Shown here in pieces: positions 1 through 62,167 of a stretch of 62,167 nt of DNA (its first letter is position 1; every line of letters starts with the position of its first letter). The notes beneath the pieces are model-generated. The model was not told the DNA's origin and searched no databases. It was given only the letters and a program-made list of their open reading frames with translations. The position numbers were made by a program, and so were the translations under genes. Source of the stretch: a virus (Duplodnaviria > Caudoviricetes). Location of the stretch: the IMG/VR virus record IMGVR_UViG_3300032373_000007, positions 1-62,167 of that record, one strand, 5' to 3'.

Positions 1-237
1 TTGCTCGGGATACTCTGCGGGCTGTGGTGTGGCTTCGATGACGTCCAGGAGCTGAACCACGGTGAGTTCCAGCTGCCGGGTTCGCGTCCTTGCTGCCAGG
101 AGCTGGCCATCGAGGTGCTCTGCCTTCGCTGTCTGCACCCGGAGCCTGGTCTGCACCCGGAGCCTGCGCTCGGCAGCACCCTCGGTCAGGAGGTCACGGA
201 GCACGTCGAGGTCGGCCGGGTTGAGGACGACGGTCAT
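1..237 (-). CDS. hypothetical protein, runs off the window start (MTVVLNPADLDVL...)
   Basis: Open frame from ATG at 237 to base 1, translated by hand; same orientation as neighbours; contains an 18-bp tandem duplication. Confidence 0.6.
   Translation of the reverse strand, partial: MTVVLNPADLDVLRDLLTEGAAERRLRVQTRLRVQTAKAEHLDGQLLAARTRTRQLELTVVQLLDVIEATPQPAEYPEQ
131..166. repeat. 18-bp tandem duplication GTCTGCACCCGGAGCCTG x2
   Basis: Exact copies at 131-148 and 149-166, in frame (RLRVQT twice). Confidence 0.9.
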
Positions 238-262
238 CCGGGGATCTCGGTGGGACGGAGGG

Positions 263-736
263 TCATCGGGGTGCCGGGCCGTCGAACTCGTGACGGCCTG
301 CCTGGCGCGCATTCCTCACCAAGCGCTCACCCTCGATCTTCGACAGGTAGAGCATGGCTGCGGCGTTGACGGTTGGTGCTGCGGCATAGGCGCTGAACAG
401 CATTCCGCCACGGGTGATCTCAACGCTGTCGAGCTGGATGGTGACGAGGGGGGATCCTGAGCGCCCGATCGTGGCGCTCTTCTTCACCCTCGACCCGATC
501 GCCCTAGCGATGTCCTCGAGACGCTGAAGCGCAGCCCCGCCATCGTCTGCGGGCTCGGGGGTGGCCGGGCTGTCGAGGTCCAAGGCTTGTCCGATGAGGG
601 TGTGGGCGGCGCGCAGCTGCACCTCGTCGAGGTCGAGCACAGTGTCGGACTCATCGGTGAAGATTGACCAGTAGGCGATGCCGCATGAGCCTCTGGAGTT
701 GGTCAGGCTTACGCCGTGTCGCTTGATGGTGCTCAT
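263..736 (-). CDS. hypothetical protein
   Basis: ORF 263..910 with start trimmed to ATG 736 (ATGA overlap with the upstream small ORF). Confidence 0.6.
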   Translation of the reverse strand: MSTIKRHGVSLTNSRGSCGIAYWSIFTDESDTVLDLDEVQLRAAHTLIGQALDLDSPATPEPADDGGAALQRLEDIARAIGSRVKKSATIGRSGSPLVTIQLDSVEITRGGMLFSAYAAAPTVNAAAMLYLSKIEGERLVRNARQAGRHEFDGPAPR

Positions 737-849
737 GGTGATTCCGTTTCCGCGGCCTGCGCGAGCATCTCGTCTCGCTCGGCGGCGGTGATGAGGCCCA
801 CGGCGAACATGCCGAGAGCCAGGGTGGTGAGTCGTTGGGTGGGGGTCAT
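733..849 (-). CDS. small hypothetical protein (MTPTQRLTTLALGMF...)
   Basis: 38-aa ORF coupled by ATGA overlaps at both ends; below the ORF-track cut-off. Confidence 0.55.
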   Translation of the reverse strand: MTPTQRLTTLALGMFAVGLITAAERDEMLAQAAETESP

Positions 850-1022
850 TGGTCGGTGTCCGACTGGTCGTAGTCGCGGGCCACTTGGTCGAGCCGGTCG
901 GCCTCGGCAAGCTGCTGGTCAGCGGCTGCGCGGTCGGTGGTGTAGCGCGCGTCCTCGCGGAGGAAACCGGCCTCTTGCTGGAGGAGCGCGGCGTATCCGG
1001 GCAGGGGGTCGGGGCGGGTCAT
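846..1022 (-). CDS. hypothetical protein
   Basis: ATG 1022 overlaps the stop of the upstream gene. Confidence 0.55.
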   Translation of the reverse strand: MTRPDPLPGYAALLQQEAGFLREDARYTTDRAAADQQLAEADRLDQVARDYDQSDTDQ

Positions 1023-1324
1023 CGGATCGTGATCGGCTGGCTGGGGTCGAAGTCGATGCCGTTGTCTGCCATCCAGGCAAGCCACTCGGGGTCAGGCTCA
1101 CCAAGGCGGTAGACGCTGCCGGACTTGGTCTGCACCAGCCGCCCGTCGGATTCGACGATGCGGGAGGTGGTGAAGTACATGCCTGGCTTGATGGGATGGT
1201 CGGCGTGCAGGTGCTTGCGGGGCCCCACGGTCTCGGGGGCCCGGTAGATGTCGCCGGCTCTGGGCGGGCCTTCCTGCATGGACCAGTTCTCAAGGGTGGC
1301 CTTTGGGGTGGTGGTGATACTCAT
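1019..1324 (-). CDS. phage hypothetical protein (TSRIV...VQTKSGSVYRLG)
   Basis: First gene after the promoter at 1374-1402; GGAG-CCGACC-ATG initiation site. Confidence 0.7.
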   Translation of the reverse strand: MSITTTPKATLENWSMQEGPPRAGDIYRAPETVGPRKHLHADHPIKPGMYFTTSRIVESDGRLVQTKSGSVYRLGEPDPEWLAWMADNGIDFDPSQPITIR

Positions 1325-1373
1325 GGTCGGCTCCGTGGTCGGTGGCGCCGGGGTTCTCCCCTCCGGCCCCTCT

Positions 1374-1402
1374 ACATTAGGCCACCCCGGCTAATCATGC
1401 AA
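1374..1402 (-). promoter_or_regulatory. sigma70-like promoter with GCCR-N3-YGGC operator (P1)
   Basis: TTGCAT-17 nt-TAATGT on the - strand; operator GCCACCCCGGC (+ strand) in the spacer. Confidence 0.8.
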
Positions 1403-1451
1403 GGGTGTTTCTGTTCGATTCTGCGAAATAGCTACCCAGCGGGCCACGGCC

Positions 1452-2048
1452 TCACGTCAGAGCCCAGAGCGGTTGCTGCTCGCCCTTCGCTTCCTTCCAA
1501 CTCCACCCAGGGACAACCTCAGAGGGGCCCGCATAGCCGCGCTGGAACCAGAACCAGCCGTAGGCAGACGAGCCCGAGCCGCTGCTCGTGAACGGGACGC
1601 GCTCAGCCAGGACCCAGACCTTCCGCAGGGGCCAACGCTCCCAGCAGGGGACCCGAGCCCCGGACTCCATGACCGCCAGGCGCAGCAAGAAGGCGACGTT
1701 CGGGGCCACAGTCAGGGCGTGGTCCACGTGAGCCTCGAAGCCCTCATAGGGTGGGTTGCCCACCACCCACTCGTATCCGGGCACCACGAAGTCCTGGAAG
1801 TCTGAGGACCACGGCTCCACGCCTGGGATCTTGAGAGCTCGGGCGTCCGGGTTGATATCGTTGGCGAGGATCTCGAGGCCGATGCCCAGGCCCAGCAGGG
1901 CGCGCACGAAGGCCCCTCCGCCACAGTGGGGCTCGATGACTGCGCTCCCCTTGGCGATGGGCAGCACGGCCACGCAGGACCGGGCACACTCGTCGGGGGT
2001 GTAGTAGGCGTCCCCTTCGCGGCGGTCGCCCTTGGGGTGGTGGTTCAC
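1452..2048 (-). CDS. DNA methyltransferase (amino-MTase, NPPY type)
   Basis: DAYYTP, SAM-binding EPHCGGGAF, catalytic GNPPY; GTG start overlaps the HNH stop. Confidence 0.8.
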   Translation of the reverse strand: MNHHPKGDRREGDAYYTPDECARSCVAVLPIAKGSAVIEPHCGGGAFVRALLGLGIGLEILANDINPDARALKIPGVEPWSSDFQDFVVPGYEWVVGNPPYEGFEAHVDHALTVAPNVAFLLRLAVMESGARVPCWERWPLRKVWVLAERVPFTSSGSGSSAYGWFWFQRGYAGPSEVVPGWSWKEAKGEQQPLWALT

Positions 2049-2629
2049 TTCTTCCGCCAGCAGCCCGGGCTGGCGCCCGGCAGGTGAGCCCAACTTCTGC
2101 CGCTGGCCACATCCTTGATTGTGGAGCGTGCCACGCCGTACTCTGCGGCAAGGGCCGTTGATGATGTGTGCGGAATTCGTGTGCGGATATCCATCACATC
2201 GGCAGCCGACAGCCTCGCGTTGGGGTGCCCTGAGCCGCGAGGCCTCCTGCCATGTTGGATGCAGTCATCCGCGTTCTCTTGATGTGTCCCCCACCGCAGG
2301 TTGGCGAGAGAGTTGTTGACAGGGTCGCCATCTATGTGGCGACAGACCATCCCAGCAGGGCAGGGTCCCACGAAGGCAAGCAGCATGAGGCGATGGATCC
2401 CACATCTACGCGCACCGTTCCTGTTCAATTCGACGGTGCGGTGCCCATACGGGCCGGACACGTAGCGAAGAATGCGGCCCTTTCGGTTTGTGAACCTGGA
2501 GCCCGCACGGCGTTGCTCCCACACCACCCGGTCCAGGCTCCGCACCCTCCCCTGATCGCTGACTTCGTAGATGCCGACGTACCCGGGAACGGGTCGCCAC
2601 TCTTCGATCGTGGTAGCTTCGTCTTGCAT
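2045..2629 (-). CDS. NUMOD4-HNH homing endonuclease
   Basis: EEWRPVPGYVGIYEVSDQGRVRS (NUMOD4); HRLMLLAFVG...RHIDGDPVNNSLANLRW (HNH); C-terminal HTH; visibly lower GC. Confidence 0.9.
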   Translation of the reverse strand: MQDEATTIEEWRPVPGYVGIYEVSDQGRVRSLDRVVWEQRRAGSRFTNRKGRILRYVSGPYGHRTVELNRNGARRCGIHRLMLLAFVGPCPAGMVCRHIDGDPVNNSLANLRWGTHQENADDCIQHGRRPRGSGHPNARLSAADVMDIRTRIPHTSSTALAAEYGVARSTIKDVASGRSWAHLPGASPGCWRKK

Positions 2630-2697
2630 GAGCCCTCCAATCGGCTTGTGCAGGTGGGTCGAGGCGTTGGCGCGCCTCCCCACCATCCTATCATGCT

Positions 2698-3213
2698 TCA
2701 CTGCCCGAACAGGTCCACCTGCGCCGCCGGCGGAACCTCGTGCCACTGGATGGTCTTCCCGCTGCCGTCAGCCTCCCGGATCCAGGCCATGCGCCGAGCC
2801 TGAGCGCACTCGATGGCCTCGCCCAGGTCCATGTGGCTCTGCTTGCAGTCGCAGTACCAGGACGAACTCCAGCCGGTCTTGGCCTCGTACTGCTCCTGGG
2901 TCAGCGTCATCGGGTGGAACAGGCGCCGATCCTTGCGGTCCTTCCACTCGACCCACCACTCCGAGGCAGAGGCCATGCACTTGGAGCAGGCAGCCCCAGG
3001 CCGGCAGATGGTCTTGCCCGCGCAGTCCCCGTCCGAGGGCTTGCCGTTGGCGACCTGCTCGTGGGTGATGCACTCCAGGCGCCAGACGCGGTGGTCAGCT
3101 CGGTCGAGATCCTTGCTGTTCACCGGCCCCTCGTGGTCGCTCACCTTGGCGACGATGCCGATGCCTTCGATGTGGACGGCAGCCCACACGCGGACGATCC
3201 CTTCAGCCAGCAT
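2698..3213 (-). CDS. Cys-rich hypothetical protein ending QVDLFGQ
   Basis: Start trimmed to ATG 3213; CxxC/CxC motifs. Confidence 0.55.
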   Translation of the reverse strand: MLAEGIVRVWAAVHIEGIGIVAKVSDHEGPVNSKDLDRADHRVWRLECITHEQVANGKPSDGDCAGKTICRPGAACSKCMASASEWWVEWKDRKDRRLFHPMTLTQEQYEAKTGWSSSWYCDCKQSHMDLGEAIECAQARRMAWIREADGSGKTIQWHEVPPAAQVDLFGQ

Positions 3214-3985
3214 CGGAGGGCTCCTCGATGACCAGGCGGACAGCGCCGGCCTTTCCCGCGTCAGCCACGAAGCTGTGCAGCTCGGGGGCGTTCCCCTCCA
3301 GGGTAGCCTCAATGCGGAAGGTGGTGGATCCAGGCTGGCCCTCGTAGCAGATGGTCTCCACCCTGGTGATTCGGGCCAGGTTCGGGCAGGCGCGAGCATG
3401 GGCGCTGGGGGTGGTGAACAGCGGGATTCTGCCACTAAGCACTTCCCGCCTCTTGATGAAGGCGTTGAACTTGTCCATGAACTCCTGTCGGTGGTCAGCC
3501 GGCAGAGCATCTGCCTCGACTGGCTCAGGGGCCCCATCTGCATCCTCGTCGGGCCAGGGCACGGTGTGGCCCTCGTCGTCCACCGGGCGGAAGAGGGTGC
3601 CGTCCTCGTTGCGCGAGTCGGGCACGATGCCGATCTCCTTGCCGTGCTCCCCGTAGACCTTGCCGCCCTGGACCCAGAGCAGGAACATGATGGGGTAGCT
3701 GCTGCTGTTGTTGGCGACCCAGCACCGGCCGCGGTCTTCATGGGCTCGCACATCTTCGACGCTGGGGATGCCTGGGCGGAATGCGCCCACCTCGGGGCCA
3801 TGCTTGGCCTCCAGTTCCTTCACGCGAGCCACCAGCCCGTCCCGCTGGTCGGTCAGGCTGGCGATGCTCTGGATGTCGCCGGACGGGTCACACTTCGTCT
3901 CCAGGTCGTGGATGTAGACCCGGAGGGGTCGGGGCAGGGCGTTGACGTTGTCGGCGGTCGGGAGCCAGTTGTCAGGGATGATCAC
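3203..3985 (-). CDS. hypothetical protein
   Basis: 260-aa ORF coupled to its neighbours. Confidence 0.65.
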   Translation of the reverse strand: MIIPDNWLPTADNVNALPRPLRVYIHDLETKCDPSGDIQSIASLTDQRDGLVARVKELEAKHGPEVGAFRPGIPSVEDVRAHEDRGRCWVANNSSSYPIMFLLWVQGGKVYGEHGKEIGIVPDSRNEDGTLFRPVDDEGHTVPWPDEDADGAPEPVEADALPADHRQEFMDKFNAFIKRREVLSGRIPLFTTPSAHARACPNLARITRVETICYEGQPGSTTFRIEATLEGNAPELHSFVADAGKAGAVRLVIEEPSDAG

Positions 3986-4443
3986 GACGCACCCCCAGCC
4001 CGCACCCAGCCGATTCGGTCGAGCCGGAACTGCCGCTTGGCATCCTTGTCGAGATCGGTGGCGTAGACGCTCGACCCCTTGCGGCCTGGGGCCACGCCAT
4101 CGACGCGCCGGGTGCGCTCCTCAGTGTCCTTCGTGCCCTGGTAGCCAATCTCGAAGGGCTTGCCGGCCAGGATGGCGTCGGCGAGCTCCGCGGCGATCCG
4201 CACAGGCTCGCGCTTGGCTTCTCGAGGATGCGGGTAGCTGCCGTCCTTGGCGGGGATGGTGCTCTGGGGCTGCACCGCGAGCAGCTGGACCTCCTGGCCA
4301 GCGACAAGCACCAGGACCATCTCGGCAGGGCCCTCGGCGGTGTCGATGGTGAGCAGGCCGCAGGGCCACCAGAAGTCTGGGGCGGCGTCGAGCCAGCAGG
4401 GGGTGGTGAGGTAGTCAGCGATGGGTCGGGATGAGGTGGTCAT
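3982..4443 (-). CDS. WYL-domain-like protein
   Basis: C-terminal FEIGY...ERTRRV...YATDLDKDAKRQFRLDRI matches the WYL pattern (R-x-F-R-L-D-R-I). Confidence 0.7.
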   Translation of the reverse strand: MTTSSRPIADYLTTPCWLDAAPDFWWPCGLLTIDTAEGPAEMVLVLVAGQEVQLLAVQPQSTIPAKDGSYPHPREAKREPVRIAAELADAILAGKPFEIGYQGTKDTEERTRRVDGVAPGRKGSSVYATDLDKDAKRQFRLDRIGWVRAGGAS

Positions 4444-4452
4444 GTGGTGCTC

Positions 4453-4728
4453 CTACCAGCTGCGCAGGGCGCGCTTGATGGTTTCGATGTGTTCCTTGGC
4501 GATGTCGCAGGTGCGCTTGTCCAACTCGCCTGGACGGGGCTTCTCTGGGTCGACGGTGAGGATTGCGTCCAGCGCCTTGAGGCGGGCCAGGGCGTGGTCC
4601 AGCATCTCGCGACGCCCTGCCAGCTGCGCGTTCCGGCACTGGCGCGCAATTCCAGTCACGACGCTGAGCGGGGTGTCGCCCGGCAGCAGCGCGATGATAT
4701 CGTCGTAGTTGACGTCTGGGTCCTTCAT
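4453..4728 (-). CDS. hypothetical protein
   Basis: CACAGGAGACTGACC-ATG initiation site. Confidence 0.6.
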   Translation of the reverse strand: MKDPDVNYDDIIALLPGDTPLSVVTGIARQCRNAQLAGRREMLDHALARLKALDAILTVDPEKPRPGELDKRTCDIAKEHIETIKRALRSW

Positions 4729-4730
4729 GG

Positions 4731-5408
4731 TCAGTCTCCTGTGGGGGTGATCGGCTTGGGTGTGGGGATGCGCAGCCACACGACTGCGCGGCCCCCTCGC
4801 TCGGTGTGGATGAGTCCAGGGAGCGCCCGAATCTCGTGGGCCTTCAGGTGGCGCCACTTGCAGGTGCCCTCGCCCGCTCGAAAGATGCCCTGCGGGCACC
4901 CGGTGCAGCTTGAGCCGTAGTCCAGGCCGCGCTCCCGGATCCACCGGATCGCCAGATCGCGAGCTGACCAGACCTTCGTGTTCTCGAAGACGGCGACAGG
5001 CTCGCACTCCTTGAGCATCAGCCGGGTGGCGTTGGCGCAGGTCTTGTTCATCCCGTGCGGCGCCGACATGTAGACCGGGCGCTCTGGCGGCATCGCCTCG
5101 GCAGGCTCCTCGTGCCAGTCGTCGCCACGCAGGACCCAGAAGGTGACCACGTCGAACTCGGAGGGGCGTAGGCCCAGCTTCAGGCCCTCGGGAGACACGG
5201 CGCAGACGGCCCCGTAGCTGTTGGTCCAGGCGCCGTAGATCTCGCCGTTCTCGACGCGCAGGGCCGGCTCCTTGGTGAGCCCTGCGATGTCCGAACCTCG
5301 CGAGCCCACGGCCCGGATGGTGGCAGGGACACGGTCGCCGTAGCGCTTCGGGTAGTGCTTGGGATCTCGGAGCTGAAGCGCTGGACAGTCGATCATGGGG
5401 GTGGTCAT
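4731..5408 (-). CDS. hypothetical protein, Cys-containing C-terminus
   Basis: 225-aa ORF with ATGA overlap. Confidence 0.6.
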   Translation of the reverse strand: MTTPMIDCPALQLRDPKHYPKRYGDRVPATIRAVGSRGSDIAGLTKEPALRVENGEIYGAWTNSYGAVCAVSPEGLKLGLRPSEFDVVTFWVLRGDDWHEEPAEAMPPERPVYMSAPHGMNKTCANATRLMLKECEPVAVFENTKVWSARDLAIRWIRERGLDYGSSCTGCPQGIFRAGEGTCKWRHLKAHEIRALPGLIHTERGGRAVVWLRIPTPKPITPTGD

Positions 5409-5674
5409 CGGGGTTCTCGGGTGGTTAGTGGATAGTCGGGGTCAACCCCCAGGCGCTTGAGTTGGGCGCGGGCTGCGCGGGCCTCAGCCTCCCAGGTCGC
5501 AGCGTTGTGCCGGAGCTGGGTGTTGGCCTCGCGGAGCTGCTCAGCGGCAGCCAGGGCCTGGGTCTTGAGGCTTCGGGTGGTCGCGGGCTCCTCGGCCTTG
5601 GCGAGCAGCCGCACGAAGCGCTTGAGGTCGTCGATGGCGGGGCAGGTGGCCCCGATGGGGGTGTGGGTGGGCAT
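5405..5674 (-). CDS. hypothetical coiled-coil protein
   Basis: ACAGGA RBS before ATG 5674. Confidence 0.55.
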   Translation of the reverse strand: MPTHTPIGATCPAIDDLKRFVRLLAKAEEPATTRSLKTQALAAAEQLREANTQLRHNAATWEAEARAARAQLKRLGVDPDYPLTTREPR

Positions 5675-5688
5675 CGTCTGTCCTGTGG

Positions 5689-6222
5689 TCAGTCTTCGTC
5701 GATGGGTGAGGTGAGCGTGAAGGATGCGACCTGGCCCACGTTCTCGCCCCGGAACTGCTCCACCACATCGTCGTCGTCGATGGCAGCGACCCAGGTCTCG
5801 ACGTCCTCGATGGCGACCTGGAGGGCTTGCTCCAGGGTGGGCGCGGTCCACTTGTAGTGACGGCTCGGGCCGAGCAGGTAGCAGTGGAGAGTGAGCGAGG
5901 CGGACGCGGGGTCGTCGATCTCAGGGTTGTGGATGGAGGGCAGGTAGGCCTCGGCCTTGATCTGGCCTTCGTACCTCTTGCCGCCTTCGCCCTGCTCGTC
6001 CCGCATCTTGGCGATGCCTGCGGTGACGAGGGCGCGGAAGTCTGCGAGGGTGGGCGGTGGCGCGGGAGGCGGCAGTCTCGCCTTCTTCCGGCATGCTGGG
6101 CACGTGGCTGCGCCCTTGTCCATGGTTGCGTTGGCGTCTGCTGGGGCGCTGAAGAAGCCTCGACCGCAGGCGGTCCAGGTGGTTTGCCAGACGAGACAGA
6201 TGGGCTGGTCGGTGGTCGGCAT
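5689..6222 (-). CDS. hypothetical protein with N-terminal Cys motifs
   Basis: CACAGGACTGACC-ATG at 6222. Confidence 0.6.
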   Translation of the reverse strand: MPTTDQPICLVWQTTWTACGRGFFSAPADANATMDKGAATCPACRKKARLPPPAPPPTLADFRALVTAGIAKMRDEQGEGGKRYEGQIKAEAYLPSIHNPEIDDPASASLTLHCYLLGPSRHYKWTAPTLEQALQVAIEDVETWVAAIDDDDVVEQFRGENVGQVASFTLTSPIDED

Positions 6223-6240
6223 GGTCAGTCCTGTGGGTCT

Positions 6241-6316
6241 CGGAGGCCGTGAGGGTGGGGCGGTCGTGAGACCTGCCCCTGCAGGCTTTCCCTGCGCGTC
6301 CTCATGGTGGCCTCCG
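6241..6316 (-). ncRNA. candidate three-way-junction structured RNA or leader
   Basis: Nested complementarity: CGGAGGCC/GGCCTCCG, TGAGG/CCTCA, hairpins GCAGG-GAAAG-CCTGC and GGGGC-A-GGTC-TCAC-GACC-GCCCC. Confidence 0.35.
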
Positions 6317-6359
6317 GGTGTGGTGGGTGGCCGGATAAAGCTCCGGCGGGCTGGGGCGC

Positions 6360-6632
6360 TCAGGCTGCAGCGATGAGCCATGGGCCGCCGCTTGAGCGGT
6401 TGCCGCTGGGGCCAGCGTTCGCGGCCTTGGCAGGGTTCATTGCGCGCCAGCCGTTGGGGGTCTGGAAGTCGGCGCACCACTGAGCAGCATCAGCGGCAGC
6501 GGTGCGGAGCGCATCGGCGGTCGATTCCGCCGTGTACGCGTGATGACCGACCACGCCACCGGGGCCCTCGATGCTGACGATGTAGAGGCGGTCGAAGTCG
6601 GCGTAAAACGGGACGGTGACGGTGCGGGGCAT
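6360..6632 (-). CDS. hypothetical protein
   Basis: First gene after promoter P2; AAGGA RBS. Confidence 0.6.
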   Translation of the reverse strand: MPRTVTVPFYADFDRLYIVSIEGPGGVVGHHAYTAESTADALRTAAADAAQWCADFQTPNGWRAMNPAKAANAGPSGNRSSGGPWLIAAA

Positions 6633-6681
6633 GGTGTCTTCCTTGGTGGTTGCCGGTTGGTTTCCCCCTCCCGGCCCCCAA

Positions 6682-6710
6682 ACTATAGGCCATCGCGGCT
6701 AAGGCTGCAA
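6682..6710 (-). promoter_or_regulatory. sigma70-like promoter with operator (P2)
   Basis: TTGCAG-17 nt-TATAGT; operator GCCATCGCGGC. Confidence 0.85.
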
Positions 6711-6738
6711 GGCCCATCGAGTCGATAGGGCTATTTTT

Positions 6739-7317
6739 CTACGGCATCGCTTCCAGCCACCGAGCCCTGCTCCTGCACTTCTGCCCCATATCGAGGGCCC
6801 CCTGCATCGACAGCGACGCCGGAGCCCCGCCCTCCCGATACCAGCGCCACCACGCCTCGCGCAGATCAGCCCACGGCACCAGCACAGTCACCAACGGCCA
6901 AGCCAGGAGCACGAAGGCCACACCTCCGCACCTCAAGCAGGCATCGAAGGCGAGGGCTTGGTCAGGGGTCGCGGCCCGCTTGTTGTGGCAGAGCCGCGCG
7001 AAGCTCCAGAGGTCGGAGTCCTTGCCGATCACCTTGGCATCGAAGTGCAGGCCGACAGTGCGCCCTTCAACCACTGCCCAGCCGGTGTAGTCACCATCAC
7101 CTGCGCCCTCGAAGAAGCCCGAGCACCGAGCGCCGGCCTGGCCGGTCACCCGGAACTTTGGGGGGCTGTGGCGGATGAAGGCGAGCCCCTGCTGGTCGTA
7201 GGCGGCGTGCTGGGCCTCCAGGGCCTTCTCGAAGGCTGCGCCCCGCCTGGAGGCGACGCTGCGGGCCTGGGCAGCCTTGTGCTGCTTGCCTGCTCCTGCG
7301 TTGCGGCGCCTGGGCAT
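6739..7317 (-). CDS. RecU-like Holliday junction resolvase
   Basis: RGAAFE...Y...LAFIRHSPP...GFFEG...DYTG...HFDAK matches the RecU nuclease motif order. Confidence 0.75.
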   Translation of the reverse strand: MPRRRNAGAGKQHKAAQARSVASRRGAAFEKALEAQHAAYDQQGLAFIRHSPPKFRVTGQAGARCSGFFEGAGDGDYTGWAVVEGRTVGLHFDAKVIGKDSDLWSFARLCHNKRAATPDQALAFDACLRCGGVAFVLLAWPLVTVLVPWADLREAWWRWYREGGAPASLSMQGALDMGQKCRSRARWLEAMP

Positions 7318-7805
7318 CAGGGCCTCACCCCAGCAACGATTGGCCCGCCCCAAGCACCAACCTTGGCCCGCCGGCGCATGTCCTGGATCTCCTCCTCGCT
7401 CCCTCCCCAGCGCATGTGCAGCTTGCGTCTTTCCACATGGGTCAGGGTGATGCCACGCTCCACCACGCGGAGCACGATGGCCCGACGCCCACGCCATGTG
7501 GGGAAGTGGTCTTCATCGGACCGCTCCAGATCTCCGAGCAGCTTGACCAGGTAGAGGTCGCCACCCACAGCCCTGGAGGCGTAGTAGCGGGCGTATGGCT
7601 TGTCTCTGGTGGCGTAGACCCACCCCTCTGGGGTTGCAGGGTCCAGGATGCCCTCACGGCCCTCCCGCTGAGCGTCACAGCACGGGCAGCCCTCGACGTA
7701 GCGATGGGCAGCCATGCCGGGCCGGATGACTGAGCCCTTGCCGAGCCCAGGCACCCCACCGTGAAAGAGTTTCGGTTGCCGGTGGCGGCGTGGAGACCTA
7801 CTCAC
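7317..7805 (-). CDS. Arr-like ADP-ribosyltransferase
   Basis: GTG 7805 overlaps the dUTPase stop; LFHGG-x3-L-x2-G-x2-I-x-PG, VYAT-x-D, LYLV-x3-G-x-LE-x3-ED resemble the rifampin ADP-ribosyltransferase (Arr) fold. Confidence 0.6.
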   Translation of the reverse strand: MSRSPRRHRQPKLFHGGVPGLGKGSVIRPGMAAHRYVEGCPCCDAQREGREGILDPATPEGWVYATRDKPYARYYASRAVGGDLYLVKLLGDLERSDEDHFPTWRGRRAIVLRVVERGITLTHVERRKLHMRWGGSEEEIQDMRRRAKVGAWGGPIVAGVRP

Positions 7806-8230
7806 GAGACACCCGTGGACCCGAAGCCGCCAGTCCCGCGCTCGGTCTCGTCCAGCGACTCCACCGCCACGAGCTCCACCTGGGGCACGGGCACGATCAC
7901 GAGCTGGGCGATGCGGTCGCCACGCTCCCACCGGACGCTGGCGCCTGCTGCGTGCAGGATGACACCCACAGGGCCGCGATACGAGCTGTCCACTGTGCCT
8001 GGGCTGTTGGGGATGGTGAGGCCGTAGCGCAGGGCGAGGCCCGACCTGGGGCGCACCTGGCCCTCGTAGCCTGCGGGGATGGCGACTCGGAGCCCGGTCG
8101 GAACCAGTCGGCGCTCACCAGCCATGAGGTGGCCAGCCTCAGCTGCGCGCAGGTCCATGCCAGCGTCGCCAGGGTGGGCCTGTATTGGGGTCAGGTCGGG
8201 GTGGGTGATGGTGAAGGGGACTCGGATCAT
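7802..8230 (-). CDS. dut: trimeric dUTPase
   Basis: DAGMDL, QVRPRSGLA, NSPGTVDSSYRG, GDRIAQLV, RGTGGFGSTG. Confidence 0.97.
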   Translation of the reverse strand: MIRVPFTITHPDLTPIQAHPGDAGMDLRAAEAGHLMAGERRLVPTGLRVAIPAGYEGQVRPRSGLALRYGLTIPNSPGTVDSSYRGPVGVILHAAGASVRWERGDRIAQLVIVPVPQVELVAVESLDETERGTGGFGSTGVS

Positions 8231-8928
8231 GGGTATGCGCTCCCAGCCTGTCCAGGCTCGTTGCTGTTGGTGCAGTCGCTGTCGTGGTGGTTGGCCTTGG
8301 GACAGCGCTTGTTGCCGCAGTCCGGGCAGACGATGAAGATGAAGCCCTTGAGCTCGCTGGAGCGGCAGGCGCGGCAGGGGCAGCCATCGCCCACGAGGCG
8401 CTGCATGGAGGATGCGGCAAAGCTGGCCGACCTGGGTGGCGCGCTCCACCGCAGGATCGTATCCAGCCAGGCAGCCTCAGCCCCCGGCATGTCGCAGGGG
8501 ATGCCCTCGAAGGTGCGGCCAGCAGACCGAAGCCGAGACGCCATCGCGGCGCGGCCCCGGATGTTGATGCTCGTGAGGATGCAGGGCGGCCAGTCCGCCA
8601 CAGGCAGGCGCCTCGCCACGTCCTTGAGCACGTCCTGCCCCGTGTAGAGCACAAACTCCTTGCGGCTCCAGGGCTTGCCCTTGCGGGAGACCATGAGCGT
8701 CTCCATGCGTGGGCCTCGAGGTGCATCCTGGGTCGGCAGGGGCCGAAGGTCGTGGTCGAGGAGCAGGGCCACCACCTTGATGCCTGGCGGGCGGTAGTCG
8801 GGCCACAGCAGGGGCTTGAGGGCCTCGGGATGCTCGACGGTGACCAGGATGATGCCGTGCGGGGCCAGGAGCTTCGCCAGGGTGTGGTAGCGGGTGGGGT
8901 CGTCGTCGTAGGCGATCACGAGGTTCAT
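8227..8928 (-). CDS. cyclic-phosphate-processing receiver-like domain fused to a Cys-rich domain
   Basis: YDDDPTR, LLDHDL, TGQDVL, TSINIRG; C-terminal CPCRAC...CPDCGNKRCPKANHH...CTNSNEPGQ. Confidence 0.6.
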   Translation of the reverse strand: MNLVIAYDDDPTRYHTLAKLLAPHGIILVTVEHPEALKPLLWPDYRPPGIKVVALLLDHDLRPLPTQDAPRGPRMETLMVSRKGKPWSRKEFVLYTGQDVLKDVARRLPVADWPPCILTSINIRGRAAMASRLRSAGRTFEGIPCDMPGAEAAWLDTILRWSAPPRSASFAASSMQRLVGDGCPCRACRSSELKGFIFIVCPDCGNKRCPKANHHDSDCTNSNEPGQAGSAYP

Positions 8929-9287
8929 GGCGCGCCTTCCACCAGCTTCAGGCTGACCAGGGTGATGTCTTCGTCCTTGTCCCAGGCGAGCGTGGCCACA
9001 GCTTCGCCGCGCGTCTCGCTGCTCCAGCTGTGCAAGATCTGCGGCGCGTCGAGTTCGTCGTGGGTCATGCCGCAGAGGCAGTCCTCATCCTCCTCGGTTG
9101 GCCCTGTGCACCAGACAGCGTCGCGGTAGAGGGTGACCTTGAAGCGGTCTTCGCCGGGCTCCCCACCGTAGCCGTTCAGCATCTCCTCGTAGTCCTCCAC
9201 CAGGTCGGCGAGCGCCTCGGCGAGGGTTGCAGCTTTGGTGGGGTAGGCCCAGGAGCGCCCGAAGTCGCCCCAGATGACATCAGCCAT
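8925..9287 (-). CDS. acidic hypothetical protein
   Basis: Coupled ORF. Confidence 0.6.
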   Translation of the reverse strand: MADVIWGDFGRSWAYPTKAATLAEALADLVEDYEEMLNGYGGEPGEDRFKVTLYRDAVWCTGPTEEDEDCLCGMTHDELDAPQILHSWSSETRGEAVATLAWDKDEDITLVSLKLVEGAP

Positions 9288-9568
9288 CAGTTGCTCAGCA
9301 GGTACGATGCGCAGACACGGACCGTCTTCGGCGCCATCGGCACAGCTGCCGAGGCTGACGTCATGCCCAGCTTGCAGGCGGTTCGTCGCAGCAGTTCAAC
9401 ACGCCGAACGTAGGCATCCCAGAACCCGTCTGGGGTGGGGCGTCCTGCGGCGTGCTCATCGCAACCATCGCGCAGAAGGGTCATGTCGGCGTCTTCGTCG
9501 TGGCTGCCAATCACGCCAGCGCCAGGGGCGAGCGTTGATGGGGGGCAGGGCGAGGGCTGGGTGCTCAT
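9287..9568 (-). CDS. hypothetical protein
   Basis: CACAGGATCCGACC-ATG. Confidence 0.55.
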   Translation of the reverse strand: MSTQPSPCPPSTLAPGAGVIGSHDEDADMTLLRDGCDEHAAGRPTPDGFWDAYVRRVELLRRTACKLGMTSASAAVPMAPKTVRVCASYLLSN

Positions 9569-9604
9569 GGTCGGATCCTGTGGGTGAGAAGGTGCACGCT
9601 GCGG

Positions 9605-9745
9605 CCTCCGCTCGGAGGGCAGCTCTCGAGGGCGTGCGGCCCCGTCACTTCACTGCTCAGCGCCATGTCATCACCCTTCCGAGTGCGTGGGCGACGCTGA
9701 GCGCTTGAGTCGGCGTTGGTGACAAACCGAGGAAGCTGCCCACGT
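9605..9745 (-). ncRNA. candidate structured ncRNA
   Basis: Intergenic gap with nested stems 9617-9624/9734-9741, 9644-9648/9719-9723 and 9655-9662/9695-9702, plus a terminal CACTC-GGAA-GGGTG hairpin. Confidence 0.45.
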
Positions 9746-9756
9746 CTGCAAAGTGT

Positions 9757-9990
9757 TCAGCCCTGGTCGCGTTTGGGGGTCCAGTCGTCGATCTCCGCGC
9801 CCAGGCGCTCGAAGAGGTCGGACTCCTCCCACCCGTCAGCGCTCGCGTCGAGGCACCAGTGGGAGCCGGCGGAGTTGATGAGGTCGAAGAGCTCAGGAGC
9901 GAGGCCGGCGCGCTTGGCCTTGACCAGCACGGCGAAGAGGATGTCTTCGGTGATGGGCTGGGTGTCGGTGAAAGGGCGGGTGGGGTGCAT
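9757..9990 (-). CDS. hypothetical protein
   Basis: First gene after P3; CACAGGAGCACCGACC-ATG. Confidence 0.6.
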   Translation of the reverse strand: MHPTRPFTDTQPITEDILFAVLVKAKRAGLAPELFDLINSAGSHWCLDASADGWEESDLFERLGAEIDDWTPKRDQG

Positions 9991-10013
9991 GGTCGGTGCT
10001 CCTGTGGTGCGAT

Positions 10014-10041
10014 AGCTTAGCCGTTGTGGCGATAAATGCAA
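10014..10041 (-). promoter_or_regulatory. sigma70-like promoter with operator (P3)
   Basis: TTGCAT-16 nt-TAAGCT; operator GCCGTTGTGGC. Confidence 0.75.
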
Positions 10042-10045
10042 GGGG

Positions 10046-10327
10046 CTATCCCGCCTCCATGGCGGCCACTCGGGCTTCGGCGACGGCCACAGCAGCCTCA
10101 GCTCGGCGCAGGGCTTCGTGGGATGCCTCAGCAGCAGCGCGGAGCAGGGGCAGGGCCTCAACCTTGAGGTCTGGGGCATCGTCGCCAGACCGTCCGCACA
10201 GCATCGGCAGGGCGTCCTCGGTCCATATCCCTGCCTCGATCGGGTTGTCGGTGTAGCCCTTGCCGTTCGGGCGCCAGAAATAGCCCCCTCGGCTCGGTGG
10301 GCACTGGATGAAGTAGAGCTTGGTCAT
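10046..10327 (-). CDS. phage hypothetical protein (FWRPNGKGYTD...AG)
   Basis: CAGGAG RBS; shares a WxPNxxGYTD..AG motif with 61261..61836. Confidence 0.65.
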   Translation of the reverse strand: MTKLYFIQCPPSRGGYFWRPNGKGYTDNPIEAGIWTEDALPMLCGRSGDDAPDLKVEALPLLRAAAEASHEALRRAEAAVAVAEARVAAMEAG

Positions 10328-10469
10328 GGTCGGCGTCTCCTGGCTCGCTGTGGCCGTGCGGCCCTGGCGGTGGTAGGCTTGGGGTGAAGGTAGTACCTTG
10401 GTCGGTGGCTACTGGTCCTGTGGTGAGTCGGCGTCCCTGGGTGGGGGCGCCGGCTCCTTGCGTTGGGGG

Positions 10470-12296
10470 TCAGAAAAGGATCTCATCCATCTCGTCGGGC
10501 TCAGCCTGCTCCACCTCAGCCACCGCGCCCAGCGCCTCGGCAATGAACCGGGACGGCCCAGCCTGCCGAGTCGAGCACATGCGCAGGCGGTCGCGAGCTC
10601 GCGAGCAGGCCACGTAGAAGAGCCGGCGCTCCTCTTCGAGCCCTGGGCCTGGCTTGCGGCTCCTGGGCAGCTGGCCATCCTCGGCGAGCACCCAGACGGC
10701 GGTCCACTCCAGGCCCTTGGCGGCGTGGATGCTGTAGAGCTTGACGGCGCCCTCGCCCTCCTCGGGCTTCTCTGCGTCGTGGATCTCGCGCTCGGTGTAC
10801 CAGTCGAGGAAGGCTAGGGCGGTCTTGTCCTCGGCGGCCGCGCGCCAGGCGATGAAGGCAGCCCAGACGCGGTCCAGCTCCTGGAGGCGGCCAGCCAGGT
10901 GGTGGCGGGTCAGGTCGTCGCGCATGGCTGTGACGGCGGTGGCGAAGGCGATCATGTCGTTGCCCTCGGCGATGCTGATCCGGGTCTCGGTGATGCCCAG
11001 CACCAGGTCGGCAGCTGCTGGCCTCACCATCTTACGGAGAGCCACGGCCAGGATGGGCTCGCCCGAGCGCACGGACTCCGAGCGGAGTTCGGCCCACTCC
11101 CAGGGCTTGCAGCGGGCCGCGGCGTGGTGAAGGGCCGAGTACAGGGAGAGGTGATCGTGGGGCTCGATGGCGACGCGCAGCAGGTTGACGAGCCACCTGG
11201 CCTCTTCGGAGCGCCAGACGTCGGACTCGTTCTTCGGACAGCTGTGCGGGATGCCGGCATCCTCGAGATGCTTGGCCAGGTCTTGGAGCGGGGCCCACAC
11301 CGGAGACAGCACGGCCATCTCGCCCCAGGGGGTGCCGGCGTCATGCTGGCGGTGCAGGTCGGCGGTGATGTCGGCGTGGAGGCCCCAGGCGGTGGCGGAC
11401 TCGATGGTGCCCACGGCGTCGTCGCCCAGGGAATCGCGGTGGGCTGTCTGCTGAAGCCCGGGGATCTCCATGGCCCCAGCGATGCGGTTGACCACCTCCA
11501 CCACCTCGGGCACGCTGCGGAAGTTGATGCTGAGGCTTCGCGATTCGCAGCCCTCGACCTCGGCCAGGGCCAGGAAGCCAGCAGGGTAGGCGCCACGGAA
11601 GGAAAAAATCGCCTGCGAGTAGTCGCCCACATCGAGGCGGTTGGTTGGGGCGAGTGCTGCGAGGATGGCCTGCTGCTTTGGGTTGGCATCTTGGGCTTCG
11701 TCGTGGAGCAGCCATGGGTGGCGCCTGCGGATCTGCTCGCAAGCCATCGGGCTGGTGCGGAGCAGTTGGAGGGTGAAGTCCAGGATCATCTCGTAGTCGC
11801 AAGCTCCACATTCCAGCATGACCCGGCGATAGGCTCGCTGGATGTCGGGCTTCTTGATCTGGGACTCTGCTCGGCGCTTCCTGCCGGAGGCGGAGGTGCA
11901 TGGCTTCAACGTGGGGTCAGCCTCGCGGGCAAGGTGGCAGATCACGTCGACGCGATCGCGGCCGTCTCTCACTACGATGGTCTTGGGTAGGCCCAGGATG
12001 TCGTGGTACGTTCGGATGAGGGTGAGGCACCATGAGTGCACAGTCGTCAGGCGGACCCGTTTCGCTGACCATCGGGCGCCGAGTAACTCGCGATACTCTT
12101 CCAGTCTGGTGGCCATTCCGTTCGCTGCGAGCCTAGTAAAAGTCAGGTTCAGCAGTTCATCCTCATGGACACCAGCCTCAAGTAGGGCCACGTTCCTCGA
12201 CACGAGCGTGTGGGTCTTTCCTGACCCCGGACCGGCCGCCACGGCCACACGGGCAGCGCGGGTGTCGACGATGGCCCGCTGTTCAGGGGTGAGCAT
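10470..12296 (-). CDS. UvrD/Rep-family SF1 DNA helicase
   Basis: LTPEQ, AGPGSGKT, LTFT, DEAQD, VGDYSQAIFSFRGA, NFRS, SIHAAKGLEW, EEERRLFYVACSRAR. Confidence 0.95.
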   Translation of the reverse strand: MLTPEQRAIVDTRAARVAVAAGPGSGKTHTLVSRNVALLEAGVHEDELLNLTFTRLAANGMATRLEEYRELLGARWSAKRVRLTTVHSWCLTLIRTYHDILGLPKTIVVRDGRDRVDVICHLAREADPTLKPCTSASGRKRRAESQIKKPDIQRAYRRVMLECGACDYEMILDFTLQLLRTSPMACEQIRRRHPWLLHDEAQDANPKQQAILAALAPTNRLDVGDYSQAIFSFRGAYPAGFLALAEVEGCESRSLSINFRSVPEVVEVVNRIAGAMEIPGLQQTAHRDSLGDDAVGTIESATAWGLHADITADLHRQHDAGTPWGEMAVLSPVWAPLQDLAKHLEDAGIPHSCPKNESDVWRSEEARWLVNLLRVAIEPHDHLSLYSALHHAAARCKPWEWAELRSESVRSGEPILAVALRKMVRPAAADLVLGITETRISIAEGNDMIAFATAVTAMRDDLTRHHLAGRLQELDRVWAAFIAWRAAAEDKTALAFLDWYTEREIHDAEKPEEGEGAVKLYSIHAAKGLEWTAVWVLAEDGQLPRSRKPGPGLEEERRLFYVACSRARDRLRMCSTRQAGPSRFIAEALGAVAEVEQAEPDEMDEILF

Positions 12297-12694
12297 CAGG
12301 ACCGATCCTCTGCCCACGCGGACAGCATCTCGGCAGTGAGGCGGTCAGGCTGGCCACCTGTCTTCGCAGCCCGGAGCACCAGATCGGCAACCTCGCGATG
12401 CCGGAGATCTCCACAGACTTGCCGCCAGTAGCCTGCCTCCTGACTCTCTCCACGTACCTCGGGCAGCTGCGCAGCGCTCTCCGCAGCCATGGCCACAGCT
12501 GCGCTGCGGACCACCAGGGCCACATTGGGAGGGAGGCGCTGCACTAGGGCCCGCACAGCGGACTCCCAGGTCTCGAAGGCGTCCCCAAGCCCGTCGCCGT
12601 AGGCTGCGCTTCGCTCATCTCTGCGGGCAGACTCGACATCCTGGGCCATCCGCTCGCGGGAGACTGTTGGGCTGAGGATGAGTGCAGTGGGCAT
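12296..12694 (-). CDS. hypothetical protein
   Basis: First gene after P4; coupled to the helicase. Confidence 0.6.
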   Translation of the reverse strand: MPTALILSPTVSRERMAQDVESARRDERSAAYGDGLGDAFETWESAVRALVQRLPPNVALVVRSAAVAMAAESAAQLPEVRGESQEAGYWRQVCGDLRHREVADLVLRAAKTGGQPDRLTAEMLSAWAEDRS

Positions 12695-12744
12695 GGTCGG
12701 TGTCCTCGCGTGGGTGGCGCTGCAGGTCTCCCAGCAGCACCAAG

Positions 12745-12773
12745 ACTATAGGCCATTGCGGCTAAGAATGCAA
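12745..12773 (-). promoter_or_regulatory. sigma70-like promoter with operator (P4)
   Basis: TTGCAT-17 nt-TATAGT; operator GCCATTGCGGC. Confidence 0.85.
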
Positions 12774-13157
12774 GGGATGGTTCTCCTGTGTTTGCCGTCG
12801 CCTCCACCAAGCGACCCGAGAATCCCGCGGGGCCTTATTCATCGGCACGCCCTCCTCGCATTGCGTGTCGATCTTGGGCCACGTCTCGCCGGTTGGGTAG
12901 TACTCCCCAGACATGTCCTGCTCCTGCTCGAAGCTGTAGCCGCGCACCTCGTGCCACTCGCCATCGACGTAGATCATGCCGAAGTTGTCGGGCTCCCAGC
13001 CCTTGCCATAGTTGTCGTGATCGAGGCCGTAGACCTCGCCCTGCCTGGGGGTGCGCGCGGCGTTTCGCCAGCAGTGCTTCTCGTGTCGGCGGGTGTCAGC
13101 CTTCCGGGCATAGTGCTTCGCGCAGAAGTCGCACTGGTAGCGGGTGATGGTCTTCAT
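12762..13157 (-). CDS. C2HC zinc-finger hypothetical protein
   Basis: YQCDFCAKHY...HEKHC. Confidence 0.65.
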   Translation of the reverse strand: MKTITRYQCDFCAKHYARKADTRRHEKHCWRNAARTPRQGEVYGLDHDNYGKGWEPDNFGMIYVDGEWHEVRGYSFEQEQDMSGEYYPTGETWPKIDTQCEEGVPMNKAPRDSRVAWWRRRQTQENHPLHS

Positions 13158-13166
13158 GTTGGCCTC

Positions 13167-13580
13167 TCAGTAGAAGATGGACTCGTCGAGATAGGAGCCC
13201 AGGTACTCCCGCTCCCTGCGCTTGGGCTTGATCCCCAGGAACTCCGCGAAGGTCCGGGAGCTGTCCTCAGCCAGCCAGTCCCGGTACCGCTTCTGCCCCC
13301 TCGTCAGCTTCGGCTTGGCCCGGATGTGCGCCGACTGCGCCCGAGCCTTGCCCAGGTCAGTGCAGCGGAAGCACCGCGACTCCTTCGGGATGAAGCCCGG
13401 CGACTGCGACTGGTAGACGAAGCCACCGGCCTCGAGCTCGCGGAGCTGGGCCAGCTCGGGCGCTCCTTCGGAGGTCACGTAGAGGTTGCGGTAGGCCTTG
13501 TGGGTCCACTCGTCGAGGCCTCGCATGTGGCAGAGGATCTGGTCGAGGGGGTCGGCGACGTGGTAGCGGGGGCGGGTCAT
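13167..13580 (-). CDS. phage hypothetical protein (winged-helix-like)
   Basis: YRNLYVT...FRCTDLG...LTRGQKRYRDWL. Confidence 0.6.
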   Translation of the reverse strand: MTRPRYHVADPLDQILCHMRGLDEWTHKAYRNLYVTSEGAPELAQLRELEAGGFVYQSQSPGFIPKESRCFRCTDLGKARAQSAHIRAKPKLTRGQKRYRDWLAEDSSRTFAEFLGIKPKRREREYLGSYLDESIFY

Positions 13581-14035
13581 GATGACCTCCGCATCTGCGC
13601 AGCCCGCACCGCCCGAGCATGGGCCAGCTTTGCCTGCCTCACCTCGGGGATGGTGTCCAGTCGGTGCCGCCTCGTCGCAGGCTCCAACTCGCGCAGTTCG
13701 ACCTCCAACCGGTCGAGGATGCCCAGCTTGTCGCCGTCGCCATAGAGCTCCTTGGCGTAGCTGCCAGAGAACGCCGGCTCAGACCAGCACAGCCCCTCCA
13801 GGATGTTGCAGTCGTCGCAAGGCTCAGCCTCCCCGGTGATGTAGGCGGCGGCCTCGCGGGCGTCGTCTCCATGAGGCCAGGAGGTGTGCAGGCTGACACC
13901 CCACACGAAGGGCTCCTCGCCTCGCCCGGTGTCGAAGCCCAGGTGCAGGGCGATGTCTCCGAGGCTGACTGCGAGGGCGTGTGTGAAGCGCCCGGGACGA
14001 TCCTGGCGCTCGCGGATGATGTGGTGGCGGGTCAC
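13577..14035 (-). CDS. hypothetical protein
   Basis: Coupled ORF. Confidence 0.55.
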   Translation of the reverse strand: MTRHHIIRERQDRPGRFTHALAVSLGDIALHLGFDTGRGEEPFVWGVSLHTSWPHGDDAREAAAYITGEAEPCDDCNILEGLCWSEPAFSGSYAKELYGDGDKLGILDRLEVELRELEPATRRHRLDTIPEVRQAKLAHARAVRAAQMRRSS

Positions 14036-14304
14036 GTGGTGCTCCTGGTGGTTGCGGTCTCGGTCATCTCTCGGGCCAGCTTCCCCGCGCGCTCAGCTGC
14101 CAGCGCCGCCCGCCGGGCAGACCTGGCCGCAGCCTTCGCAGCAGCGGTGATGACGGCGTGATCGGGGGCGGACTTGCGGACTCCGTGGAGCCAGCCCGAG
14201 TCGATGAGATCGCCAGACGGGGTCTGCGTCTCCCAGCGCCAGCCGATCCCTCTGAACCACCAAGCCTTGATGGGCAGGAAGGGGGCAGGGATCTCGGTGG
14301 TCAT
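14032..14304 (-). CDS. hypothetical protein
   Basis: ATG overlaps the stop of the SbcC-like gene. Confidence 0.5.
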   Translation of the reverse strand: MTTEIPAPFLPIKAWWFRGIGWRWETQTPSGDLIDSGWLHGVRKSAPDHAVITAAAKAAARSARRAALAAERAGKLAREMTETATTRSTT

Positions 14305-16532
14305 GCGCCACCGCCCAGCCACCGCTTGGTGACACCCTTGGGCGCCTCGGGCTCCTCGTTGGCAGCCTCGCTGACTATGGCCTGAGAGATGGCCCCTGAT
14401 GCCTGGAGCTCCACCAGCGCAGCCAGGACAGTCTCACGGGACCGCGGCTGTTGCGCGTGCTGTCCCACCGCCTCGAAGTTGTCCAGGATGACCGGGCTCC
14501 AGGATGCCTTGGACAGGCGAGCCAGGGCCACGGAGACAGCAGCGCCCAGCACGGCCCCCTCGGATGCCGACAGGCTCCAGTAGGGGATGCGGATGGCGCT
14601 CGGCCCCTCGCCCCGGATGGCCCCGAAGTCACTGGCCCCGTCGAGGTAGAACCGATCGGTGATGCCGCAGGCTGCCAGGAATGCATCGACCGCCCCGCAG
14701 ATGGGCCCAGACGCTGCCCGCGCCATCTCCTCGCGCACCTCGGCCACAGCCTTGCCGATCGCCTTGATCGTGGCGAGCCGGCCCTGGGCGAGCGCCACCT
14801 GGCCGATGGCCGTCTGCCGGTCTGCCTCGCGCTGGGCATAGGCCTTGTGGGCGTCCACGATGGCCACCTGCTCGGCGATGAGGGCATCGACCTGGCCCAC
14901 CTCCTGGCGGAGCTTGTCGGGGTCTCCTGGGACGGTCTCGTCCTTGCTGGGGATGGCAGCCATGTCGGCAGTGGTCTGCTCGAGCGCCTCCTGGGCTCGG
15001 GTCAGGCGAGCCTTGGCGGCAGGGGTCAGGGTGCTGGTAGGTGCGGCAGGCTCCTCGGGGATGGCCTGGAGGTCGTGCCGAGCAGTCTGTGCCGCAACCC
15101 GGGCATGGCCGCGGGTATTCAGCAGCGCAGTTCGCTGCTCCCGGGCCTGCCGCAGAGCCTCGCCCTTGGCGCGCTCCCGCGACTCTGCCAGCTTCACCTC
15201 GGCTGCAGCAAAGCTGGCCTCGCGCTTCGCAGCAGCGTAGGCTGCTCGACTCTTCGCCAGGGCCTGGGCAGCCTCGGCCACGACACCCTCGCCGGCCTTC
15301 ACTCGGCCAGCCAGGTCCAGGGGGTCGGCTACCCCGCATTCCTTGCAGTGGGCAACGTCGGCCCCCTCAGCCAGCCCCCGCAGGGTCTCCAGCTCGGCCG
15401 CTGCCTTGTCGTGGACGCTCCGCACGTCTCCGCCGGCCTGCACGTGCTGCTCCACCACCCGGAGCGCCTGAGCAGCATCCTTGCGGGCCTTGTCGGCCTT
15501 CTCCTTGGCGACCCGCAGCTGCTCCTCAGCGCCAGCCACATCGGGCTCGGGCTTCGCTTGGGCGGCAGCCAGGGCCTTCTCTGCGAGGTCGAGGGCAGCG
15601 ACTGCGCCAGCGCGGTGGTGCTTGTGGTTCGCGTCGCGCTCCTTCAGGGCGTTGGCATCTCCCAGCTTCGCCACGCGCAGACCTTCGTCAGCGGCATCCA
15701 CTTCCTTCTGCGCACGGTTCACGGCGGCCAGAGCCCGCCCGGCTGCGCTCTGGGCGTCGGTGTTGCGCTTCACGGCGGCCTCAGCCCGCTCCAGAGCCAC
15801 GAGGGCAGCGTCCCGCTCACCCCGGAGCTTCACCAGCTGCGCCTCGGCAGCAGAGCGGCGGCCAGCGGGCGGGTCCTGCTCGTCGTGGAGCTTGGCCGCA
15901 GCCTTGGCAGCGCTGAAGGCCCCGTTGGCGGTGGTGTAGGCCGACCCCTTGCCAGGCCCGTACCAGCTGAGCGCAGCGGAGAGCCAGGCATCAGCAGCCG
16001 CGAGCCCGAAGGCCATGCCGATCAGGTCCTCGACCACCGGCAGATCCTCGAGGGTGAGCCCGGCGTGCCCCACGATGTCGGAGACCACGCGGTCGACTGT
16101 CCAGCCGTCGAGCAGCCCTCCAGCCTGCACCACGCTGTCGAGCACCTGCTGCCGGGCCTTGTCCGTGCCGTTGGCGAAGTCGCCCAGGTCCCAGGACGTG
16201 GGCAGGGTGCCGACTGCGACGCCGATCTGCTCGTTGGTCTCCTCGACGGCCTTGCCCTTGACGAGAGTCAGGTCGCGCTCGACTCGGCAGTCCCCGAAGT
16301 CGAGCAGGATGGTGGCCTTGGGGCGCCTGGGGCCGAGGTAGAGGCCGACCCCGGTGGGCCTGCTGTCGAGGCCGTGCAGGGCGGCAGTGATGGCCTGGAG
16401 GCGGGTGGACTTGCCTGAGCCGTTGGGGCCGCAGATGAGGGTGACGGCGGCGAAGGTCTCGGTGAAGCGCTGAGCCTTGAGGCCCTCGCGGCCGGAGACG
16501 GTGAGGGACTGGAGGGTGCGGGGGTCGGTCAT
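14301..16532 (-). CDS. SbcC/Rad50-like SMC ATPase
   Basis: Walker A GPNGSGKS, long coiled coils, central CKEC hook, LSASE signature, ILDNFE Walker B. Confidence 0.85.
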   Translation of the reverse strand: MTDPRTLQSLTVSGREGLKAQRFTETFAAVTLICGPNGSGKSTRLQAITAALHGLDSRPTGVGLYLGPRRPKATILLDFGDCRVERDLTLVKGKAVEETNEQIGVAVGTLPTSWDLGDFANGTDKARQQVLDSVVQAGGLLDGWTVDRVVSDIVGHAGLTLEDLPVVEDLIGMAFGLAAADAWLSAALSWYGPGKGSAYTTANGAFSAAKAAAKLHDEQDPPAGRRSAAEAQLVKLRGERDAALVALERAEAAVKRNTDAQSAAGRALAAVNRAQKEVDAADEGLRVAKLGDANALKERDANHKHHRAGAVAALDLAEKALAAAQAKPEPDVAGAEEQLRVAKEKADKARKDAAQALRVVEQHVQAGGDVRSVHDKAAAELETLRGLAEGADVAHCKECGVADPLDLAGRVKAGEGVVAEAAQALAKSRAAYAAAKREASFAAAEVKLAESRERAKGEALRQAREQRTALLNTRGHARVAAQTARHDLQAIPEEPAAPTSTLTPAAKARLTRAQEALEQTTADMAAIPSKDETVPGDPDKLRQEVGQVDALIAEQVAIVDAHKAYAQREADRQTAIGQVALAQGRLATIKAIGKAVAEVREEMARAASGPICGAVDAFLAACGITDRFYLDGASDFGAIRGEGPSAIRIPYWSLSASEGAVLGAAVSVALARLSKASWSPVILDNFEAVGQHAQQPRSRETVLAALVELQASGAISQAIVSEAANEEPEAPKGVTKRWLGGGA

Positions 16533-16593
16533 GGGTGGGGTCCTGTGTTGGGGGTGAGGGGTGGCCGGGATGATCTCCCGGTGAGCCGTAGGC

Positions 16594-16965
16594 TCAGCGC
16601 GCAGCCCGGAACATCGCTGCGATCTCTTCCTCGGTCAGGTCGTCGCTGGATGAGGCGGTGATCGTGAGGTTGTACGGCAGCCCGATTCGGTCAGCCTCCT
16701 GCTCGCACCACGCGCGGCAGATGGCGAACCCTTCGTCACGGGATGCAGCGGACACGTCCGGGAGCGTTGAGGGGTCGAGTTGGAGAAGCAGCGGATGCTG
16801 CTTTGCGCACCGCTCCCCGACGCTCTTCAACATGCGCGCCATCCCCATCGTCATGATCCCGGGGTGGAACAGGTCGACGAGGTCGTGAACCTTGGAGTAT
16901 TCGAGCGTGAGGCCCGTGACTGCTGTGAAAACCGTGCTCACGTGGTACGTCTTGTTCCTTTCCAT
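16594..16965 (-). CDS. phage hypothetical protein
   Basis: First gene after P5; CACAGGAG RBS. Confidence 0.65.
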   Translation of the reverse strand: MERNKTYHVSTVFTAVTGLTLEYSKVHDLVDLFHPGIMTMGMARMLKSVGERCAKQHPLLLQLDPSTLPDVSAASRDEGFAICRAWCEQEADRIGLPYNLTITASSSDDLTEEEIAAMFRAAR

Positions 16966-17015
16966 GGCGCTCTCCTGTGGTGACTGCTGGCAGGCTGTTT
17001 CCTTCCAGCCCTCAA

Positions 17016-17044
17016 TACATAGGCCACCACGGCTAAGCGCGCAA
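17016..17044 (-). promoter_or_regulatory. sigma70-like promoter with operator (P5)
   Basis: TTGCGC-17 nt-TATGTA; operator GCCACCACGGC. Confidence 0.75.
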
Positions 17045-17065
17045 GGTCTACCAGTTCGATTAGGC

Positions 17066-17101
17066 AAAGAAAAGGGCCGACCCACCGAAGCGGACCGGCC
17101 C
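17066..17101 (-). terminator. intrinsic terminator
   Basis: GGGCCGGTCCGC-TTCG-GTGGGTCGGCCC hairpin followed by TTTTCTTT, just after the gene ending at 17119. Confidence 0.85.
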
Positions 17102-17118
17102 AGATGCTCACGCCCCGC

Positions 17119-18366
17119 TCATGTCGTGAGGAAGCCCATCAGCTTCTCGGCCTGGGCATCAGTCAGGTCTGCCACTGGGGTCTTGCCGAAGCCGAGTAGC
17201 TCCCGCCCCTCCACCACTGCCGCGGCCATGTCCGGGTCAGCCTCGAAGCCAGCGACCAGCTTCTGAGCTCGCCCGAGCTCGGGGCCAGGCTCAGCTGGGG
17301 GTCGGTCAGCGAACAGGGCGCCGCTGGCCCTGGGCTCCTCCGCCTTGGCCTCGACCACCTCGGGGCGATCCTCGAGCTGCTCCCGCTCGGCCTCGTAGTC
17401 GGGGGCCTGCTCCTCGATCTGGGGCGCGCCGTTGGCCATCTCATCGACCATGTTGGCGTCATCGGGGTTGGCGTCATCGTCCACGGTCTCCCATGATGCG
17501 TCCAGGGCGTCCGCGCCCTTTTCCATCATGGCGTCGATGCTGGCCTGTCGGCCCACCTCCGGCTCGCACTCCACCCAGCTGTTGATAAGCAGCCGGTAGA
17601 ACATGGGCCCGTAGTAGCGGCCATCGTTGTCGCGCTTCTGGCCGAGCTGGCCCTGAGTGAAGCTCATGGGCACCACGTTGGCCTGCTTGAGCGCCAGCCT
17701 CACGGCCTTGCTGGTGGCGAAGCCCAGAGCCTTGTCGGTGCGGGCCTGCTCGCGGTGCGACTCCAGCACCTGGCGGACCGTGGCGTTCATGACGTTCGCG
17801 GCGATCCAGGTCCCAGCGCCGTAGGGGTAGAAGGCCCAGTCGTCGTGCTTCGTATCCCCAGCCATGCGCTCCTTGACTCGGGTCGTGATGACTCGGCAGA
17901 CGTCGGAGCGGCCATCGCCTGCCTTCTTGATGAAGGCCTGCATCAGGAGATGGTGGAGGTCGATCTGACCGGTGGCGATGATGTCGATCTTGGTGCCGTT
18001 GGCCGGGTGGCGTCCGGTCAGGCGCACATCGACCTCGATGCGGGTAGGCACGCCGCTCTCGGGGTCCTTGTAGATGCGCCGCCCCTCGCGGAGCTCGATG
18101 CCGTCGCCCGTGGCGTTGAGCTTCGGGCTCACGACCATGGGTGTAGCCTTGAAGCCGAGAGCGGCGATGATCTTGGTGACCCCAGAGCCCCACACGTCCC
18201 ACTTCGGGCGCTTGGCACTGTAGAGGTCGGGGCCCTCGATCAGGGTGATGAACTCGGAGGAGCGGCGCAGATTGCCGCCGTCGTCGGTCTCGATGACGAT
18301 GTGGCCGTCGCCAGCCTGCACGAGGGCGCGGCGGGTCTGTCGGGTGGTCTGAAGTTCGTCGGGCAT
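17119..18366 (-). CDS. hypothetical protein, possibly recombination/annealing related
   Basis: 415 aa with an acidic C-terminal third; function guessed only from position near the SbcC-like and UvrD genes. Confidence 0.65.
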   Translation of the reverse strand: MPDELQTTRQTRRALVQAGDGHIVIETDDGGNLRRSSEFITLIEGPDLYSAKRPKWDVWGSGVTKIIAALGFKATPMVVSPKLNATGDGIELREGRRIYKDPESGVPTRIEVDVRLTGRHPANGTKIDIIATGQIDLHHLLMQAFIKKAGDGRSDVCRVITTRVKERMAGDTKHDDWAFYPYGAGTWIAANVMNATVRQVLESHREQARTDKALGFATSKAVRLALKQANVVPMSFTQGQLGQKRDNDGRYYGPMFYRLLINSWVECEPEVGRQASIDAMMEKGADALDASWETVDDDANPDDANMVDEMANGAPQIEEQAPDYEAEREQLEDRPEVVEAKAEEPRASGALFADRPPAEPGPELGRAQKLVAGFEADPDMAAAVVEGRELLGFGKTPVADLTDAQAEKLMGFLTT

Positions 18367-18419
18367 GTTGGGTCCTGTGGTTGGTCGGTGGCTTCTATTC
18401 AGCTGTGGCGTGGGTGGGT

Positions 18420-18779
18420 CTAGAACGGAATCGTGTCGACGCTCTTGGCATCCTGCGCGTACCACTCGTCCATAGTCATGGCGAACCCGCCATCGAGCAC
18501 CACGTGGCCCTCGTAGACCGCGGTCACCTGCAGGGCTGCGTCATCGTTGAACCTGTGGTTGTGGACGTAGAGGTCGACTGCTGGGGGCATGGGTCGAGGC
18601 TGGCTATAGTCGGGCTTCGGCTTGGCTGGCGCCGCAGAGAAGACAGCGCAGGGCCCATGCCGGGTGCCGTCCTCAAGTTCCAGGATGCACCCAAGCCAGC
18701 GGGCCTGAACGATGCCGAGGTTCTGTTCTCCCATGAGGGAGACGAGCCAGGGGGTGAAGGGTGGAAGGTACTCGGGCAT
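18420..18779 (-). CDS. hypothetical protein ending in DTIPF
   Basis: CACAGGAGCCGACC-ATG; SSB-tail-like C-terminus. Confidence 0.65.
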   Translation of the reverse strand: MPEYLPPFTPWLVSLMGEQNLGIVQARWLGCILELEDGTRHGPCAVFSAAPAKPKPDYSQPRPMPPAVDLYVHNHRFNDDAALQVTAVYEGHVVLDGGFAMTMDEWYAQDAKSVDTIPF

Positions 18780-18794
18780 GGTCGGCTCCTGTGG

Positions 18795-18956
18795 TCATCG
18801 TCGGGGGCTGGCGGCGTCTTCCATGGCCTGCACTTCCCAGTCGGAGAGGCAGGCTTCGGGAAGTCCAGGGGTGAGGTAGCGGGGGCGGTTGGGTGGTGGG
18901 CGCGGGGGCTGCTTGTCGAGCTTGGCCCAGAGCTCCTCCCATGCTTGGCGGGTCAT
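18795..18956 (-). CDS. small hypothetical protein
   Basis: ATGA overlap with the regulator stop. Confidence 0.45.
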   Translation of the reverse strand: MTRQAWEELWAKLDKQPPRPPPNRPRYLTPGLPEACLSDWEVQAMEDAASPRR

Positions 18957-19618
18957 GCTGAGAAGTCGGCGCTGGCCTTGTTGATCGCGTCCTCCAGCAT
19001 GGCGAGCATCTCCGGGGCGATGGCTGCGCCCTTGTTCTCGTGGATGGACCAGGCTTGCCTCGTGAACCCCGCGAACATGGCGCACTGATCCTGGGTCAGG
19101 CCCTTGGAGAGGCGCATCTCGCGGAGAGTCTTCGGCTTGGGCGCCGGCACAGGGCCATCGCTGGCGTACTTGCGGCCCTCTGAGGTGAGGACCAGGCGGT
19201 CATCGTCGGTGAACCCCCTCTTGACCACCACGAAGCCCTGCAGCATGAGACGGTTGAGGATGTGGTCAGCGCTCCGCAGCTCGCCGTAGACAGACCGAAG
19301 CCTGGCCATGGTGGCGGGGATGGTTGGGGTCTCGCTCTGGATCCAGCGGAGCAGCTGCGCGTCGCCTTCGAGGAGCACCGGGCTGAAGATCTCGCTGGGG
19401 TCCACGCCCAGGGCCTTGAGCGCAGCCACCAGATCCTTGGGCTGGAGCGAGCGGGTGGTCCCGCCGACTCCGAGCGGGTTGGTGCGCCGGTAGCCGGTGG
19501 TGGTGTGCCAGCCGATGACTTCGCAGGCAGCAGCGACTGATCCGCACGTCCGCTCCATGATGGCGCGGAGGCGGACTCTGCGCTCATTGGCGGTGTTGAC
19601 AGGTGGGAAGGTGGGCAT
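18953..19618 (-). CDS. multi-HTH transcriptional regulator (C-terminal XRE HTH)
   Basis: LREMRLSKGLTQDQCAMFAGFTRQAWSIHENKG; N-terminal SVAAACEVIGWHTTTGYRR HTH-like; central winged-helix-like segment. Confidence 0.8.
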   Translation of the reverse strand: MPTFPPVNTANERRVRLRAIMERTCGSVAAACEVIGWHTTTGYRRTNPLGVGGTTRSLQPKDLVAALKALGVDPSEIFSPVLLEGDAQLLRWIQSETPTIPATMARLRSVYGELRSADHILNRLMLQGFVVVKRGFTDDDRLVLTSEGRKYASDGPVPAPKPKTLREMRLSKGLTQDQCAMFAGFTRQAWSIHENKGAAIAPEMLAMLEDAINKASADFSA

Positions 19619-19642
19619 GGTCGGGGCTCCTGTGGTCGGTTC

Positions 19643-19671
19643 AACTTAGCCATTGTGGCACACCCGCGCAA
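19643..19671 (-). promoter_or_regulatory. sigma70-like promoter with operator (P6)
   Basis: TTGCGC-17 nt-TAAGTT; operator GCCATTGTGGC; directly upstream of the HTH regulator. Confidence 0.8.
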
Positions 19672-19692
19672 GCGTGGGCGTGCCATGGGAGC

Positions 19693-22041
19693 CTACTCTG
19701 CGTCGCTGTCGAGGGTCAGCGTCATGCGGATGCCGAGGCGCTTGGCGCTGCGTGCTGCCTCGGGCCAGAGTTTGAGGTGGCAGGAAAGGAAGCGGGCAGC
19801 CTTAGCCTCCTCTACTGCGGCGTTCCTGGGCTGGAGCGCCTCGATCTGCTCCTGCAGCCTCATGTTCTCGGCCTGGAGGGCGTCGCGAGTGTGGGCAAGG
19901 GTGCAGATGGCGTCCCCGACAGCCTTGTCGATTCGCTCCTGCACAGATGGCGTCCTGCTGGCGTCGTCCAGGACGTCGTCGCAGTCGACGCTGGGGAACT
20001 CGACCGCCCGCGCGCGGACAGCCCTGTTGAACCACCCTGCCCGGAACATCGGCTCCGCACCGGGGTCAGGCGGCAGGAAGGGCGGGGCCTTGCTCACCGT
20101 CGGCTGCTCGTTGCCCCACGGATGGCCGGTGATCTCGGACCAGCGGGCCTCGATGTCGTCGATGAGGCACCATGCTTCGCTACGGACTGTGCTGGCGGAC
20201 ATGACGTCGTGGGCGTCGGCGAGCTGGGCAGGGTCATCCTGGTGCTGCACCATCTCCTTGGCATGGGCGTACCTGTACTCCGCACGCAGCAGCTGCGCCC
20301 AGGTGGGGCCGGGCGGGGGCGGGTCATCGTCCACCAGAGCAGCCAGGGCCTCGTCGGGGGCAGGGGGCTCCTCGATGACCTCCTCCAGCTCCGGGCAGCG
20401 CACGCACGGGCCCTCGTCGTAGCCGTCGGAGATGGTGCCTGTGTCGTTGCAGAAGCCGCACTCCTCAGCAGCAGGCCCCTCCGGACCCGGGTCCTCCGGC
20501 GCTTCCACCAGGTCCGGCTGAGGCACCATCGGCGACGCGCCAAGGATGGCGTTCAGCTCTCGGGCGATGCGGGCCATGGCACCGGGGCGGATCTTGATGC
20601 GGGCGTGGTCCTGGAGCTCGCGGAGGCGGGCCACTGCGTCCTTGGTCAGGGTGTAGCCGGCTGCGTGGTCGATCTTCTCGATGGCGCGCTCGTGGGCCTC
20701 CATGTCTCGACGCACGGCCACCTGGAAGCTGTCTGTGCTGTTGTCGTGGAGGCAGGTGAGGGCATCCATGGTCTCGGTGGCGCGCACCACGGCGATGCGC
20801 TCGGTGGTGGTCTTGGCGGTGCCCCATGGGTCCATGATGTCGGGGTCCTCGATCGCATCGTAGCGCTCGTCTTCGTCGGCATCGGTCGCAGAGTCATCGA
20901 GCAGGCCACCCAGAGGCGAGGAGTCCTCCGCTTCCCACCCAGCGGCCCAGCCCTTGCGCTGCTCGTCGTCGGTGTAGGGGTTGGCATCGAGGGGCTCGCT
21001 TGCCTTGTGGGAGGCGCGGCCCTCAGCCATGGTGCGGGCGCTGATCTCGTGGGGCTGCTCGGGGCAGTAGGCGTCTGCGTAGTCGGCAGCCCGGGTCAGG
21101 GTCTCAGCACTCGCGAATTCGCCAACCACGGGCGGCTCGGGGTCCATCGCTGCGGCCCCTGCCGCCTCATCCCACCCGCGGAGCCATGCGGCCGGCTGGG
21201 ATGCGTCCCGCTTTGCGCCACCGAAGTGGGCCTCGCTGCCGGCGTACTCCAGGTCGTCGTCGTCGACAGTGATCTCCACCCTGGCCACCCTCCCCGGCCC
21301 CAGCAGCCGCACCAGGCGCCCGAGAGCATGTCCCAAGCGGTCCATCTGCGCCCCGGTCGGCTCCTCCGCTTCGATGACCTCCTGGATCGTCACCTCAGCC
21401 CCAGCCATGTCGGGCAGCTTGATCACGTCCCGCACCAGGTCCTTCAGGTCGTCGACCAGGAACCCATCGAGGCCGTGCGCCTTGAAGGCATCGCGGGCGC
21501 GGGTGGCTCGACGCCGAAGGGCGCCACGGGTCGCAGCTGCCACATCCTCGTCCTCGATGTGCTGGGGGGTGGCGTCCTCGAGCAGGTCGCCCTTGCTCTC
21601 CCGGATGTCGACGGGGGGTCGCTGCTCTGGGGTGTCCTCGGCCACAGTCTGGATGACTCCGCGGCCATCCTTCTCGTAGGCGTCGGAGGCAGCAACGGAC
21701 ACGCCGACGCCGTCCGCAGCCTCAGAGCCATCAGACTCGAAGAGGCGGAAGGTGTCGCCAGCCCGGACGGACATGAACGGCACATCGAACCACTCGCCCT
21801 CACGCTGCACTTGGGCCTTGCGGTCACGGATGGGGGGGCTCTCCGGCAGTTCGTCCTCCACCTCGGTCAGGGGGTAGTCCCAGGGCAGGGAGATGGTCTC
21901 CCCTTCGGGGGTGCTGACGGCGCGGAAGCGCTCGGAACTGTGGGGCTCGGCGAGTTCGTCGCCGGCGATCACGAGGTCGCCTTTGATGGTGGCGTAGGAC
22001 TGGCCAGGGATGGCGTCTCGGGCTTCGATGGTCGTAGGCAT
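19693..22041 (-). CDS. large acidic mosaic protein
   Basis: 782 aa; WxxGW motifs, CGFCNDTG...CVRC zinc finger, C-terminal coiled coil. Confidence 0.75.
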   Translation of the reverse strand: MPTTIEARDAIPGQSYATIKGDLVIAGDELAEPHSSERFRAVSTPEGETISLPWDYPLTEVEDELPESPPIRDRKAQVQREGEWFDVPFMSVRAGDTFRLFESDGSEAADGVGVSVAASDAYEKDGRGVIQTVAEDTPEQRPPVDIRESKGDLLEDATPQHIEDEDVAAATRGALRRRATRARDAFKAHGLDGFLVDDLKDLVRDVIKLPDMAGAEVTIQEVIEAEEPTGAQMDRLGHALGRLVRLLGPGRVARVEITVDDDDLEYAGSEAHFGGAKRDASQPAAWLRGWDEAAGAAAMDPEPPVVGEFASAETLTRAADYADAYCPEQPHEISARTMAEGRASHKASEPLDANPYTDDEQRKGWAAGWEAEDSSPLGGLLDDSATDADEDERYDAIEDPDIMDPWGTAKTTTERIAVVRATETMDALTCLHDNSTDSFQVAVRRDMEAHERAIEKIDHAAGYTLTKDAVARLRELQDHARIKIRPGAMARIARELNAILGASPMVPQPDLVEAPEDPGPEGPAAEECGFCNDTGTISDGYDEGPCVRCPELEEVIEEPPAPDEALAALVDDDPPPPGPTWAQLLRAEYRYAHAKEMVQHQDDPAQLADAHDVMSASTVRSEAWCLIDDIEARWSEITGHPWGNEQPTVSKAPPFLPPDPGAEPMFRAGWFNRAVRARAVEFPSVDCDDVLDDASRTPSVQERIDKAVGDAICTLAHTRDALQAENMRLQEQIEALQPRNAAVEEAKAARFLSCHLKLWPEAARSAKRLGIRMTLTLDSDAE

Positions 22042-22082
22042 CAGGAGAGCTCCTGTGGGTCGGTGGCTGGGATGTTGAGGGC

Positions 22083-22535
22083 TCAAACGTTGTCGAAGGC
22101 GATGGTGATGCGGGTGCCGGCCGGGACGGTCTCCAACCAGCGGTGAAGCTCATGTTCCGAGATCTGCTCGGGCCAGTCCGCTGCCAGTAGTTCCTCCGCC
22201 GTGAACCACGTCCAGTATGTGAGATCGTCTGCATCGCAGGCCGGGCAGTCGAAGTCGTGCCAGCCATGGTCCTGGCGACCGTAGCGGGCCATCACCTCGT
22301 GGTGCGCATCGGGGCTGAATCCGGCGGAGGTGCCGCGCAGGGGGAACGCCTGCAGTTCGGGCCTACGAACGCCAGCCAGCCAGCCGTACAGGGTGTAGGA
22401 CCTGCTACTCAGCCACGGGTCTGGGATCTCGTTCGAGTCAGGCGGACAGACCCACCCATCCAGCAGGCTGTGTGCTGGTCGCCAGATACCGTCGGCGCCC
22501 AGCGCTTCCGGGTAGATGTGGATATCGGCGCCCAT
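22083..22535 (-). CDS. phage hypothetical protein (MGADIH...RSYTLYGWLAGVR)
   Basis: First gene after P7; AAGGAG RBS. Confidence 0.7.
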   Translation of the reverse strand: MGADIHIYPEALGADGIWRPAHSLLDGWVCPPDSNEIPDPWLSSRSYTLYGWLAGVRRPELQAFPLRGTSAGFSPDAHHEVMARYGRQDHGWHDFDCPACDADDLTYWTWFTAEELLAADWPEQISEHELHRWLETVPAGTRITIAFDNV

Positions 22536-22561
22536 GGTCGGTGGCTCCTTGTTGCCTCCTA

Positions 22562-22590
22562 TCCTTAGCCGCACTGGCTACTCCGCGCAA
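22562..22590 (-). promoter_or_regulatory. sigma70-like promoter with operator (P7)
   Basis: TTGCGC-17 nt-TAAGGA; operator TAGCCGCACTGGCTA. Confidence 0.75.
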
Positions 22591-22679
22591 GCTGAATAGC
22601 TCCGAATCGCCAGCACCACGACCGGGTGTGTCCGAGTGCATCACATGGTAGACTGTGCAGGATACGCCTGGAGGAGCCG

Positions 22680-22973
22680 GTGGCGCCACTCAGAGCCCCG
22701 AACCACGCAGGCGGCGCCAAGACCCTCAGCGACGAGCTGCAGCAGCTTGCAGACCAGGCAGCGCTCGACGACGACGACCGGGGCCGGCGCATCGCTGAAC
22801 TGGCTGCTCGCCTCGGGCTGGCCGCCTACCACCTGCACGTGCGCCTCGACCGCTTGCAGGGGCGGGAGCGCAGCCTGCGGGCCTTCACCCTTGCCCTGCT
22901 TGGCGTGTGGGTCGTGTCCCTGTGCACGGCGGCGGCCATCACAGCGCTGCACGTCTGGGGGCACGGCGGATAG
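22680..22973 (+). CDS. coiled-coil protein with C-terminal transmembrane helix
   Basis: GGAGGAG RBS before GTG 22680; upstream TGgTAGACT extended -10-like element; hydrophobic C-terminus. Confidence 0.6.
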   Translation: MAPLRAPNHAGGAKTLSDELQQLADQAALDDDDRGRRIAELAARLGLAAYHLHVRLDRLQGRERSLRAFTLALLGVWVVSLCTAAAITALHVWGHGG

Positions 22974-22975
22974 GG

Positions 22976-23320
22976 CTACGGTGCTGGCTTCGCGACCTTG
23001 GAGTCAGCGAGGATCTGCAGCTGCCCGGCCCTGACAAAGACGTGCAGGCGACACTTGCTGGGCTGGCCGCTGGGATTCGAGAGGTAGCTCGGGCTCAGCG
23101 TGATCGCCCCAACAGACTCCTCACCATCAATCTTCCACACGTTCTGCCCAGATGGGGTCTTTGCGGAGTTCGGCCCGAAGGGGATGGCGTGCCAGCAGTA
23201 TTCGCTCCAGCACAGGGGGCACTCGAACCACAGGCTGCGGAAGGCCTGGCCACCGTCTTGGAATGTGTGGAACCTGGCACGCAGCCTCGGGTCCGTGAGG
23301 GCGATAGTGTTTACAGCCAT
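22976..23320 (-). CDS. DUF6527-like Cys/His protein
   Basis: FECPLC...H...W.IDG...TLSPSY...CRLHVFVRAGQLQ. Confidence 0.6.
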   Translation of the reverse strand: MAVNTIALTDPRLRARFHTFQDGGQAFRSLWFECPLCWSEYCWHAIPFGPNSAKTPSGQNVWKIDGEESVGAITLSPSYLSNPSGQPSKCRLHVFVRAGQLQILADSKVAKPAP

Positions 23321-23667
23321 CGAATCCACCCCTCGGCAGCGTCTGCCAAGCGGCGCTGCTCCAGGACCTGGGCCTGGGTGGTCGCGATGCCCCGGCCGGT
23401 CTGGTAGGCAGCGACCGCGGTGGCGTCCGCCTGAAGCCAGGTCCAGACCGCCCCAAAGCTCGACGAGAGCAAGGAGGACCAGTCGGAATAGCCGTCGACG
23501 GCGGCGTCTCGGATGTCGTCGACGTCGACCTTGCTGATCACCCGAGGCGAGACAGCTGCGAACCCGCTGCGAGTCGTCGAGTAGACCCAGCCCACAACGG
23601 GGCCAGAGGCAGTCAGCTCGCGGTCGATGTGCAGGCCGTTGATGTCGGGGTCAGCGCCTTGTCCCAT
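23311..23667 (-). CDS. hypothetical protein
   Basis: GGAG RBS; coupled to the next gene. Confidence 0.55.
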   Translation of the reverse strand: MGQGADPDINGLHIDRELTASGPVVGWVYSTTRSGFAAVSPRVISKVDVDDIRDAAVDGYSDWSSLLSSSFGAVWTWLQADATAVAAYQTGRGIATTQAQVLEQRRLADAAEGWIRWL

Positions 23668-23682
23668 AAAAACTCCGGTGGC

Positions 23683-23937
23683 TCAGTGGCCGTGTGTCTT
23701 CTTGCGCTTGGCAGGCTTGGCATCGCGGCCCATCAGCTTGTCGAACCACGACAGCTTCGGAACCTCGATGACATCTACCACGGCCCGGACTTCATTGCCT
23801 CGGCGCCTGGGGCTCAGGGTGTCAGGATCCAGGGGGCCGACGAAGGGGGCAGCGTCCTCGAGCGAGACGCGGGCTGCCTCGATCTCCTCGGGGGTCAGAA
23901 AGAAGCACGCGGCTTCCATGACGTTGGACTGGCTCAT
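23683..23937 (-). CDS. hypothetical protein in the lysis region
   Basis: ATGA overlap at 23934-23937. Confidence 0.5.
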   Translation of the reverse strand: MSQSNVMEAACFFLTPEEIEAARVSLEDAAPFVGPLDPDTLSPRRRGNEVRAVVDVIEVPKLSWFDKLMGRDAKPAKRKKTHGH

Positions 23938-24365
23938 GGGACACTGGCCACAGATGTCGACGTCAAGGCGCTCAGGGCATCCAGGTGCCCGCTGAGGAGG
24001 GAGATAATCACCGCCAGTAGCCATGCCAGCTCCCTTGCCTTGCCAGGCGACTGCAGCCACTTGGACCACTCTATCCGGGACATGGCCGTATGCACGAGGG
24101 GCTCGAACAGCTTGCGCCAGGCCTCCAGCTCTACACCGAGGGTCTGGAGCGTCGCGGTGAGCGTCGCTCGGTCGGCGCTGGCGATCTTCATCTCCGACCG
24201 CACGTCCAGGAACAGCTTCTCGATGGTGGCGCGGCCGTCGCTGGCCAGGGCCCAGGCCTGCACGGACTTGACGGCCTCTCGGTGCTCGCTGTCGGGTGGT
24301 AGGTGAGCCAGGATCGGGATGAGTCGATCGTTGGCCTCCACGCCGCTGGTGATGTCGGCGGGCAT
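23934..24365 (-). CDS. membrane-associated lysis-region protein
   Basis: Follows the endolysin; hydrophobic LAWLLAVIISLL near the C-terminus. Confidence 0.55.
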   Translation of the reverse strand: MPADITSGVEANDRLIPILAHLPPDSEHREAVKSVQAWALASDGRATIEKLFLDVRSEMKIASADRATLTATLQTLGVELEAWRKLFEPLVHTAMSRIEWSKWLQSPGKARELAWLLAVIISLLSGHLDALSALTSTSVASVP

Positions 24366-24367
24366 GG

Positions 24368-24826
24368 CTACTCTCCGTCCGGGACGCCGACGAGCTCGAA
24401 GTGCGGCCCATCGAAGAAGCGGTGATCCTTGGTGCGGCCGTCGCCATCCCAGTCCCCGCCCCACCGCACCTCGTAGGTCATGCGGCCCTCAGCCTTGAGT
24501 CTGCGGGCCGTCTCCAGCACCTTGCCTGCGAAGAGGGCGAAGGCTGGGATGTCCTTCCAGTCGATGCCGTTGCGCACATCCACGAAGTAGGGGCCCACGT
24601 CAGCAGCCCACGAGGTCGTCCGCTTGACGCCGTCGACGTTGTGGTTGCTGTTGGGCCAGCTGACCTTGCTCCACCCCTTCCGCTTCGCCTCGTTCTGCTC
24701 TGCCTTTGGACGCTCTCCATCCAGCACCTTGCAGTCGGTGTGGACGATCACCTCGTTGAACAGAACCTGCAGGTCACCGTGGCACTCTGCGAGATGGGCA
24801 GCGGAGGATCGGGAGAAGCGTGCCAT
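24368..24826 (-). CDS. endolysin, peptidase M15 (L-Ala-D-Glu type)
   Basis: GERPKAEQ, SNHN...AAD, WGGDWDGDG, FFDGPHFEL. Confidence 0.9.
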   Translation of the reverse strand: MARFSRSSAAHLAECHGDLQVLFNEVIVHTDCKVLDGERPKAEQNEAKRKGWSKVSWPNSNHNVDGVKRTTSWAADVGPYFVDVRNGIDWKDIPAFALFAGKVLETARRLKAEGRMTYEVRWGGDWDGDGRTKDHRFFDGPHFELVGVPDGE

Positions 24827-24829
24827 AGC

Positions 24830-25060
24830 TCAGTCCTGGCCGTTCAGATCGGCGAAGGCAGCTTCGACCAGTTCCTCGCGGATCTTGTCGAGGCCAGCGT
24901 CCACGACTTGACCAAGCTCCTCGCGAGTGATCTTGGCCCCACCATCAGAGTTCTCCTCGATGGCCATGGAGACAGCCACGAGTGCGGCGCGGATGCCCTT
25001 GACGGCAGTACGGACGATGCGGCCCCAGGGAATGCGGGTGTGGCGGCGGGTCTTGGGCAT
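24830..25060 (-). CDS. small protein upstream of the endolysin (holin candidate)
   Basis: Basic N-terminus, short hydrophobic stretch, position next to the endolysin. Confidence 0.45.
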   Translation of the reverse strand: MPKTRRHTRIPWGRIVRTAVKGIRAALVAVSMAIEENSDGGAKITREELGQVVDAGLDKIREELVEAAFADLNGQD

Positions 25061-25090
25061 GGTCAGTTCCTGTGGTTGTGGTGCTGGGGT

Positions 25091-25357
25091 CTACATTCCG
25101 AGCGCAGCGGCGAACTGCCCGAAGACTGCCGAGTTGTCCGGCCCGTGCATGATGCAGTCGAGCCCTGCGCGCCTGGCAGCCTTCCACTGCCTTGGGGTGC
25201 AGCGGGCCACTGTGATGTCTTCGTGCCTGCGCCAGAGCTCGCCGCCGGCTGGGGTGAACACCGGGCCCGCCACATGGGCAGTCCTGGGCGGGCCGCGGCG
25301 AACCTCACGCAGGGCCTCGACCTGGTCACCCTCCAGAATGTAGATCAGGCGCTTCAT
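25091..25357 (-). CDS. hypothetical protein
   Basis: ATGA overlap with the upstream gene. Confidence 0.5.
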   Translation of the reverse strand: MKRLIYILEGDQVEALREVRRGPPRTAHVAGPVFTPAGGELWRRHEDITVARCTPRQWKAARRAGLDCIMHGPDNSAVFGQFAAALGM

Positions 25358-26121
25358 GCTGAGTCTGCCTCCGCCACTGTGACCTTCAGGTTGCTCACCT
25401 GGATGTCGACGTCGGTGCTGGCCACCACGGTGCCGAGAGCCGCAAGGAGCATGATCGGGTCGCCGTCGCCGCCCATCTCGCCGGAGCAGTCGTACTTGTT
25501 GTCTCGACCGTGCTCTTCCAGGTTGCTCGCAGGCTTGCGAAGCGCGCGGTAGTGGATGTGGTTCCCGACCCACCCGGTGGAGCTCCACTTCTTACTGAGA
25601 TGGATGACCACCTCGAACCAGTCGGTGTCCTTCACAGGGGACAGGCGGTCCATGCCGGCGTCGCCACCCACGTCGCCAAGCGCATCCGGTGAGGCAGAGC
25701 CTGTGTCGCCCCACCGAGGGCCAGCAGCCACGAAGGCAGCAGAAGCCAGGGCGTAGCCTGTGCCAGCGACTCCGAAGAGCAGCTGCGCACCAGAGCGGTA
25801 CAGCGTGGCCGGGTTGTCTATCTTGCCCGTGATGGTGATCACGAGACTCTTGTCGAGGTCGACTACCACGGCATCGCCGTTGGCATCGAGCAGCGGGGCA
25901 TAGCCGTGGGCGCCATCGAGGCCAGAGGCGCTCGCCTCCGTGCCCGCATCGCCGGCCACAGGGAAGGTCGTCACGCCGGCCGCGGTGGACACCGCGCCAT
26001 CGAGGATGCTGCCCGTATCGACCCAGGTGAAGGTCGCCGGGTCTGGCTCCCAGTCAGCAGCGACAGCAGCGGCAGCAGCCCCCGGCTTTGTGGGCCACGA
26101 TGGGGTTGCTGGCCAGCTCAC
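25354..26121 (-). CDS. putative virion/fibre-associated beta-rich protein
   Basis: Ala/Gly/Asp-rich; located in a late operon. Confidence 0.6.
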   Translation of the reverse strand: MSWPATPSWPTKPGAAAAAVAADWEPDPATFTWVDTGSILDGAVSTAAGVTTFPVAGDAGTEASASGLDGAHGYAPLLDANGDAVVVDLDKSLVITITGKIDNPATLYRSGAQLLFGVAGTGYALASAAFVAAGPRWGDTGSASPDALGDVGGDAGMDRLSPVKDTDWFEVVIHLSKKWSSTGWVGNHIHYRALRKPASNLEEHGRDNKYDCSGEMGGDGDPIMLLAALGTVVASTDVDIQVSNLKVTVAEADSA

Positions 26122-26540
26122 GAGCCAACCCCAGAGACGATGTCGAGGTAGGCGTAGCCGTCGTTGTCGGTGCCACTGTCGTGGTTCGGGAAGTAGGTAG
26201 CCTTGCCATCAGGCGTGTAGGCGAATGCGCCTGGAGCGTCGCCTACCTCGGTGCTGTCGGCGACAACTGCTGCCGCATGCCGGTAGATCCGCGTCTTGAC
26301 GCTCGTCGCAGTGGCCGACGACTCGCAGAGCTCAGGGTTGTAGGTCGTGCCGGTGGCCCCAGCAGTCACCGCAGCTCGGACGCTCAGCACAGTCCAGCGC
26401 TTCGGGAGGCCCTCGATCAGGATGGCAGAGTCCGCGCCGCTGCTCTCCGCGTCCTCATACTCCAGCTCGACCCGGTAGTGGTCACGGCCTCCGACTCGGC
26501 CCGTGTGGACAACTCTGTTGCGGGTGACGCTGATAGCCAT
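26118..26540 (-). CDS. putative virion protein
   Basis: GAGG RBS; late operon. Confidence 0.6.
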   Translation of the reverse strand: MAISVTRNRVVHTGRVGGRDHYRVELEYEDAESSGADSAILIEGLPKRWTVLSVRAAVTAGATGTTYNPELCESSATATSVKTRIYRHAAAVVADSTEVGDAPGAFAYTPDGKATYFPNHDSGTDNDGYAYLDIVSGVGS

Positions 26541-26549
26541 GGATGCCTC

Positions 26550-27446
26550 TCAAGTGTAGGACGAAGGCACCGAGGCGTAGCCCAGGTAGATCCCGCCACC
26601 AGGGCGGAAGATGGGCCCGGTCGCGCTCTTTCGCCCTTCGATGTTGTAGGTCAGGGTCGAGTTGTTGCCTGCGCTGTCGGAGCCGTGACCGGCGAGCGTG
26701 TCGACCTGGGCGTAGATCTGCGAGGCAGTCCCGGTGTGCAGCCCGTAGAAGGTCGCGCCGCCAGAGTCCAAGGCGATGGAGTCGTAGTGCGTGCTGGACA
26801 CGGCGTCGTAGAGCTTCGACCAGCCCCCAGCATAGTTGCCGTCGCCGTCGCCGCTGGTGCCGGTGTCCAGGTTGGGGTCGTAGACCCAGACCGAGACGTT
26901 GCAGGACTCGGGCTCCGCTACCCCGGCCAGGATGCCAGAGGCGCCCGATGAGTCGAGCTGGATGGAGCTATACGAGTTGCCGTCTGCGCCGGCCACCTCG
27001 AGCCGCACCGCAGCATTCCCGCCAGCAGCCGTGCCCACCGTGACGGCGCCGCTCGTGTCGTAGAGGATGCAGTCGCACAGCAGGGTCAAGGTGCCGTCTG
27101 CATCGATCGCTGTCTTGAGCGCCACTAGCGCAGCATCAGCTGAGCCAGCGCCCGCCGATGTCACGGGCGTCTCGCCGTCCAGGCCCACCGAGTAGGTCTC
27201 GCCCACGTCGTAGGTCACGGAGAGGAACACGCGCCGGATGTGGGGCTGCTGCCGTAGCCCAACCCGAACCGCTGCGAGTCCAGCTCGGCCGAACCCCGCG
27301 TTGGATGTCGCCAGCGACACCCCGTCCGAGGATGAGCCTGGGACCTCCGTGTAGGTCAGCGACGTCAGCGGCTGTTTGGCCCAGGTCAGGTTCCTGCCAC
27401 CCCGCAGAACGGCTTCCTGAGATGCAGCCAGGGCGGTGCTTGCCAC
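26550..27446 (-). CDS. putative virion structural protein
   Basis: Gly/Ser/Thr-rich; preceded by the late motif and a GGAGG RBS. Confidence 0.7.
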   Translation of the reverse strand: MASTALAASQEAVLRGGRNLTWAKQPLTSLTYTEVPGSSSDGVSLATSNAGFGRAGLAAVRVGLRQQPHIRRVFLSVTYDVGETYSVGLDGETPVTSAGAGSADAALVALKTAIDADGTLTLLCDCILYDTSGAVTVGTAAGGNAAVRLEVAGADGNSYSSIQLDSSGASGILAGVAEPESCNVSVWVYDPNLDTGTSGDGDGNYAGGWSKLYDAVSSTHYDSIALDSGGATFYGLHTGTASQIYAQVDTLAGHGSDSAGNNSTLTYNIEGRKSATGPIFRPGGGIYLGYASVPSSYT

Positions 27447-27464
27447 GATGGAACCTCCGCCGGC

Positions 27465-27476
27465 TATGTAGCTGCC
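27465..27476 (-). promoter_or_regulatory. putative late promoter GGCAGCTACATA
   Basis: Motif recurs before structural genes. Confidence 0.7.
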
Positions 27477-27480
27477 GGCG

Positions 27481-27510
27481 TTGTCGTTGCACGACTGTCG
27501 CGAATACCAT
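27481..27510 (+). promoter_or_regulatory. possible sigma70 promoter for the lipoprotein
   Basis: TTGTCG-18 nt-TACCAT; no operator. Confidence 0.4.
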
Positions 27511-27545
27511 GAGGGGGCCCCGCGTAGAAGGGAACAGGAGGCCTC

Positions 27546-28223
27546 ATGCGACCACTGCTCACCCTGGCTCTGTTGACGGCCTGCGCCCCAGAGGCTTCAC
27601 CCGAGGCGGCCGCTGAGGGCACGGCAGTCGAAGGGGCCCACCAGGTGCTCGACGCCCAACCCGACCCCTGTGCGGGCCCAGAGCTGCCATACAACGGCCT
27701 TGACGACGACTGCGACCCGGCAACCCCTGACGATGACCTGGACGGCGACGGCTTCTCCGCCATGAGCGAGAACGGGGCCAAGGGTATCGACTGCGACGAC
27801 AGCGACCCCGAGAGCTACCCGCAGGCCCCGGAGATCTACGGCGACGGCATCGACCAGGACTGCGACGGGAGCATCGACGAGGGATGTGGGGGCCAGCAGG
27901 CAGACCTCGAGGTGCGGGGCCTCGGCGTTGACCAGCTGGAGCTCGGGGAGGTTGCGGCCGTCCTGCGCTTCGATGGTGATGGCGGCGTGTGCGAGGCCGG
28001 CGTGGACGGCATCGCCTCGGGGGTCGCGCTCTGGTTCTCCTGGGCGCCTCACTGCGACGGTGAGATGCTCTGGCCTGGGGGCTCGGCCTTCGATGGCCTG
28101 CCGCTCTACCTCTGTGCGGAGATGGGCAACGGGCCCGCCCACGTGGGGAAGAGCTTCACGGTGTGGGCGCTGACCGAGGATGGCCAGGAGGTAGATGCCT
28201 CGATCGATGTGGTCGAGGGGTAG
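27546..28223 (+). CDS. lipoprotein with putative metal-binding (MopE-like) DxDCD repeats
   Basis: AGGAGG RBS; lipobox LTA-C; NGLDDDCD, DCDDSDPESYPQAPEIYGDGIDQDCDG. Confidence 0.85.
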   Translation: MRPLLTLALLTACAPEASPEAAAEGTAVEGAHQVLDAQPDPCAGPELPYNGLDDDCDPATPDDDLDGDGFSAMSENGAKGIDCDDSDPESYPQAPEIYGDGIDQDCDGSIDEGCGGQQADLEVRGLGVDQLELGEVAAVLRFDGDGGVCEAGVDGIASGVALWFSWAPHCDGEMLWPGGSAFDGLPLYLCAEMGNGPAHVGKSFTVWALTEDGQEVDASIDVVEG

Positions 28224-28226
28224 CCC

Positions 28227-29570
28227 TCAGTCCATCGGCTGAGCAGACAGGTGAGGGTAGCGCAGGAAGGACGCGCCGCTCGCAGGAATCAGGTACTGCG
28301 TCGGCCCGGCCTGGCCCCGATACAGGCGCACCAGAGACTTGTCGGTACCCCCATCCTGCCCGAAGATGAACACGGCCTGCCCATCGCTGGCGACGCTGGT
28401 GATCCTCCGGTAGGTCGAGGCGCTGTCCCCGTCGGAGTATCGCCAAGCCTGGGCCAGGGTGCGCTTGTCGAATGCCTGCACCTCCCCATCGGTCGTGTCG
28501 TCGATGGCCACGAAGACCATGGACTGATCCACAGAGAGGCCCACAGCAGTAGCCACGCCGGCCGCCAGGTCGAGCAGGTCGCGGCTGAGCACCAGGACCC
28601 CGTCACCGGCCCCGTAGACCGCCAGCTCGTCACTGCCGCCCCCAGGGTACGCCGCATAGACATGCTGGCCGTCGGTCGCCAGGAGCTTGGGCCCCGTGAC
28701 GGCCGTGGGTGAGGCGCTCCAGGCCCGGTAGATGTCGCTGCTGTCGTCGTCGCCACTGCTCGCCACAAGGCAGCGCAGGGTTGATGTGCCGGTGCCAGCT
28801 GACCCAGCCACGAAGAGGCGCCCATCGGCCACGCAGACGCTGTAGAGCGTTGCTCCGTGGTCATACTCCCAGTCGATCGTGCCGTCTGCGATGGCGTAGG
28901 CGGTGCACTGGTTCGTCCCACCACCGCCCGAACTGGTGGCCGACGAGACCACATAGACCTGGTCAGCGTCCACCGCGAGGTCGTAGCCGGTCGCACTGTT
29001 GCCCAGGAGCTTGTTCCACTGGCTCACACCAGCCCAGGTGAAGAGCTCCACATAGCTGCCGCCGGCGGTGTTGTAGAGCAGGGCCACATAGGTGTCAGAG
29101 CAGGCGATCGAGTAGGCGCCGCTTGTGGCCGTGGTGGTCGGGGCGAGCAGGGTGGGCGATCCGCCGCTCCCAGACTCCGAGAGCAGCCGGTCATCGACCC
29201 GCGCATCAGAGATGCCGTTGAACCAGGCCACCTGGTGGCCGTTGGTGACGATCTTGCCAGGCCCGAGGCCCGAGGCTACCGTCACCCTCGGCGTGCCCGG
29301 CTGGCCTGCGCCTGTCGTGTCCTCTGAGCAGGGCGCGTGCATCCCAGCGCTGAGATCATCAACGAGCGAGCCCAGGTCTGTGTAGGGCATCGCGGCCTGG
29401 GTGAGCTGGCCGACCATGTCTGCGAGCCAGTTGAAGTGGGCAGCCGTGATCCCCTCGTCGCTCGCGTAGCCGCTGCCGATGCGGGAGTCAGCAGGGCGGG
29501 TGGGGTAGTCAGCATCGGCTGCGGGGCGGTCCTCGCCCCAACCATCGAACGGCTTCAAGTCAGGTGGCAT
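28227..29570 (-). CDS. tail fibre/receptor-binding protein with beta-propeller
   Basis: Fibre-type N-terminus (GY...AAHFNWL); PQQ-like repeats (AYAIADGTIDWEY, AFDKRTLAQAWRY); follows the baseplate genes. Confidence 0.7.
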   Translation of the reverse strand: MPPDLKPFDGWGEDRPAADADYPTRPADSRIGSGYASDEGITAAHFNWLADMVGQLTQAAMPYTDLGSLVDDLSAGMHAPCSEDTTGAGQPGTPRVTVASGLGPGKIVTNGHQVAWFNGISDARVDDRLLSESGSGGSPTLLAPTTTATSGAYSIACSDTYVALLYNTAGGSYVELFTWAGVSQWNKLLGNSATGYDLAVDADQVYVVSSATSSGGGGTNQCTAYAIADGTIDWEYDHGATLYSVCVADGRLFVAGSAGTGTSTLRCLVASSGDDDSSDIYRAWSASPTAVTGPKLLATDGQHVYAAYPGGGSDELAVYGAGDGVLVLSRDLLDLAAGVATAVGLSVDQSMVFVAIDDTTDGEVQAFDKRTLAQAWRYSDGDSASTYRRITSVASDGQAVFIFGQDGGTDKSLVRLYRGQAGPTQYLIPASGASFLRYPHLSAQPMD

Positions 29571-29579
29571 CGGGCTCTC

Positions 29580-30188
29580 TCAGGCAGTCGTGTAGATGAG
29601 GCGGCTGAGGCCGGAGCCGCTGAAGCTCATGCCCCCGCCCCAGGTGTAGGCCGTTGGCAGGCTCTCGTAGAAGTCAGCGCCCTTGCCCAGCGGAATTGCG
29701 CGCTCGATGACCAGCCCCACGCGAGGGCGGATGCTGTCGGGGATGAAGGTCTCCCGGTTGCACCGGATGGAGAAGCCGCCATGGTACAGGTGCGTGTAGA
29801 GCACCGAGTCAGCCCGGGTCACCGTCCTGCACAGGATGATCATGGCGTCCTTGACGGCCTTCCCGAAGGGGAAGGCGTTGGCCATGGCTCTCGACTTGAT
29901 GATCTCCCTATACCAGTCGTCGGGCAGCCCGTTGCGCCTCTCGCCCACGATGGCTCCCCAGCGGTCCAGGTGGACGCCGTAGGAGCCCTGCAGAGTCCGG
30001 GTGACGAGCACCTCGAAGCCGAAGTCCTCCACGATCTGGAAGCCGTCGCCGATGCCGGCCATGACATGGTGCAGCATCCCGCCTTCGGTGCTGGTGGGGT
30101 CTGGGTGCTGGAGCAGGGCTCGGGGGATGGCCTCGAGAAGGTCCCGGGGCACGTTTTCGTTGTGGACGATGGCGAGAGGTGATCTCAC
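29580..30188 (-). CDS. baseplate wedge protein (DUF2612-like)
   Basis: GVHLDRWGAIVGERR...LPDDWYREIIKSRAMAN. Confidence 0.75.
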   Translation of the reverse strand: MRSPLAIVHNENVPRDLLEAIPRALLQHPDPTSTEGGMLHHVMAGIGDGFQIVEDFGFEVLVTRTLQGSYGVHLDRWGAIVGERRNGLPDDWYREIIKSRAMANAFPFGKAVKDAMIILCRTVTRADSVLYTHLYHGGFSIRCNRETFIPDSIRPRVGLVIERAIPLGKGADFYESLPTAYTWGGGMSFSGSGLSRLIYTTA

Positions 30189-31349
30189 TCAGCTCACCGT
30201 CGGCGTGCCGCTGAGCGTCGGCAGCTGCACAGCCGTGGGCGCCACAGACGTGCCCCCGTCCAGGGTGACGACGATGCGCCGGATGCCCTGCACCTGGTCG
30301 CTGACGTAGCACTCCACCTCGGAGTCGTAGATCGCCCTCCCGGGCTCGGCGTAGAGACTGAAGTAGTCGGCGATGGCTTCCTGGATGCCCGTGGTCAGGC
30401 TGGCCACGGTGTAGCCGGCGGCAGCGGTCACAGTCACAGCTGCCACGACTGCCAGCGACGAGGCATAGCTCCAGGCCACCGACTCGGTCTGCCCATCCTC
30501 CCGGGTCACCGTCGCCGACTCCGAGCCCATGATGCCCGTGCCCAGGCTCTGGGACCAGCGGTAGATGGTCTCCGCCAGGGACGTCTTCTGCGCGTCCGTG
30601 GGGGTCACGGGGTAGACGATCACCCCGAAGCTGTGGGGGTCGAGGGTGACCCCGCTCGATGTGGTCGTGCTGGCGCTGGGGTTGTTCACCACGGTGCAGT
30701 GGGTGACCCAGGACAGCTCCAGGACACGACCCCGGAGGGCTCCAGCGTTCAGCTGGCCGGGGTTGGCCAGGCTCCGCTCTTGGCGTAGGCGGTAGGCTGG
30801 GCCTGCCTCGCGATCCTTGCCGATCAGCAGCGAACTCGCCGTGTAGGCGGAGGACGTCCAGCCCGACACAACAGTGACGGGCGTGAGCGCCCCAGAGAGC
30901 GAAATGGCCCCGGGGGTCAGGCACCTCACGTCGAAGTCGCCGCCGTGCACGGTCGCCTCCTCGGTGAACTCCCAGAAGTAGCCTGCCGAGTCCTTCATCA
31001 CCTTGTAGATGGGCACGACGGTGGCAGCCATACCGGACAGCTCGACCTGGGCAGTCGAGTAGGTCTGACCCTGCCGGCCCGTGCCCCGGATGGCGCCGAT
31101 GTCGTCGAGGTGCACCCCGGTCGCCGCCGCGGGGTTCGTGGCGTCTGTGGCTGCCTGGATGTACTGGGCGATCTTGCCGCCCATGAGAGCCGCAGCGTCT
31201 ACCAGGACAGCCCAGGTCAGATCGTTGTCCCAGTCGATGGCCTCGAAGCCGGCCCCAGACAGGCGGCTGGCGATGAAGGCCCGCGTCTCTGCGCGAAGCT
31301 CTGCGGTGGTCGGGGCCACCGTGCCGGTCGAGTCTACGCCGTAGGTCAC
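30189..31349 (-). CDS. baseplate J/gp47 family protein
   Basis: YGVDSTG, NPAAATGVHLD, GKDREAGPAYRLR. Confidence 0.88.
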   Translation of the reverse strand: MTYGVDSTGTVAPTTAELRAETRAFIASRLSGAGFEAIDWDNDLTWAVLVDAAALMGGKIAQYIQAATDATNPAAATGVHLDDIGAIRGTGRQGQTYSTAQVELSGMAATVVPIYKVMKDSAGYFWEFTEEATVHGGDFDVRCLTPGAISLSGALTPVTVVSGWTSSAYTASSLLIGKDREAGPAYRLRQERSLANPGQLNAGALRGRVLELSWVTHCTVVNNPSASTTTSSGVTLDPHSFGVIVYPVTPTDAQKTSLAETIYRWSQSLGTGIMGSESATVTREDGQTESVAWSYASSLAVVAAVTVTAAAGYTVASLTTGIQEAIADYFSLYAEPGRAIYDSEVECYVSDQVQGIRRIVVTLDGGTSVAPTAVQLPTLSGTPTVS

Positions 31350-31370
31350 GGGCTGGCCTCCTGGTGAGGG

Positions 31371-31397
31371 TATGTAGCTGCCGGGCGAAGCTACATA
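31371..31397. promoter_or_regulatory. back-to-back divergent late promoters
   Basis: TATGTAGCT (31371-31379) and AGCTACATA (31389-31397) between divergent baseplate genes. Confidence 0.75.
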
Positions 31398-31402
31398 GCA
31401 GC

Positions 31403-31804
31403 ATGTCCCTTGCCATCGAACTCACCGACGCCTTGCAGGTCCCGAACCACCCACGCATCGTCACGGGCGACGACTACGTGATCCAGAGCATCCGGCTGGC
31501 GCTGGCACTGCACCAGGGCTCGGTGATCTCCGACTCGCGCAAGGGTCTGCCCTGGGTGACGTGGCTGGACACCGTGCCCTTCCCCTCGGCTGTGGCCTCT
31601 GCGCGCATCAGGGCCACCCTGCGGGCCATCCCGGGTGTGGCCTCGGTGGGCAACGTGACGATCACCGAAGAGCCCACGACGCGAGCCCTGGCCATCACCG
31701 TCGACGAGGTCAAGACAGACTCGGGGTCGATCCTGCGGGCGGCGAACAGGCAGTCAGCTGCGCGGTTCAACGCGGGCGGCTGGCGGGTGACGGTGGTGCG
31801 CTGA
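31403..31804 (+). CDS. baseplate wedge/sheath-initiator protein (gp25/gp46-like), inverted
   Basis: VTGDDYVIQSIRLAL...G...DSRKGLPW...IRATLRAIPGVASV; sits at the usual position between spike and J. Confidence 0.75.
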   Translation: MSLAIELTDALQVPNHPRIVTGDDYVIQSIRLALALHQGSVISDSRKGLPWVTWLDTVPFPSAVASARIRATLRAIPGVASVGNVTITEEPTTRALAITVDEVKTDSGSILRAANRQSAARFNAGGWRVTVVR

Positions 31805-31865
31805 ACTGGCGCTACGCGAGCAGATCGAGGCGCATCCCTGGCGGTCTCGAGGTCGTGGTGGCGCG

Positions 31866-32507
31866 CTACTCGGCCTTGACCTTGGACGCGCCCGTCGAGC
31901 CTGAGCTGCCGGCATACGTGGCGACTCCTGACACGCCAGCCCCAACGGTGACCCCTGCGTGCACGTGCGCCTGTATGGCCGTCCAGAGCCGGTTGATCTC
32001 CGCCTCCACAAGGGATGCCAGAGCTACAGCATCCGACGCGCTGGAGCTCCCCAGCCGAATGTCAGAGGTGCCCCGGTCCCAGAGCACCACGGCGCCAGAA
32101 TCGTAGGCTTCAGCGTCCAGGGGCGCACCTGACGGGCTCACCCCAGGCAGGAACACCGCGTCCGAGACGTCGAAGCGCCTAGGGTCAGCCGGTGTGGTGC
32201 CCGCCAGGCCGGTCGCCTTCCACTCGTCGATGGAGCGGTCGCAGATGACGGCCATGCCGGTGTCTCCTGCCTCCAGATCCCAAGTGATGCCGAGCCACTG
32301 CACGGGCACGCTCGGGGTGGGCTTGTAGGTCCGCACCTTCGTCTTGCCCCGGTTGCTGGTGCAGTAGGGGATGGCGATCTGGATCACGGCGGTTTGCGTG
32401 GCCCGGTCGTAGGTGACCACCTCAGCCGGATAGGCGACCTTCACGGGACCGCGGGCGCTCACCCCCATACGGTCGGCGAAGTCTCCTCCTGTGGGCTTGG
32501 CTGTCAA
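31866..32507 (-). CDS. baseplate spike (Gp138-like)
   Basis: PAEVVTYD, GDTGMAVICDRSIDEW, RRFDVSDAVFLPG, C-terminal HVH. Confidence 0.85.
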   Translation of the reverse strand: MTAKPTGGDFADRMGVSARGPVKVAYPAEVVTYDRATQTAVIQIAIPYCTSNRGKTKVRTYKPTPSVPVQWLGITWDLEAGDTGMAVICDRSIDEWKATGLAGTTPADPRRFDVSDAVFLPGVSPSGAPLDAEAYDSGAVVLWDRGTSDIRLGSSSASDAVALASLVEAEINRLWTAIQAHVHAGVTVGAGVSGVATYAGSSGSTGASKVKAE

Positions 32508-33328
32508 CGTGGCCTCCCGATCGCCTCGACGTAGAAGTCTCGGCCGTGGGTGCTGCCCCGGAAGCTCACATCCTCGGCGACAAAGTCCCCGTTGACGTAG
32601 CGCGACACCACCCGGAAGGGGCGGCCAGGGCGAAGGGTCGGGGCCAGCAGGGCGCGGATCTCGACCCGGCCCTCGTCGCGACGGATAGGAGAGCCGACCA
32701 AGTTACCCGGGTTACTTGAGCCCTCGCCGGACCTAAAGATGATGGCCGACTCGCCCGAGCTGCTGCCAGATGGGTAGACGTGCAGAGCCCGGTCTCGGGT
32801 AGTGACCACCAGGCCAGCGAGCCCAGCCACGCGCCGCAGCTGCTCACGGACGGGCCCGGAGAGCATCATGGTGGGCAGCCTCGGGTCGGCATCGCCCAGG
32901 TCGAAGGTGCCCAGACTCAGGCCCATCGCGTCGGCTGCGAGGGCGGCGAACTGCTCGATGGTGGTCTCGGCGTTGTAGCTCTCGTCCAGGTAGGCGGAGC
33001 GGTACTCGCGGCCCCCGTCCTGGGCCTCGATGGTCAGGATGGTGTCCCGGGTGCGGCTCTCGACCTGGACCCCGCCCTCGATGGGCTCGCCAGCGAACAC
33101 CAGCCGCGGGGCCTCGTCTGCGTAGCCGGCGTACAGGCGGACGACCGACTCGGCCTCCTGGGCCAGGGCGATGCTCTCGTCGTTGGCATTCCAGAGCTTG
33201 ATCTTGCCCTCGTTGGGCGTCCCGCTCTCGGTGCAATCCACGTCGAAGTCGATGCGCAGGCCTGTGAACTCACGCCCATCCGAGCCGGGGGTGCCGATGC
33301 GCAGCACGACGACGCGACCGAACGCCAT
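32504..33328 (-). CDS. baseplate hub protein
   Basis: LRIDFDV...PNEGKIKLWN...LYAGY...GLVGSP-like (NLVGSP)...LLAPTLRPG. Confidence 0.8.
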   Translation of the reverse strand: MAFGRVVVLRIGTPGSDGREFTGLRIDFDVDCTESGTPNEGKIKLWNANDESIALAQEAESVVRLYAGYADEAPRLVFAGEPIEGGVQVESRTRDTILTIEAQDGGREYRSAYLDESYNAETTIEQFAALAADAMGLSLGTFDLGDADPRLPTMMLSGPVREQLRRVAGLAGLVVTTRDRALHVYPSGSSSGESAIIFRSGEGSSNPGNLVGSPIRRDEGRVEIRALLAPTLRPGRPFRVVSRYVNGDFVAEDVSFRGSTHGRDFYVEAIGRPR

Positions 33329-33690
33329 CAGGGCACGGTGATGACGAGGGTGGTGGAGTCCGCTGACGTCGAGGGGAACTCTGCCGCCGGCACGAACTTG
33401 ATCCCCACGGCTTGGCCCAGGTCTTCACGCAGGTAGGGGTCTGGGCCAGTCACGTAGAAGCCCCCGTCGGGCTGCCCCTGGACGTTCACGCCGGCGAGGG
33501 GGTCAGCCAGGGGAGACACGCGAGCGCCTTGGCGCAGGGCAACGCCAGCAGCGTCGTGACAGTCCATGTACCAGGAGCCGCCTGCGATGCGGTCGAGGTA
33601 GCGGAAGACAAGGGTGTAGCGGGTGCCGCCGAGATCGATGCTGTAGCGGACGTTCCGGTCGGTCTGGGGGATAGGCAGCTTGATCGGCAT
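33328..33690 (-). CDS. baseplate plug-like protein
   Basis: YSIDLGGTRYTLVFRY...WYMD; position between the Dit-like and hub genes. Confidence 0.7.
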   Translation of the reverse strand: MPIKLPIPQTDRNVRYSIDLGGTRYTLVFRYLDRIAGGSWYMDCHDAAGVALRQGARVSPLADPLAGVNVQGQPDGGFYVTGPDPYLREDLGQAVGIKFVPAAEFPSTSADSTTLVITVP

Positions 33691-33693
33691 CGG

Positions 33694-34299
33694 TCACCAC
33701 TTCCCAAGGGCGCGGCCCCAGGACCAGAAGGTGCTTCCGTCCTCTTCGGTGGCTTCGCCTTCCAGGTCATCCGGCTCCGCCACCACCCCGTCCTCGAGGT
33801 CTGTATCGTCCGTGCTCTCGCCCACCTGCTCGCCCGCGTCTGACTCCTCCAGGAACTCATCGAGCACCGGGAGCACCACGAAGGTGGTCTGGGCGATGAG
33901 CACCTGGACGAGCTCCAAGCTGAAGGCCCGAGCGAAGCTCGCACCGTCGGTGCTGGAGTAGTCCCGGAGCACCATGCCCTCGCGGACCTCACCATCAGGC
34001 AAAACCACCGTCAGGGGCTTGTTGGCAGCCAGGGCCAGGAAGTCCTTGGCCGCCTGGATGCGCGCAGGACCCACAGGCTGGCCGAAGGTCCGGTCTTCGA
34101 AGGGGGTCTGTGTGACGGTCGCACGCACCCGGACGGTGCCAGGCAAGGAGTAGGCGTGGTCCGTGACCGGGACCCCATCTTCCAGTGGGTGATCGGTGAC
34201 CTGGCTGCGGTTGCCACGGAAGAGGCCAGCAGACACGCCGTCGAAGCCCCAGGTGGTGCCGTCGTCGAGGGTCAGGGACAGAGGAGGGGTGACGGCCAT
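33694..34299 (-). CDS. Dit-like baseplate/tail-tube initiator
   Basis: SQVTDHPLEDGVPVTDH. Confidence 0.75.
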   Translation of the reverse strand: MAVTPPLSLTLDDGTTWGFDGVSAGLFRGNRSQVTDHPLEDGVPVTDHAYSLPGTVRVRATVTQTPFEDRTFGQPVGPARIQAAKDFLALAANKPLTVVLPDGEVREGMVLRDYSSTDGASFARAFSLELVQVLIAQTTFVVLPVLDEFLEESDAGEQVGESTDDTDLEDGVVAEPDDLEGEATEEDGSTFWSWGRALGKW

Positions 34300-35996
34300 C
34301 AGACCACCCCGCCGTCAGCTGCGGCCATGGACTGCAGGACGAAGCTGCGGACCTTCTCGGCGGCCTGGCTGGCCACGTCCTCGGGGTTCATGCCGGCGGT
34401 GATGTGCGCGGTGAAGCCGCCGAGGCTGACGGAGCTGGACGCATCGACGGTGGTGCTGGCCTGTGGACCCCCAAGGGCGCCTGAGTCCGACGCCAGCCCG
34501 CCCACCATCGAGCGGGCCTGCCCCCCCAGCCCGCCGCCCCCACCGATGCCGAGGATGTCGCCGAAGTTGCGGGCAGCATCGAGGCCCACCTCCACCGTGG
34601 CGAGCAGCTCCTGGATCTCCCGCAGGGCGTTGGTGATGCCGACCAGCAATGCCTCGAGCATGGTGAGCGGCTTGATCGCGCCGTCCTCAATACTCACCCC
34701 CATAGCCTCGAAGAGTGCCGCGACCTGGGGCCCGAACTGGTCGATGAGCGGCAGGAAGACGTCGCCGATGATGTCGCCGAGCTGCTTGCCGGTGGCCACG
34801 AACTGCTCGAAGAGCCGCACCATCTGACCCAGGGTGCTGTCGGCCTCTCGGTTGTTGGCGATGAACTCACCGAGCGCCGAGTTGGTGCCCATGAGGAAGG
34901 CTCGGAAGTCCTCCATCGCCAAGGGGATCATGACCAGGGTCGCGGCGATGCCGGCCAGGGATGCCCCGACCACGATGATGGCCGCCTCGAAGAGGAGCAC
35001 CACGGGGTTGAGGCTGAGCAGCAGGGAGCCAAGGGTGGCGATGGCGCCCACGACCCCGGCGACGCCCAGGGCGCCAGCCAGGCCAAGCGCGGCCAGCGTG
35101 AGGCCGGTGAGGATGGTTTCCAGGCCACCCAGCTGCTCGGCGAGCTCGTAGGCTTCGGCCCCGATTTCCACCAGCTCCTCGAAGGCAGCAGCCAGCCCGC
35201 GCGCCCAGAGCTCTACCTCCTGCACGATCAGGTCACGGTTGGCCAGATACCATGCCTGAATGCCCTCGATGAAGTCGTTGAGCACCGGCAGCAGGTCCTC
35301 GGCCAGCTCGTTGCGGAGCGCTCCCGCGATATCAAGCAGCCGCGCCATATTGTCCAGGAACTGCTCAGACTCCCTGGCCTGCTCCTCGCCGATGACCAGG
35401 CCGAGCGCCGTGGCCTCGTCCTTCATGGCCGCCAGGGCGTCGCTGCCGCCCTTCAGGGCCGTCACCATGCGGGCGCCCACCTCCTCGCCATAGAACGACG
35501 TGGCGATGGTCAGGCGCTTCTGCTTGTCCTCGGTGGTCGCCATCACATCGGCAACGCGGTCCATGATCTCGGACTGCCCGAGTAGGGCCCCGTTGACGTC
35601 GGTGATCTTGACCCGGGTCCCGTCGAGTGCCTCCAGGTAGTCCTGCTCTGCGGCGATGGCCGACTGGACCTTCTGGTTCTGCATCCGCAGGGCGTTCAGG
35701 CGCTGCTCTTCCTTGAGCCCAGCCAGACCCAGGGCGTAGGACAGGCGCTGGTACTCCTCGACCTGGAGGGCTACCGCGTCGGCGTTCTTTGCAGCCTCGT
35801 TGCCAGCCATGGCAGACGTGGCGATGAGCGCAGTGAGGCCCACCCCAGCGGCAGCGAAGCCGGCCACCGAGACCTCGAGCAGCCCGGAGAGCTCATCGAG
35901 CGCCGTCTGGAAGTCGTCCAGCAGGTCCATGGACCCGGCGTCTGCTTTGATGCCCAGCAGGGCGAGCAGCTCTCTGACGACGACGGTCTCAGCCAT
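34299..35996 (-). CDS. tape measure protein
   Basis: 565 aa, Ala/Leu helical, hydrophobic central segment; follows the tail chaperones. Confidence 0.85.
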   Translation of the reverse strand: MAETVVVRELLALLGIKADAGSMDLLDDFQTALDELSGLLEVSVAGFAAAGVGLTALIATSAMAGNEAAKNADAVALQVEEYQRLSYALGLAGLKEEQRLNALRMQNQKVQSAIAAEQDYLEALDGTRVKITDVNGALLGQSEIMDRVADVMATTEDKQKRLTIATSFYGEEVGARMVTALKGGSDALAAMKDEATALGLVIGEEQARESEQFLDNMARLLDIAGALRNELAEDLLPVLNDFIEGIQAWYLANRDLIVQEVELWARGLAAAFEELVEIGAEAYELAEQLGGLETILTGLTLAALGLAGALGVAGVVGAIATLGSLLLSLNPVVLLFEAAIIVVGASLAGIAATLVMIPLAMEDFRAFLMGTNSALGEFIANNREADSTLGQMVRLFEQFVATGKQLGDIIGDVFLPLIDQFGPQVAALFEAMGVSIEDGAIKPLTMLEALLVGITNALREIQELLATVEVGLDAARNFGDILGIGGGGGLGGQARSMVGGLASDSGALGGPQASTTVDASSSVSLGGFTAHITAGMNPEDVASQAAEKVRSFVLQSMAAADGGVV

Positions 35997-36309
35997 GACG
36001 GGGCGCCTTCGCCTCAGCTGCCGCTATCGCGCGCTCGGTGCGAATCACCTCGCTCAGGGCGTTCTGGGCGATGGTGAGTTCGACGATGTCGCGGAAGGGC
36101 ATGGTGCGGACCTGGGCGTAGCGGACCGGGTCAACCCGGCCTTCATGGATGGCGAAGCGAATCAGCCACCAGTCGACACCGGCTCGGACTCCTCGCCCGA
36201 GGATGCTGGCTCGCTGGGCAGGGCTGAGGTGCTCTCCAGGCGCGCGAGAATGCGCGTCCACATCTGCCCGAGCTTCGTGCTCTTGAGTGCTGGCGACGAA
36301 CCGAAAAAA
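35989..36309 (-). CDS. tail assembly chaperone, -1 frameshift extension (gpT-like)
   Basis: Open -1 frame from the T TTT TTC site to the TMP start. Confidence 0.7.
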   Translation of the reverse strand, partial: FFRFVASTQEHEARADVDAHSRAPGEHLSPAQRASILGRGVRAGVDWWLIRFAIHEGRVDPVRYAQVRTMPFRDIVELTIAQNALSEVIRTERAIAAAEAKAPRHG

Positions 36310-36659
36310 CCGTTGGCTTCGACCGCCCTCCATAGGACGCCGTCCGCCTCCTGGTAGTTGCCGCGGTAGGCCTTGGCGTACTCAGCAGAGAGCCCGCCGT
36401 CACGGGTCAGGGGCTTGCCGTCCCTGGTGGTGTGGGCGAGGATCTGGGAGACAAGGGCATCGTCGACGAGGTCCACCAGCCGGGCGATGGCGTCGGTCTT
36501 CCCTGCGACGAGGGAGATGCCGGCTGAGGCAGCGATGACCTTGAGGCGAGTCGCAACAGGGCGCCCCTCGCGGCCGTCGTGGAGCTCCACCACGTAGTCG
36601 TGCGGGTTCCCCTCAGCATCCTGGAGGGTGAAGCGCAGCACATCGTCCGCGCCGGACAT
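36162..36659 (-). CDS. tail assembly chaperone (gpG-like)
   Basis: Between tube and TMP; contains a slippery heptamer. Confidence 0.75.
   Translation of the reverse strand: MSGADDVLRFTLQDAEGNPHDYVVELHDGREGRPVATRLKVIAASAGISLVAGKTDAIARLVDLVDDALVSQILAHTTRDGKPLTRDGGLSAEYAKAYRGNYQEADGVLWRAVEANGFFGSSPALKSTKLGQMWTRILARLESTSALPSEPASSGEESEPVSTGG
36303..36309 (-). other. programmed -1 ribosomal frameshift site T TTT TTC
   Basis: In-frame GGT TTT TTC; a T6 run is rare in this GC-rich sequence. Confidence 0.75.
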
Positions 36660-37114
36660 CAGAGGTCACCCTGCTCGTCCACTTCCGGGTTGAGCATCAT
36701 GATCTGATACTCCATCGTCCCGAGCTTCTCGGCCATCTCGTGGGAGGGGCCGCGGATGATGACGCTGTGCCGGCAACTCCAGAGTTTGCCAGTAGAGGGG
36801 TCCTTGCAGCGCATCCCCACGGCAGGCATGGCGCCTTCGCTCCAGCCCTCCTGGGCCTTCTCCTGCTCGGCGAGGTCGCCTGCGGCCTGCGAGCCGGGCC
36901 CCATCACCAAGATGGCCAGGCGGTTCTTGTTCGAGGTCAGCGAGGCCATCGTCGACATGCCATCGCCAGTGGTCTCGACCGTGGCGCGCTCGGGGGTCAC
37001 CCGGTCGAGCTTGATGGAGATCAGGCCCTGGAGGTTGACCCTGTCTCGCGAGCACGCGACCGCGCTCTGGGAGTAGACCCGAGGGGTACTGGTCTGGATG
37101 GTCGAGGATGACAT
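36659..37114 (-). CDS. tail tube protein
   Basis: 151 aa, immediately after the sheath. Confidence 0.65.
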   Translation of the reverse strand: MSSSTIQTSTPRVYSQSAVACSRDRVNLQGLISIKLDRVTPERATVETTGDGMSTMASLTSNKNRLAILVMGPGSQAAGDLAEQEKAQEGWSEGAMPAVGMRCKDPSTGKLWSCRHSVIIRGPSHEMAEKLGTMEYQIMMLNPEVDEQGDL

Positions 37115-37130
37115 ATGCTGGCTCCCAGAC

Positions 37131-38231
37131 TCAGACGGTCAGGTTGACGGTGATGGTGGTTCCGAGCAGGGACTCCAGCTCGTAGATCTCAAACTCGACG
37201 GTGATGGTCCGCGTGGTCGCGTTGGCCGAGGATGCAGCGTCGTCGATGGTCAGGCCGGATAGCTCGGGGTTGGCAGGCTGCACTCGGGCGAAGTGCCCAG
37301 CGTCCACGCCTCGCAGCCAGACCTCGGTGATGATGCCCTTGATGACCTCGAGGCCGTCGGTGTTGACCGGAATGTAGCGGCCCTTGTTCTCCAGCGTGGT
37401 CTTGGCGTCGGCCAGGGCCTCGCGGAGCCGGACCTCGTACCAGTCCGCAGACACGATCTGCTTGAGGTGGCGGCCGGCGAGGTTCACACCGGGATCGTTG
37501 ACCTGGGTGTAGATGGTGCCCTGGGGCGCGATGACGTTGCAGTTGTTGGCGACGGCCAGCTGAATCTCTGCGGTCGTCGGGCTCGAAGCATTGGCTACCG
37601 AGCCCTGCACCGGGCCAGTCCAGGGGGCAGAGCGAACGTCGGGGCTCTCACACAGCTTCTTGGCAGCCACAGCCTCAGCGGCCGTGGTGGCGTCGGTGTC
37701 GCAGTAGACGACGGCCGTGCGCTCGTTCTGGCCGGTCGTGAGGCTTGCGTAGGCCGTGGGCTTGCCCGAAGTCAGCCAGTCGCCATCATCGTCCTGCAGG
37801 ATGGCCACGAGCTTGGTGCCGGAGCCTGCGAGAGTGTCGAGCTTGGCAGCGACTGCGGCGTTGGTGGCTGGGAGCCGGTCGCTCACACCGAAGACGTAGA
37901 AGTCGGCCTCGGCTGCGATGGCATCGTCGATGGCCGTGGCGATGGCGTCGCCGCCCGCATCGTCCCAGGGCATGACCACGACCTTCTGGGGCCGCTTGGG
38001 GGTCTGCGCGAATGCAGCGGTGACGAAGGCCAGGGCGATCGTCGAGATGTTGCCTGCAGCCTCTGCCGTGGTGGCCGTGGCTACATCGGTGAACTCGAGA
38101 AAGCCCGATGCATCGACCGTTTCATCCTTGTCGAAGAAGCCGACGTTGAAGCTCTGCGCAGTGACCGACAACGCCGCCAGATTCAGCGTGATCGCGAATC
38201 GGTAGTCGTGGCCAGCGGGAAGGATGGGCAT
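37131..38231 (-). CDS. tail sheath protein (DUF3383-like)
   Basis: AFAQTPKRPQKV...IVSADWYEVRLRE...IPVNTDGL. Confidence 0.75.
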   Translation of the reverse strand: MPILPAGHDYRFAITLNLAALSVTAQSFNVGFFDKDETVDASGFLEFTDVATATTAEAAGNISTIALAFVTAAFAQTPKRPQKVVVMPWDDAGGDAIATAIDDAIAAEADFYVFGVSDRLPATNAAVAAKLDTLAGSGTKLVAILQDDDGDWLTSGKPTAYASLTTGQNERTAVVYCDTDATTAAEAVAAKKLCESPDVRSAPWTGPVQGSVANASSPTTAEIQLAVANNCNVIAPQGTIYTQVNDPGVNLAGRHLKQIVSADWYEVRLREALADAKTTLENKGRYIPVNTDGLEVIKGIITEVWLRGVDAGHFARVQPANPELSGLTIDDAASSANATTRTITVEFEIYELESLLGTTITVNLTV

Positions 38232-38240
38232 TCGAGCCTC

Positions 38241-38843
38241 TCAGGTCATGTCGATTGTAGCGGCGATGCTGAGATCGGAGGGTGCGGACGGGTGGGTCAG
38301 CGTTCCCGAGAGCACCACCGACTCGACCGGGACCCCGGCTTCGGTTGATGTCTCCGTGCGGTATGTAGCTGTCAGGTCGGCCACCACGTGCCGCTCGAAG
38401 CCCACGTCTCGGAGCGCGGTGAGGTCGCGCATCCCTGCACCCCTGGCGGATGTTAGGCGGATGCCGCTGAGGTCCGTGGTGCCCGACGAGCCTGACCCGG
38501 TAACGTCGGCCATGGTGGTGGTGTAGGAGCTGTGGTCGAGGTGCGCGATGGCGCGCTCGAGCCAGCCCACCGCCTCGGGGCCGTAGGCATGGACTGAGAG
38601 CGAGGCCTCCTTGAAGGCCACCTGCGACTCGGTCGGCACACCGCCAGCGTCTCCGTCGGCGATCCAGGAGTCGAAGGTGCGGTCCAGGCCGATCACCTGC
38701 ACCGAGAGGTAGTCAGCGGTCGGCCTGGGGCCATTCTCGAAGGCCCGGATGATCTGGTTCACCGTCAGCGGAGTGCCTGAGATGGCGTAGGCGCGCAGGA
38801 ACTTGATCGCGGCGTACTCGAGCCAGTCGATGGTGGTGGTCAT
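38241..38843 (-). CDS. neck/tail terminator protein
   Basis: NQIIRAFENGPRP...SLSVHAYG. Confidence 0.65.
   Translation of the reverse strand: MTTTIDWLEYAAIKFLRAYAISGTPLTVNQIIRAFENGPRPTADYLSVQVIGLDRTFDSWIADGDAGGVPTESQVAFKEASLSVHAYGPEAVGWLERAIAHLDHSSYTTTMADVTGSGSSGTTDLSGIRLTSARGAGMRDLTALRDVGFERHVVADLTATYRTETSTEAGVPVESVVLSGTLTHPSAPSDLSIAATIDMT
38362..38371 (-). promoter_or_regulatory. possible internal late promoter CAGCTACATA for the sheath
   Basis: Motif copy about 130 bp upstream of the sheath start, inside a coding region. Confidence 0.45.
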
Positions 38844-39193
38844 GGTCCAGCCACCTCGGGCACAGCAACCAGCAGGGTCTTGTAGTGCGCGATGATGGAG
38901 CGCTGCCGGTCCACGTCGAGCACCATGCAGACCCGGCCGTCGATGGTCACGCGGTCGGCCTCCAGGACCCCGTCGACGTCGGCAACGCGCAGGGCGTCCG
39001 CGCCATAGGCCTTGTACGCTCGGCGAGCTCGGAGGCCCTCGGGGAGCTGCTGCAGTTCCTCCCCGCTCATGGGCTGTACCGTCAGGTAGATGGTCGAGGT
39101 GGCGCTGGAGCCCGAGGACCACTCGCCGTCAGCGTTGCGAGACCCTCCGCTGTAGCGGGTGAGGGTGTAGGGGGCGCGGCCGAGGATGCTCAC
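38840..39193 (-). CDS. head closure/head-tail adaptor
   Basis: VQPMSGEELQQLPEGLR...ADRVTIDG. Confidence 0.75.
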   Translation of the reverse strand: MSILGRAPYTLTRYSGGSRNADGEWSSGSSATSTIYLTVQPMSGEELQQLPEGLRARRAYKAYGADALRVADVDGVLEADRVTIDGRVCMVLDVDRQRSIIAHYKTLLVAVPEVAGP

Positions 39194-39675
39194 GAGACAC
39201 CTGACCCAGGGTTGCGGCCGTCGGTGCGGACCTCGTGGGAGATGCTGTTCACCATCCGGCCGCTGTCGATGAGGGGGTTGGCCGATCCCTTCATCGCGAT
39301 CGTGGCAGGAGCGTTGGGCGGGTCGTCGAGCTCTACGATCGCCCGCTTCACGTCCGCAGCCACCACCATGCCCACGCGGTCAAGAGCGTCCACAGGGTCC
39401 TCGCCGTCAAGCATCTGCACGCCTGCGCGCTGCAGGAACTTCTTGTAGCGCTCCTCATTGCCATCGACCGTCGACCGCAGGAACGACCGCTCAGGCACAC
39501 CCAGCCCGAACTCGTTGTACGTGGCGTAGTCAGCCACCCGAGCCTCTCCACCCTCGGCCCTGGTGTCGCCGTCGTCCTCACGGATGCCCACGGCCACCTG
39601 GAGCGAGGGAAGCTCCTCCCACTGCTTGAGCAGCCGGGCGAGGATCCCATGGTCCCGATCGGTGAGGGAGGGCAT
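39190..39675 (-). CDS. neck/tail-completion protein
   Basis: NEFG...PERSFLRST...PPNAPATIAMKGSANPLIDSGRM. Confidence 0.8.
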   Translation of the reverse strand: MPSLTDRDHGILARLLKQWEELPSLQVAVGIREDDGDTRAEGGEARVADYATYNEFGLGVPERSFLRSTVDGNEERYKKFLQRAGVQMLDGEDPVDALDRVGMVVAADVKRAIVELDDPPNAPATIAMKGSANPLIDSGRMVNSISHEVRTDGRNPGSGVS

Positions 39676-39703
39676 CAGGCCCCCCAGGTGGCGCCCAGGG
39701 GGC

Positions 39704-40105
39704 TCACGTGATGACCCCGAAGCCGACATGCCCACGGGAGCGCCGCAGCGCCAGGAAGGCCAGGCCGTGCCGGGTCTGGGAGTAGACGGCCTCGTCGAAG
39801 TCACCAGACCCCGAGACGCCCACGACCCCGCCGTAGGTCAGGGCCACGTCTCCAGCGCGCTTGCTGGTGATGGGGCCGATGCCAGAGCCAGAGCCCGCAC
39901 CGCCAGCCATCTCGGCAGCTGCGCGGGCCTGGAGCTCCAGTTCATGCGCCACAAGCAGGGCCACCGCCTGGACGGCCTGGGCGCCCCACTTGGCAGCGGT
40001 GATCTGCGTCTCGTAGATGGCCACGAGCGCGTCCACGTCCGCATCGACGGTCGTGGCGAACTCGGGCGCGATGAGGCGCAGCCGCGTTGTGGCGGCCGTC
40101 GCCAT
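39704..40105 (-). CDS. head-tail connector (DUF4054-like)
   Basis: PEF...LLVAHEL...ITSKRAGDVALTY...SQTRHG. Confidence 0.8.
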   Translation of the reverse strand: MATAATTRLRLIAPEFATTVDADVDALVAIYETQITAAKWGAQAVQAVALLVAHELELQARAAAEMAGGAGSGSGIGPITSKRAGDVALTYGGVVGVSGSGDFDEAVYSQTRHGLAFLALRRSRGHVGFGVIT

Positions 40106-40106
40106 C

Positions 40107-40355
40107 TCAGGCGGCCTGGCTGAACATGCGCAGGGTGCCCTTCTCGATGAGCTTGGCCATCCGGGGCTCTTCCTTCATGGCCTTGGCCTGGGCAGCTGTC
40201 AGGACCACCTTGTCGGGCAGGTGTCCGCCCTCCACCGCCGTCGGGTGAGTGCCCGGGAAGCCGAGCCGGATGGGCTCCACGCCCTTCGTCTCGAAGTTCA
40301 GCGTGATCCGCTGGTTGCGCTTGTTCTCGAGGATGGTCTTTGTTCCGCGCGTCAT
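40107..40355 (-). CDS. small protein downstream of the capsid gene
   Basis: RBS and position. Confidence 0.6.
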   Translation of the reverse strand: MTRGTKTILENKRNQRITLNFETKGVEPIRLGFPGTHPTAVEGGHLPDKVVLTAAQAKAMKEEPRMAKLIEKGTLRMFSQAA

Positions 40356-40388
40356 TGGCGCACCCCTTTGGTCAAGTCCCGGATAGTG

Positions 40389-40427
40389 AAAGGGACCCCG
40401 CCGGCCCGGGACTGCCGCCGACGGGGT
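40389..40427 (-). terminator. hairpin after the capsid gene (weak terminator or stabiliser)
   Basis: ACCCCGTCGGC...GCCGGCGGGGT followed by CCCTTT. Confidence 0.4.
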
Positions 40428-40445
40428 GGAATCAAACAGGCCTGA

Positions 40446-41570
40446 TCAGGCTACCGGGAACAGCACGAGGTAGCAGTTGCCGACCTCGGGGATGTTGCAG
40501 CCACCGAATCCAGCGACCATGTAGACCTCGCTGTGGAGACCCATGTTCACCGGGGGGATCAGGGTGGGCGGCAGGGAAGTCATGATGCGGACACCCTCCC
40601 GGCCCTGTCGGTAGAACAGCACGCCAGACTCGCCGGAGTCGCCCACACCCTTGAGCTCGCGGGCCACAGTCCACTTGGTGATCTGCGGGTTGGCCTTCTT
40701 GATGTACTCGAAGAGGGTGTCCGAGCCGTCGCCGATGCGCTTGCTGGTCCAGATCCGCATGATGTCGGGTGACACCTGGGCAGCGTTGCTCTCGAAGACG
40801 GTGTCCGAGTTGACGTAGGCGTAGCTGGAGGCCTCGGAGATGGCCTCGGCCATGTCGTCGGCATCCGTGGCCCGAGACATGGTCTGAGCGCTGACAGCCC
40901 GGTCGAGGAACTGGTGGTTCAGTACGCCGTCCAGGTCCAGGCTCTCGACACCCGAGTAGCCGTCATCGTTGATGCGCCGCTCCAAGATCTGGCGCATGGC
41001 CCGGACCTTCTCACCCAGCTCATCGACGCCCATGTAGTTCATGGACATCTGGCTGAAGAAGTCGACGCTGGCCTTGGTGACCAGGTAGCGCATGGGCTTG
41101 ATCAGGTCGGTCTGGCCGAGCTGCACCTCAGTCACGCCAGTGGTGCGACCGGAGCGGGTGTACTGCGCCTCACCGGTGTAGTTCCGGCGGGTCTGCTTGT
41201 AGAACAGGGCGCCGGCCTGCACCGAGGTGTCCAGGAAGAAGTCCCGGCGAAGAGACATCGGGGGCAGGGGCTCCCGGAGGATCTCGGGCAGACGCTGGGT
41301 CAGGTCCTGGTTGCCAGCGGCGCCCAGGGTGGCGTCGAAGGCATCTGCGCGCTGGTTGGTGACCGAGCACCATGCCTGCCGCAGGCGGGGCTTGAGCTGA
41401 CCGAGAGCCCAGGACTGGACGTCCACGAACTCGGAGGTGGAGCCATCGGCCCGGGTCATGGTGTGGCGGGGCGCGTTCATCGCAGCCATCGCGATCTGGG
41501 CCTGGAGCTGGCCTGGATCATCGATGGGCTGAGAGCGCCCGTGCTTGTCGACGAGGATGAAGTTGCTCAT
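40446..41570 (-). CDS. major capsid protein (DUF2184/HK97 fold)
   Basis: 374 aa; GYSG...LDGVLNH; C-terminal AGFGGCNI; position after the decoration gene. Confidence 0.85.
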   Translation of the reverse strand: MSNFILVDKHGRSQPIDDPGQLQAQIAMAAMNAPRHTMTRADGSTSEFVDVQSWALGQLKPRLRQAWCSVTNQRADAFDATLGAAGNQDLTQRLPEILREPLPPMSLRRDFFLDTSVQAGALFYKQTRRNYTGEAQYTRSGRTTGVTEVQLGQTDLIKPMRYLVTKASVDFFSQMSMNYMGVDELGEKVRAMRQILERRINDDGYSGVESLDLDGVLNHQFLDRAVSAQTMSRATDADDMAEAISEASSYAYVNSDTVFESNAAQVSPDIMRIWTSKRIGDGSDTLFEYIKKANPQITKWTVARELKGVGDSGESGVLFYRQGREGVRIMTSLPPTLIPPVNMGLHSEVYMVAGFGGCNIPEVGNCYLVLFPVA

Positions 41571-41572
41571 GA

Positions 41573-42757
41573 TCAGAGCCCCTTGATGCGCAGCTGCGCG
41601 ATGGAGTTGGCGGAGTCCACGCGGCCGGTCCATTCCATGATGGACTTGGGCAGCCACACGTAGTCGGTGCCCACGTCGTTGTAGAACTGGCCCTTGGTGG
41701 CGGTCGCGAGGGAGACCCAGACGTTGCTGTGGGCCGTGGGGCTCTGAGCGCTGCTCACCCAGCCGAAGCCGCGTGCGCCGCCCTCCACCATGCGGCCGGA
41801 GCCGTAGGCGGGATCGTCGTTGCCGAGGTTCTGGTCCTCGATGTCGTGGCGCCGCTTGGACATGCCGCGCAGCTTGGCCCGGAGGCTCGAGGTGGGGTCA
41901 TCGGGGGCGCCGGTCGTGTAGACCTTGGCCACCGTGCCGCCGCCGGAGCCGTTGACCGTGGTCGCGACATCGAACTCCTCACCCGGGTTCTCCAAGGTGT
42001 GGGTGATGTCGTTGGTGGCAACCGCTGCGACGATGCCGGTGCCGGCCCCGAAGGATGCGTTGTAGAGCGTCTCCAGGTTGGCAGCGTGGTTCGCCAGGGT
42101 GGTCGCCTGGTTGGTGTCGAACGGGGTGTCAACCGTGAACACCTGGCCTCGGAAGCTGATCGTGCTGCTCAGGCTGTCGGTGGCGGCCAGGGAGGCATAG
42201 GTCTCCGTGATGACCTGGGCGGAGAAGTCCGCAGCCACCGGCACCTTGAAGGCCTCGCGACCAGAGGCGTCGATGCCCGTGGTGATGAGGGCCCGGCCGA
42301 ACTCGATGGGGGTGGCCGCGCTTGCAGAGGTCTGCTCGGCGGGGGTGCCCAGGTCGTTCGTGGTGTCGGCGCTGTTGACCGTGAAGCCAGCCACCGGGTA
42401 GGTGGTGTTGTGCCGGCGTGCGGTCAGGTCGAGGTTGCCACCAGCGTAGGCCACGTCGAAGGCGCCGAAGCTGCCCACCGTGGGGATCTCAGCGAGGAGC
42501 AGCGCACCGAGCTCGGCCTGGGTAGCCGAAGCGTCGGTGGTGACGCTCGCGGTCTGGCCGCCGTAGCTCACCGAGTAGACGGTGGAGTTGTCCACCGTGC
42601 CGGGCACCGTGATGCGGATGACCTGCTTGGCCTGCCCGTCGGTGTTGATGCCCTCGAAGATGGCGTCGTCGCCGATCGCCTCGAAGGTGCCCAGGAAGGC
42701 GATGGCCTGCTTGGACTGGACGTTGCCAGCCCCGTAGAAGAATGCTCCGGCGCTCAC
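41573..42757 (-). CDS. head decoration/cement-like protein with inserted domains
   Basis: Between protease and MCP; IEFGRAL...GFGWV. Confidence 0.65.
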   Translation of the reverse strand: MSAGAFFYGAGNVQSKQAIAFLGTFEAIGDDAIFEGINTDGQAKQVIRITVPGTVDNSTVYSVSYGGQTASVTTDASATQAELGALLLAEIPTVGSFGAFDVAYAGGNLDLTARRHNTTYPVAGFTVNSADTTNDLGTPAEQTSASAATPIEFGRALITTGIDASGREAFKVPVAADFSAQVITETYASLAATDSLSSTISFRGQVFTVDTPFDTNQATTLANHAANLETLYNASFGAGTGIVAAVATNDITHTLENPGEEFDVATTVNGSGGGTVAKVYTTGAPDDPTSSLRAKLRGMSKRRHDIEDQNLGNDDPAYGSGRMVEGGARGFGWVSSAQSPTAHSNVWVSLATATKGQFYNDVGTDYVWLPKSIMEWTGRVDSANSIAQLRIKGL

Positions 42758-44007
42758 GAGGCACCTCCAGAGGTGTTGAACTTGTCGCCCTCACGGGCCC
42801 AAGGGTTGATGGGGGCGGGAACCTCGCCGCCGCCGCGCTCAGAGTCGCGGCGCTTCAGCGTGTAGAGGTTGCTGTTGTCGTCGTCGACGCGGGCAGCCTC
42901 GGCGCCCTTGGCGGCTTCGGCCATGGCCTCGGCAGCGCGGACACCGGCGGAGATGAAGGCGTCGCCACCCTCGATCACCTTGGCGGAGTCCATGCGCAGG
43001 GCATGGGCAGCCAGGGCGACCTTCTTGGTCTCGAGGTCAGCGCCATCGGCAGCGTCGAGCTTGAGCGTGTCCAGGATGCCATCGAGGCGGGTGGCCTCGG
43101 CAGCGTCCACGCGCGCCTGCTCGGCGAGGTCTGCGGCGTCGGCCTTGGACTTGAGGGCCTTCATGTCGGCCTTGAGCTTCGCGAGCTCCTCGTCCTTGGT
43201 GGCCATGTCCTCGTCGTACTTGGCCTTGGGGATCATCTCGCCCTTGCCCTCTTCGGCGTCGGCCCGGTCCTTGACGATACCGAGACCGTCGGCGAGTGCC
43301 TGGTCCTCGTCGTCGAGACGGGTCACGCCGAGAAGGGTGAGCAGGGAAACCAGGGATGGCTTCATCTGTGTACTCCTCTCGGAGGCAGGGTTTCCCCTGC
43401 CGGTGGTGATGCCCGCGCCAGAAACGAGAACGTCGCCGGAGTCAAGGCGGAATCGAACAGTCGAGCCCCCGCGGGCCTTGTCCACGATGGCCAGGTGGTT
43501 GACCCTCTCGCGGCCGACCTGGCTGGCGTCGTAGCGGCCGAAGCGCTCATCAACGCCGGGGGTCATGTCGAGCTTGACCTGGTAGGCCGGGCTCAGCTCT
43601 GCCTTGCCGCCCTTGGCTGCGTCGAGTGCATCCCGGCGGCGCAGGGTGAACTTGACCCGGGCATAGGCGCCCTGGGCGTCCTCGACCACCTCAGCCTCGC
43701 CATCGACATCGCCGACGGCCAGATCCCCGAAGTTGTCCGGGTTGACGAGCAGGGGGCTGCCGTCCTTGCGGGTCGGGTGGTTGTTCACCATCGCGGCCCG
43801 AGCCACCAGAGCGGCCGTGTCGATGACGGCCTGCTTGGTCACCAGTTCCCGCCACTCCGTTCCATCAGCGCGACGGTAGGACAGGATCCCCTCTCGCGCT
43901 GCGACGCCGTGGTAGTGGACTGCTCCGTCCCCATCGCGTGGGTAGGGCTTGGAGAGTTCGTAGCCCGCGAAGTCGATCCGCTGGGCGCCGGTAGGGTCAA
44001 GGGCCAT
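42754..44007 (-). CDS. prohead protease/scaffold (DUF2213)
   Basis: AAREGILSY, NNHP, ELSPAY, NHLAIVDKARGG, RLDS; coiled-coil scaffold C-terminus. Confidence 0.9.
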   Translation of the reverse strand: MALDPTGAQRIDFAGYELSKPYPRDGDGAVHYHGVAAREGILSYRRADGTEWRELVTKQAVIDTAALVARAAMVNNHPTRKDGSPLLVNPDNFGDLAVGDVDGEAEVVEDAQGAYARVKFTLRRRDALDAAKGGKAELSPAYQVKLDMTPGVDERFGRYDASQVGRERVNHLAIVDKARGGSTVRFRLDSGDVLVSGAGITTGRGNPASERSTQMKPSLVSLLTLLGVTRLDDEDQALADGLGIVKDRADAEEGKGEMIPKAKYDEDMATKDEELAKLKADMKALKSKADAADLAEQARVDAAEATRLDGILDTLKLDAADGADLETKKVALAAHALRMDSAKVIEGGDAFISAGVRAAEAMAEAAKGAEAARVDDDNSNLYTLKRRDSERGGGEVPAPINPWAREGDKFNTSGGAS

Positions 44008-44014
44008 CGCACGC

Positions 44015-44026
44015 TATGTAGCTGCC
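44015..44026 (-). promoter_or_regulatory. putative late promoter GGCAGCTACATA (leaderless)
   Basis: 7 nt before the protease ATG, no SD sequence. Confidence 0.75.
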
Positions 44027-44062
44027 GCTGTGGGCACGGATCGCGACCGCTGCCCTACGCGC

Positions 44063-44314
44063 TCACTCGGTAGGGTGGGGCGGGACCTCGATCCCTCGAA
44101 CGCCGACCAGCGCCCGGATGACCGCCACAGCCTCGCGCCGGCTGGTGACGGGAACCAGGAGGGGCCCTTGCGGCACCCCGCTGTCCGGGCTCCAGCCGTA
44201 GATCCGCACATCGTCGGTCGGCGTGTCCATAAAGTCGGCCACGTCGAACTGGAGGCCGCCCACGCGAACCTTCAGCCAATCATCGTCCCAGAAGCACTCG
44301 ACGGGCGCCGTCAC
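44063..44314 (-). CDS. moron hypothetical protein
   Basis: GTG overlaps the stop at 44311. Confidence 0.5.
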   Translation of the reverse strand: MTAPVECFWDDDWLKVRVGGLQFDVADFMDTPTDDVRIYGWSPDSGVPQGPLLVPVTSRREAVAVIRALVGVRGIEVPPHPTE

Positions 44315-44529
44315 CGCCTCCACACCGAGTGCTTCGCAGTGTCGCGCCTGATGCTCTCGTCGCACGCGGCCACGATGATGTCGGTAGTGTGCTGATGGGC
44401 GTCGGTGCAGAGTTTCACCAATGCCTCGGGGGCGCCGTCAGCGCTCATGAGGCGGGCAGCCTGCTCAAAGGAAGAGCGGGCTGCCCGAAGATGATCGGTG
44501 GCGAGCTGAATTCGGGTCAGGGTAGGCAT
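44311..44529 (-). CDS. moron hypothetical protein
   Basis: TGATG overlap. Confidence 0.5.
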   Translation of the reverse strand: MPTLTRIQLATDHLRAARSSFEQAARLMSADGAPEALVKLCTDAHQHTTDIIVAACDESIRRDTAKHSVWRR

Positions 44530-44834
44530 CAGGCCACGGCCCTCTCGGGCGCGGCGCAGGATGCGTCGATGACGGCCTGGCCGAGTTCGGTCAGGCGGGC
44601 GAGGCTGCGGTGCTTCCAGGTGACGATGAGCTTGGCGCCCCCCATGCCAGCGACGAGGCCGACCACGCGGAGGTAGTCGACACCGAGATCAGCAGCAACG
44701 CGCGTGGCGCAGCGGGCCACGCTGGCACCCGTGCCGTAGCCGCGGGGGGCAGTGACGAGGCGCTCCGGGTTCTGGTATGCGCGGGCGATCTCCTGAAGGA
44801 GGGCTGCGCGGATCTGGTTGTTGGTGATGGTCAT
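44529..44834 (-). CDS. moron hypothetical protein (winged-helix-like)
   Basis: First gene after P8; ends RLTELG. Confidence 0.6.
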   Translation of the reverse strand: MTITNNQIRAALLQEIARAYQNPERLVTAPRGYGTGASVARCATRVAADLGVDYLRVVGLVAGMGGAKLIVTWKHRSLARLTELGQAVIDASCAAPERAVA

Positions 44835-44860
44835 GGTCGGTGCTCCCTGCTGACACTCTA

Positions 44861-44889
44861 TGTATAGGCCACAGTGGCTATAGTGTCAA
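44861..44889 (-). promoter_or_regulatory. sigma70-like promoter with operator (P8)
   Basis: TTGACA-17 nt-TATACA; operator GCCACAGTGGC. Confidence 0.88.
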
Positions 44890-44896
44890 GCGGATA

Positions 44897-45871
44897 TCAG
44901 AGCGTCAGGGGCACCTTGTGGTCACCCGGCAGTCCGAGCAGCGCTGCGTTCGCCTGTCGCCGCCTCTCAGCGCTCTCCATAGTGTTCTTGTCGTAGGCCT
45001 GCAGTCGCTCCTTGCTGTCCGTCTCAAGCACCGGGTCATCGAAGCAGCGGCAGCCCGGCCTCTGTCCTGGGTGGCCGTCGATGGGGTGGCCTCGACCTGC
45101 GTAGTCGAAGAGCTTGCCGTCCAGGTCCCAGTGTGAGGGCGTGGCGTCGGGGTACTTGCCCCCGGGGTTGCCCGTGACCCGCACGTCTTTCATGTTCCGC
45201 CAGCGGTACTGCCTCACCCCGAGCTGCTGCTTGCGGAGCCTGGAGATCTGTCCGTTCAGCCGGTGCATCTGGTTGCGAGCGATCCTCTCGCCGTTGTACT
45301 TCGCACCGTCCACAGGCGAGAGCTTGCCGGCGTCCCGGAAGCCTTCGTCAAGCAGGCGGGTGAGCTCGCGGTTGCTGAGCCCCTCCCGGATCCCCCGCTC
45401 CATGAGCTTCGCCACCTCGTCGTGGTAGCGCTCGTCGATGGTCTTGATCAGGGCCACGTTCTCGCGAATGAAGGCGTCGATCACATCCGGCCCACCCACG
45501 TAGGGGGGCAGGACAGACACCCGGGCGACCCGAGCCAGCTTCTTGTCGGTGTAGTCCAGGGTGCGCAGCTGGAGCTTCAGCGCGAGGTCTCGGATGTCCT
45601 CCTCGTCAGGAGCGAACTGCTCCCGGATGAATTCGCGCAGGGAGAGCATCGCCGTGATCACGGCCTGGATGTCCTCTTCCTCGGAGTCCTGGCGCGTCTC
45701 GGAGGGCCTGCGCTGAGCGTTGAGGGTCTTGGTGATCCTCGCGTCATAGAGGCGGTGCACCATGGCCGCGCGCCTCTCCAGGGCCTCCCGGTAGAGCTGC
45801 TCGATGGACGAGGGGTAGCCAGGGGGGCGGCGCCTGCTGGAGCCGTCGCAGCGCAGCGAGTGCATGACCAT
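44897..45871 (-). CDS. minor head protein (Mu gpF/SPP1 gp7 family)
   Basis: ENVALIKTI, RIARNQ..LNG, YRWR...D.RV, HPGQRPGCRC. Confidence 0.9.
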   Translation of the reverse strand: MVMHSLRCDGSSRRRPPGYPSSIEQLYREALERRAAMVHRLYDARITKTLNAQRRPSETRQDSEEEDIQAVITAMLSLREFIREQFAPDEEDIRDLALKLQLRTLDYTDKKLARVARVSVLPPYVGGPDVIDAFIRENVALIKTIDERYHDEVAKLMERGIREGLSNRELTRLLDEGFRDAGKLSPVDGAKYNGERIARNQMHRLNGQISRLRKQQLGVRQYRWRNMKDVRVTGNPGGKYPDATPSHWDLDGKLFDYAGRGHPIDGHPGQRPGCRCFDDPVLETDSKERLQAYDKNTMESAERRRQANAALLGLPGDHKVPLTL

Positions 45872-48273
45872 CAGTCCGCCTTCCGTGCCCGCTCCACCGT
45901 CTCGGTCGCGAAGGTCTTCATGGTGTCGCCACCCCAGCCCAGCCAGGACACCCAGCCCGCATCCTTCCAGGGCTCGTCCTTGTGCTCCTGGGCCACGGCC
46001 TTCGTGGCGCTCTGGGCACCATGCCGGGCGAACCACGCGGCGACCTCGACCAGGTCTTGGCCCGAGATCTTCCCGCCCTTGGCGAGCTGCCGGGCGCGGG
46101 CCCAGCCGGTGCTGGTCATGCCCTTCACCGCAGACCCGTGCTCCTCCTTCCAGGCCAGCACCTTCTGGGCGTTGCCCTTGGCGCTGGCGGGGATGGTGAA
46201 CTGCCTGCTGCGGAAGTCGGCATCTTCGCCGTCATGCCGACCAGCCAGCGGGGCGATGGTGAGCACGTCCCCGCCTCGGCGAACCTCAACCGAGCCCACA
46301 GACCACTCGATCTCGGGCACCTCAAGGGCGAGCACCACGGCCCGCTGCTCATCGGTCAGGCCAGCAGGCGCATAGCCGACGGTCAGGTGGGCGTGGAACT
46401 CGGGGAACTGCCGGGCCTGAATGAGGTCGGCGCAGTCCCGCAGGATGGCCTGGTGGAGCTGGTAGAACACGTGGCACCACACGGTCAGCACCACGGGGGT
46501 CTGGCCGTCACTCCCCTCGGAAGGCTCAAAGAGCGTGAGGCTGTCGACGCTGACCTGGGCGGGCACGCATCGCCTCGACACGTCGATGGTGCGGCGCGCG
46601 AACTCTGCGGCCTGCTCGCTCGTGAGCTTGCCGGCGTAGAGTACGGTGATGTGGGGGTCCTCCTGCTCGGGCATCTCGCCCACAATCTCCTCGACTGCTG
46701 CGCGGACACCTTGCCAGAGGGCTCGGAGGGATTCGGGCAGGGGCACCATGACCAGCGTGGATGCCTCGTCGATGGCGTCCTCTCGCTCCTGCTCTCGGGC
46801 TGCGGCGTCGGTCTCCGCAGCAGCCAGCAACCGCGCCAGCTCGGCCTCCTCAGCCGCCGCCTGCTCCTCCTCATCGAGGGGCGGAACCTCGTCGCGCCAG
46901 CCCTCGGCGCCGTAGCGGGCCGTCCTGACGCGGTCGAGTGAGATGTGCCCAGCGTCCACCGCTGCGATGTCGGCCATGGTGGTGACCTGCCGAATCTGGG
47001 CGCGCTCCAGGGGTGAGGACTTGCCGAGGGGCCGGTACTTGACTGCCAGCCGGTCGGGCTGCTCCATCCCCTGCTCGGCGATCAGGCACCGGTAGATGAA
47101 CCGCATGGGGCCCAGCATCCTCGAGGTCTGGAAGGTCGAGATGTCAGCGTGCCAGGATGCCTGCCAGGAGTCGCCGTCGGTGTTCAGTCCGCTCGGGGCC
47201 TGCCCGAAGAGCCGGGGGGCCGGGATGCGGGTGTAGAGCTGCAGCATGTTCATGGCGTGCTCTGAGAGGTCCCGGAAGCCGGAGAGCTGCACAGGTAGGC
47301 GCTCGACGTGTTCATCGTCGCCAACGAACACCGCTTGGGCGATGCTCTTCTGCTGCATCATTTGCGACAGCCAGCCGAGGAACCGGGATGAGCCATCCCC
47401 AGCGCTCTTCGCTCTTGCGTCCTTGATCTTCATCACCAGCAGCGAGATCTCCTGAGCAGCCCGAGCTCCAGCAGCACCGAGCTGCCCGACGTCCCGCACG
47501 CCGTCCCAGATGACCTGGCCCACCGCGTCGGCAGCCCCGGGCCACATCACGCCACCAGAGGCATAGGCGACAGACCTGTGGAGGTAGTCGCCGTAGAAGC
47601 GGAGCAGGCGAGAGGTATGGACTCGCTGACCGCTGCCGAGCTCTGTGATGTCGCCGGCCACGTTCGGGGTCACCGAGTAGAAGAGCGGCTGGCCACACGT
47701 CGGGGAGCGCAGGTCGGAGTCCCACTCGATGGGCGTGAACTCGTGAGGGTCGAGCACCACGATGCTGTGAACCTTGCGCACGTTCTCGGGAACGAGAGGC
47801 TTGCTCCAGTCCTTCAGCCCGTCGTCGACGACCACCAGCAGTCGGGCCTCAGCGAAGGCGCGGCCCAGGTACTGCGCGATCCTCATGCTCTCCTGGACGC
47901 CCAACTCGTCCCAGCGGTCCATGACGCTGGCGAACTCCCGCGAGCCGCCCATGATGTCCTGGCCCTCGCGGGTCGCGTCGTCGCCGAAGACGGAGCAGAT
48001 CGCCCGGTAGGGGCCACCCCGGGTCATGGCGTGGAGCTCTTGGAGGCTCAGGAAGTCGCGGGAGAGATACGGCCGCGCGGTGGCCCCCGAGTCTTTCGCC
48101 AGGCCCAGACCAGACAGGTCGTTGACCATCGAGGCACCGGACCTGGTGGCGCCCACGGCGTTGGCGTCTGCCCGGGCAGCGCTCGGCATTGGAGCAGGGG
48201 CGGGCGGCTCTGAGATCAGCACGGTCAGGGCGCGGCGGGCTCGTGCTCGGATGCCCTCGGTGGGGTCAGCCAC
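45871..48273 (-). CDS. portal (DUF1073-like) fused to a 2H phosphoesterase and a C-terminal domain
   Basis: DDATREG, VHTSRLLRF, IPAPRLFGQAPSGLN (portal); PHITV and AHLTVGY (2H); C-terminal GWARARQLA...WFARH...WLGWGG domain. Confidence 0.88.
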   Translation of the reverse strand: MADPTEGIRARARRALTVLISEPPAPAPMPSAARADANAVGATRSGASMVNDLSGLGLAKDSGATARPYLSRDFLSLQELHAMTRGGPYRAICSVFGDDATREGQDIMGGSREFASVMDRWDELGVQESMRIAQYLGRAFAEARLLVVVDDGLKDWSKPLVPENVRKVHSIVVLDPHEFTPIEWDSDLRSPTCGQPLFYSVTPNVAGDITELGSGQRVHTSRLLRFYGDYLHRSVAYASGGVMWPGAADAVGQVIWDGVRDVGQLGAAGARAAQEISLLVMKIKDARAKSAGDGSSRFLGWLSQMMQQKSIAQAVFVGDDEHVERLPVQLSGFRDLSEHAMNMLQLYTRIPAPRLFGQAPSGLNTDGDSWQASWHADISTFQTSRMLGPMRFIYRCLIAEQGMEQPDRLAVKYRPLGKSSPLERAQIRQVTTMADIAAVDAGHISLDRVRTARYGAEGWRDEVPPLDEEEQAAAEEAELARLLAAAETDAAAREQEREDAIDEASTLVMVPLPESLRALWQGVRAAVEEIVGEMPEQEDPHITVLYAGKLTSEQAAEFARRTIDVSRRCVPAQVSVDSLTLFEPSEGSDGQTPVVLTVWCHVFYQLHQAILRDCADLIQARQFPEFHAHLTVGYAPAGLTDEQRAVVLALEVPEIEWSVGSVEVRRGGDVLTIAPLAGRHDGEDADFRSRQFTIPASAKGNAQKVLAWKEEHGSAVKGMTSTGWARARQLAKGGKISGQDLVEVAAWFARHGAQSATKAVAQEHKDEPWKDAGWVSWLGWGGDTMKTFATETVERARKAD

Positions 48274-48292
48274 AGGGGCACCTCCTGGGGCG

Positions 48293-48303
48293 TATGTAGC
48301 TGC
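48293..48303 (-). promoter_or_regulatory. putative late promoter GCAGCTACATA
   Basis: About 20 nt before the portal GTG, upstream of AGGAGG. Confidence 0.75.
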
Positions 48304-48308
48304 TGGGG

Positions 48309-48614
48309 CTACTTCGGCGCCGTCTTCCGCCTCAGCACCAGCCGCAGCACGTGCGCAGCCAGGATCGGCAGGATGGGCTCGTCATCCTCGAAGGGCAGCA
48401 CCCGCTCCACGATGTCGGCTGCGTGGGCCCGGGTCAGCTGCGGGCTAACGTAGCTCCTGTCCTCGGGGTCCACGGTGCGGACGTGGGCCAGCCCTGCCCG
48501 GGCTTCGCCCGCGGTGATCGTGGGCTCGTCGAGCATCATGGGGCCCTTGCCGCTGCGGAGCCATCGGCGACTCTTGCGCTGGATGGTCGTGGTGTAGGTG
48601 GTGGGGTGGGTCAC
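48309..48614 (-). CDS. moron hypothetical protein
   Basis: GTG overlaps the upstream stop. Confidence 0.55.
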   Translation of the reverse strand: MTHPTTYTTTIQRKSRRWLRSGKGPMMLDEPTITAGEARAGLAHVRTVDPEDRSYVSPQLTRAHAADIVERVLPFEDDEPILPILAAHVLRLVLRRKTAPK

Positions 48615-48994
48615 GGCGCCTCCGATTCGACCATGGCGCGCAGGCCGATGAGGGCCTGGAGCAGCTGTCGCCCCTTGCTGCTGGCTCTCGGGTCGCCGTC
48701 AACCTTAAGCATCTCAGCCTCGCAGGCCGCAAGCTGCAGGCGGCTCGCCTCCTCAGGTGAGTCGCAGCAGGCGTAGACGGCCCCGTGACGGATCCCCTCG
48801 TGGGGCAGCTTCACAGCCTGCCCGTTGTCGCGGAGGCTGGTCAGGGCGGCCATGACTCGCTGGCTTGCTGGGTACTGCCAGCGCTTGCCATCGAAGACGT
48901 CGAGAGCCTTGCCGATATCGTTGCTGCTCATCGGGGCGTCGGCGTCGAGCAGGATGCTGTCGACCATTGGTGTGGTGATGGTTCGGGCACTCAT
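48611..48994 (-). CDS. moron hypothetical protein (winged-helix-like)
   Basis: First gene after P9; ACAGGAG RBS. Confidence 0.6.
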   Translation of the reverse strand: MSARTITTPMVDSILLDADAPMSSNDIGKALDVFDGKRWQYPASQRVMAALTSLRDNGQAVKLPHEGIRHGAVYACCDSPEEASRLQLAACEAEMLKVDGDPRASSKGRQLLQALIGLRAMVESEAP

Positions 48995-49020
48995 GGTCGG
49001 TAGCTCCTGTGTCTACTTGC

Positions 49021-49049
49021 AGCATAGGCCACCACGGCCAACCGCGCTA
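49021..49049 (-). promoter_or_regulatory. sigma70-like promoter with operator (P9)
   Basis: TAGCGC-17 nt-TATGCT; operator GCCACCACGGC. Confidence 0.65.
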
Positions 49050-50648
49050 CCACCCAAACGAAGCGAACCCGCCACCCTCGTCCGTCTGCTCCCGGGTCCA
49101 CCGCATGTGTAGCTGGCTCGCGGCGTCGACGTCGTCGTCGTGCATGGCCGAGGGGCCGAAGCTCACGTGCGAGGCGATCCAGTCGCCCACCCACGGCGCG
49201 AAACTCGGCGAGGGTAGCCAGATGAGCCCGGCCTGGGCGACCGTCTCGGTGTAGCCCGCTCGCACCGGCTTGCTCTTGTCCTTGCCTGGCGTGTCCTTCT
49301 GGGGGTTGAAGGGGATGAGGGGCACCCCTGCGTAGCTCCCGCCCCTGTGCTGCATGTAGGACGTGCCGTTGGCTGCATCCTCGATGTACGCAAAGCGCGC
49401 GTAGGCCTTCCACTTCTCGATGACCGAGTCCATCGCCACCAGGAAGCCAGGCAGGTCCATCTGGTCGTGGACCCGGTCGAGCAGGTAGCGGCGGTTGTCG
49501 TCGTAGAGCGCCCAGACCTGGATGCTGTGGAAGTCGTTCTCGGTGCCGGCCTTCTTCGCGGCGTCCACCGTGATAGCCACCTCCTGGGCCCCAACAGCGA
49601 TGGAGACGGGCGCACCCTTGTAGATGTTGCTGAACCACGCCCGCTTGAACTGCGTGCCCTCCTTGGCTGTGGGGCGCATATCGAGCTGCCCGGGGGCCTG
49701 CCACCCCAGCTTCTTGCGGAGCTTGGTGACCTCCTCGCGGGGGAACAGGGCGGGGAACATGAGCTCACCCGGGGCCTCCCGTGGATCCTCGTCGTAGATG
49801 CCGCCGAGTTCCTCGGGAAACTCTGGGTCGTACTCCATCGGCAGGACCACGGCCTTCCAGTCACCCTCGGCCAGGGCCCGGCCTGCAGGGTCGATGGGGT
49901 GCAGCCGCTGCATGATGAGCAGCCAGCGGGCCTCGGCCTGGATGTTGACCCGGGTGGAGAGTCGCTGCTCGATGGCGCTGTTGGCTGCCATGCACCGCCC
50001 GAAGATGATCTCCTGCGAGCCGCTGATCACGTCGGCCACGTCCACCGGGTCGTCGATGGTGATGTCGTCGCCGCGCTCTCCGGTGTACTTGGAGCTCATG
50101 CCGAAGCACTTGCGGAAACCTCGGGCAGTGTTCTCGAAGTTCTGTTTCTCGTTCTGGTCGGCTGCGAAGTCCCAGGGCTCCTCGCTGCGACGGCGGGCGA
50201 GATCCTCGACCATCTGCCGGTAGAGCTTCGACTGCAGCACCTGGCGCGTCCTGCGGGAGTCGCGGCGGGCGAGCCGGTCAGTGCTCGAGATCACCAGTCG
50301 GCGGCGGCTCGGGCTGTGGAGCCACTCCCAGGCAGGGGCCAGGACGGAGGCCAGCAGGCTCTTGGCTGAGCCAGGCGGGAGGCAGATCAGGAGCTTGCGG
50401 TAGGCAGGGTCCCCGGTCATCTGCCGCTGGACAGCTCGGCAGACGGTGTCGAAGTGCCAGGGCCACCGGAGGCGGGCAGGCTCAACCTCAGCCCACATCA
50501 GGCGCACGAATGCTGCCAGGGACTCCGGGTCCTCCGGTCGCAGGGAGCACTCGAAGAGCCAGGCGTTGCGCCTCACGGTCTGCCGTCGCCGCTTCTCCTC
50601 TCGCCAGAGACGGGCCTGCGTCTCGATGTCCAGGGCGGCGAGAACCAT
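49047..50648 (-). CDS. terL: terminase large subunit
   Basis: CLPPGSAKS, GERGDDITIDDP, IMQRLH, TVDAA, YIEDAANG, HDDDVDA. Confidence 0.95.
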   Translation of the reverse strand: MVLAALDIETQARLWREEKRRRQTVRRNAWLFECSLRPEDPESLAAFVRLMWAEVEPARLRWPWHFDTVCRAVQRQMTGDPAYRKLLICLPPGSAKSLLASVLAPAWEWLHSPSRRRLVISSTDRLARRDSRRTRQVLQSKLYRQMVEDLARRRSEEPWDFAADQNEKQNFENTARGFRKCFGMSSKYTGERGDDITIDDPVDVADVISGSQEIIFGRCMAANSAIEQRLSTRVNIQAEARWLLIMQRLHPIDPAGRALAEGDWKAVVLPMEYDPEFPEELGGIYDEDPREAPGELMFPALFPREEVTKLRKKLGWQAPGQLDMRPTAKEGTQFKRAWFSNIYKGAPVSIAVGAQEVAITVDAAKKAGTENDFHSIQVWALYDDNRRYLLDRVHDQMDLPGFLVAMDSVIEKWKAYARFAYIEDAANGTSYMQHRGGSYAGVPLIPFNPQKDTPGKDKSKPVRAGYTETVAQAGLIWLPSPSFAPWVGDWIASHVSFGPSAMHDDDVDAASQLHMRWTREQTDEGGGFASFGW

Positions 50649-51445
50649 TACTCCTCCGTGGAGTAGTCGTCGTGGTCGAGCACGGGCCGGCGGTTGCGGA
50701 ACTCCTCGGGGGGAAGGTGGGCGAGTTCTTCGCGGGCCTGCTCTTCGACGGTGACTCCGCCGGAGTGCTTCATGTCCACCTGGTCTGCCCCCGCGTACCC
50801 GAGCGCCTTGGCCAGCGTCGCGAAGGTGTGGCGCATCTCGGTCGCCGCCTTCATGTGGGCCATGGAATCCAGCCCGATCACGTCGCCGGCCCGGTTGTAC
50901 TTGAGGGGCAGCTCGTCCTGCATGAACGCCCGCATCATGTCGACGGACTCGACGAGACCCTCGTTGGCTGCCAGGAAGGCCTCGGTCATCAGGGGGAACA
51001 CCACGGCCGCCAGACTTGAGTGCACCCTGGACAGGACTGCCGAGATCCTGGGCCTCCGCTTCCACTCGCTGGCGGTGCTTTCCGCGATACCTGCCGCCTC
51101 CGCAGCCTGCCGCTGGCTACGTGTCTGGAGCAGCACCAGCACGAAGATCTGCTCTCTCGGGTCCAGCAGCCGCAGCCCATCCTCTGCCGCCGCCATCAGG
51201 GTGGATGCATCCGGGGCCGACTTCGCTATCTTCGGGGCATCATGAGTAGCGACGGGCGTGGATGCATCCGATCGGGGGGTGGATGCATCCGGGGTCGAAG
51301 TCGCCTTGGCTCTGCGAATTCTGGACTTCAGCGTGCCCAGCGGGACGCTCCACTTGTCGGCAGCCTTGCGCTGACTCATCCCGCCCTCGACCGCCAGCAC
51401 GGCCTTGCGGATGACGTCCTCCGGTGCTGCCGCTGCGCGGGGCAT
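50648..51445 (-). CDS. terS: terminase small subunit (HTH)
   Basis: Two HTH motifs; coupled upstream of TerL; DQVDMKHSG tail. Confidence 0.75.
   Translation of the reverse strand: MPRAAAAPEDVIRKAVLAVEGGMSQRKAADKWSVPLGTLKSRIRRAKATSTPDASTPRSDASTPVATHDAPKIAKSAPDASTLMAAAEDGLRLLDPREQIFVLVLLQTRSQRQAAEAAGIAESTASEWKRRPRISAVLSRVHSSLAAVVFPLMTEAFLAANEGLVESVDMMRAFMQDELPLKYNRAGDVIGLDSMAHMKAATEMRHTFATLAKALGYAGADQVDMKHSGGVTVEEQAREELAHLPPEEFRNRRPVLDHDDYSTEE
51203..51290. repeat. three palindromic GGATGCATCC boxes in terS (candidate pac site)
   Basis: Copies at 51203, 51260 and 51281, each within GTGGATGCATCCG. Confidence 0.6.
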
Positions 51446-52389
51446 CAGTTCGCCCCCGCGAACAGCTTCCGCTGCCGAGCCCCACTCCCACGAGCTGCCA
51501 CCGCGCTCATCTCCTCCACCAGCTTCCACAGGACGCCCGGGTCTACCTCGCCCACGCCAGACGCCTCAAGTGCAGCCCTCACACGCCCAGGCCACACCCC
51601 GAAGTTCCCAGACCGGCGCTGCGCCACGCTCTCGGTGAGCTCCATTAGCTCCGCACACGTGAACTGCTGGCGCAGGGCGCGCCTCAGCCGCCTCTGCTCG
51701 TCTCGGGCAGCCCCAGGTGGGGCGATGGGCTCCTGCGGGGCGTGGAACCGCCCCAGGGCCCCTGCGTTGACGTCTGGGTGGTCCAGCTCGACCGGGAAGG
51801 CGAGGATCAACAGCCGGGTCTCCACCGACTCCAGGGACAGCCCCGTCACGTCCTGTATCTCCTCAGTGGTCAGCGCATCCCAGGTGCTGCCGGTCGCCTC
51901 CCACACAAGCCCGGCCATCTTCATCGCTGACTTCTGCATGGCGTGGGGCACGGGCCGAGCTGGGTAGGTCTTCTCGTGCCAGAGATTCACGGCGAACATG
52001 GTCCTGGTCCGCGCGTAGGTCGAGAACTGCAGCCCCCTGTCCGGGTCCCACCGCTCGGCAGCTGTGTAGAGCTGGACCCAGACTTCGCCCACCAGGTCCT
52101 GGAACTGCGGGTGCCGCGCGTGCTTCGTGAGCCAGCGGGCAGCGAAGAGCGGTTCGCCTGCCATCGCCAGGGCCCACACTGCAGCCTGGTACTGCTCGAG
52201 GAGCGCTCCCACACACTCCGGCTGTGCTGCTGGCCAGTCCGCGGCCCGGACCTGGTCGTCGAAGGTCTTGACGTCGCCGCCTGTGACCGGGATGCCTGCC
52301 CCGTGCTCGTCGAGGGTGCGCTGCACGGCCTGCCGGGCATCTCTCAGCGTCTGAGCTCGCTGGATGGCCTCGGCGTGGGTGACGCGCAT
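51445..52389 (-). CDS. phage sigma70-family RNA polymerase sigma factor
   Basis: Region 2: QDLVGEVWVQLYTAAERWDPDRGLQFSTYA; region 3-like TTEEIQDVTGLS. Confidence 0.8.
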   Translation of the reverse strand: MRVTHAEAIQRAQTLRDARQAVQRTLDEHGAGIPVTGGDVKTFDDQVRAADWPAAQPECVGALLEQYQAAVWALAMAGEPLFAARWLTKHARHPQFQDLVGEVWVQLYTAAERWDPDRGLQFSTYARTRTMFAVNLWHEKTYPARPVPHAMQKSAMKMAGLVWEATGSTWDALTTEEIQDVTGLSLESVETRLLILAFPVELDHPDVNAGALGRFHAPQEPIAPPGAARDEQRRLRRALRQQFTCAELMELTESVAQRRSGNFGVWPGRVRAALEASGVGEVDPGVLWKLVEEMSAVAARGSGARQRKLFAGAN

Positions 52390-52437
52390 ACGCTCTCGGG
52401 TTCAGGTGGTCGGTGGGCGCCAGGTGGCGTTCCTGGA

Positions 52438-52647
52438 TCATTGTAACGCCAGCGTGGCCAATGATGCACCCTCACTGCCCGAGCCGAGCTGCAGCCCCAC
52501 CCCACGAATCGCGTGGGTGAGCTCCCGCAGCCTCCGCCGCTGGGCCTGGGTCCATCCCTCGGGCCCCACCAGCTGCACCAGATCGTCTCGCTCTGCCTTC
52601 ATGGCCTCGAGGTGGGCCTGGAACTCCTCCACGTGGTCCTTGTTCAC
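52438..52647 (-). CDS. hypothetical protein
   Basis: GTG overlaps the DnaB stop. Confidence 0.5.
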   Translation of the reverse strand: MNKDHVEEFQAHLEAMKAERDDLVQLVGPEGWTQAQRRRLRELTHAIRGVGLQLGSGSEGASLATLALQ

Positions 52648-54014
52648 CACGCCCTCCCATCGCCGAAGTCGGCCGGCGTCGGCATCCTCACGACCCGCAC
52701 ATGCGCCAGGTTCTCGAATCGCGTGTACTGCCCCAGGAAGGCCAGCTTGACGGTGCCGGTGGAGCCGCCGCGCTGCTTCGCCACGATGACTTCGGCCACC
52801 CCGGGCTCGGTGGTCGTCTCTGGGTTGTAGACCTCGTCCCGGTAGATGAACATGACGCAGTCGGCGTCCTGCTCGATGGCGCCCGAGTCCCGTAGATCGC
52901 TCAGCAGCGGGCGCTTGTTCGGACGCTGCTCGCACCCTCGGTTGAGCTGGCTCAGGGCGAGCGTGGCGATGTCGAGTTCCTTGGCGACCAGCTTCAGGCC
53001 TCTGGAGATCTCCGAGATCTGCTCTTGGCGGCTCTCTCCCCGTCGGCCGCTCCCCTGCATCAGGCCGATGTAGTCGATGACGATCAGGCCAAGGCCCGGG
53101 TCGGCTCGCTTCATGCGTCGCGCCTTGCTGCGGAGCTGCATCAGGGTGAGCGCCGGGGTGTCGTCGATGTAGACGGGCAGGGCGGCGAGGGCCTCGGTGG
53201 ACTCTTGGAGGCGCTGCCAGTCGTCCCCTGTGAGGCTCGCAGTGCGCATCCGGCCGGCGTTGACTTTGCCGTGGGAGCAGAGCTGGCGGTCGACAACCTC
53301 GGACTTGCCCATCTCAAGGGAGAAGATCCCAACGCCTACGCCGGAGAGGGCGACGTTGCGAGCGATGTCCAGCGCTAAACTGGTCTTACCCATCGCAGGC
53401 CTCGCAGCCAGGATGTAGAGCTTCGTGGGCTTCAGCCCTGCCAACTTCGTGTCGAGGTCCGTGAACCCCGTGGGCATCCCCGACACGCTGTCCGGGTCCT
53501 CGTGGGCTGCGACGTGGTGGGCCCACCGCTGCGGCGCCAGCTGCGCCATCGTGGACCATGTCGACGACTGCCGGGTCTGGGTGACTACGAAGACGGTGGC
53601 TTCGGCGAAGTCTCGCAGCTCGACCGGCTCGTCAGGATCTTCGAGTGCCTTGTCGGCGATGAGCTTGCCGGCCTCCACCAGCCGCCTGGCGAGGGCTCTG
53701 CGCTGGATGATCGCGGCGTAGTATTCCAAGTTCTCGGTGCTGGGGACACCGTCAGGCAGTGCAGTGAAGTAGGCATGTCCGCCGAAGGCATCGGCGTCCT
53801 CGGCTGCGCGCTCGAAGACGGCCAGCGCATCGCACGGCTCACCCTTGCGGGCCATGTCGAGCATCAGCCTGAAGAGCTTCTGGTGGGCCTCGCGGTAGAA
53901 GTCGCCCGGTTCGAGCATGTCGGCGATGTCAGAGAGCCGCTCGGGGTCGAGCATCAGCCCGCCGAGGACGGCACGCTCGGACTCGGGGCTCTGGGGCAGT
54001 GGTCGGGTGGTCAT
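52644..54014 (-). CDS. dnaB: replicative DNA helicase DnaB
   Basis: PQSPESERAVLGGLM, AARPAMGKT, FSLEM, IVIDY, LSQLNR, SDLRDSGAIEQDAD. Confidence 0.97.
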   Translation of the reverse strand: MTTRPLPQSPESERAVLGGLMLDPERLSDIADMLEPGDFYREAHQKLFRLMLDMARKGEPCDALAVFERAAEDADAFGGHAYFTALPDGVPSTENLEYYAAIIQRRALARRLVEAGKLIADKALEDPDEPVELRDFAEATVFVVTQTRQSSTWSTMAQLAPQRWAHHVAAHEDPDSVSGMPTGFTDLDTKLAGLKPTKLYILAARPAMGKTSLALDIARNVALSGVGVGIFSLEMGKSEVVDRQLCSHGKVNAGRMRTASLTGDDWQRLQESTEALAALPVYIDDTPALTLMQLRSKARRMKRADPGLGLIVIDYIGLMQGSGRRGESRQEQISEISRGLKLVAKELDIATLALSQLNRGCEQRPNKRPLLSDLRDSGAIEQDADCVMFIYRDEVYNPETTTEPGVAEVIVAKQRGGSTGTVKLAFLGQYTRFENLAHVRVVRMPTPADFGDGRAW

Positions 54015-54040
54015 GGTCGGTGTCCTGTGGGCGTTGGGGT

Positions 54041-54790
54041 CTATCTGGCCTTGAGTAGGGTGAGCTGGAATCTCGTGGAACGATGGTAGAACACCTCGCG
54101 GGATACCCCTGTGCGACCTCTGCCCTTGGTGCTCTTGAGGTCGAGCGCTCCTGTCCAGGGCAGCCAGTCCGCCCCCTCCTGGTCGCAGGCGACGATCTGG
54201 CCCTTGCGCTCCAGGACCCACCGCCCGAGCGCGTGGTGGTCGTCGACGGTGTGCGGGTAGTGGCTCCCTGCGGGAGTCTGGTAGGTGGGGTCGACGAACC
54301 ACGTGGCCTCGATGTCAGGCGCCTCGCGGTAGTCGCCCTCGATGACTTGCCAGTGTCGGATCTGGTCGACATGGCCGGCAATGCGCTGACGGGCTCGCTG
54401 GCCCCACCCCCACTTGACCGTGCCGTCGACCTCGCAGTCGGTCCAGCGGGTGGGGGTCTTGCGTGGCTGAGCAGCCCCGTTGTTGCACCAGAAGCCAGCC
54501 AGCCAGCGTGCCTCTTGGCACACGCCCATGTCGTCGACCGTGCCACCCTCGGGGATGTCGGGCAGGGATAGGATCTCAGCGGCCGGCGTCGCGATGAGGT
54601 AGCGCCAGATCCCGCAGATGACCGGCGAGATGTCGATGCCGATGACTTTGCGGTTGGCGTAGCGGCTCGAGAACCCGCCTGCCCCGAAGAAGGGTTCGAC
54701 GATGGTGTTGCACTCGGGCTCTGGGTAGCGTGGGGCTGCCCTCCACTTGCCACCGTAGTAGCGCCAGAACGGTGGCACCTGGGTTCTCAT
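54041..54790 (-). CDS. DNA adenine methyltransferase (Dam/D12-like)
   Basis: YYGGKW, VEPFFGAG, FVDPTY. Confidence 0.8.
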   Translation of the reverse strand: MRTQVPPFWRYYGGKWRAAPRYPEPECNTIVEPFFGAGGFSSRYANRKVIGIDISPVICGIWRYLIATPAAEILSLPDIPEGGTVDDMGVCQEARWLAGFWCNNGAAQPRKTPTRWTDCEVDGTVKWGWGQRARQRIAGHVDQIRHWQVIEGDYREAPDIEATWFVDPTYQTPAGSHYPHTVDDHHALGRWVLERKGQIVACDQEGADWLPWTGALDLKSTKGRGRTGVSREVFYHRSTRFQLTLLKAR

Positions 54791-55929
54791 GCTTCACGCC
54801 CAGCGACAAGCTCGAGCTGGGGCCGGGCAGGCTCTCGCTGGGTGATCTCCTGCGCCACCTCGCCCCACCGCTGCCGCCACTGCCTGTGCAGGTAGCCGAT
54901 GCTCCCGAAGAGCTGGGGGTCGAGTGCGCTGCGGATCTCCCCAAGGAGCACCTCTGCGCCGCCCATCCTGGTGAGCGTCGCGCGGGTCTGCTCGTCCATA
55001 GCGTCGGTGTTGAGCGTGTGGAGCTTCCAGTCTCCGCGCTCGGTCTTGGCCTGGGCCCGGCGGACGATGGCCTGCCAGGTGTCCTCGACGGTCCAGGAGA
55101 AGCCGGCCTCGCTCTCTGGGCGCCAGTCCTGGGCCGCCTCGATCAGCCCGAGGAGACGGGACCTGGTGTGCTCCTGGCCGCAATACAGGAACCAGTTCCC
55201 GATCTTCGTGCCCACGCCGAAGCGGTAGTCGGCGCCTTGGGGGTCTCGAATCCGGGTGATGCTCGGGTCGCTGCTGAGCATGACCCGCTCCCAGGCTCGG
55301 AGCACAGCATCAGCGTCGTGGCCCTCCTCCTCGGCGACGGCGACGGCCTTGCTGAGGCGGTCGCGCCAGGTCTTGCCGCCGGTGAGGGGTCGACCTGGGC
55401 CGCCCTTGCGGAGGGCGTAGATCTCGCAGAAGCGCTCGAAGGTGGAGTCGGGGACTGCCGGGGTGGGGGGCTTCTGCTCGTCCTCGGTAGAGGTCGAGAT
55501 CTGTTCTTCAGTCTCTCTCTCTTTCAACATATCAAGAGGAACGCGCGCACGAGGTCCGCTCTTGGTCCGCTCTTGGTCCGCTTGCGCCTCTACGACCTCG
55601 ATGGCGTCAGGCTGAACAGGTCCGCTCTTGGTCCGCTGCTGGTCCGCTTTTGGTCCGCTTGCAGTCGCGCTGCCCTTCGCAGGCATCCGGCCGGTCTCAT
55701 GGAACTCGGGCTGCGATCGCTTCACGTCGCGCCACAGCCGAGCCACGGCGGCCTTGCTCCACATGGTCTGCCGAGCAACGCCGTCGAGATCTGCGGCCAG
55801 GTTGCGCTTGAGGCGGAACCATAGGAGTAGCCACACCTCGGGGCGGCTCGCCTTGGCATCCCACTGGCGGTTGACGAGGGGCTGGATGAGGTCGTCAGGG
55901 ATGGCGCTGTAGGCGCGGTTCTGGCTCAT
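54787..55929 (-). CDS. replication initiator (lambda O-like organisation)
   Basis: Upstream of MTase and DnaB; internal iteron array and AT-richer tract. Confidence 0.65.
   Translation of the reverse strand: MSQNRAYSAIPDDLIQPLVNRQWDAKASRPEVWLLLWFRLKRNLAADLDGVARQTMWSKAAVARLWRDVKRSQPEFHETGRMPAKGSATASGPKADQQRTKSGPVQPDAIEVVEAQADQERTKSGPRARVPLDMLKERETEEQISTSTEDEQKPPTPAVPDSTFERFCEIYALRKGGPGRPLTGGKTWRDRLSKAVAVAEEEGHDADAVLRAWERVMLSSDPSITRIRDPQGADYRFGVGTKIGNWFLYCGQEHTRSRLLGLIEAAQDWRPESEAGFSWTVEDTWQAIVRRAQAKTERGDWKLHTLNTDAMDEQTRATLTRMGGAEVLLGEIRSALDPQLFGSIGYLHRQWRQRWGEVAQEITQREPARPQLELVAGREA
55501..55662. repeat. iteron array, candidate replication origin
   Basis: GGTCCGCT at 55553, 55564, 55575, 55619, 55630, 55641, 55652 (11-bp phase); AT-richer 55501-55540. 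Confidence 0.8.
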
Positions 55930-55980
55930 GGCGCCCCGCTCACAGGCCCAGAGTTGCTTGAGTTACTCTGCCCTGTGGGG

Positions 55981-56190
55981 TCAGCCGGCATCGCGCACCC
56001 CCAGTTGTGCGTTCACGGCTTGCTCAAGCCTGAACCGCTCCTCCAGGAGGTTCATCCGACGCCTGTGACGCACCCGCTCAACCTCTTCGATCCCAGCAAT
56101 AAGGATCATACCGCAGAGGCTGGCAGCGAAAGCGAACATCAGGAGAATGAGGGGAGCGCAGATCAGCAGGATCACGAGTTCATCCGACAT
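55981..56190 (-). CDS. small membrane protein
   Basis: Hydrophobic N-terminus; GAGG RBS. Confidence 0.55.
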   Translation of the reverse strand: MSDELVILLICAPLILLMFAFAASLCGMILIAGIEEVERVRHRRRMNLLEERFRLEQAVNAQLGVRDAG

Positions 56191-56794
56191 CGCGCACCTC
56201 TGGCCAGCCAAAGTCCTCGGGACGGTAGGGTGCGCCTGCATCGGTCGGGTTGGCCCACACCACCTTGTCCGGGCTGGTCTCATCGAGGGGCACGTCCAGG
56301 CAGCCAGAAGCGTCGAGATCTTCCGCAAGGTTCCGCTCGGTGGTCACCCTCTTGCCGTCGAGCATCACGTCCCAGCCGCCACGCACCAGGAACGGCACCA
56401 GCAGCTCCAGGTGGCACGGGTGCTTGCGGACCTTGCTCCCCGGTCGAGCGCAGGCACAGAGCAGGGAGTCGCCGTCAACGACGTACTGGAGAAACCCCCC
56501 ATTGGACTCCCTGATGACCATGTGGTTCGGGCTGAAGTGTCGCGACACCTGGCCCCAGCGATCCTCCAGGAGCCGCCGGTAGCCGCTGAGATCTCCAGTC
56601 ATCTGGACGAGCCGCAGGGCCGCGAGTGTGGGGGCAGCCAGCGCCACTTGGCCATCGCCGTGCTCCCAGCGCCGAGGGGCAGCCATCGCGCGGAGCTTCC
56701 GGCCTGGGCCGTGCTTCGTCTTGCTGCCCCAGTTCGTGAGGTAGAGGGTTGGGCGTACGTCGGCGCCAGCCCCAGGGGGCTCGGTGGTACTCAT
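56180..56794 (-). CDS. hypothetical protein
   Basis: AGGAG RBS; GDSLLCAC...CHLELL. Confidence 0.6.
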   Translation of the reverse strand: MSTTEPPGAGADVRPTLYLTNWGSKTKHGPGRKLRAMAAPRRWEHGDGQVALAAPTLAALRLVQMTGDLSGYRRLLEDRWGQVSRHFSPNHMVIRESNGGFLQYVVDGDSLLCACARPGSKVRKHPCHLELLVPFLVRGGWDVMLDGKRVTTERNLAEDLDASGCLDVPLDETSPDKVVWANPTDAGAPYRPEDFGWPEVRDVG

Positions 56795-56905
56795 TGATGT
56801 CTCCTTGTCTCTTCCTCCCCGAACCGCACCCCCTCGACCCTGCAGAGGCCATGTGAGGGGATGCGGGAGACGGAGAGATCGGGCCCTGAATGGGCTGTGT
56901 GGATT

Positions 56906-57775
56906 TTACTCAGTAGGGGCGGCGGGGTCAAGGCCCAGAGCCTCCCCGAGCGCTTTGTGGGCCCGCTCCAGCAAATATCGCTGGTTGATCTTGAGCAGGG
57001 CAGATCCCGCTCGCTCATCCAGATTCTCACCGGTCACGTCCCACCCGAACCGCTGCTTGACTGCTGCCAGCAGGGCACCGTGCCTCTCGGCGATCTCCCG
57101 CCTGCGCTGGTCGGCCTGGGCGTCCAGTTCTCGTAGCTCCAACATCTCCCTGCGCTTCGTGCGGTAGGCCCCCAGTTTCCGGGCCAGGGACAACAAGCCA
57201 GCGATGGTGAGCTTGCGCCCAGCCAGGCTCCATGCCTCGATCGGCTCCGCCTGCTCCTGGATGCAGGACCGTCGCGCCATCGAAGCCACGAAGACGGGCG
57301 GGTAGCTCTCGATCTGGTGCTGACGGGCTGCCTTCTTGCGCCGGAGCTTGCCGCCCTTGGTGGCTTCAAGCAGGCCCCAGCCTTCGGGCACCTCCTCCAC
57401 TGGGATGACGCCAGCAGGGGCCACGAACCAGCACTCAGAGGCGAGCTTCTCCCAGGGTGCCCGCTTGCTGGGATCGTCGAGCTCCCGCCGGAAGTCGGCG
57501 CGATCGATTTTGACCTCGTAGGCGGCAGACCGGAACTGCTTGGACGGCCAGAGGTGGATGGCGAACACGTCGATCGTGCGGCGCTTCATGGCTCCGGTGC
57601 CGTCCGCCAGCTCGGTGAACACGCCCCACTCCATCCGGCCCCTGTCGTCGTGTCGGGCGCGGATGAGGCGCACCAGGTAGGCAGCGAGGGGCGGACCCTT
57701 CAGGACGTCGAGAGGCTCGCTCTCGGGCTGTTCTGGGGGCGGCTTGCGCCAGTCCAGTAGGTTGGTGGTGCTCAT
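56906..57775 (-). CDS. MmcB-like PD-(D/E)XK nuclease
   Basis: RTIDVFAI...AYEVKIDRADFRREL..PSK...WFVAP...VPEGWGL. Confidence 0.75.
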   Translation of the reverse strand: MSTTNLLDWRKPPPEQPESEPLDVLKGPPLAAYLVRLIRARHDDRGRMEWGVFTELADGTGAMKRRTIDVFAIHLWPSKQFRSAAYEVKIDRADFRRELDDPSKRAPWEKLASECWFVAPAGVIPVEEVPEGWGLLEATKGGKLRRKKAARQHQIESYPPVFVASMARRSCIQEQAEPIEAWSLAGRKLTIAGLLSLARKLGAYRTKRREMLELRELDAQADQRRREIAERHGALLAAVKQRFGWDVTGENLDERAGSALLKINQRYLLERAHKALGEALGLDPAAPTE

Positions 57776-58053
57776 CGTGCTTCCGTGTCTTGGGTGGTAT
57801 CGAATGCGTCCCAGAGTCTCCGGCACCCAGGCCTTTTGCACCTGAGCGAACTCGGAACCTCACCAGGAATCCGCCGACCGTGGCCCATGTCGAGCCTGGC
57901 GAAGCGGGGCCGGCAGGCGGCCATCCCCTTCGTGACGGGGTGCTCCCAGTGGAGCTGCGAGCTCTTGGCGCTGGGGTGGCGGTGCCAGGTGGCGTCTCGG
58001 GTGTAGACGAGGCGCGGGTGGGGGTTGGGCATGGGGAGCGGGAGGGTCACCAT
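57772..58053 (-). CDS. Cys-containing hypothetical protein
   Basis: Coupled ORF; RCKRPGC. Confidence 0.55.
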   Translation of the reverse strand: MVTLPLPMPNPHPRLVYTRDATWHRHPSAKSSQLHWEHPVTKGMAACRPRFARLDMGHGRRIPGEVPSSLRCKRPGCRRLWDAFDTTQDTEAR

Positions 58054-58295
58054 CCGGCCCCGTCCTGGTGGAAGCCGTCAACGTCAGGCAACTCCATCAG
58101 GACGGCGCCCCCTGGGTGCTCGGCAGAGAAGTTGCCTGGCGCTATGGCATCCCTTCGACCCCGATCGACAAGGGTCTGAGATTCACCAAAGAGCGCGTCG
58201 ATGGGCCCGCCGTGTTCATGCTGGGCTTGGACCACAGCCTCACAGAAGGCTCGCCACCTGCGCTCGATTAGGCGCTGAGTCTTGAGGGTGATCAT
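58047..58295 (-). CDS. hypothetical protein
   Basis: AGGAG RBS. Confidence 0.5.
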   Translation of the reverse strand: MITLKTQRLIERRWRAFCEAVVQAQHEHGGPIDALFGESQTLVDRGRRDAIAPGNFSAEHPGGAVLMELPDVDGFHQDGAGW

Positions 58296-58338
58296 GGGCG
58301 CTCCTATGGCCTGCCGAGCCTCCCCGGCGGGCTGGTGG

Positions 58339-58632
58339 TCAGGTGAGGCCGTGCACCTTGCAGCGGCTCTCGATGACGTCGAGGTAGCCCCGGTAGCCCT
58401 CGAGGAGCGCGGCCGGGTCGCGGTTGCCGTAGCCGTCGAGGAAGCGAGCCATTGTCTGCGCCTGCACCAGGAGGATGTCCACCTCGGAGGCCGGCACCTC
58501 CTCCTCCTTCAGGGCCTTCAGCAGGCCAGCCAGGCGCGTGATGGTCACCTGGGCCAGGGCGCTGGGGGCGAGTTTGTGGAGGTCTTGGCGCTCAAGGAGG
58601 AGTCGCCCCTGCCATGTGGTTGTATCGGGCAT
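58339..58632 (-). CDS. hypothetical protein
   Basis: ACAGGA RBS. Confidence 0.55.
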   Translation of the reverse strand: MPDTTTWQGRLLLERQDLHKLAPSALAQVTITRLAGLLKALKEEEVPASEVDILLVQAQTMARFLDGYGNRDPAALLEGYRGYLDVIESRCKVHGLT

Positions 58633-58680
58633 TCTATTGTCCTGTGTCTTGGGTGGTGGGTTGGTTGTGACTGGCGCGGC

Positions 58681-59121
58681 TCACTCGTCGGCCCCAGCCG
58701 CCTTGAGTAGCCCACGCAGATTCAAGGCCACCTCGTCGTGAGCCCTTGCCTGCTGCCTCGCCCCAGCGGCCATTCCGCCCCCTCGGGCCCCATCCCTGTG
58801 GAGCCCCTTAGCGATAGCGGAGTAGTTCACCGCGAGGGAATCGACACGCACACGAAGGTCGGTGTGGCCAGATCGGGCTTCGTCACGCTCCCTCTCCAGC
58901 GTGGCAGCAAGCGCCCCCACCTCATCCAGGTCCGCCTTGAGCCGCTCGATCCTGTCGTTGGCCTTGTCGCGCTCAGCCACGACCCGCTCCAGCTGCTTGC
59001 AGAGTTGCTCGATGTCGTGGGGGTCGTAGTCCTCGGGGCCCTTCGCCAGGTCGCCCAGGAGGGGGCGCCAGCGCTCGATGAAGAGGCGGTTGCGGTCGGT
59101 GGTTGGGGGGTCAGTCGTCAC
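58681..59121 (-). CDS. coiled-coil hypothetical protein
   Basis: CACAGGA RBS before GTG. Confidence 0.55.
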   Translation of the reverse strand: MTTDPPTTDRNRLFIERWRPLLGDLAKGPEDYDPHDIEQLCKQLERVVAERDKANDRIERLKADLDEVGALAATLERERDEARSGHTDLRVRVDSLAVNYSAIAKGLHRDGARGGGMAAGARQQARAHDEVALNLRGLLKAAGADE

Positions 59122-59275
59122 TTGGTTTTCCTGTGGTCTTCGGCTTCTGGCTGGGCTTGTCATCGAGGCGCAGCACCCGAGGAGCAGAGTTGCGCTTGTC
59201 GATAATCTCCTCGAATCGGAGCACATCCCCGTCGGGGAGGTACAGGACGCGGAGCGGGTTAACTGTGCGGCTCAT
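59111..59275 (-). CDS. small hypothetical protein
   Basis: First gene after P10; CAGGAG RBS. Confidence 0.5.
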   Translation of the reverse strand: MSRTVNPLRVLYLPDGDVLRFEEIIDKRNSAPRVLRLDDKPSQKPKTTGKPSDD

Positions 59276-59325
59276 GTGGCTCCTGGGTGAGCGTCTCGTC
59301 GGGGAAAGCCCCTCGGGACGCCATA

Positions 59326-59354
59326 AGCGTAGGCCATCATGGCAATAGACGCAA
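59326..59354 (-). promoter_or_regulatory. sigma70-like promoter with operator (P10)
   Basis: TTGCGT-17 nt-TACGCT; operator GCCATCATGGC. Confidence 0.75.
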
Positions 59355-59368
59355 GGGCCTTGGGTCAA

Positions 59369-59671
59369 TCAGGCCAACTCAGTAGCCGCCAACCACTCCA
59401 GCGCCCGAATCTCCAGCCACTTCGGCAGTTTCATCGCGGCCGATCTCACCTTCGACGAGCGGTCCCACACATCCACGGCGCCAGTCTTGCCGTTGAGCCG
59501 CAGGCCCTGGAGCCACTCAGGGGCGCCCGGGAGTCCGCCGAGGGGGTAGATGCCTGCTCGCTTCCTGCTGGCCATGAGAGCGGCCATCTCGGCACGTAGA
59601 AGCTCCAGGGCTGGGCCTTCTGCATCCTTGTCGTCGAGGTGGGCCAGGACGCGGTCGAGGTTGGTGATCAT
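59369..59671 (-). CDS. hypothetical protein
   Basis: ATGA overlap. Confidence 0.55.
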   Translation of the reverse strand: MITNLDRVLAHLDDKDAEGPALELLRAEMAALMASRKRAGIYPLGGLPGAPEWLQGLRLNGKTGAVDVWDRSSKVRSAAMKLPKWLEIRALEWLAATELA

Positions 59672-60216
59672 GGGGCCGCCAGCGTCAGAACGTCGACGGG
59701 TCCACCGCATCCCATGTTGTGGGCGATGGCTGCCTCGCAGGCCGTGCGGAGACGCTTCCCCGGGAGGCTGCCCTTGGTGGCGAACAGGACGCCGATAGCG
59801 AAATCCTCCCCACTCCCACAGGCCCACTCGCCGGACAGGATTCGGAGGCACGCGCCGTCGCTGTCAATCCTCCAGACGCCCAGCCGGGTCGCCACCAGGA
59901 GAACCACGCCCTGAATCTTGCCAGTGTCATCCACCTTCCCGTGCCCGCGGGCTCCCAGCCAGTTGTGCAGTCCATCAGCGAGGCCCTGGGCCCAGCCGTC
60001 CACCATCTCAGGCGTGAGGCCGACCACGGGCGACACGAGGGGCTCATGCTGGCGCAGGTAGGCTGCTGCCCTCATGGCTCCAGACAGGCCCACGATAGCC
60101 TCGCCCATCATTCGGATCTTGGGACCGCTCTCGTGGGTGGTCCAGCCGTTGGCGACCTGGCGATCGGCAGCCATGTAGGCAGCGCCGTCTTGGACGATGG
60201 CGGCAATGACGGTCAA
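59668..60216 (-). CDS. HslV/proteasome-beta-like Ntn peptidase
   Basis: N-terminal (M)TVIAA...AADRQ, PKI, GLSG, ACGSGEDFAIG; TTG start. Confidence 0.75.
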   Translation of the reverse strand: MTVIAAIVQDGAAYMAADRQVANGWTTHESGPKIRMMGEAIVGLSGAMRAAAYLRQHEPLVSPVVGLTPEMVDGWAQGLADGLHNWLGARGHGKVDDTGKIQGVVLLVATRLGVWRIDSDGACLRILSGEWACGSGEDFAIGVLFATKGSLPGKRLRTACEAAIAHNMGCGGPVDVLTLAAP

Positions 60217-60479
60217 GACGCACCCCCGTCCAGCTTCGGCCTGCCTGAAAGGGCGAGCTCGGCGCGGAGCTTCTGCACCTCCGCGATCAGGGAGCCCACA
60301 TCGCGGAGTGAGTCGCTGATTACCACATCGGGGTCGTGGTCAGGGCGAACGGGGATCGACATCACCCACTCCCTGGATCCCTCGGCATCGCGGGGCTTGC
60401 AGAGGTTCACCACCATCTGGTGGGCGGCTTCTGCGCGGGTGGAGATGGCGTCGAGGTCGAGGGGGTCAGTCGGTGCCAT
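60213..60479 (-). CDS. phage hypothetical protein (LDLDAISTRAEAA)
   Basis: CACAGGAGCCGACC-ATG. Confidence 0.6.
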   Translation of the reverse strand: MAPTDPLDLDAISTRAEAAHQMVVNLCKPRDAEGSREWVMSIPVRPDHDPDVVISDSLRDVGSLIAEVQKLRAELALSGRPKLDGGAS

Positions 60480-60631
60480 GGTCGGCTCCTGTGGTTGGTC
60501 GGTGGTCTTCATGTGGAGTCTATCGCACGGTCAGGGGAGAGTGCAGCCCGAGGTCGCCCCACGCGACCCCGAGCTGCTGGCCCTACCTCACGCTGCTGCT
60601 CTTGGGTGCGAGCGCTGCGCAGGGTCTGGGC

Positions 60632-61015
60632 CTACTCTTCTCCAGAGTCGCCACTCTCGGAGTCGTCATCAGGCCAGGCGGGTGCTGGAGCTCGCGGGCT
60701 CACCTGGATGGTCTCGACCTCGAAGCCCTTGCCCTGCATGAACACGGCCCGGTCGAGGGCTGCTGCTGCTGGGATGGGGCCCCAGGTCCGCCACTCGGGG
60801 AAGAGCTTGTGCCGCGAGGTCCCCTTGTGCCCTCCGGTGTCCCCCTGCGGGATGCGGTAGCGGATGACCGTGTCGGCCGGCGAGAGGCACAGTTCCACGC
60901 AGCGGCGCAGGGTGCTCGTCATGTCCTCGAAGGGCTCGGCGACGGCCTGGAGCCGGCCGTACTCCTCGGCGGTCATGCGGTACTGCGTCTGGGCGACGAT
61001 CACGCGATTAGCCAT
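60632..61015 (-). CDS. hypothetical protein, possible ribbon-helix-helix N-terminus
   Basis: TQYRMTAEEYGRLQ...MTSTLRR. Confidence 0.5.
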   Translation of the reverse strand: MANRVIVAQTQYRMTAEEYGRLQAVAEPFEDMTSTLRRCVELCLSPADTVIRYRIPQGDTGGHKGTSRHKLFPEWRTWGPIPAAAALDRAVFMQGKGFEVETIQVSPRAPAPAWPDDDSESGDSGEE

Positions 61016-61268
61016 CAGTGCCCCCTTCTGGCTCTGGCGCGAGGATCCTGGCGATGACCGTGGCTGTCTCAGTGTGGTAGACCAGCAGGCCCCACTGCTT
61101 GCCATCGAGCTTCCTGGTGTAGAGCGCCCCATACCTTGGGCCGGATGTCTCCCAGTTCTGCGGCTCCTTGATGTAGGCCCGAGCGTTTCGCAGGGCCCAG
61201 CTGGAAAGGAACCGGCCCCAGCCATCCTCGGGCACGTTGCGGATGATGATGTCGTGGCGCTCACCCAT
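61008..61268 (-). CDS. hypothetical protein
   Basis: Coupled ORF. Confidence 0.55.
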   Translation of the reverse strand: MGERHDIIIRNVPEDGWGRFLSSWALRNARAYIKEPQNWETSGPRYGALYTRKLDGKQWGLLVYHTETATVIARILAPEPEGGTDG

Positions 61269-61836
61269 CGGACGCCGCCACCAGCCCCGCCTGGGAGTAG
61301 ATCATCCCAGCAGCTGCGCGCAGGGCGTCTCGGCCTCCGGTGAGGACCACGCACTCCATCCGCTCGTCTTCGACTCTCATGGAGCCCACGGCGTGGACGG
61401 TGAGAGCAGGGGTGGGCTTGGAACTCACCAGGTCAAGGTACTCCTGCACGAAGCCAGCAGCCTCGGAGTCGTCGGGGTCCACCAGCTCCATCAGCAGGCT
61501 GTCGTCGCCATCGGTGGAGGCATGGACCTGGCGGAGCTTCGACAGTAGGCGGCAGGCAGGGCCGACGATCACGCGAGCGTCGACGGGGTAGCTGTGGCCG
61601 CCTCCGGGGTGCATGAGCCTGTCGGTCACTTCGTCGCTGTCAGCTGCATAGAGGCCTGCGCGATCCAGCTGGTCGGTGTAGCCGCAGCTGTTCGGGCCCC
61701 ACCAGCGTCCTCGGCCTTGGCGCTTGCCGTTGCGCACCTCGATCAGGAAGGGGCCAGGGCTGTCGGGGATGCCGTTGGTGTGGGTCGCCTTGGGTGCGCG
61801 GCCGCCCGGGGCCAGGAGGTCGTAGAGTGCTTGCAT
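61261..61836 (-). CDS. hypothetical protein (WWGPNSCGYTDQLDRAGLY)
   Basis: AAGGA-CACCGACC-ATG. Confidence 0.6.
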   Translation of the reverse strand: MQALYDLLAPGGRAPKATHTNGIPDSPGPFLIEVRNGKRQGRGRWWGPNSCGYTDQLDRAGLYAADSDEVTDRLMHPGGGHSYPVDARVIVGPACRLLSKLRQVHASTDGDDSLLMELVDPDDSEAAGFVQEYLDLVSSKPTPALTVHAVGSMRVEDERMECVVLTGGRDALRAAAGMIYSQAGLVAASDG

Positions 61837-61859
61837 GGTCGGTGTCCTTGGTTTTGGGT

Positions 61860-62147
61860 CTACTTCGTGAGGCCGGACTCGAGTTTGTGCAGAGTCATGC
61901 GGGTCCCATTGCCGCCCCGCGCGTCCCAGTATGTGGTCACCACGACGACCATCCCGTGCTTGTGAAGTCGGCGATTCAGTTCCGGGAGCATTCCGGGAGA
62001 CGCCTGCAGCCAGACGTCCTCACCGTGCCGGGAATCCCGGGAAAGGAGGCGCCCGGCAGCACCCCTCATCAGTTCCATCGACTCGGCGAGGCGGCGCTCC
62101 TGACTGGCGATCTCATCGCTGGATGGGTGATAGGTTGGGAATGGCAT
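61860..62147 (-). CDS. hypothetical protein
   Basis: CACAGGAGCCGACT-ATG. Confidence 0.55.
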   Translation of the reverse strand: MPFPTYHPSSDEIASQERRLAESMELMRGAAGRLLSRDSRHGEDVWLQASPGMLPELNRRLHKHGMVVVVTTYWDARGGNGTRMTLHKLESGLTK

Positions 62148-62167
62148 AGTCGGCTCCTGTGGTGGAG

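Follow-up and report, generated by a model that had tools for sequence, protein, structure and literature searches.

A phage portal protein fused to a 2H phosphoesterase and to an unnamed conserved domain, candidate head cargo against host defences

Fusions between phage portal proteins and 2H phosphoesterase domains are already in print (Iyer et al., 2017, PMC5512222; 2022, PMC9503650). In the text of these papers available to us, the 2H-portal genes lie in the terminase-portal module, and the portal- or MuF-fused 2H domains are predicted to be packaged and then injected as a countermeasure to nucleotide signalling; this published role is a computational prediction, either of an injected signal degrader or of an RNase. 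The same text describes T4 Alt and IPI as head-carried effectors that are injected with the DNA (PMC5512222); these are separate genes whose products have a capsid-targeting leader. A further relative is Acb1 of T4 and Erwinia phage FBB1 (PF23474; structures 7t26 and 7t27), a free-standing, phage-encoded member of the 2H superfamily with two HxT motifs, and the superfamily also includes the cellular enzymes LigT/ThpR and Usb1.

In this study, we analysed a window of 62,167 nucleotides, positions 1-62,167 of IMG/VR record IMGVR_UViG_3300032373_000007 (Duplodnaviria; Caudoviricetes), which encodes a portal-2H fusion in the same genomic setting as those described by Iyer et al. Compared with the fusions in the available text of those papers, the protein additionally bears a third domain, here called X; the portal-2H fusion is thus a described arrangement, and X is the unnamed addition. 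Whereas Alt and IPI are separate proteins, the putative cargo in the window is fused to the portal, and in contrast to Acb1 the 2H domain is larger, portal fused and LigT-like in topology, although a related role is plausible. Its best structural neighbours are LigT/ThpR and Usb1 (5ldm, 1iuh, 1vdx and 5v1m; TMq 0.66-0.71, E 4e-7 to 1e-5), with which it shares only 14-18% identity and from which it differs in its viral head context.

A portal gene with two accessory modules

The fusion is encoded by a single uninterrupted open reading frame (Table 1), as originally predicted; the range first marked, 45871-46760, covers the 2H domain and X, but the whole gene extends to 48273. Its GC3 of 0.87 is like that of the neighbouring genes. 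The DUF1073-type portal was recognized correctly: residues 85-435 match Phage_portal_3 (PF06381, formerly DUF1073; E 2.5e-47) at 161.7 bits against a gathering threshold of 33.8, over model positions 9-355 of 357, which places the protein in this family, and the portal part matches phrog_146 at E 2.1e-64. The linker that follows is acidic, as had been noted, from residue 467 onwards. The C-terminus of a portal protein forms the crown and faces the capsid interior.

Table 1. Features of the portal fusion gene and of the neighbouring head genes in the window
Feature	Coordinates	Strand	Remarks
Whole gene, 800 aa: portal, linker, 2H and X	45871..48273	(-)	stop codon 45871-45873
Portal domain, residues 1-465	46879..48273	(-)	Phage_portal_3 / phrog_146
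Acidic Ala-rich linker, residues 466-504	46762..46878	(-)	includes R-E-D-A, residues 497-500, 46774-46785
2H phosphoesterase domain, residues 505-683, LigT/Usb1-like	46225..46761	(-)	Pfam, pLDDT, Foldseek
First catalytic HxT motif HITV, residues 541-544	46642..46653	(-)	aligned 2H domains
Second catalytic HxT motif HLTV, residues 629-632	46378..46389	(-)	aligned 2H domains
R-H-D-G, residues 679-682, 2H/X junction	46228..46239	(-)	candidate processing site
Domain X, residues 684-800, all-helical, strongly conserved	45874..46224	(-)	phrog_2859, pLDDT 96.4
MuF-like head morphogenesis gene	44897..45871	(-)	Phage_Mu_F, phrog_324
Prohead protease DUF2213 / phrog_530	42754..44007	(-)	scaffold-like tail with 13 R-x-D tripeptides
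Major capsid protein	40446..41657	(-)	phrog_264, residues 108-389
Large terminase, start codon uncertain	49047..51065	(-)	Terminase_6C; upstream of portal

The gene order, terL-portal-MuF-protease-orf394-capsid protein, is the same in the window and in related loci, so that the portal gene lies next to the terminase gene. The portal stop codon and the MuF start codon share one base (TGATG), and the portal gene is translationally coupled into the head operon.

Among GenBank phages, a tblastn search with the whole protein matched 506 records, in each case over the portal part only (residues 42-462); no record covered 80% of the fusion protein, and the 7-kb region had no blastn match. A search for related loci with the fusion protein as the single query returned no loci. 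Dozens of independent metagenomic relatives were nevertheless found, with the portal alone, with 2H, with X or with both modules in either order. A portal joined to 2H and/or X was present in 26 of 35 non-self hits (in one of them the portal was seen by Pfam only) and in 22 of the 29 open reading frames, 27 portal and 2 X only, that were mapped across 30 IMG/VR loci; in the latter set the layouts were portal-2H (13), portal-X-2H (6), portal only (5), portal-X (3) and X only (2). An identical protein also occurs on contigs of other origin. Since this protein is found elsewhere and the architectures recur, the fusion cannot be put down to misassembly. We conclude that the portal gene is genuine and that two independent accessory modules, each with its own fold and attached by a flexible linker, have been added to its C-terminus.

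The 2H domain and its predicted substrates

In Pfam searches the 2H domain matched 2_5_RNA_ligase2 (residues 513-666, E 1.2e-9) and LigT_PEase (residues 513-585, E 3.3e-6). The original prediction had located both HxT motifs exactly; they are about 90 residues apart, as is characteristic of the two H-x-T/S motifs of the 2H superfamily, and all 28 of the 28 aligned 2H domains keep both. The AlphaFold model is confident (pLDDT 94.3) and has the 2H fold of two beta-sheet lobes flanked by helices; given the motif conservation and the pLDDT of 96.4 for X, these features lie well beyond a chance resemblance. Foldseek gave 48 PDB matches at E<=1e-3, 2H enzymes throughout among the matches listed; the nearest structures were Usb1, TT0787 and LigT (TMq 0.66-0.71), with TM values of approximately 0.7 for LigT, Usb1 and CPDase. 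The 2H fold and its catalytic dyad are therefore intact, and, on the basis of sequence and model, phosphodiesterase activity is predicted. Of the BCSR5 papers found, none concerned the phosphodiesterase structure.

The domain had been called Acb1-like, and this description failed as a statement of family membership. Against the Pfam Acb1 model (PF23474) the domain scored 14.1 bits (E 0.04), with a cut-off of 27; the Acb1 structures 7t27 and 7t26 ranked only 46th and 48th in the Foldseek search (TMq 0.45-0.46, compared with approximately 0.70 for LigT and Usb1); and hhalign against true Acb1 domains gave a probability of 63% over 44 columns only, around the second HxT motif. Furthermore, the domain has approximately 180 residues and a LigT-like topology, whereas Acb1 is a compact protein of approximately 150 residues with a C-terminal lid, according to the part of its description available to us (PMC9117128). 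That the domain shares its superfamily and HxT dyad with Acb1, that 7t27 is a significant Foldseek match (E 4.9e-4), and that the slot beside X is filled by a true Acb1 domain in 4 of 81 X-bearing proteins suggest an analogous role; that it is itself an anti-CBASS nuclease of the Acb1 family, cleaving 3'3'-cGAMP or cA3 as first proposed, is very improbable.

A role on RNA has to be weighed as well, either as a 2',3'-cyclic phosphodiesterase that heals RNA cut by anticodon nucleases of the host or as a Usb1-like RNase with host RNA as its target. The best structures (Usb1, LigT/ThpR and LigT-like proteins of archaea or Thermus) and the best families (2_5_RNA_ligase2 and LigT, with TIGR02258 weak) point in this direction, an RNase is one of the options put forward by Iyer et al. 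in the text available to us (PMC5512222), and in phage PaBG a free-standing X gene adjoins an RNA 2'-phosphotransferase gene. However, neither an Rnl2-type RNA ligase (PF09414) nor RtcB was found in the record, which is weak evidence because the record is approximately 70% complete; a search for a T4 Rnl1-type ligase (PF09511) gave no signal even in control genomes and so counts neither way. The only KptA-like signal, 17.2 bits against a threshold of 26, was not reproduced by hmmscan, and the ThpR/LigT equivalog TIGR02258 reached 23.5 bits, its cut-off being 65.7. In addition, it is hard to see why a healing enzyme should be attached to a portal. We regard an RNA-directed function as unlikely.

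Degradation of nucleotide signals is a possible role for the domain, and it is the one predicted here. A word-based search of limited sensitivity yielded no free-standing 2H relative of 103-329 aa at E<=1e-3, and PADLOC returned no match for the 2H domain or X.

Domain X and its shuffled partners

The less ordinary part of the fusion is X, here a C-terminal segment of 117 aa with a helical domain of roughly 105 aa; its phage family has no name and is very large, with at least 1,489 representative clusters. The original prediction had recognized a third domain and could assign it no function; both statements held, the motifs quoted for it lying at residues 723 and 777 of a confident model (pLDDT 96.4). 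X matches positions 162-267 of phrog_2859 (E 7e-11), a family that includes the X segment. In Pfam, at E<=10, the only hit was MvaT_DBD (16 bits, under its cut-off), and no NCBIfam model matched. The Foldseek search proposed for this domain was run and left its fold without a PDB counterpart (0 matches at E<=1e-3, best TMq 0.29), and a profile search against the PDB gave chance-level kinase matches only (E 0.011). Structural relatives were present in BFVD (53 matches), and in the Atlas X fell into unnamed viral clusters only, with DUF6321 (0.86) and DUF5824 (0.85) as the nearest named families, both below the reliable range; kinship with DUF5824 was ruled out (hhalign probability 1.4%). Neither Pfam, NCBIfam and PHROGs nor the available text of PMC5512222 and PMC9503650 gives X a name, although the figures or supplements of these papers may show it; the literature searched likewise yielded no published name for X and no Acb1-prohead-protease fusions.

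The family is strongly conserved. The positions G-W-x-R-A-x-Q, R-H, P-W-x-D-x-G and W-G-G were invariant in 33 sequences and again in 81, and the X domain in the window has every one of them. X domains are 50-70% identical to one another although the portals that bear them belong to four unrelated Pfam families and the proteases to several. X occurs in only 24 of 50,697 GenBank records, and this rarity in cultured phages explains why it has been overlooked so far.

The 2H domain and X are accessory, shuffled modules. The 176 stored X-bearing proteins comprised portal-X (28), portal-X-2H (20), portal-2H-X (3), X-2H (3), 2H-X (2) and X without either partner (120). In a set of 81 X-bearing proteins, the portals were Phage_portal_3 (29), Phage_portal (3), Portal_Mu (2) and Phage_portal_2 (1); the proteases were Peptidase_S78_2 (10), DUF2213 (4), Mu-like_Pro (3) and ClpP (1); the 2H domains were 2_5_RNA_ligase2 (8) and Acb1 (4, best E 5.5e-33); ART-PolyVal (2) and InPase (1) were also present, and Topoisom_I co-occurs. 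The Acb1 domains in X-bearing proteins are true members of that family (78-114 bits). In four prohead proteases of the XkdF type, ChaB, Acb1, DUF5824 and X are strung together, their order differing from one protein to another. DUF5824, ChaB and Hva1_TUDOR are small domains that accompany X; DUF5824, on which no literature was found, adjoins X in 17 of the 176 proteins. The X family has thus been joined repeatedly to proteins of the prohead interior, namely portals, prohead proteases and MuF/polyvalent proteins. The fusion in the window itself, with 2H and X on a portal, has the composition of the polyvalent or head-packaged effector proteins of Iyer et al. (2017), in which a virion protein is linked to two or more effector-type domains on the same chain.

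These associations could also be read without any counterdefence role, the 2H domain and X being additions to the head that serve its structure or the handling of DNA, such as internal DNA-binding proteins or docking domains for assembly. X is mildly basic (median pI 9.4 and median net charge +4 over 176 domains), its fusions are nearly all to head assembly proteins, and the free-standing X of PaBG, which lies outside the head module beside RNA 2'-phosphotransferase and topoisomerase genes, is annotated as a "putative DNA-binding protein." However, neither module is present in 5 of the 27 portal open reading frames of related loci, which indicates that both are dispensable; the 50-70% identity of X across unrelated portal and protease families argues against a coevolving, phage-specific partner; and the catalytic dyad of the 2H domain is strictly conserved. 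A purely structural role is, in our judgement, decidedly unlikely.

Candidate processing sites and the cargo reading

Prohead proteases trim the C-terminus of the portal in phages T5 (pb7) and Mu (gpH), and T4 Alt and IPI are trimmed by the T4 prohead protease. In the window, R-E-D (residue 497) and R-H-D (residue 679) both lie in linkers, as the original prediction had it, and the proposal that R-x-D motifs are prohead protease sites gained circumstantial support that leaves them as candidate sites only. Four head proteins, with 1,944 aa in all, contain R.DA 7 times, and the other open reading frames, with 13,954 aa, contain it 4 times (Fisher p 8.7e-5), a comparison in which the motif was partly picked after inspection of the data, the counted sequences are homologous, 13 of the 22 R-x-D occurrences fall in the protease alone, and an Arg-rich composition confounds the enrichment. 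In the capsid protein, R-A-D-A (residues 103-106 of the listed open reading frame, 41340-41351) stands immediately ahead of the HK97-fold match (residue 108), and R-x-D marks this propeptide boundary in 9 of 9 relatives. R.D[ASG] was found at the N-terminal boundary of 2H in 20 of 22 proteins, at its C-terminal boundary in 12 of 22 relatives and at the N-terminal boundary of X in 23 of 50 proteins, the background being approximately 5% per window of sequence. The motifs flanking 2H lie in coil, in segments of lower confidence, and pLDDT is low in the first block of the model. As a sequence pattern, R-x-D-[A/S/G] at the module boundaries, the capsid propeptide boundary and the protease tail fits release by the prohead protease; R-x-D-A could alternatively be conserved for structural reasons or as part of the linker, without being cut. 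Of the DUF2213 papers found, none concerned protease specificity, judging from how they are listed.

We propose, with a probability of about one-half for the reading as a whole, that 2H and X are protease-releasable head cargo directed against host defences. Twelve copies of each module would enter the prohead with the portal, and the prohead protease, encoded two genes downstream, would clip the linkers at R-x-D-[A/S/G], as the conservation of the motif suggests. The released modules would stay in the head and be expelled with the DNA into the next host, and unassembled copies may additionally act in the cytoplasm late in infection. The 2H module would hydrolyse phosphodiester bonds in nucleotides, most probably in second messengers of host immunity, either cyclic oligonucleotides or species with 2'-5' links, and less probably at RNA 2',3'-cyclic ends; X might, more speculatively, travel with it as an effector or as a module that binds a ligand, its target being one that widely differing hosts share. 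Against this cargo reading, the nearest 2H structures are the RNA-end-processing enzymes Usb1 and LigT, not Acb1; passage through the tail would require a folded domain of 20 kDa to unfold; and X is also free-standing outside head modules, as in PaBG.

The modules may instead act late in the producing cell, being produced alongside the head proteins, with CBASS triggered by late prohead protease activity and the fusion timing the countermeasure. In the part of a recent preprint available to us, CD-NTases are reported to be cleaved, and thereby activated, by prohead proteases at a late stage of infection (Hobbs and Kranzusch, 2026, 10.64898/2026.03.04.709575); true Acb1 and an XkdF-type prohead protease share one polypeptide in four X-bearing proteins, and the coupling of the portal gene to the head operon fits this view. 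However, late expression needs no fusion, the inward-facing portal end and the candidate cleavage motifs common to the capsid propeptide point to encapsidation, and the words "fused," "fusion" and "portal" have 0 occurrences in that part of the preprint. Such late action, which is also compatible with injection, seems to us possible but on the whole doubtful.

A broader and tentative extension of the cargo reading, which we think unlikely to hold in full, is that X is a very widespread, unusually conserved, capsid-borne counterdefence module of unsolved fold in bacterial and archaeal tailed viruses. Together with 2H or Acb1 it would form cleavable "beads on a string" on the head proteins that immunity senses, namely prohead protease and portal, so that countermeasures would be preloaded or co-released at the place and time at which CBASS-type signalling starts, and X would bind or neutralise a target common to differing hosts, for instance a nucleotide of the immune response or the end of a nucleic acid.

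Of the two modules, X may matter more, as a large, conserved family with a confident predicted fold and without a solved counterpart or an entry in Pfam, NCBIfam or PADLOC. Prohead proteases are reported, in the preprint, to switch on CBASS, and here 2H or Acb1 domains are fused to portals or to those proteases. If confirmed, R-x-D-[A/S/G] would define the specificity of DUF2213-type prohead proteases, and should the modules prove to be cut from the portal and ejected together with the DNA, there would be direct evidence for a delivery route that has been predicted only computationally, in which the portal itself carries counterdefence enzymes.

The portal fusion and its head module

Pfam searches of the 800-aa protein identified a portal of the Phage_portal_3 family at residues 85 to 435 (E = 2.5e-47) and a 2H phosphoesterase domain at residues 513 to 666 (2_5_RNA_ligase2, E = 1.2e-9; LigT_PEase, E = 3.3e-6); the C-terminal domain, here called X, occupies residues 684 to 800. 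The original prediction had located both HxT motifs of the 2H domain, an acidic linker and motifs within the C-terminal domain, and all of these positions were confirmed on the translation. The record (62,167 bp, 67% G+C and approximately 70% complete, from IMG/VR) carries the gene in a minus-strand head module of standard layout, in the order large terminase, portal, MuF-like protein, prohead protease, 394-aa ORF and major capsid protein; this gene order was also found in related IMG/VR loci. The portal stop and MuF start overlap by 1 base (TGATG, window positions 45869 to 45873), which suggests that the two genes are translationally coupled; a longer MuF ORF starting at 46036 probably does not represent the true start. 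The 394-aa ORF, which is kept at the same position in 12 related loci, may encode a decoration or second shell protein. Elsewhere on the minus strand, a 797-aa ORF (19693 to 22086) without a PHROG match contains a ribosome modulation factor (RMF; PF04957) segment at residues 344 to 386 (hmmscan, 30.1 bits against a cutoff of 27.9); such an RMF-like piece within a large phage protein is unusual.

Features of the head module and of the region upstream of it
Feature	Window position	Strand	Remarks
Sigma-70 region 2 protein and DnaB-type replicative helicase	51445-52389 and 52644-54302	-	upstream of head module
Large terminase	49047-51065	-	first in head module order
Portal-2H-X gene	45871..48273	-	single ORF, 800 aa
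MuF-like gene	directly after portal	-	ATG overlaps portal stop codon
Prohead protease, DUF2213/phrog_530	42754-44007	-	head module, after MuF-like gene
ORF, 394 aa, phrog_33525 (unknown function)	41573-42757	-	between protease and capsid protein

The fusion is real: an assembly artifact was excluded, and varied fusions recur across the mapped relatives. A survey with residues 480 to 800 as the query gave 36 proteins, including the protein's own cluster, onto which the three parts were mapped. The order was portal-X-2H in 17 of the 36 and portal-2H-X in 2, one of them the own cluster; portal-X without 2H was present in 6, X-2H in 1 (its portal visible to Pfam only), and X on other proteins, including portals of the Phage_portal and Portal_Mu families, in 10. 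A second survey mapped 29 ORFs in 30 IMG/VR relatives, some of whose loci were near-duplicates; the 27 portal ORFs comprised portal-2H (13), portal-X-2H (6), portal alone (5) and portal-X (3), and 2 ORFs had X only. Because the layouts vary among these relatives, 2H and X are, as judged from sequence comparison, mutually independent accessory modules subject to gain, loss and reordering. In three relatives (P0015, P0017 and P0023), an extra insert of approximately 170 to 220 aa lies between the portal and X, so that the portal tail can carry at least three modules; part of the insert, rich in Cys and His, resembles a zinc ribbon.

The portal-2H part is not new in kind, since fusions of 2H to a MuF or portal domain are on record already (Iyer et al. 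2017, PMC5512222), an account that Iyer et al. 2022 (PMC9503650) repeat; the protein studied here is a further case, and the published role is a prediction. According to the 2017 paper, RNA ligases never accompany these fused 2H domains, which are proposed either to be RNases or to degrade 2'-5' oligoadenylate and cyclic-nucleotide defence signals after injection.

Family and fold of the 2H domain

Both HxT motifs, which begin at H541 and H629, were invariant in 28/28 aligned 2H domains. The predicted 2H fold was borne out by an AlphaFold model built from 28 sequences (pLDDT, 94.3), which gave 48 Foldseek matches in the PDB at E ≤ 1e-3, the best being human Usb1 (TMq, 0.71), Thermus TT0787 (0.70), Pyrococcus PH0099 (0.70) and E. 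coli LigT (0.66). The label "Acb1-like" was not upheld as a family assignment: Acb1 structures ranked 46th and 48th (TMq, 0.45 to 0.46), the Pfam Acb1 score was 14.1 bits, below the cutoff of 27, and just 44 columns, around the second HxT motif, aligned between the 2H profile and true Acb1 domains. A Burkholderia phage phosphodiesterase and a poxvirus cGAMP phosphodiesterase gave TMq values of 0.44 to 0.51. Based on the Foldseek, Pfam and profile comparisons, the domain is a LigT-like 2H enzyme, not an Acb1 member, with intact catalytic motifs and predicted activity; its substrate cannot be read from the fold alone.

No Rnl2-type RNA ligase or RtcB was found in the record, which is approximately 70% complete, and a search for Rnl1-type RNA ligases had no match in the record and likewise none in control genomes. 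A KptA-like match (RNA 2'-phosphotransferase, PTS_2-RNA/Tpt1) at 17683 to 18012, within a minus-strand ORF at 17119 to 18465, scored 17.2 bits, below the threshold of 26, and was absent in an hmmscan of the whole ORF; the product may be a divergent ART-fold protein.

Domain X: fold, partners and distribution

The sole family match of X was phrog_2859, of unknown function (E = 7e-11); Pfam gave nothing above threshold, and neither NCBIfam families nor PADLOC models matched. Scanning 1.84 billion representative proteins yielded 1,489 homologues at E ≤ 1e-3 (431 at E ≤ 1e-10), and X-bearing proteins range from 111 to 1,829 aa in length. Among 176 proteins, X lay within the chain in 75, at the C terminus in 65 and at the N terminus in 29, and it made up nearly the whole protein in 7. 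Its identity is 45 to 70% even between very different carrier proteins, with invariant positions that include G-W-x-R-A-x-Q, R-H, P-W-x-D-x-G and W-G-G. The domain is mildly basic (median pI, 9.4), and a model from 33 sequences was all-helical (pLDDT, 96.4). For this model, Foldseek gave 0 PDB matches at E ≤ 1e-3 (best TMq, 0.29), and a profile search of the PDB was also without a counterpart. The model matched 53 predicted viral structures, whose carriers included prohead proteases and portals, one of them from a haloarchaeal virus; further annotations were Hva1_TUDOR, ParB, HAD-like and Dps. A relationship of X to DUF5824 was rejected by profile comparison.

In a Pfam scan of 81 X-bearing proteins, the partners were portals of four families (35 proteins in total), prohead proteases (S78_2, 10; DUF2213, 4; Mu-like, 3; ClpP, 1), DUF5824 (9), 2H (8), ChaB (5), true Acb1 (4), Hva1_TUDOR (4), ART-PolyVal (2), Topoisom_I (2), DNA ligase (2) and InPase (1). 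In four XkdF-type prohead proteases (P0061, P0062, P0112 and P0135), ChaB, Acb1, DUF5824 and X precede the protease domain in varying order.

X is rare both among deposited phages (24 of 50,697 records), where its carriers are haloarchaeal viruses, Synechococcus phages, Vibrio phages and jumbo phages, and in cellular genomes (16 loci, many phyla). In Synechococcus phage S-CBS1 (NC_016164), the 836-aa "major head protein" gp04 (positions 3941 to 6451 of locus L002) starts with X (match at 4001 to 4285), so that X also occurs as the N-terminal part of a capsid-protein polyprotein. Cultured viruses with X on a head protein further include Haloarcula tailed virus 3 and Halorubrum tailed virus 28, in which the portal carries it, and the Vibrio phages. 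In Pseudomonas phage PaBG (NC_022096), X forms a gene of its own (positions 2582 to 3324 of locus L003), whose annotation reads "putative DNA-binding protein"; it lies outside any head module, with a putative RNA 2'-phosphotransferase gene immediately before it and topoisomerase II genes after it.

Candidate processing sites and proposed carriage of the modules in the head

The original prediction had proposed R-x-D motifs as prohead-protease sites. Within the record, the four head proteins (1,944 aa) contain 22 R.D tripeptides, compared with 45 in the remaining proteins (13,954 aa; p = 9e-6); for R.DA the counts are 7 and 4, respectively (p = 8.7e-5). In the portal fusion, the candidate linker sites are R497-D499 and R679-D681. 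The capsid protein has R-A-D-A at residues 103 to 106, five residues ahead of the HK97-fold match, and R-x-D was kept at this column in 9/9 relatives with variable flanking sequence. Among 50 related portal fusions (background, approximately 5% per window), R.D[ASG] was found at 20 of 22 N boundaries and 12 of 22 C boundaries of 2H, and at 23 of 50 N boundaries of X. In the 2H model, the flanking motifs fall in coil of lower confidence. In the XkdF lineage, V-H-V-P recurs in the linkers instead, with 6 occurrences in 7,642 aa and 0 in the 36,953 aa of the portal family. These counts and those for R-x-D come from homologous sequences in lineages that differ in composition, and the four-letter form of R-x-D was adjusted once the data had been inspected. 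The linkers of the four XkdF-type proteins contain repeats of an S-V-H-V-P-type motif, which may be where proteases of that lineage cut. The enrichment and boundary conservation fit lineage-specific protease sites, for which both patterns are candidates.

We give roughly even odds (a probability of about 0.5) to the modules being cargo: 2H and X would ride on the portal's inward-facing end, the prohead protease would free them from it, and they would then travel inside the head. A compatible alternative is that joining a 2H or Acb1 domain to a protein of head assembly may time a countermeasure to its trigger, as prohead proteases are reported to activate CBASS late in infection (2026 preprint, 10.64898/2026.03.04.709575); against this, the available text of that preprint does not mention such fusions. 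In the cargo reading, nucleotide signals would be the likelier target of 2H and RNA ends the less likely one, and X would be a co-travelling effector whose target is common to very different hosts.
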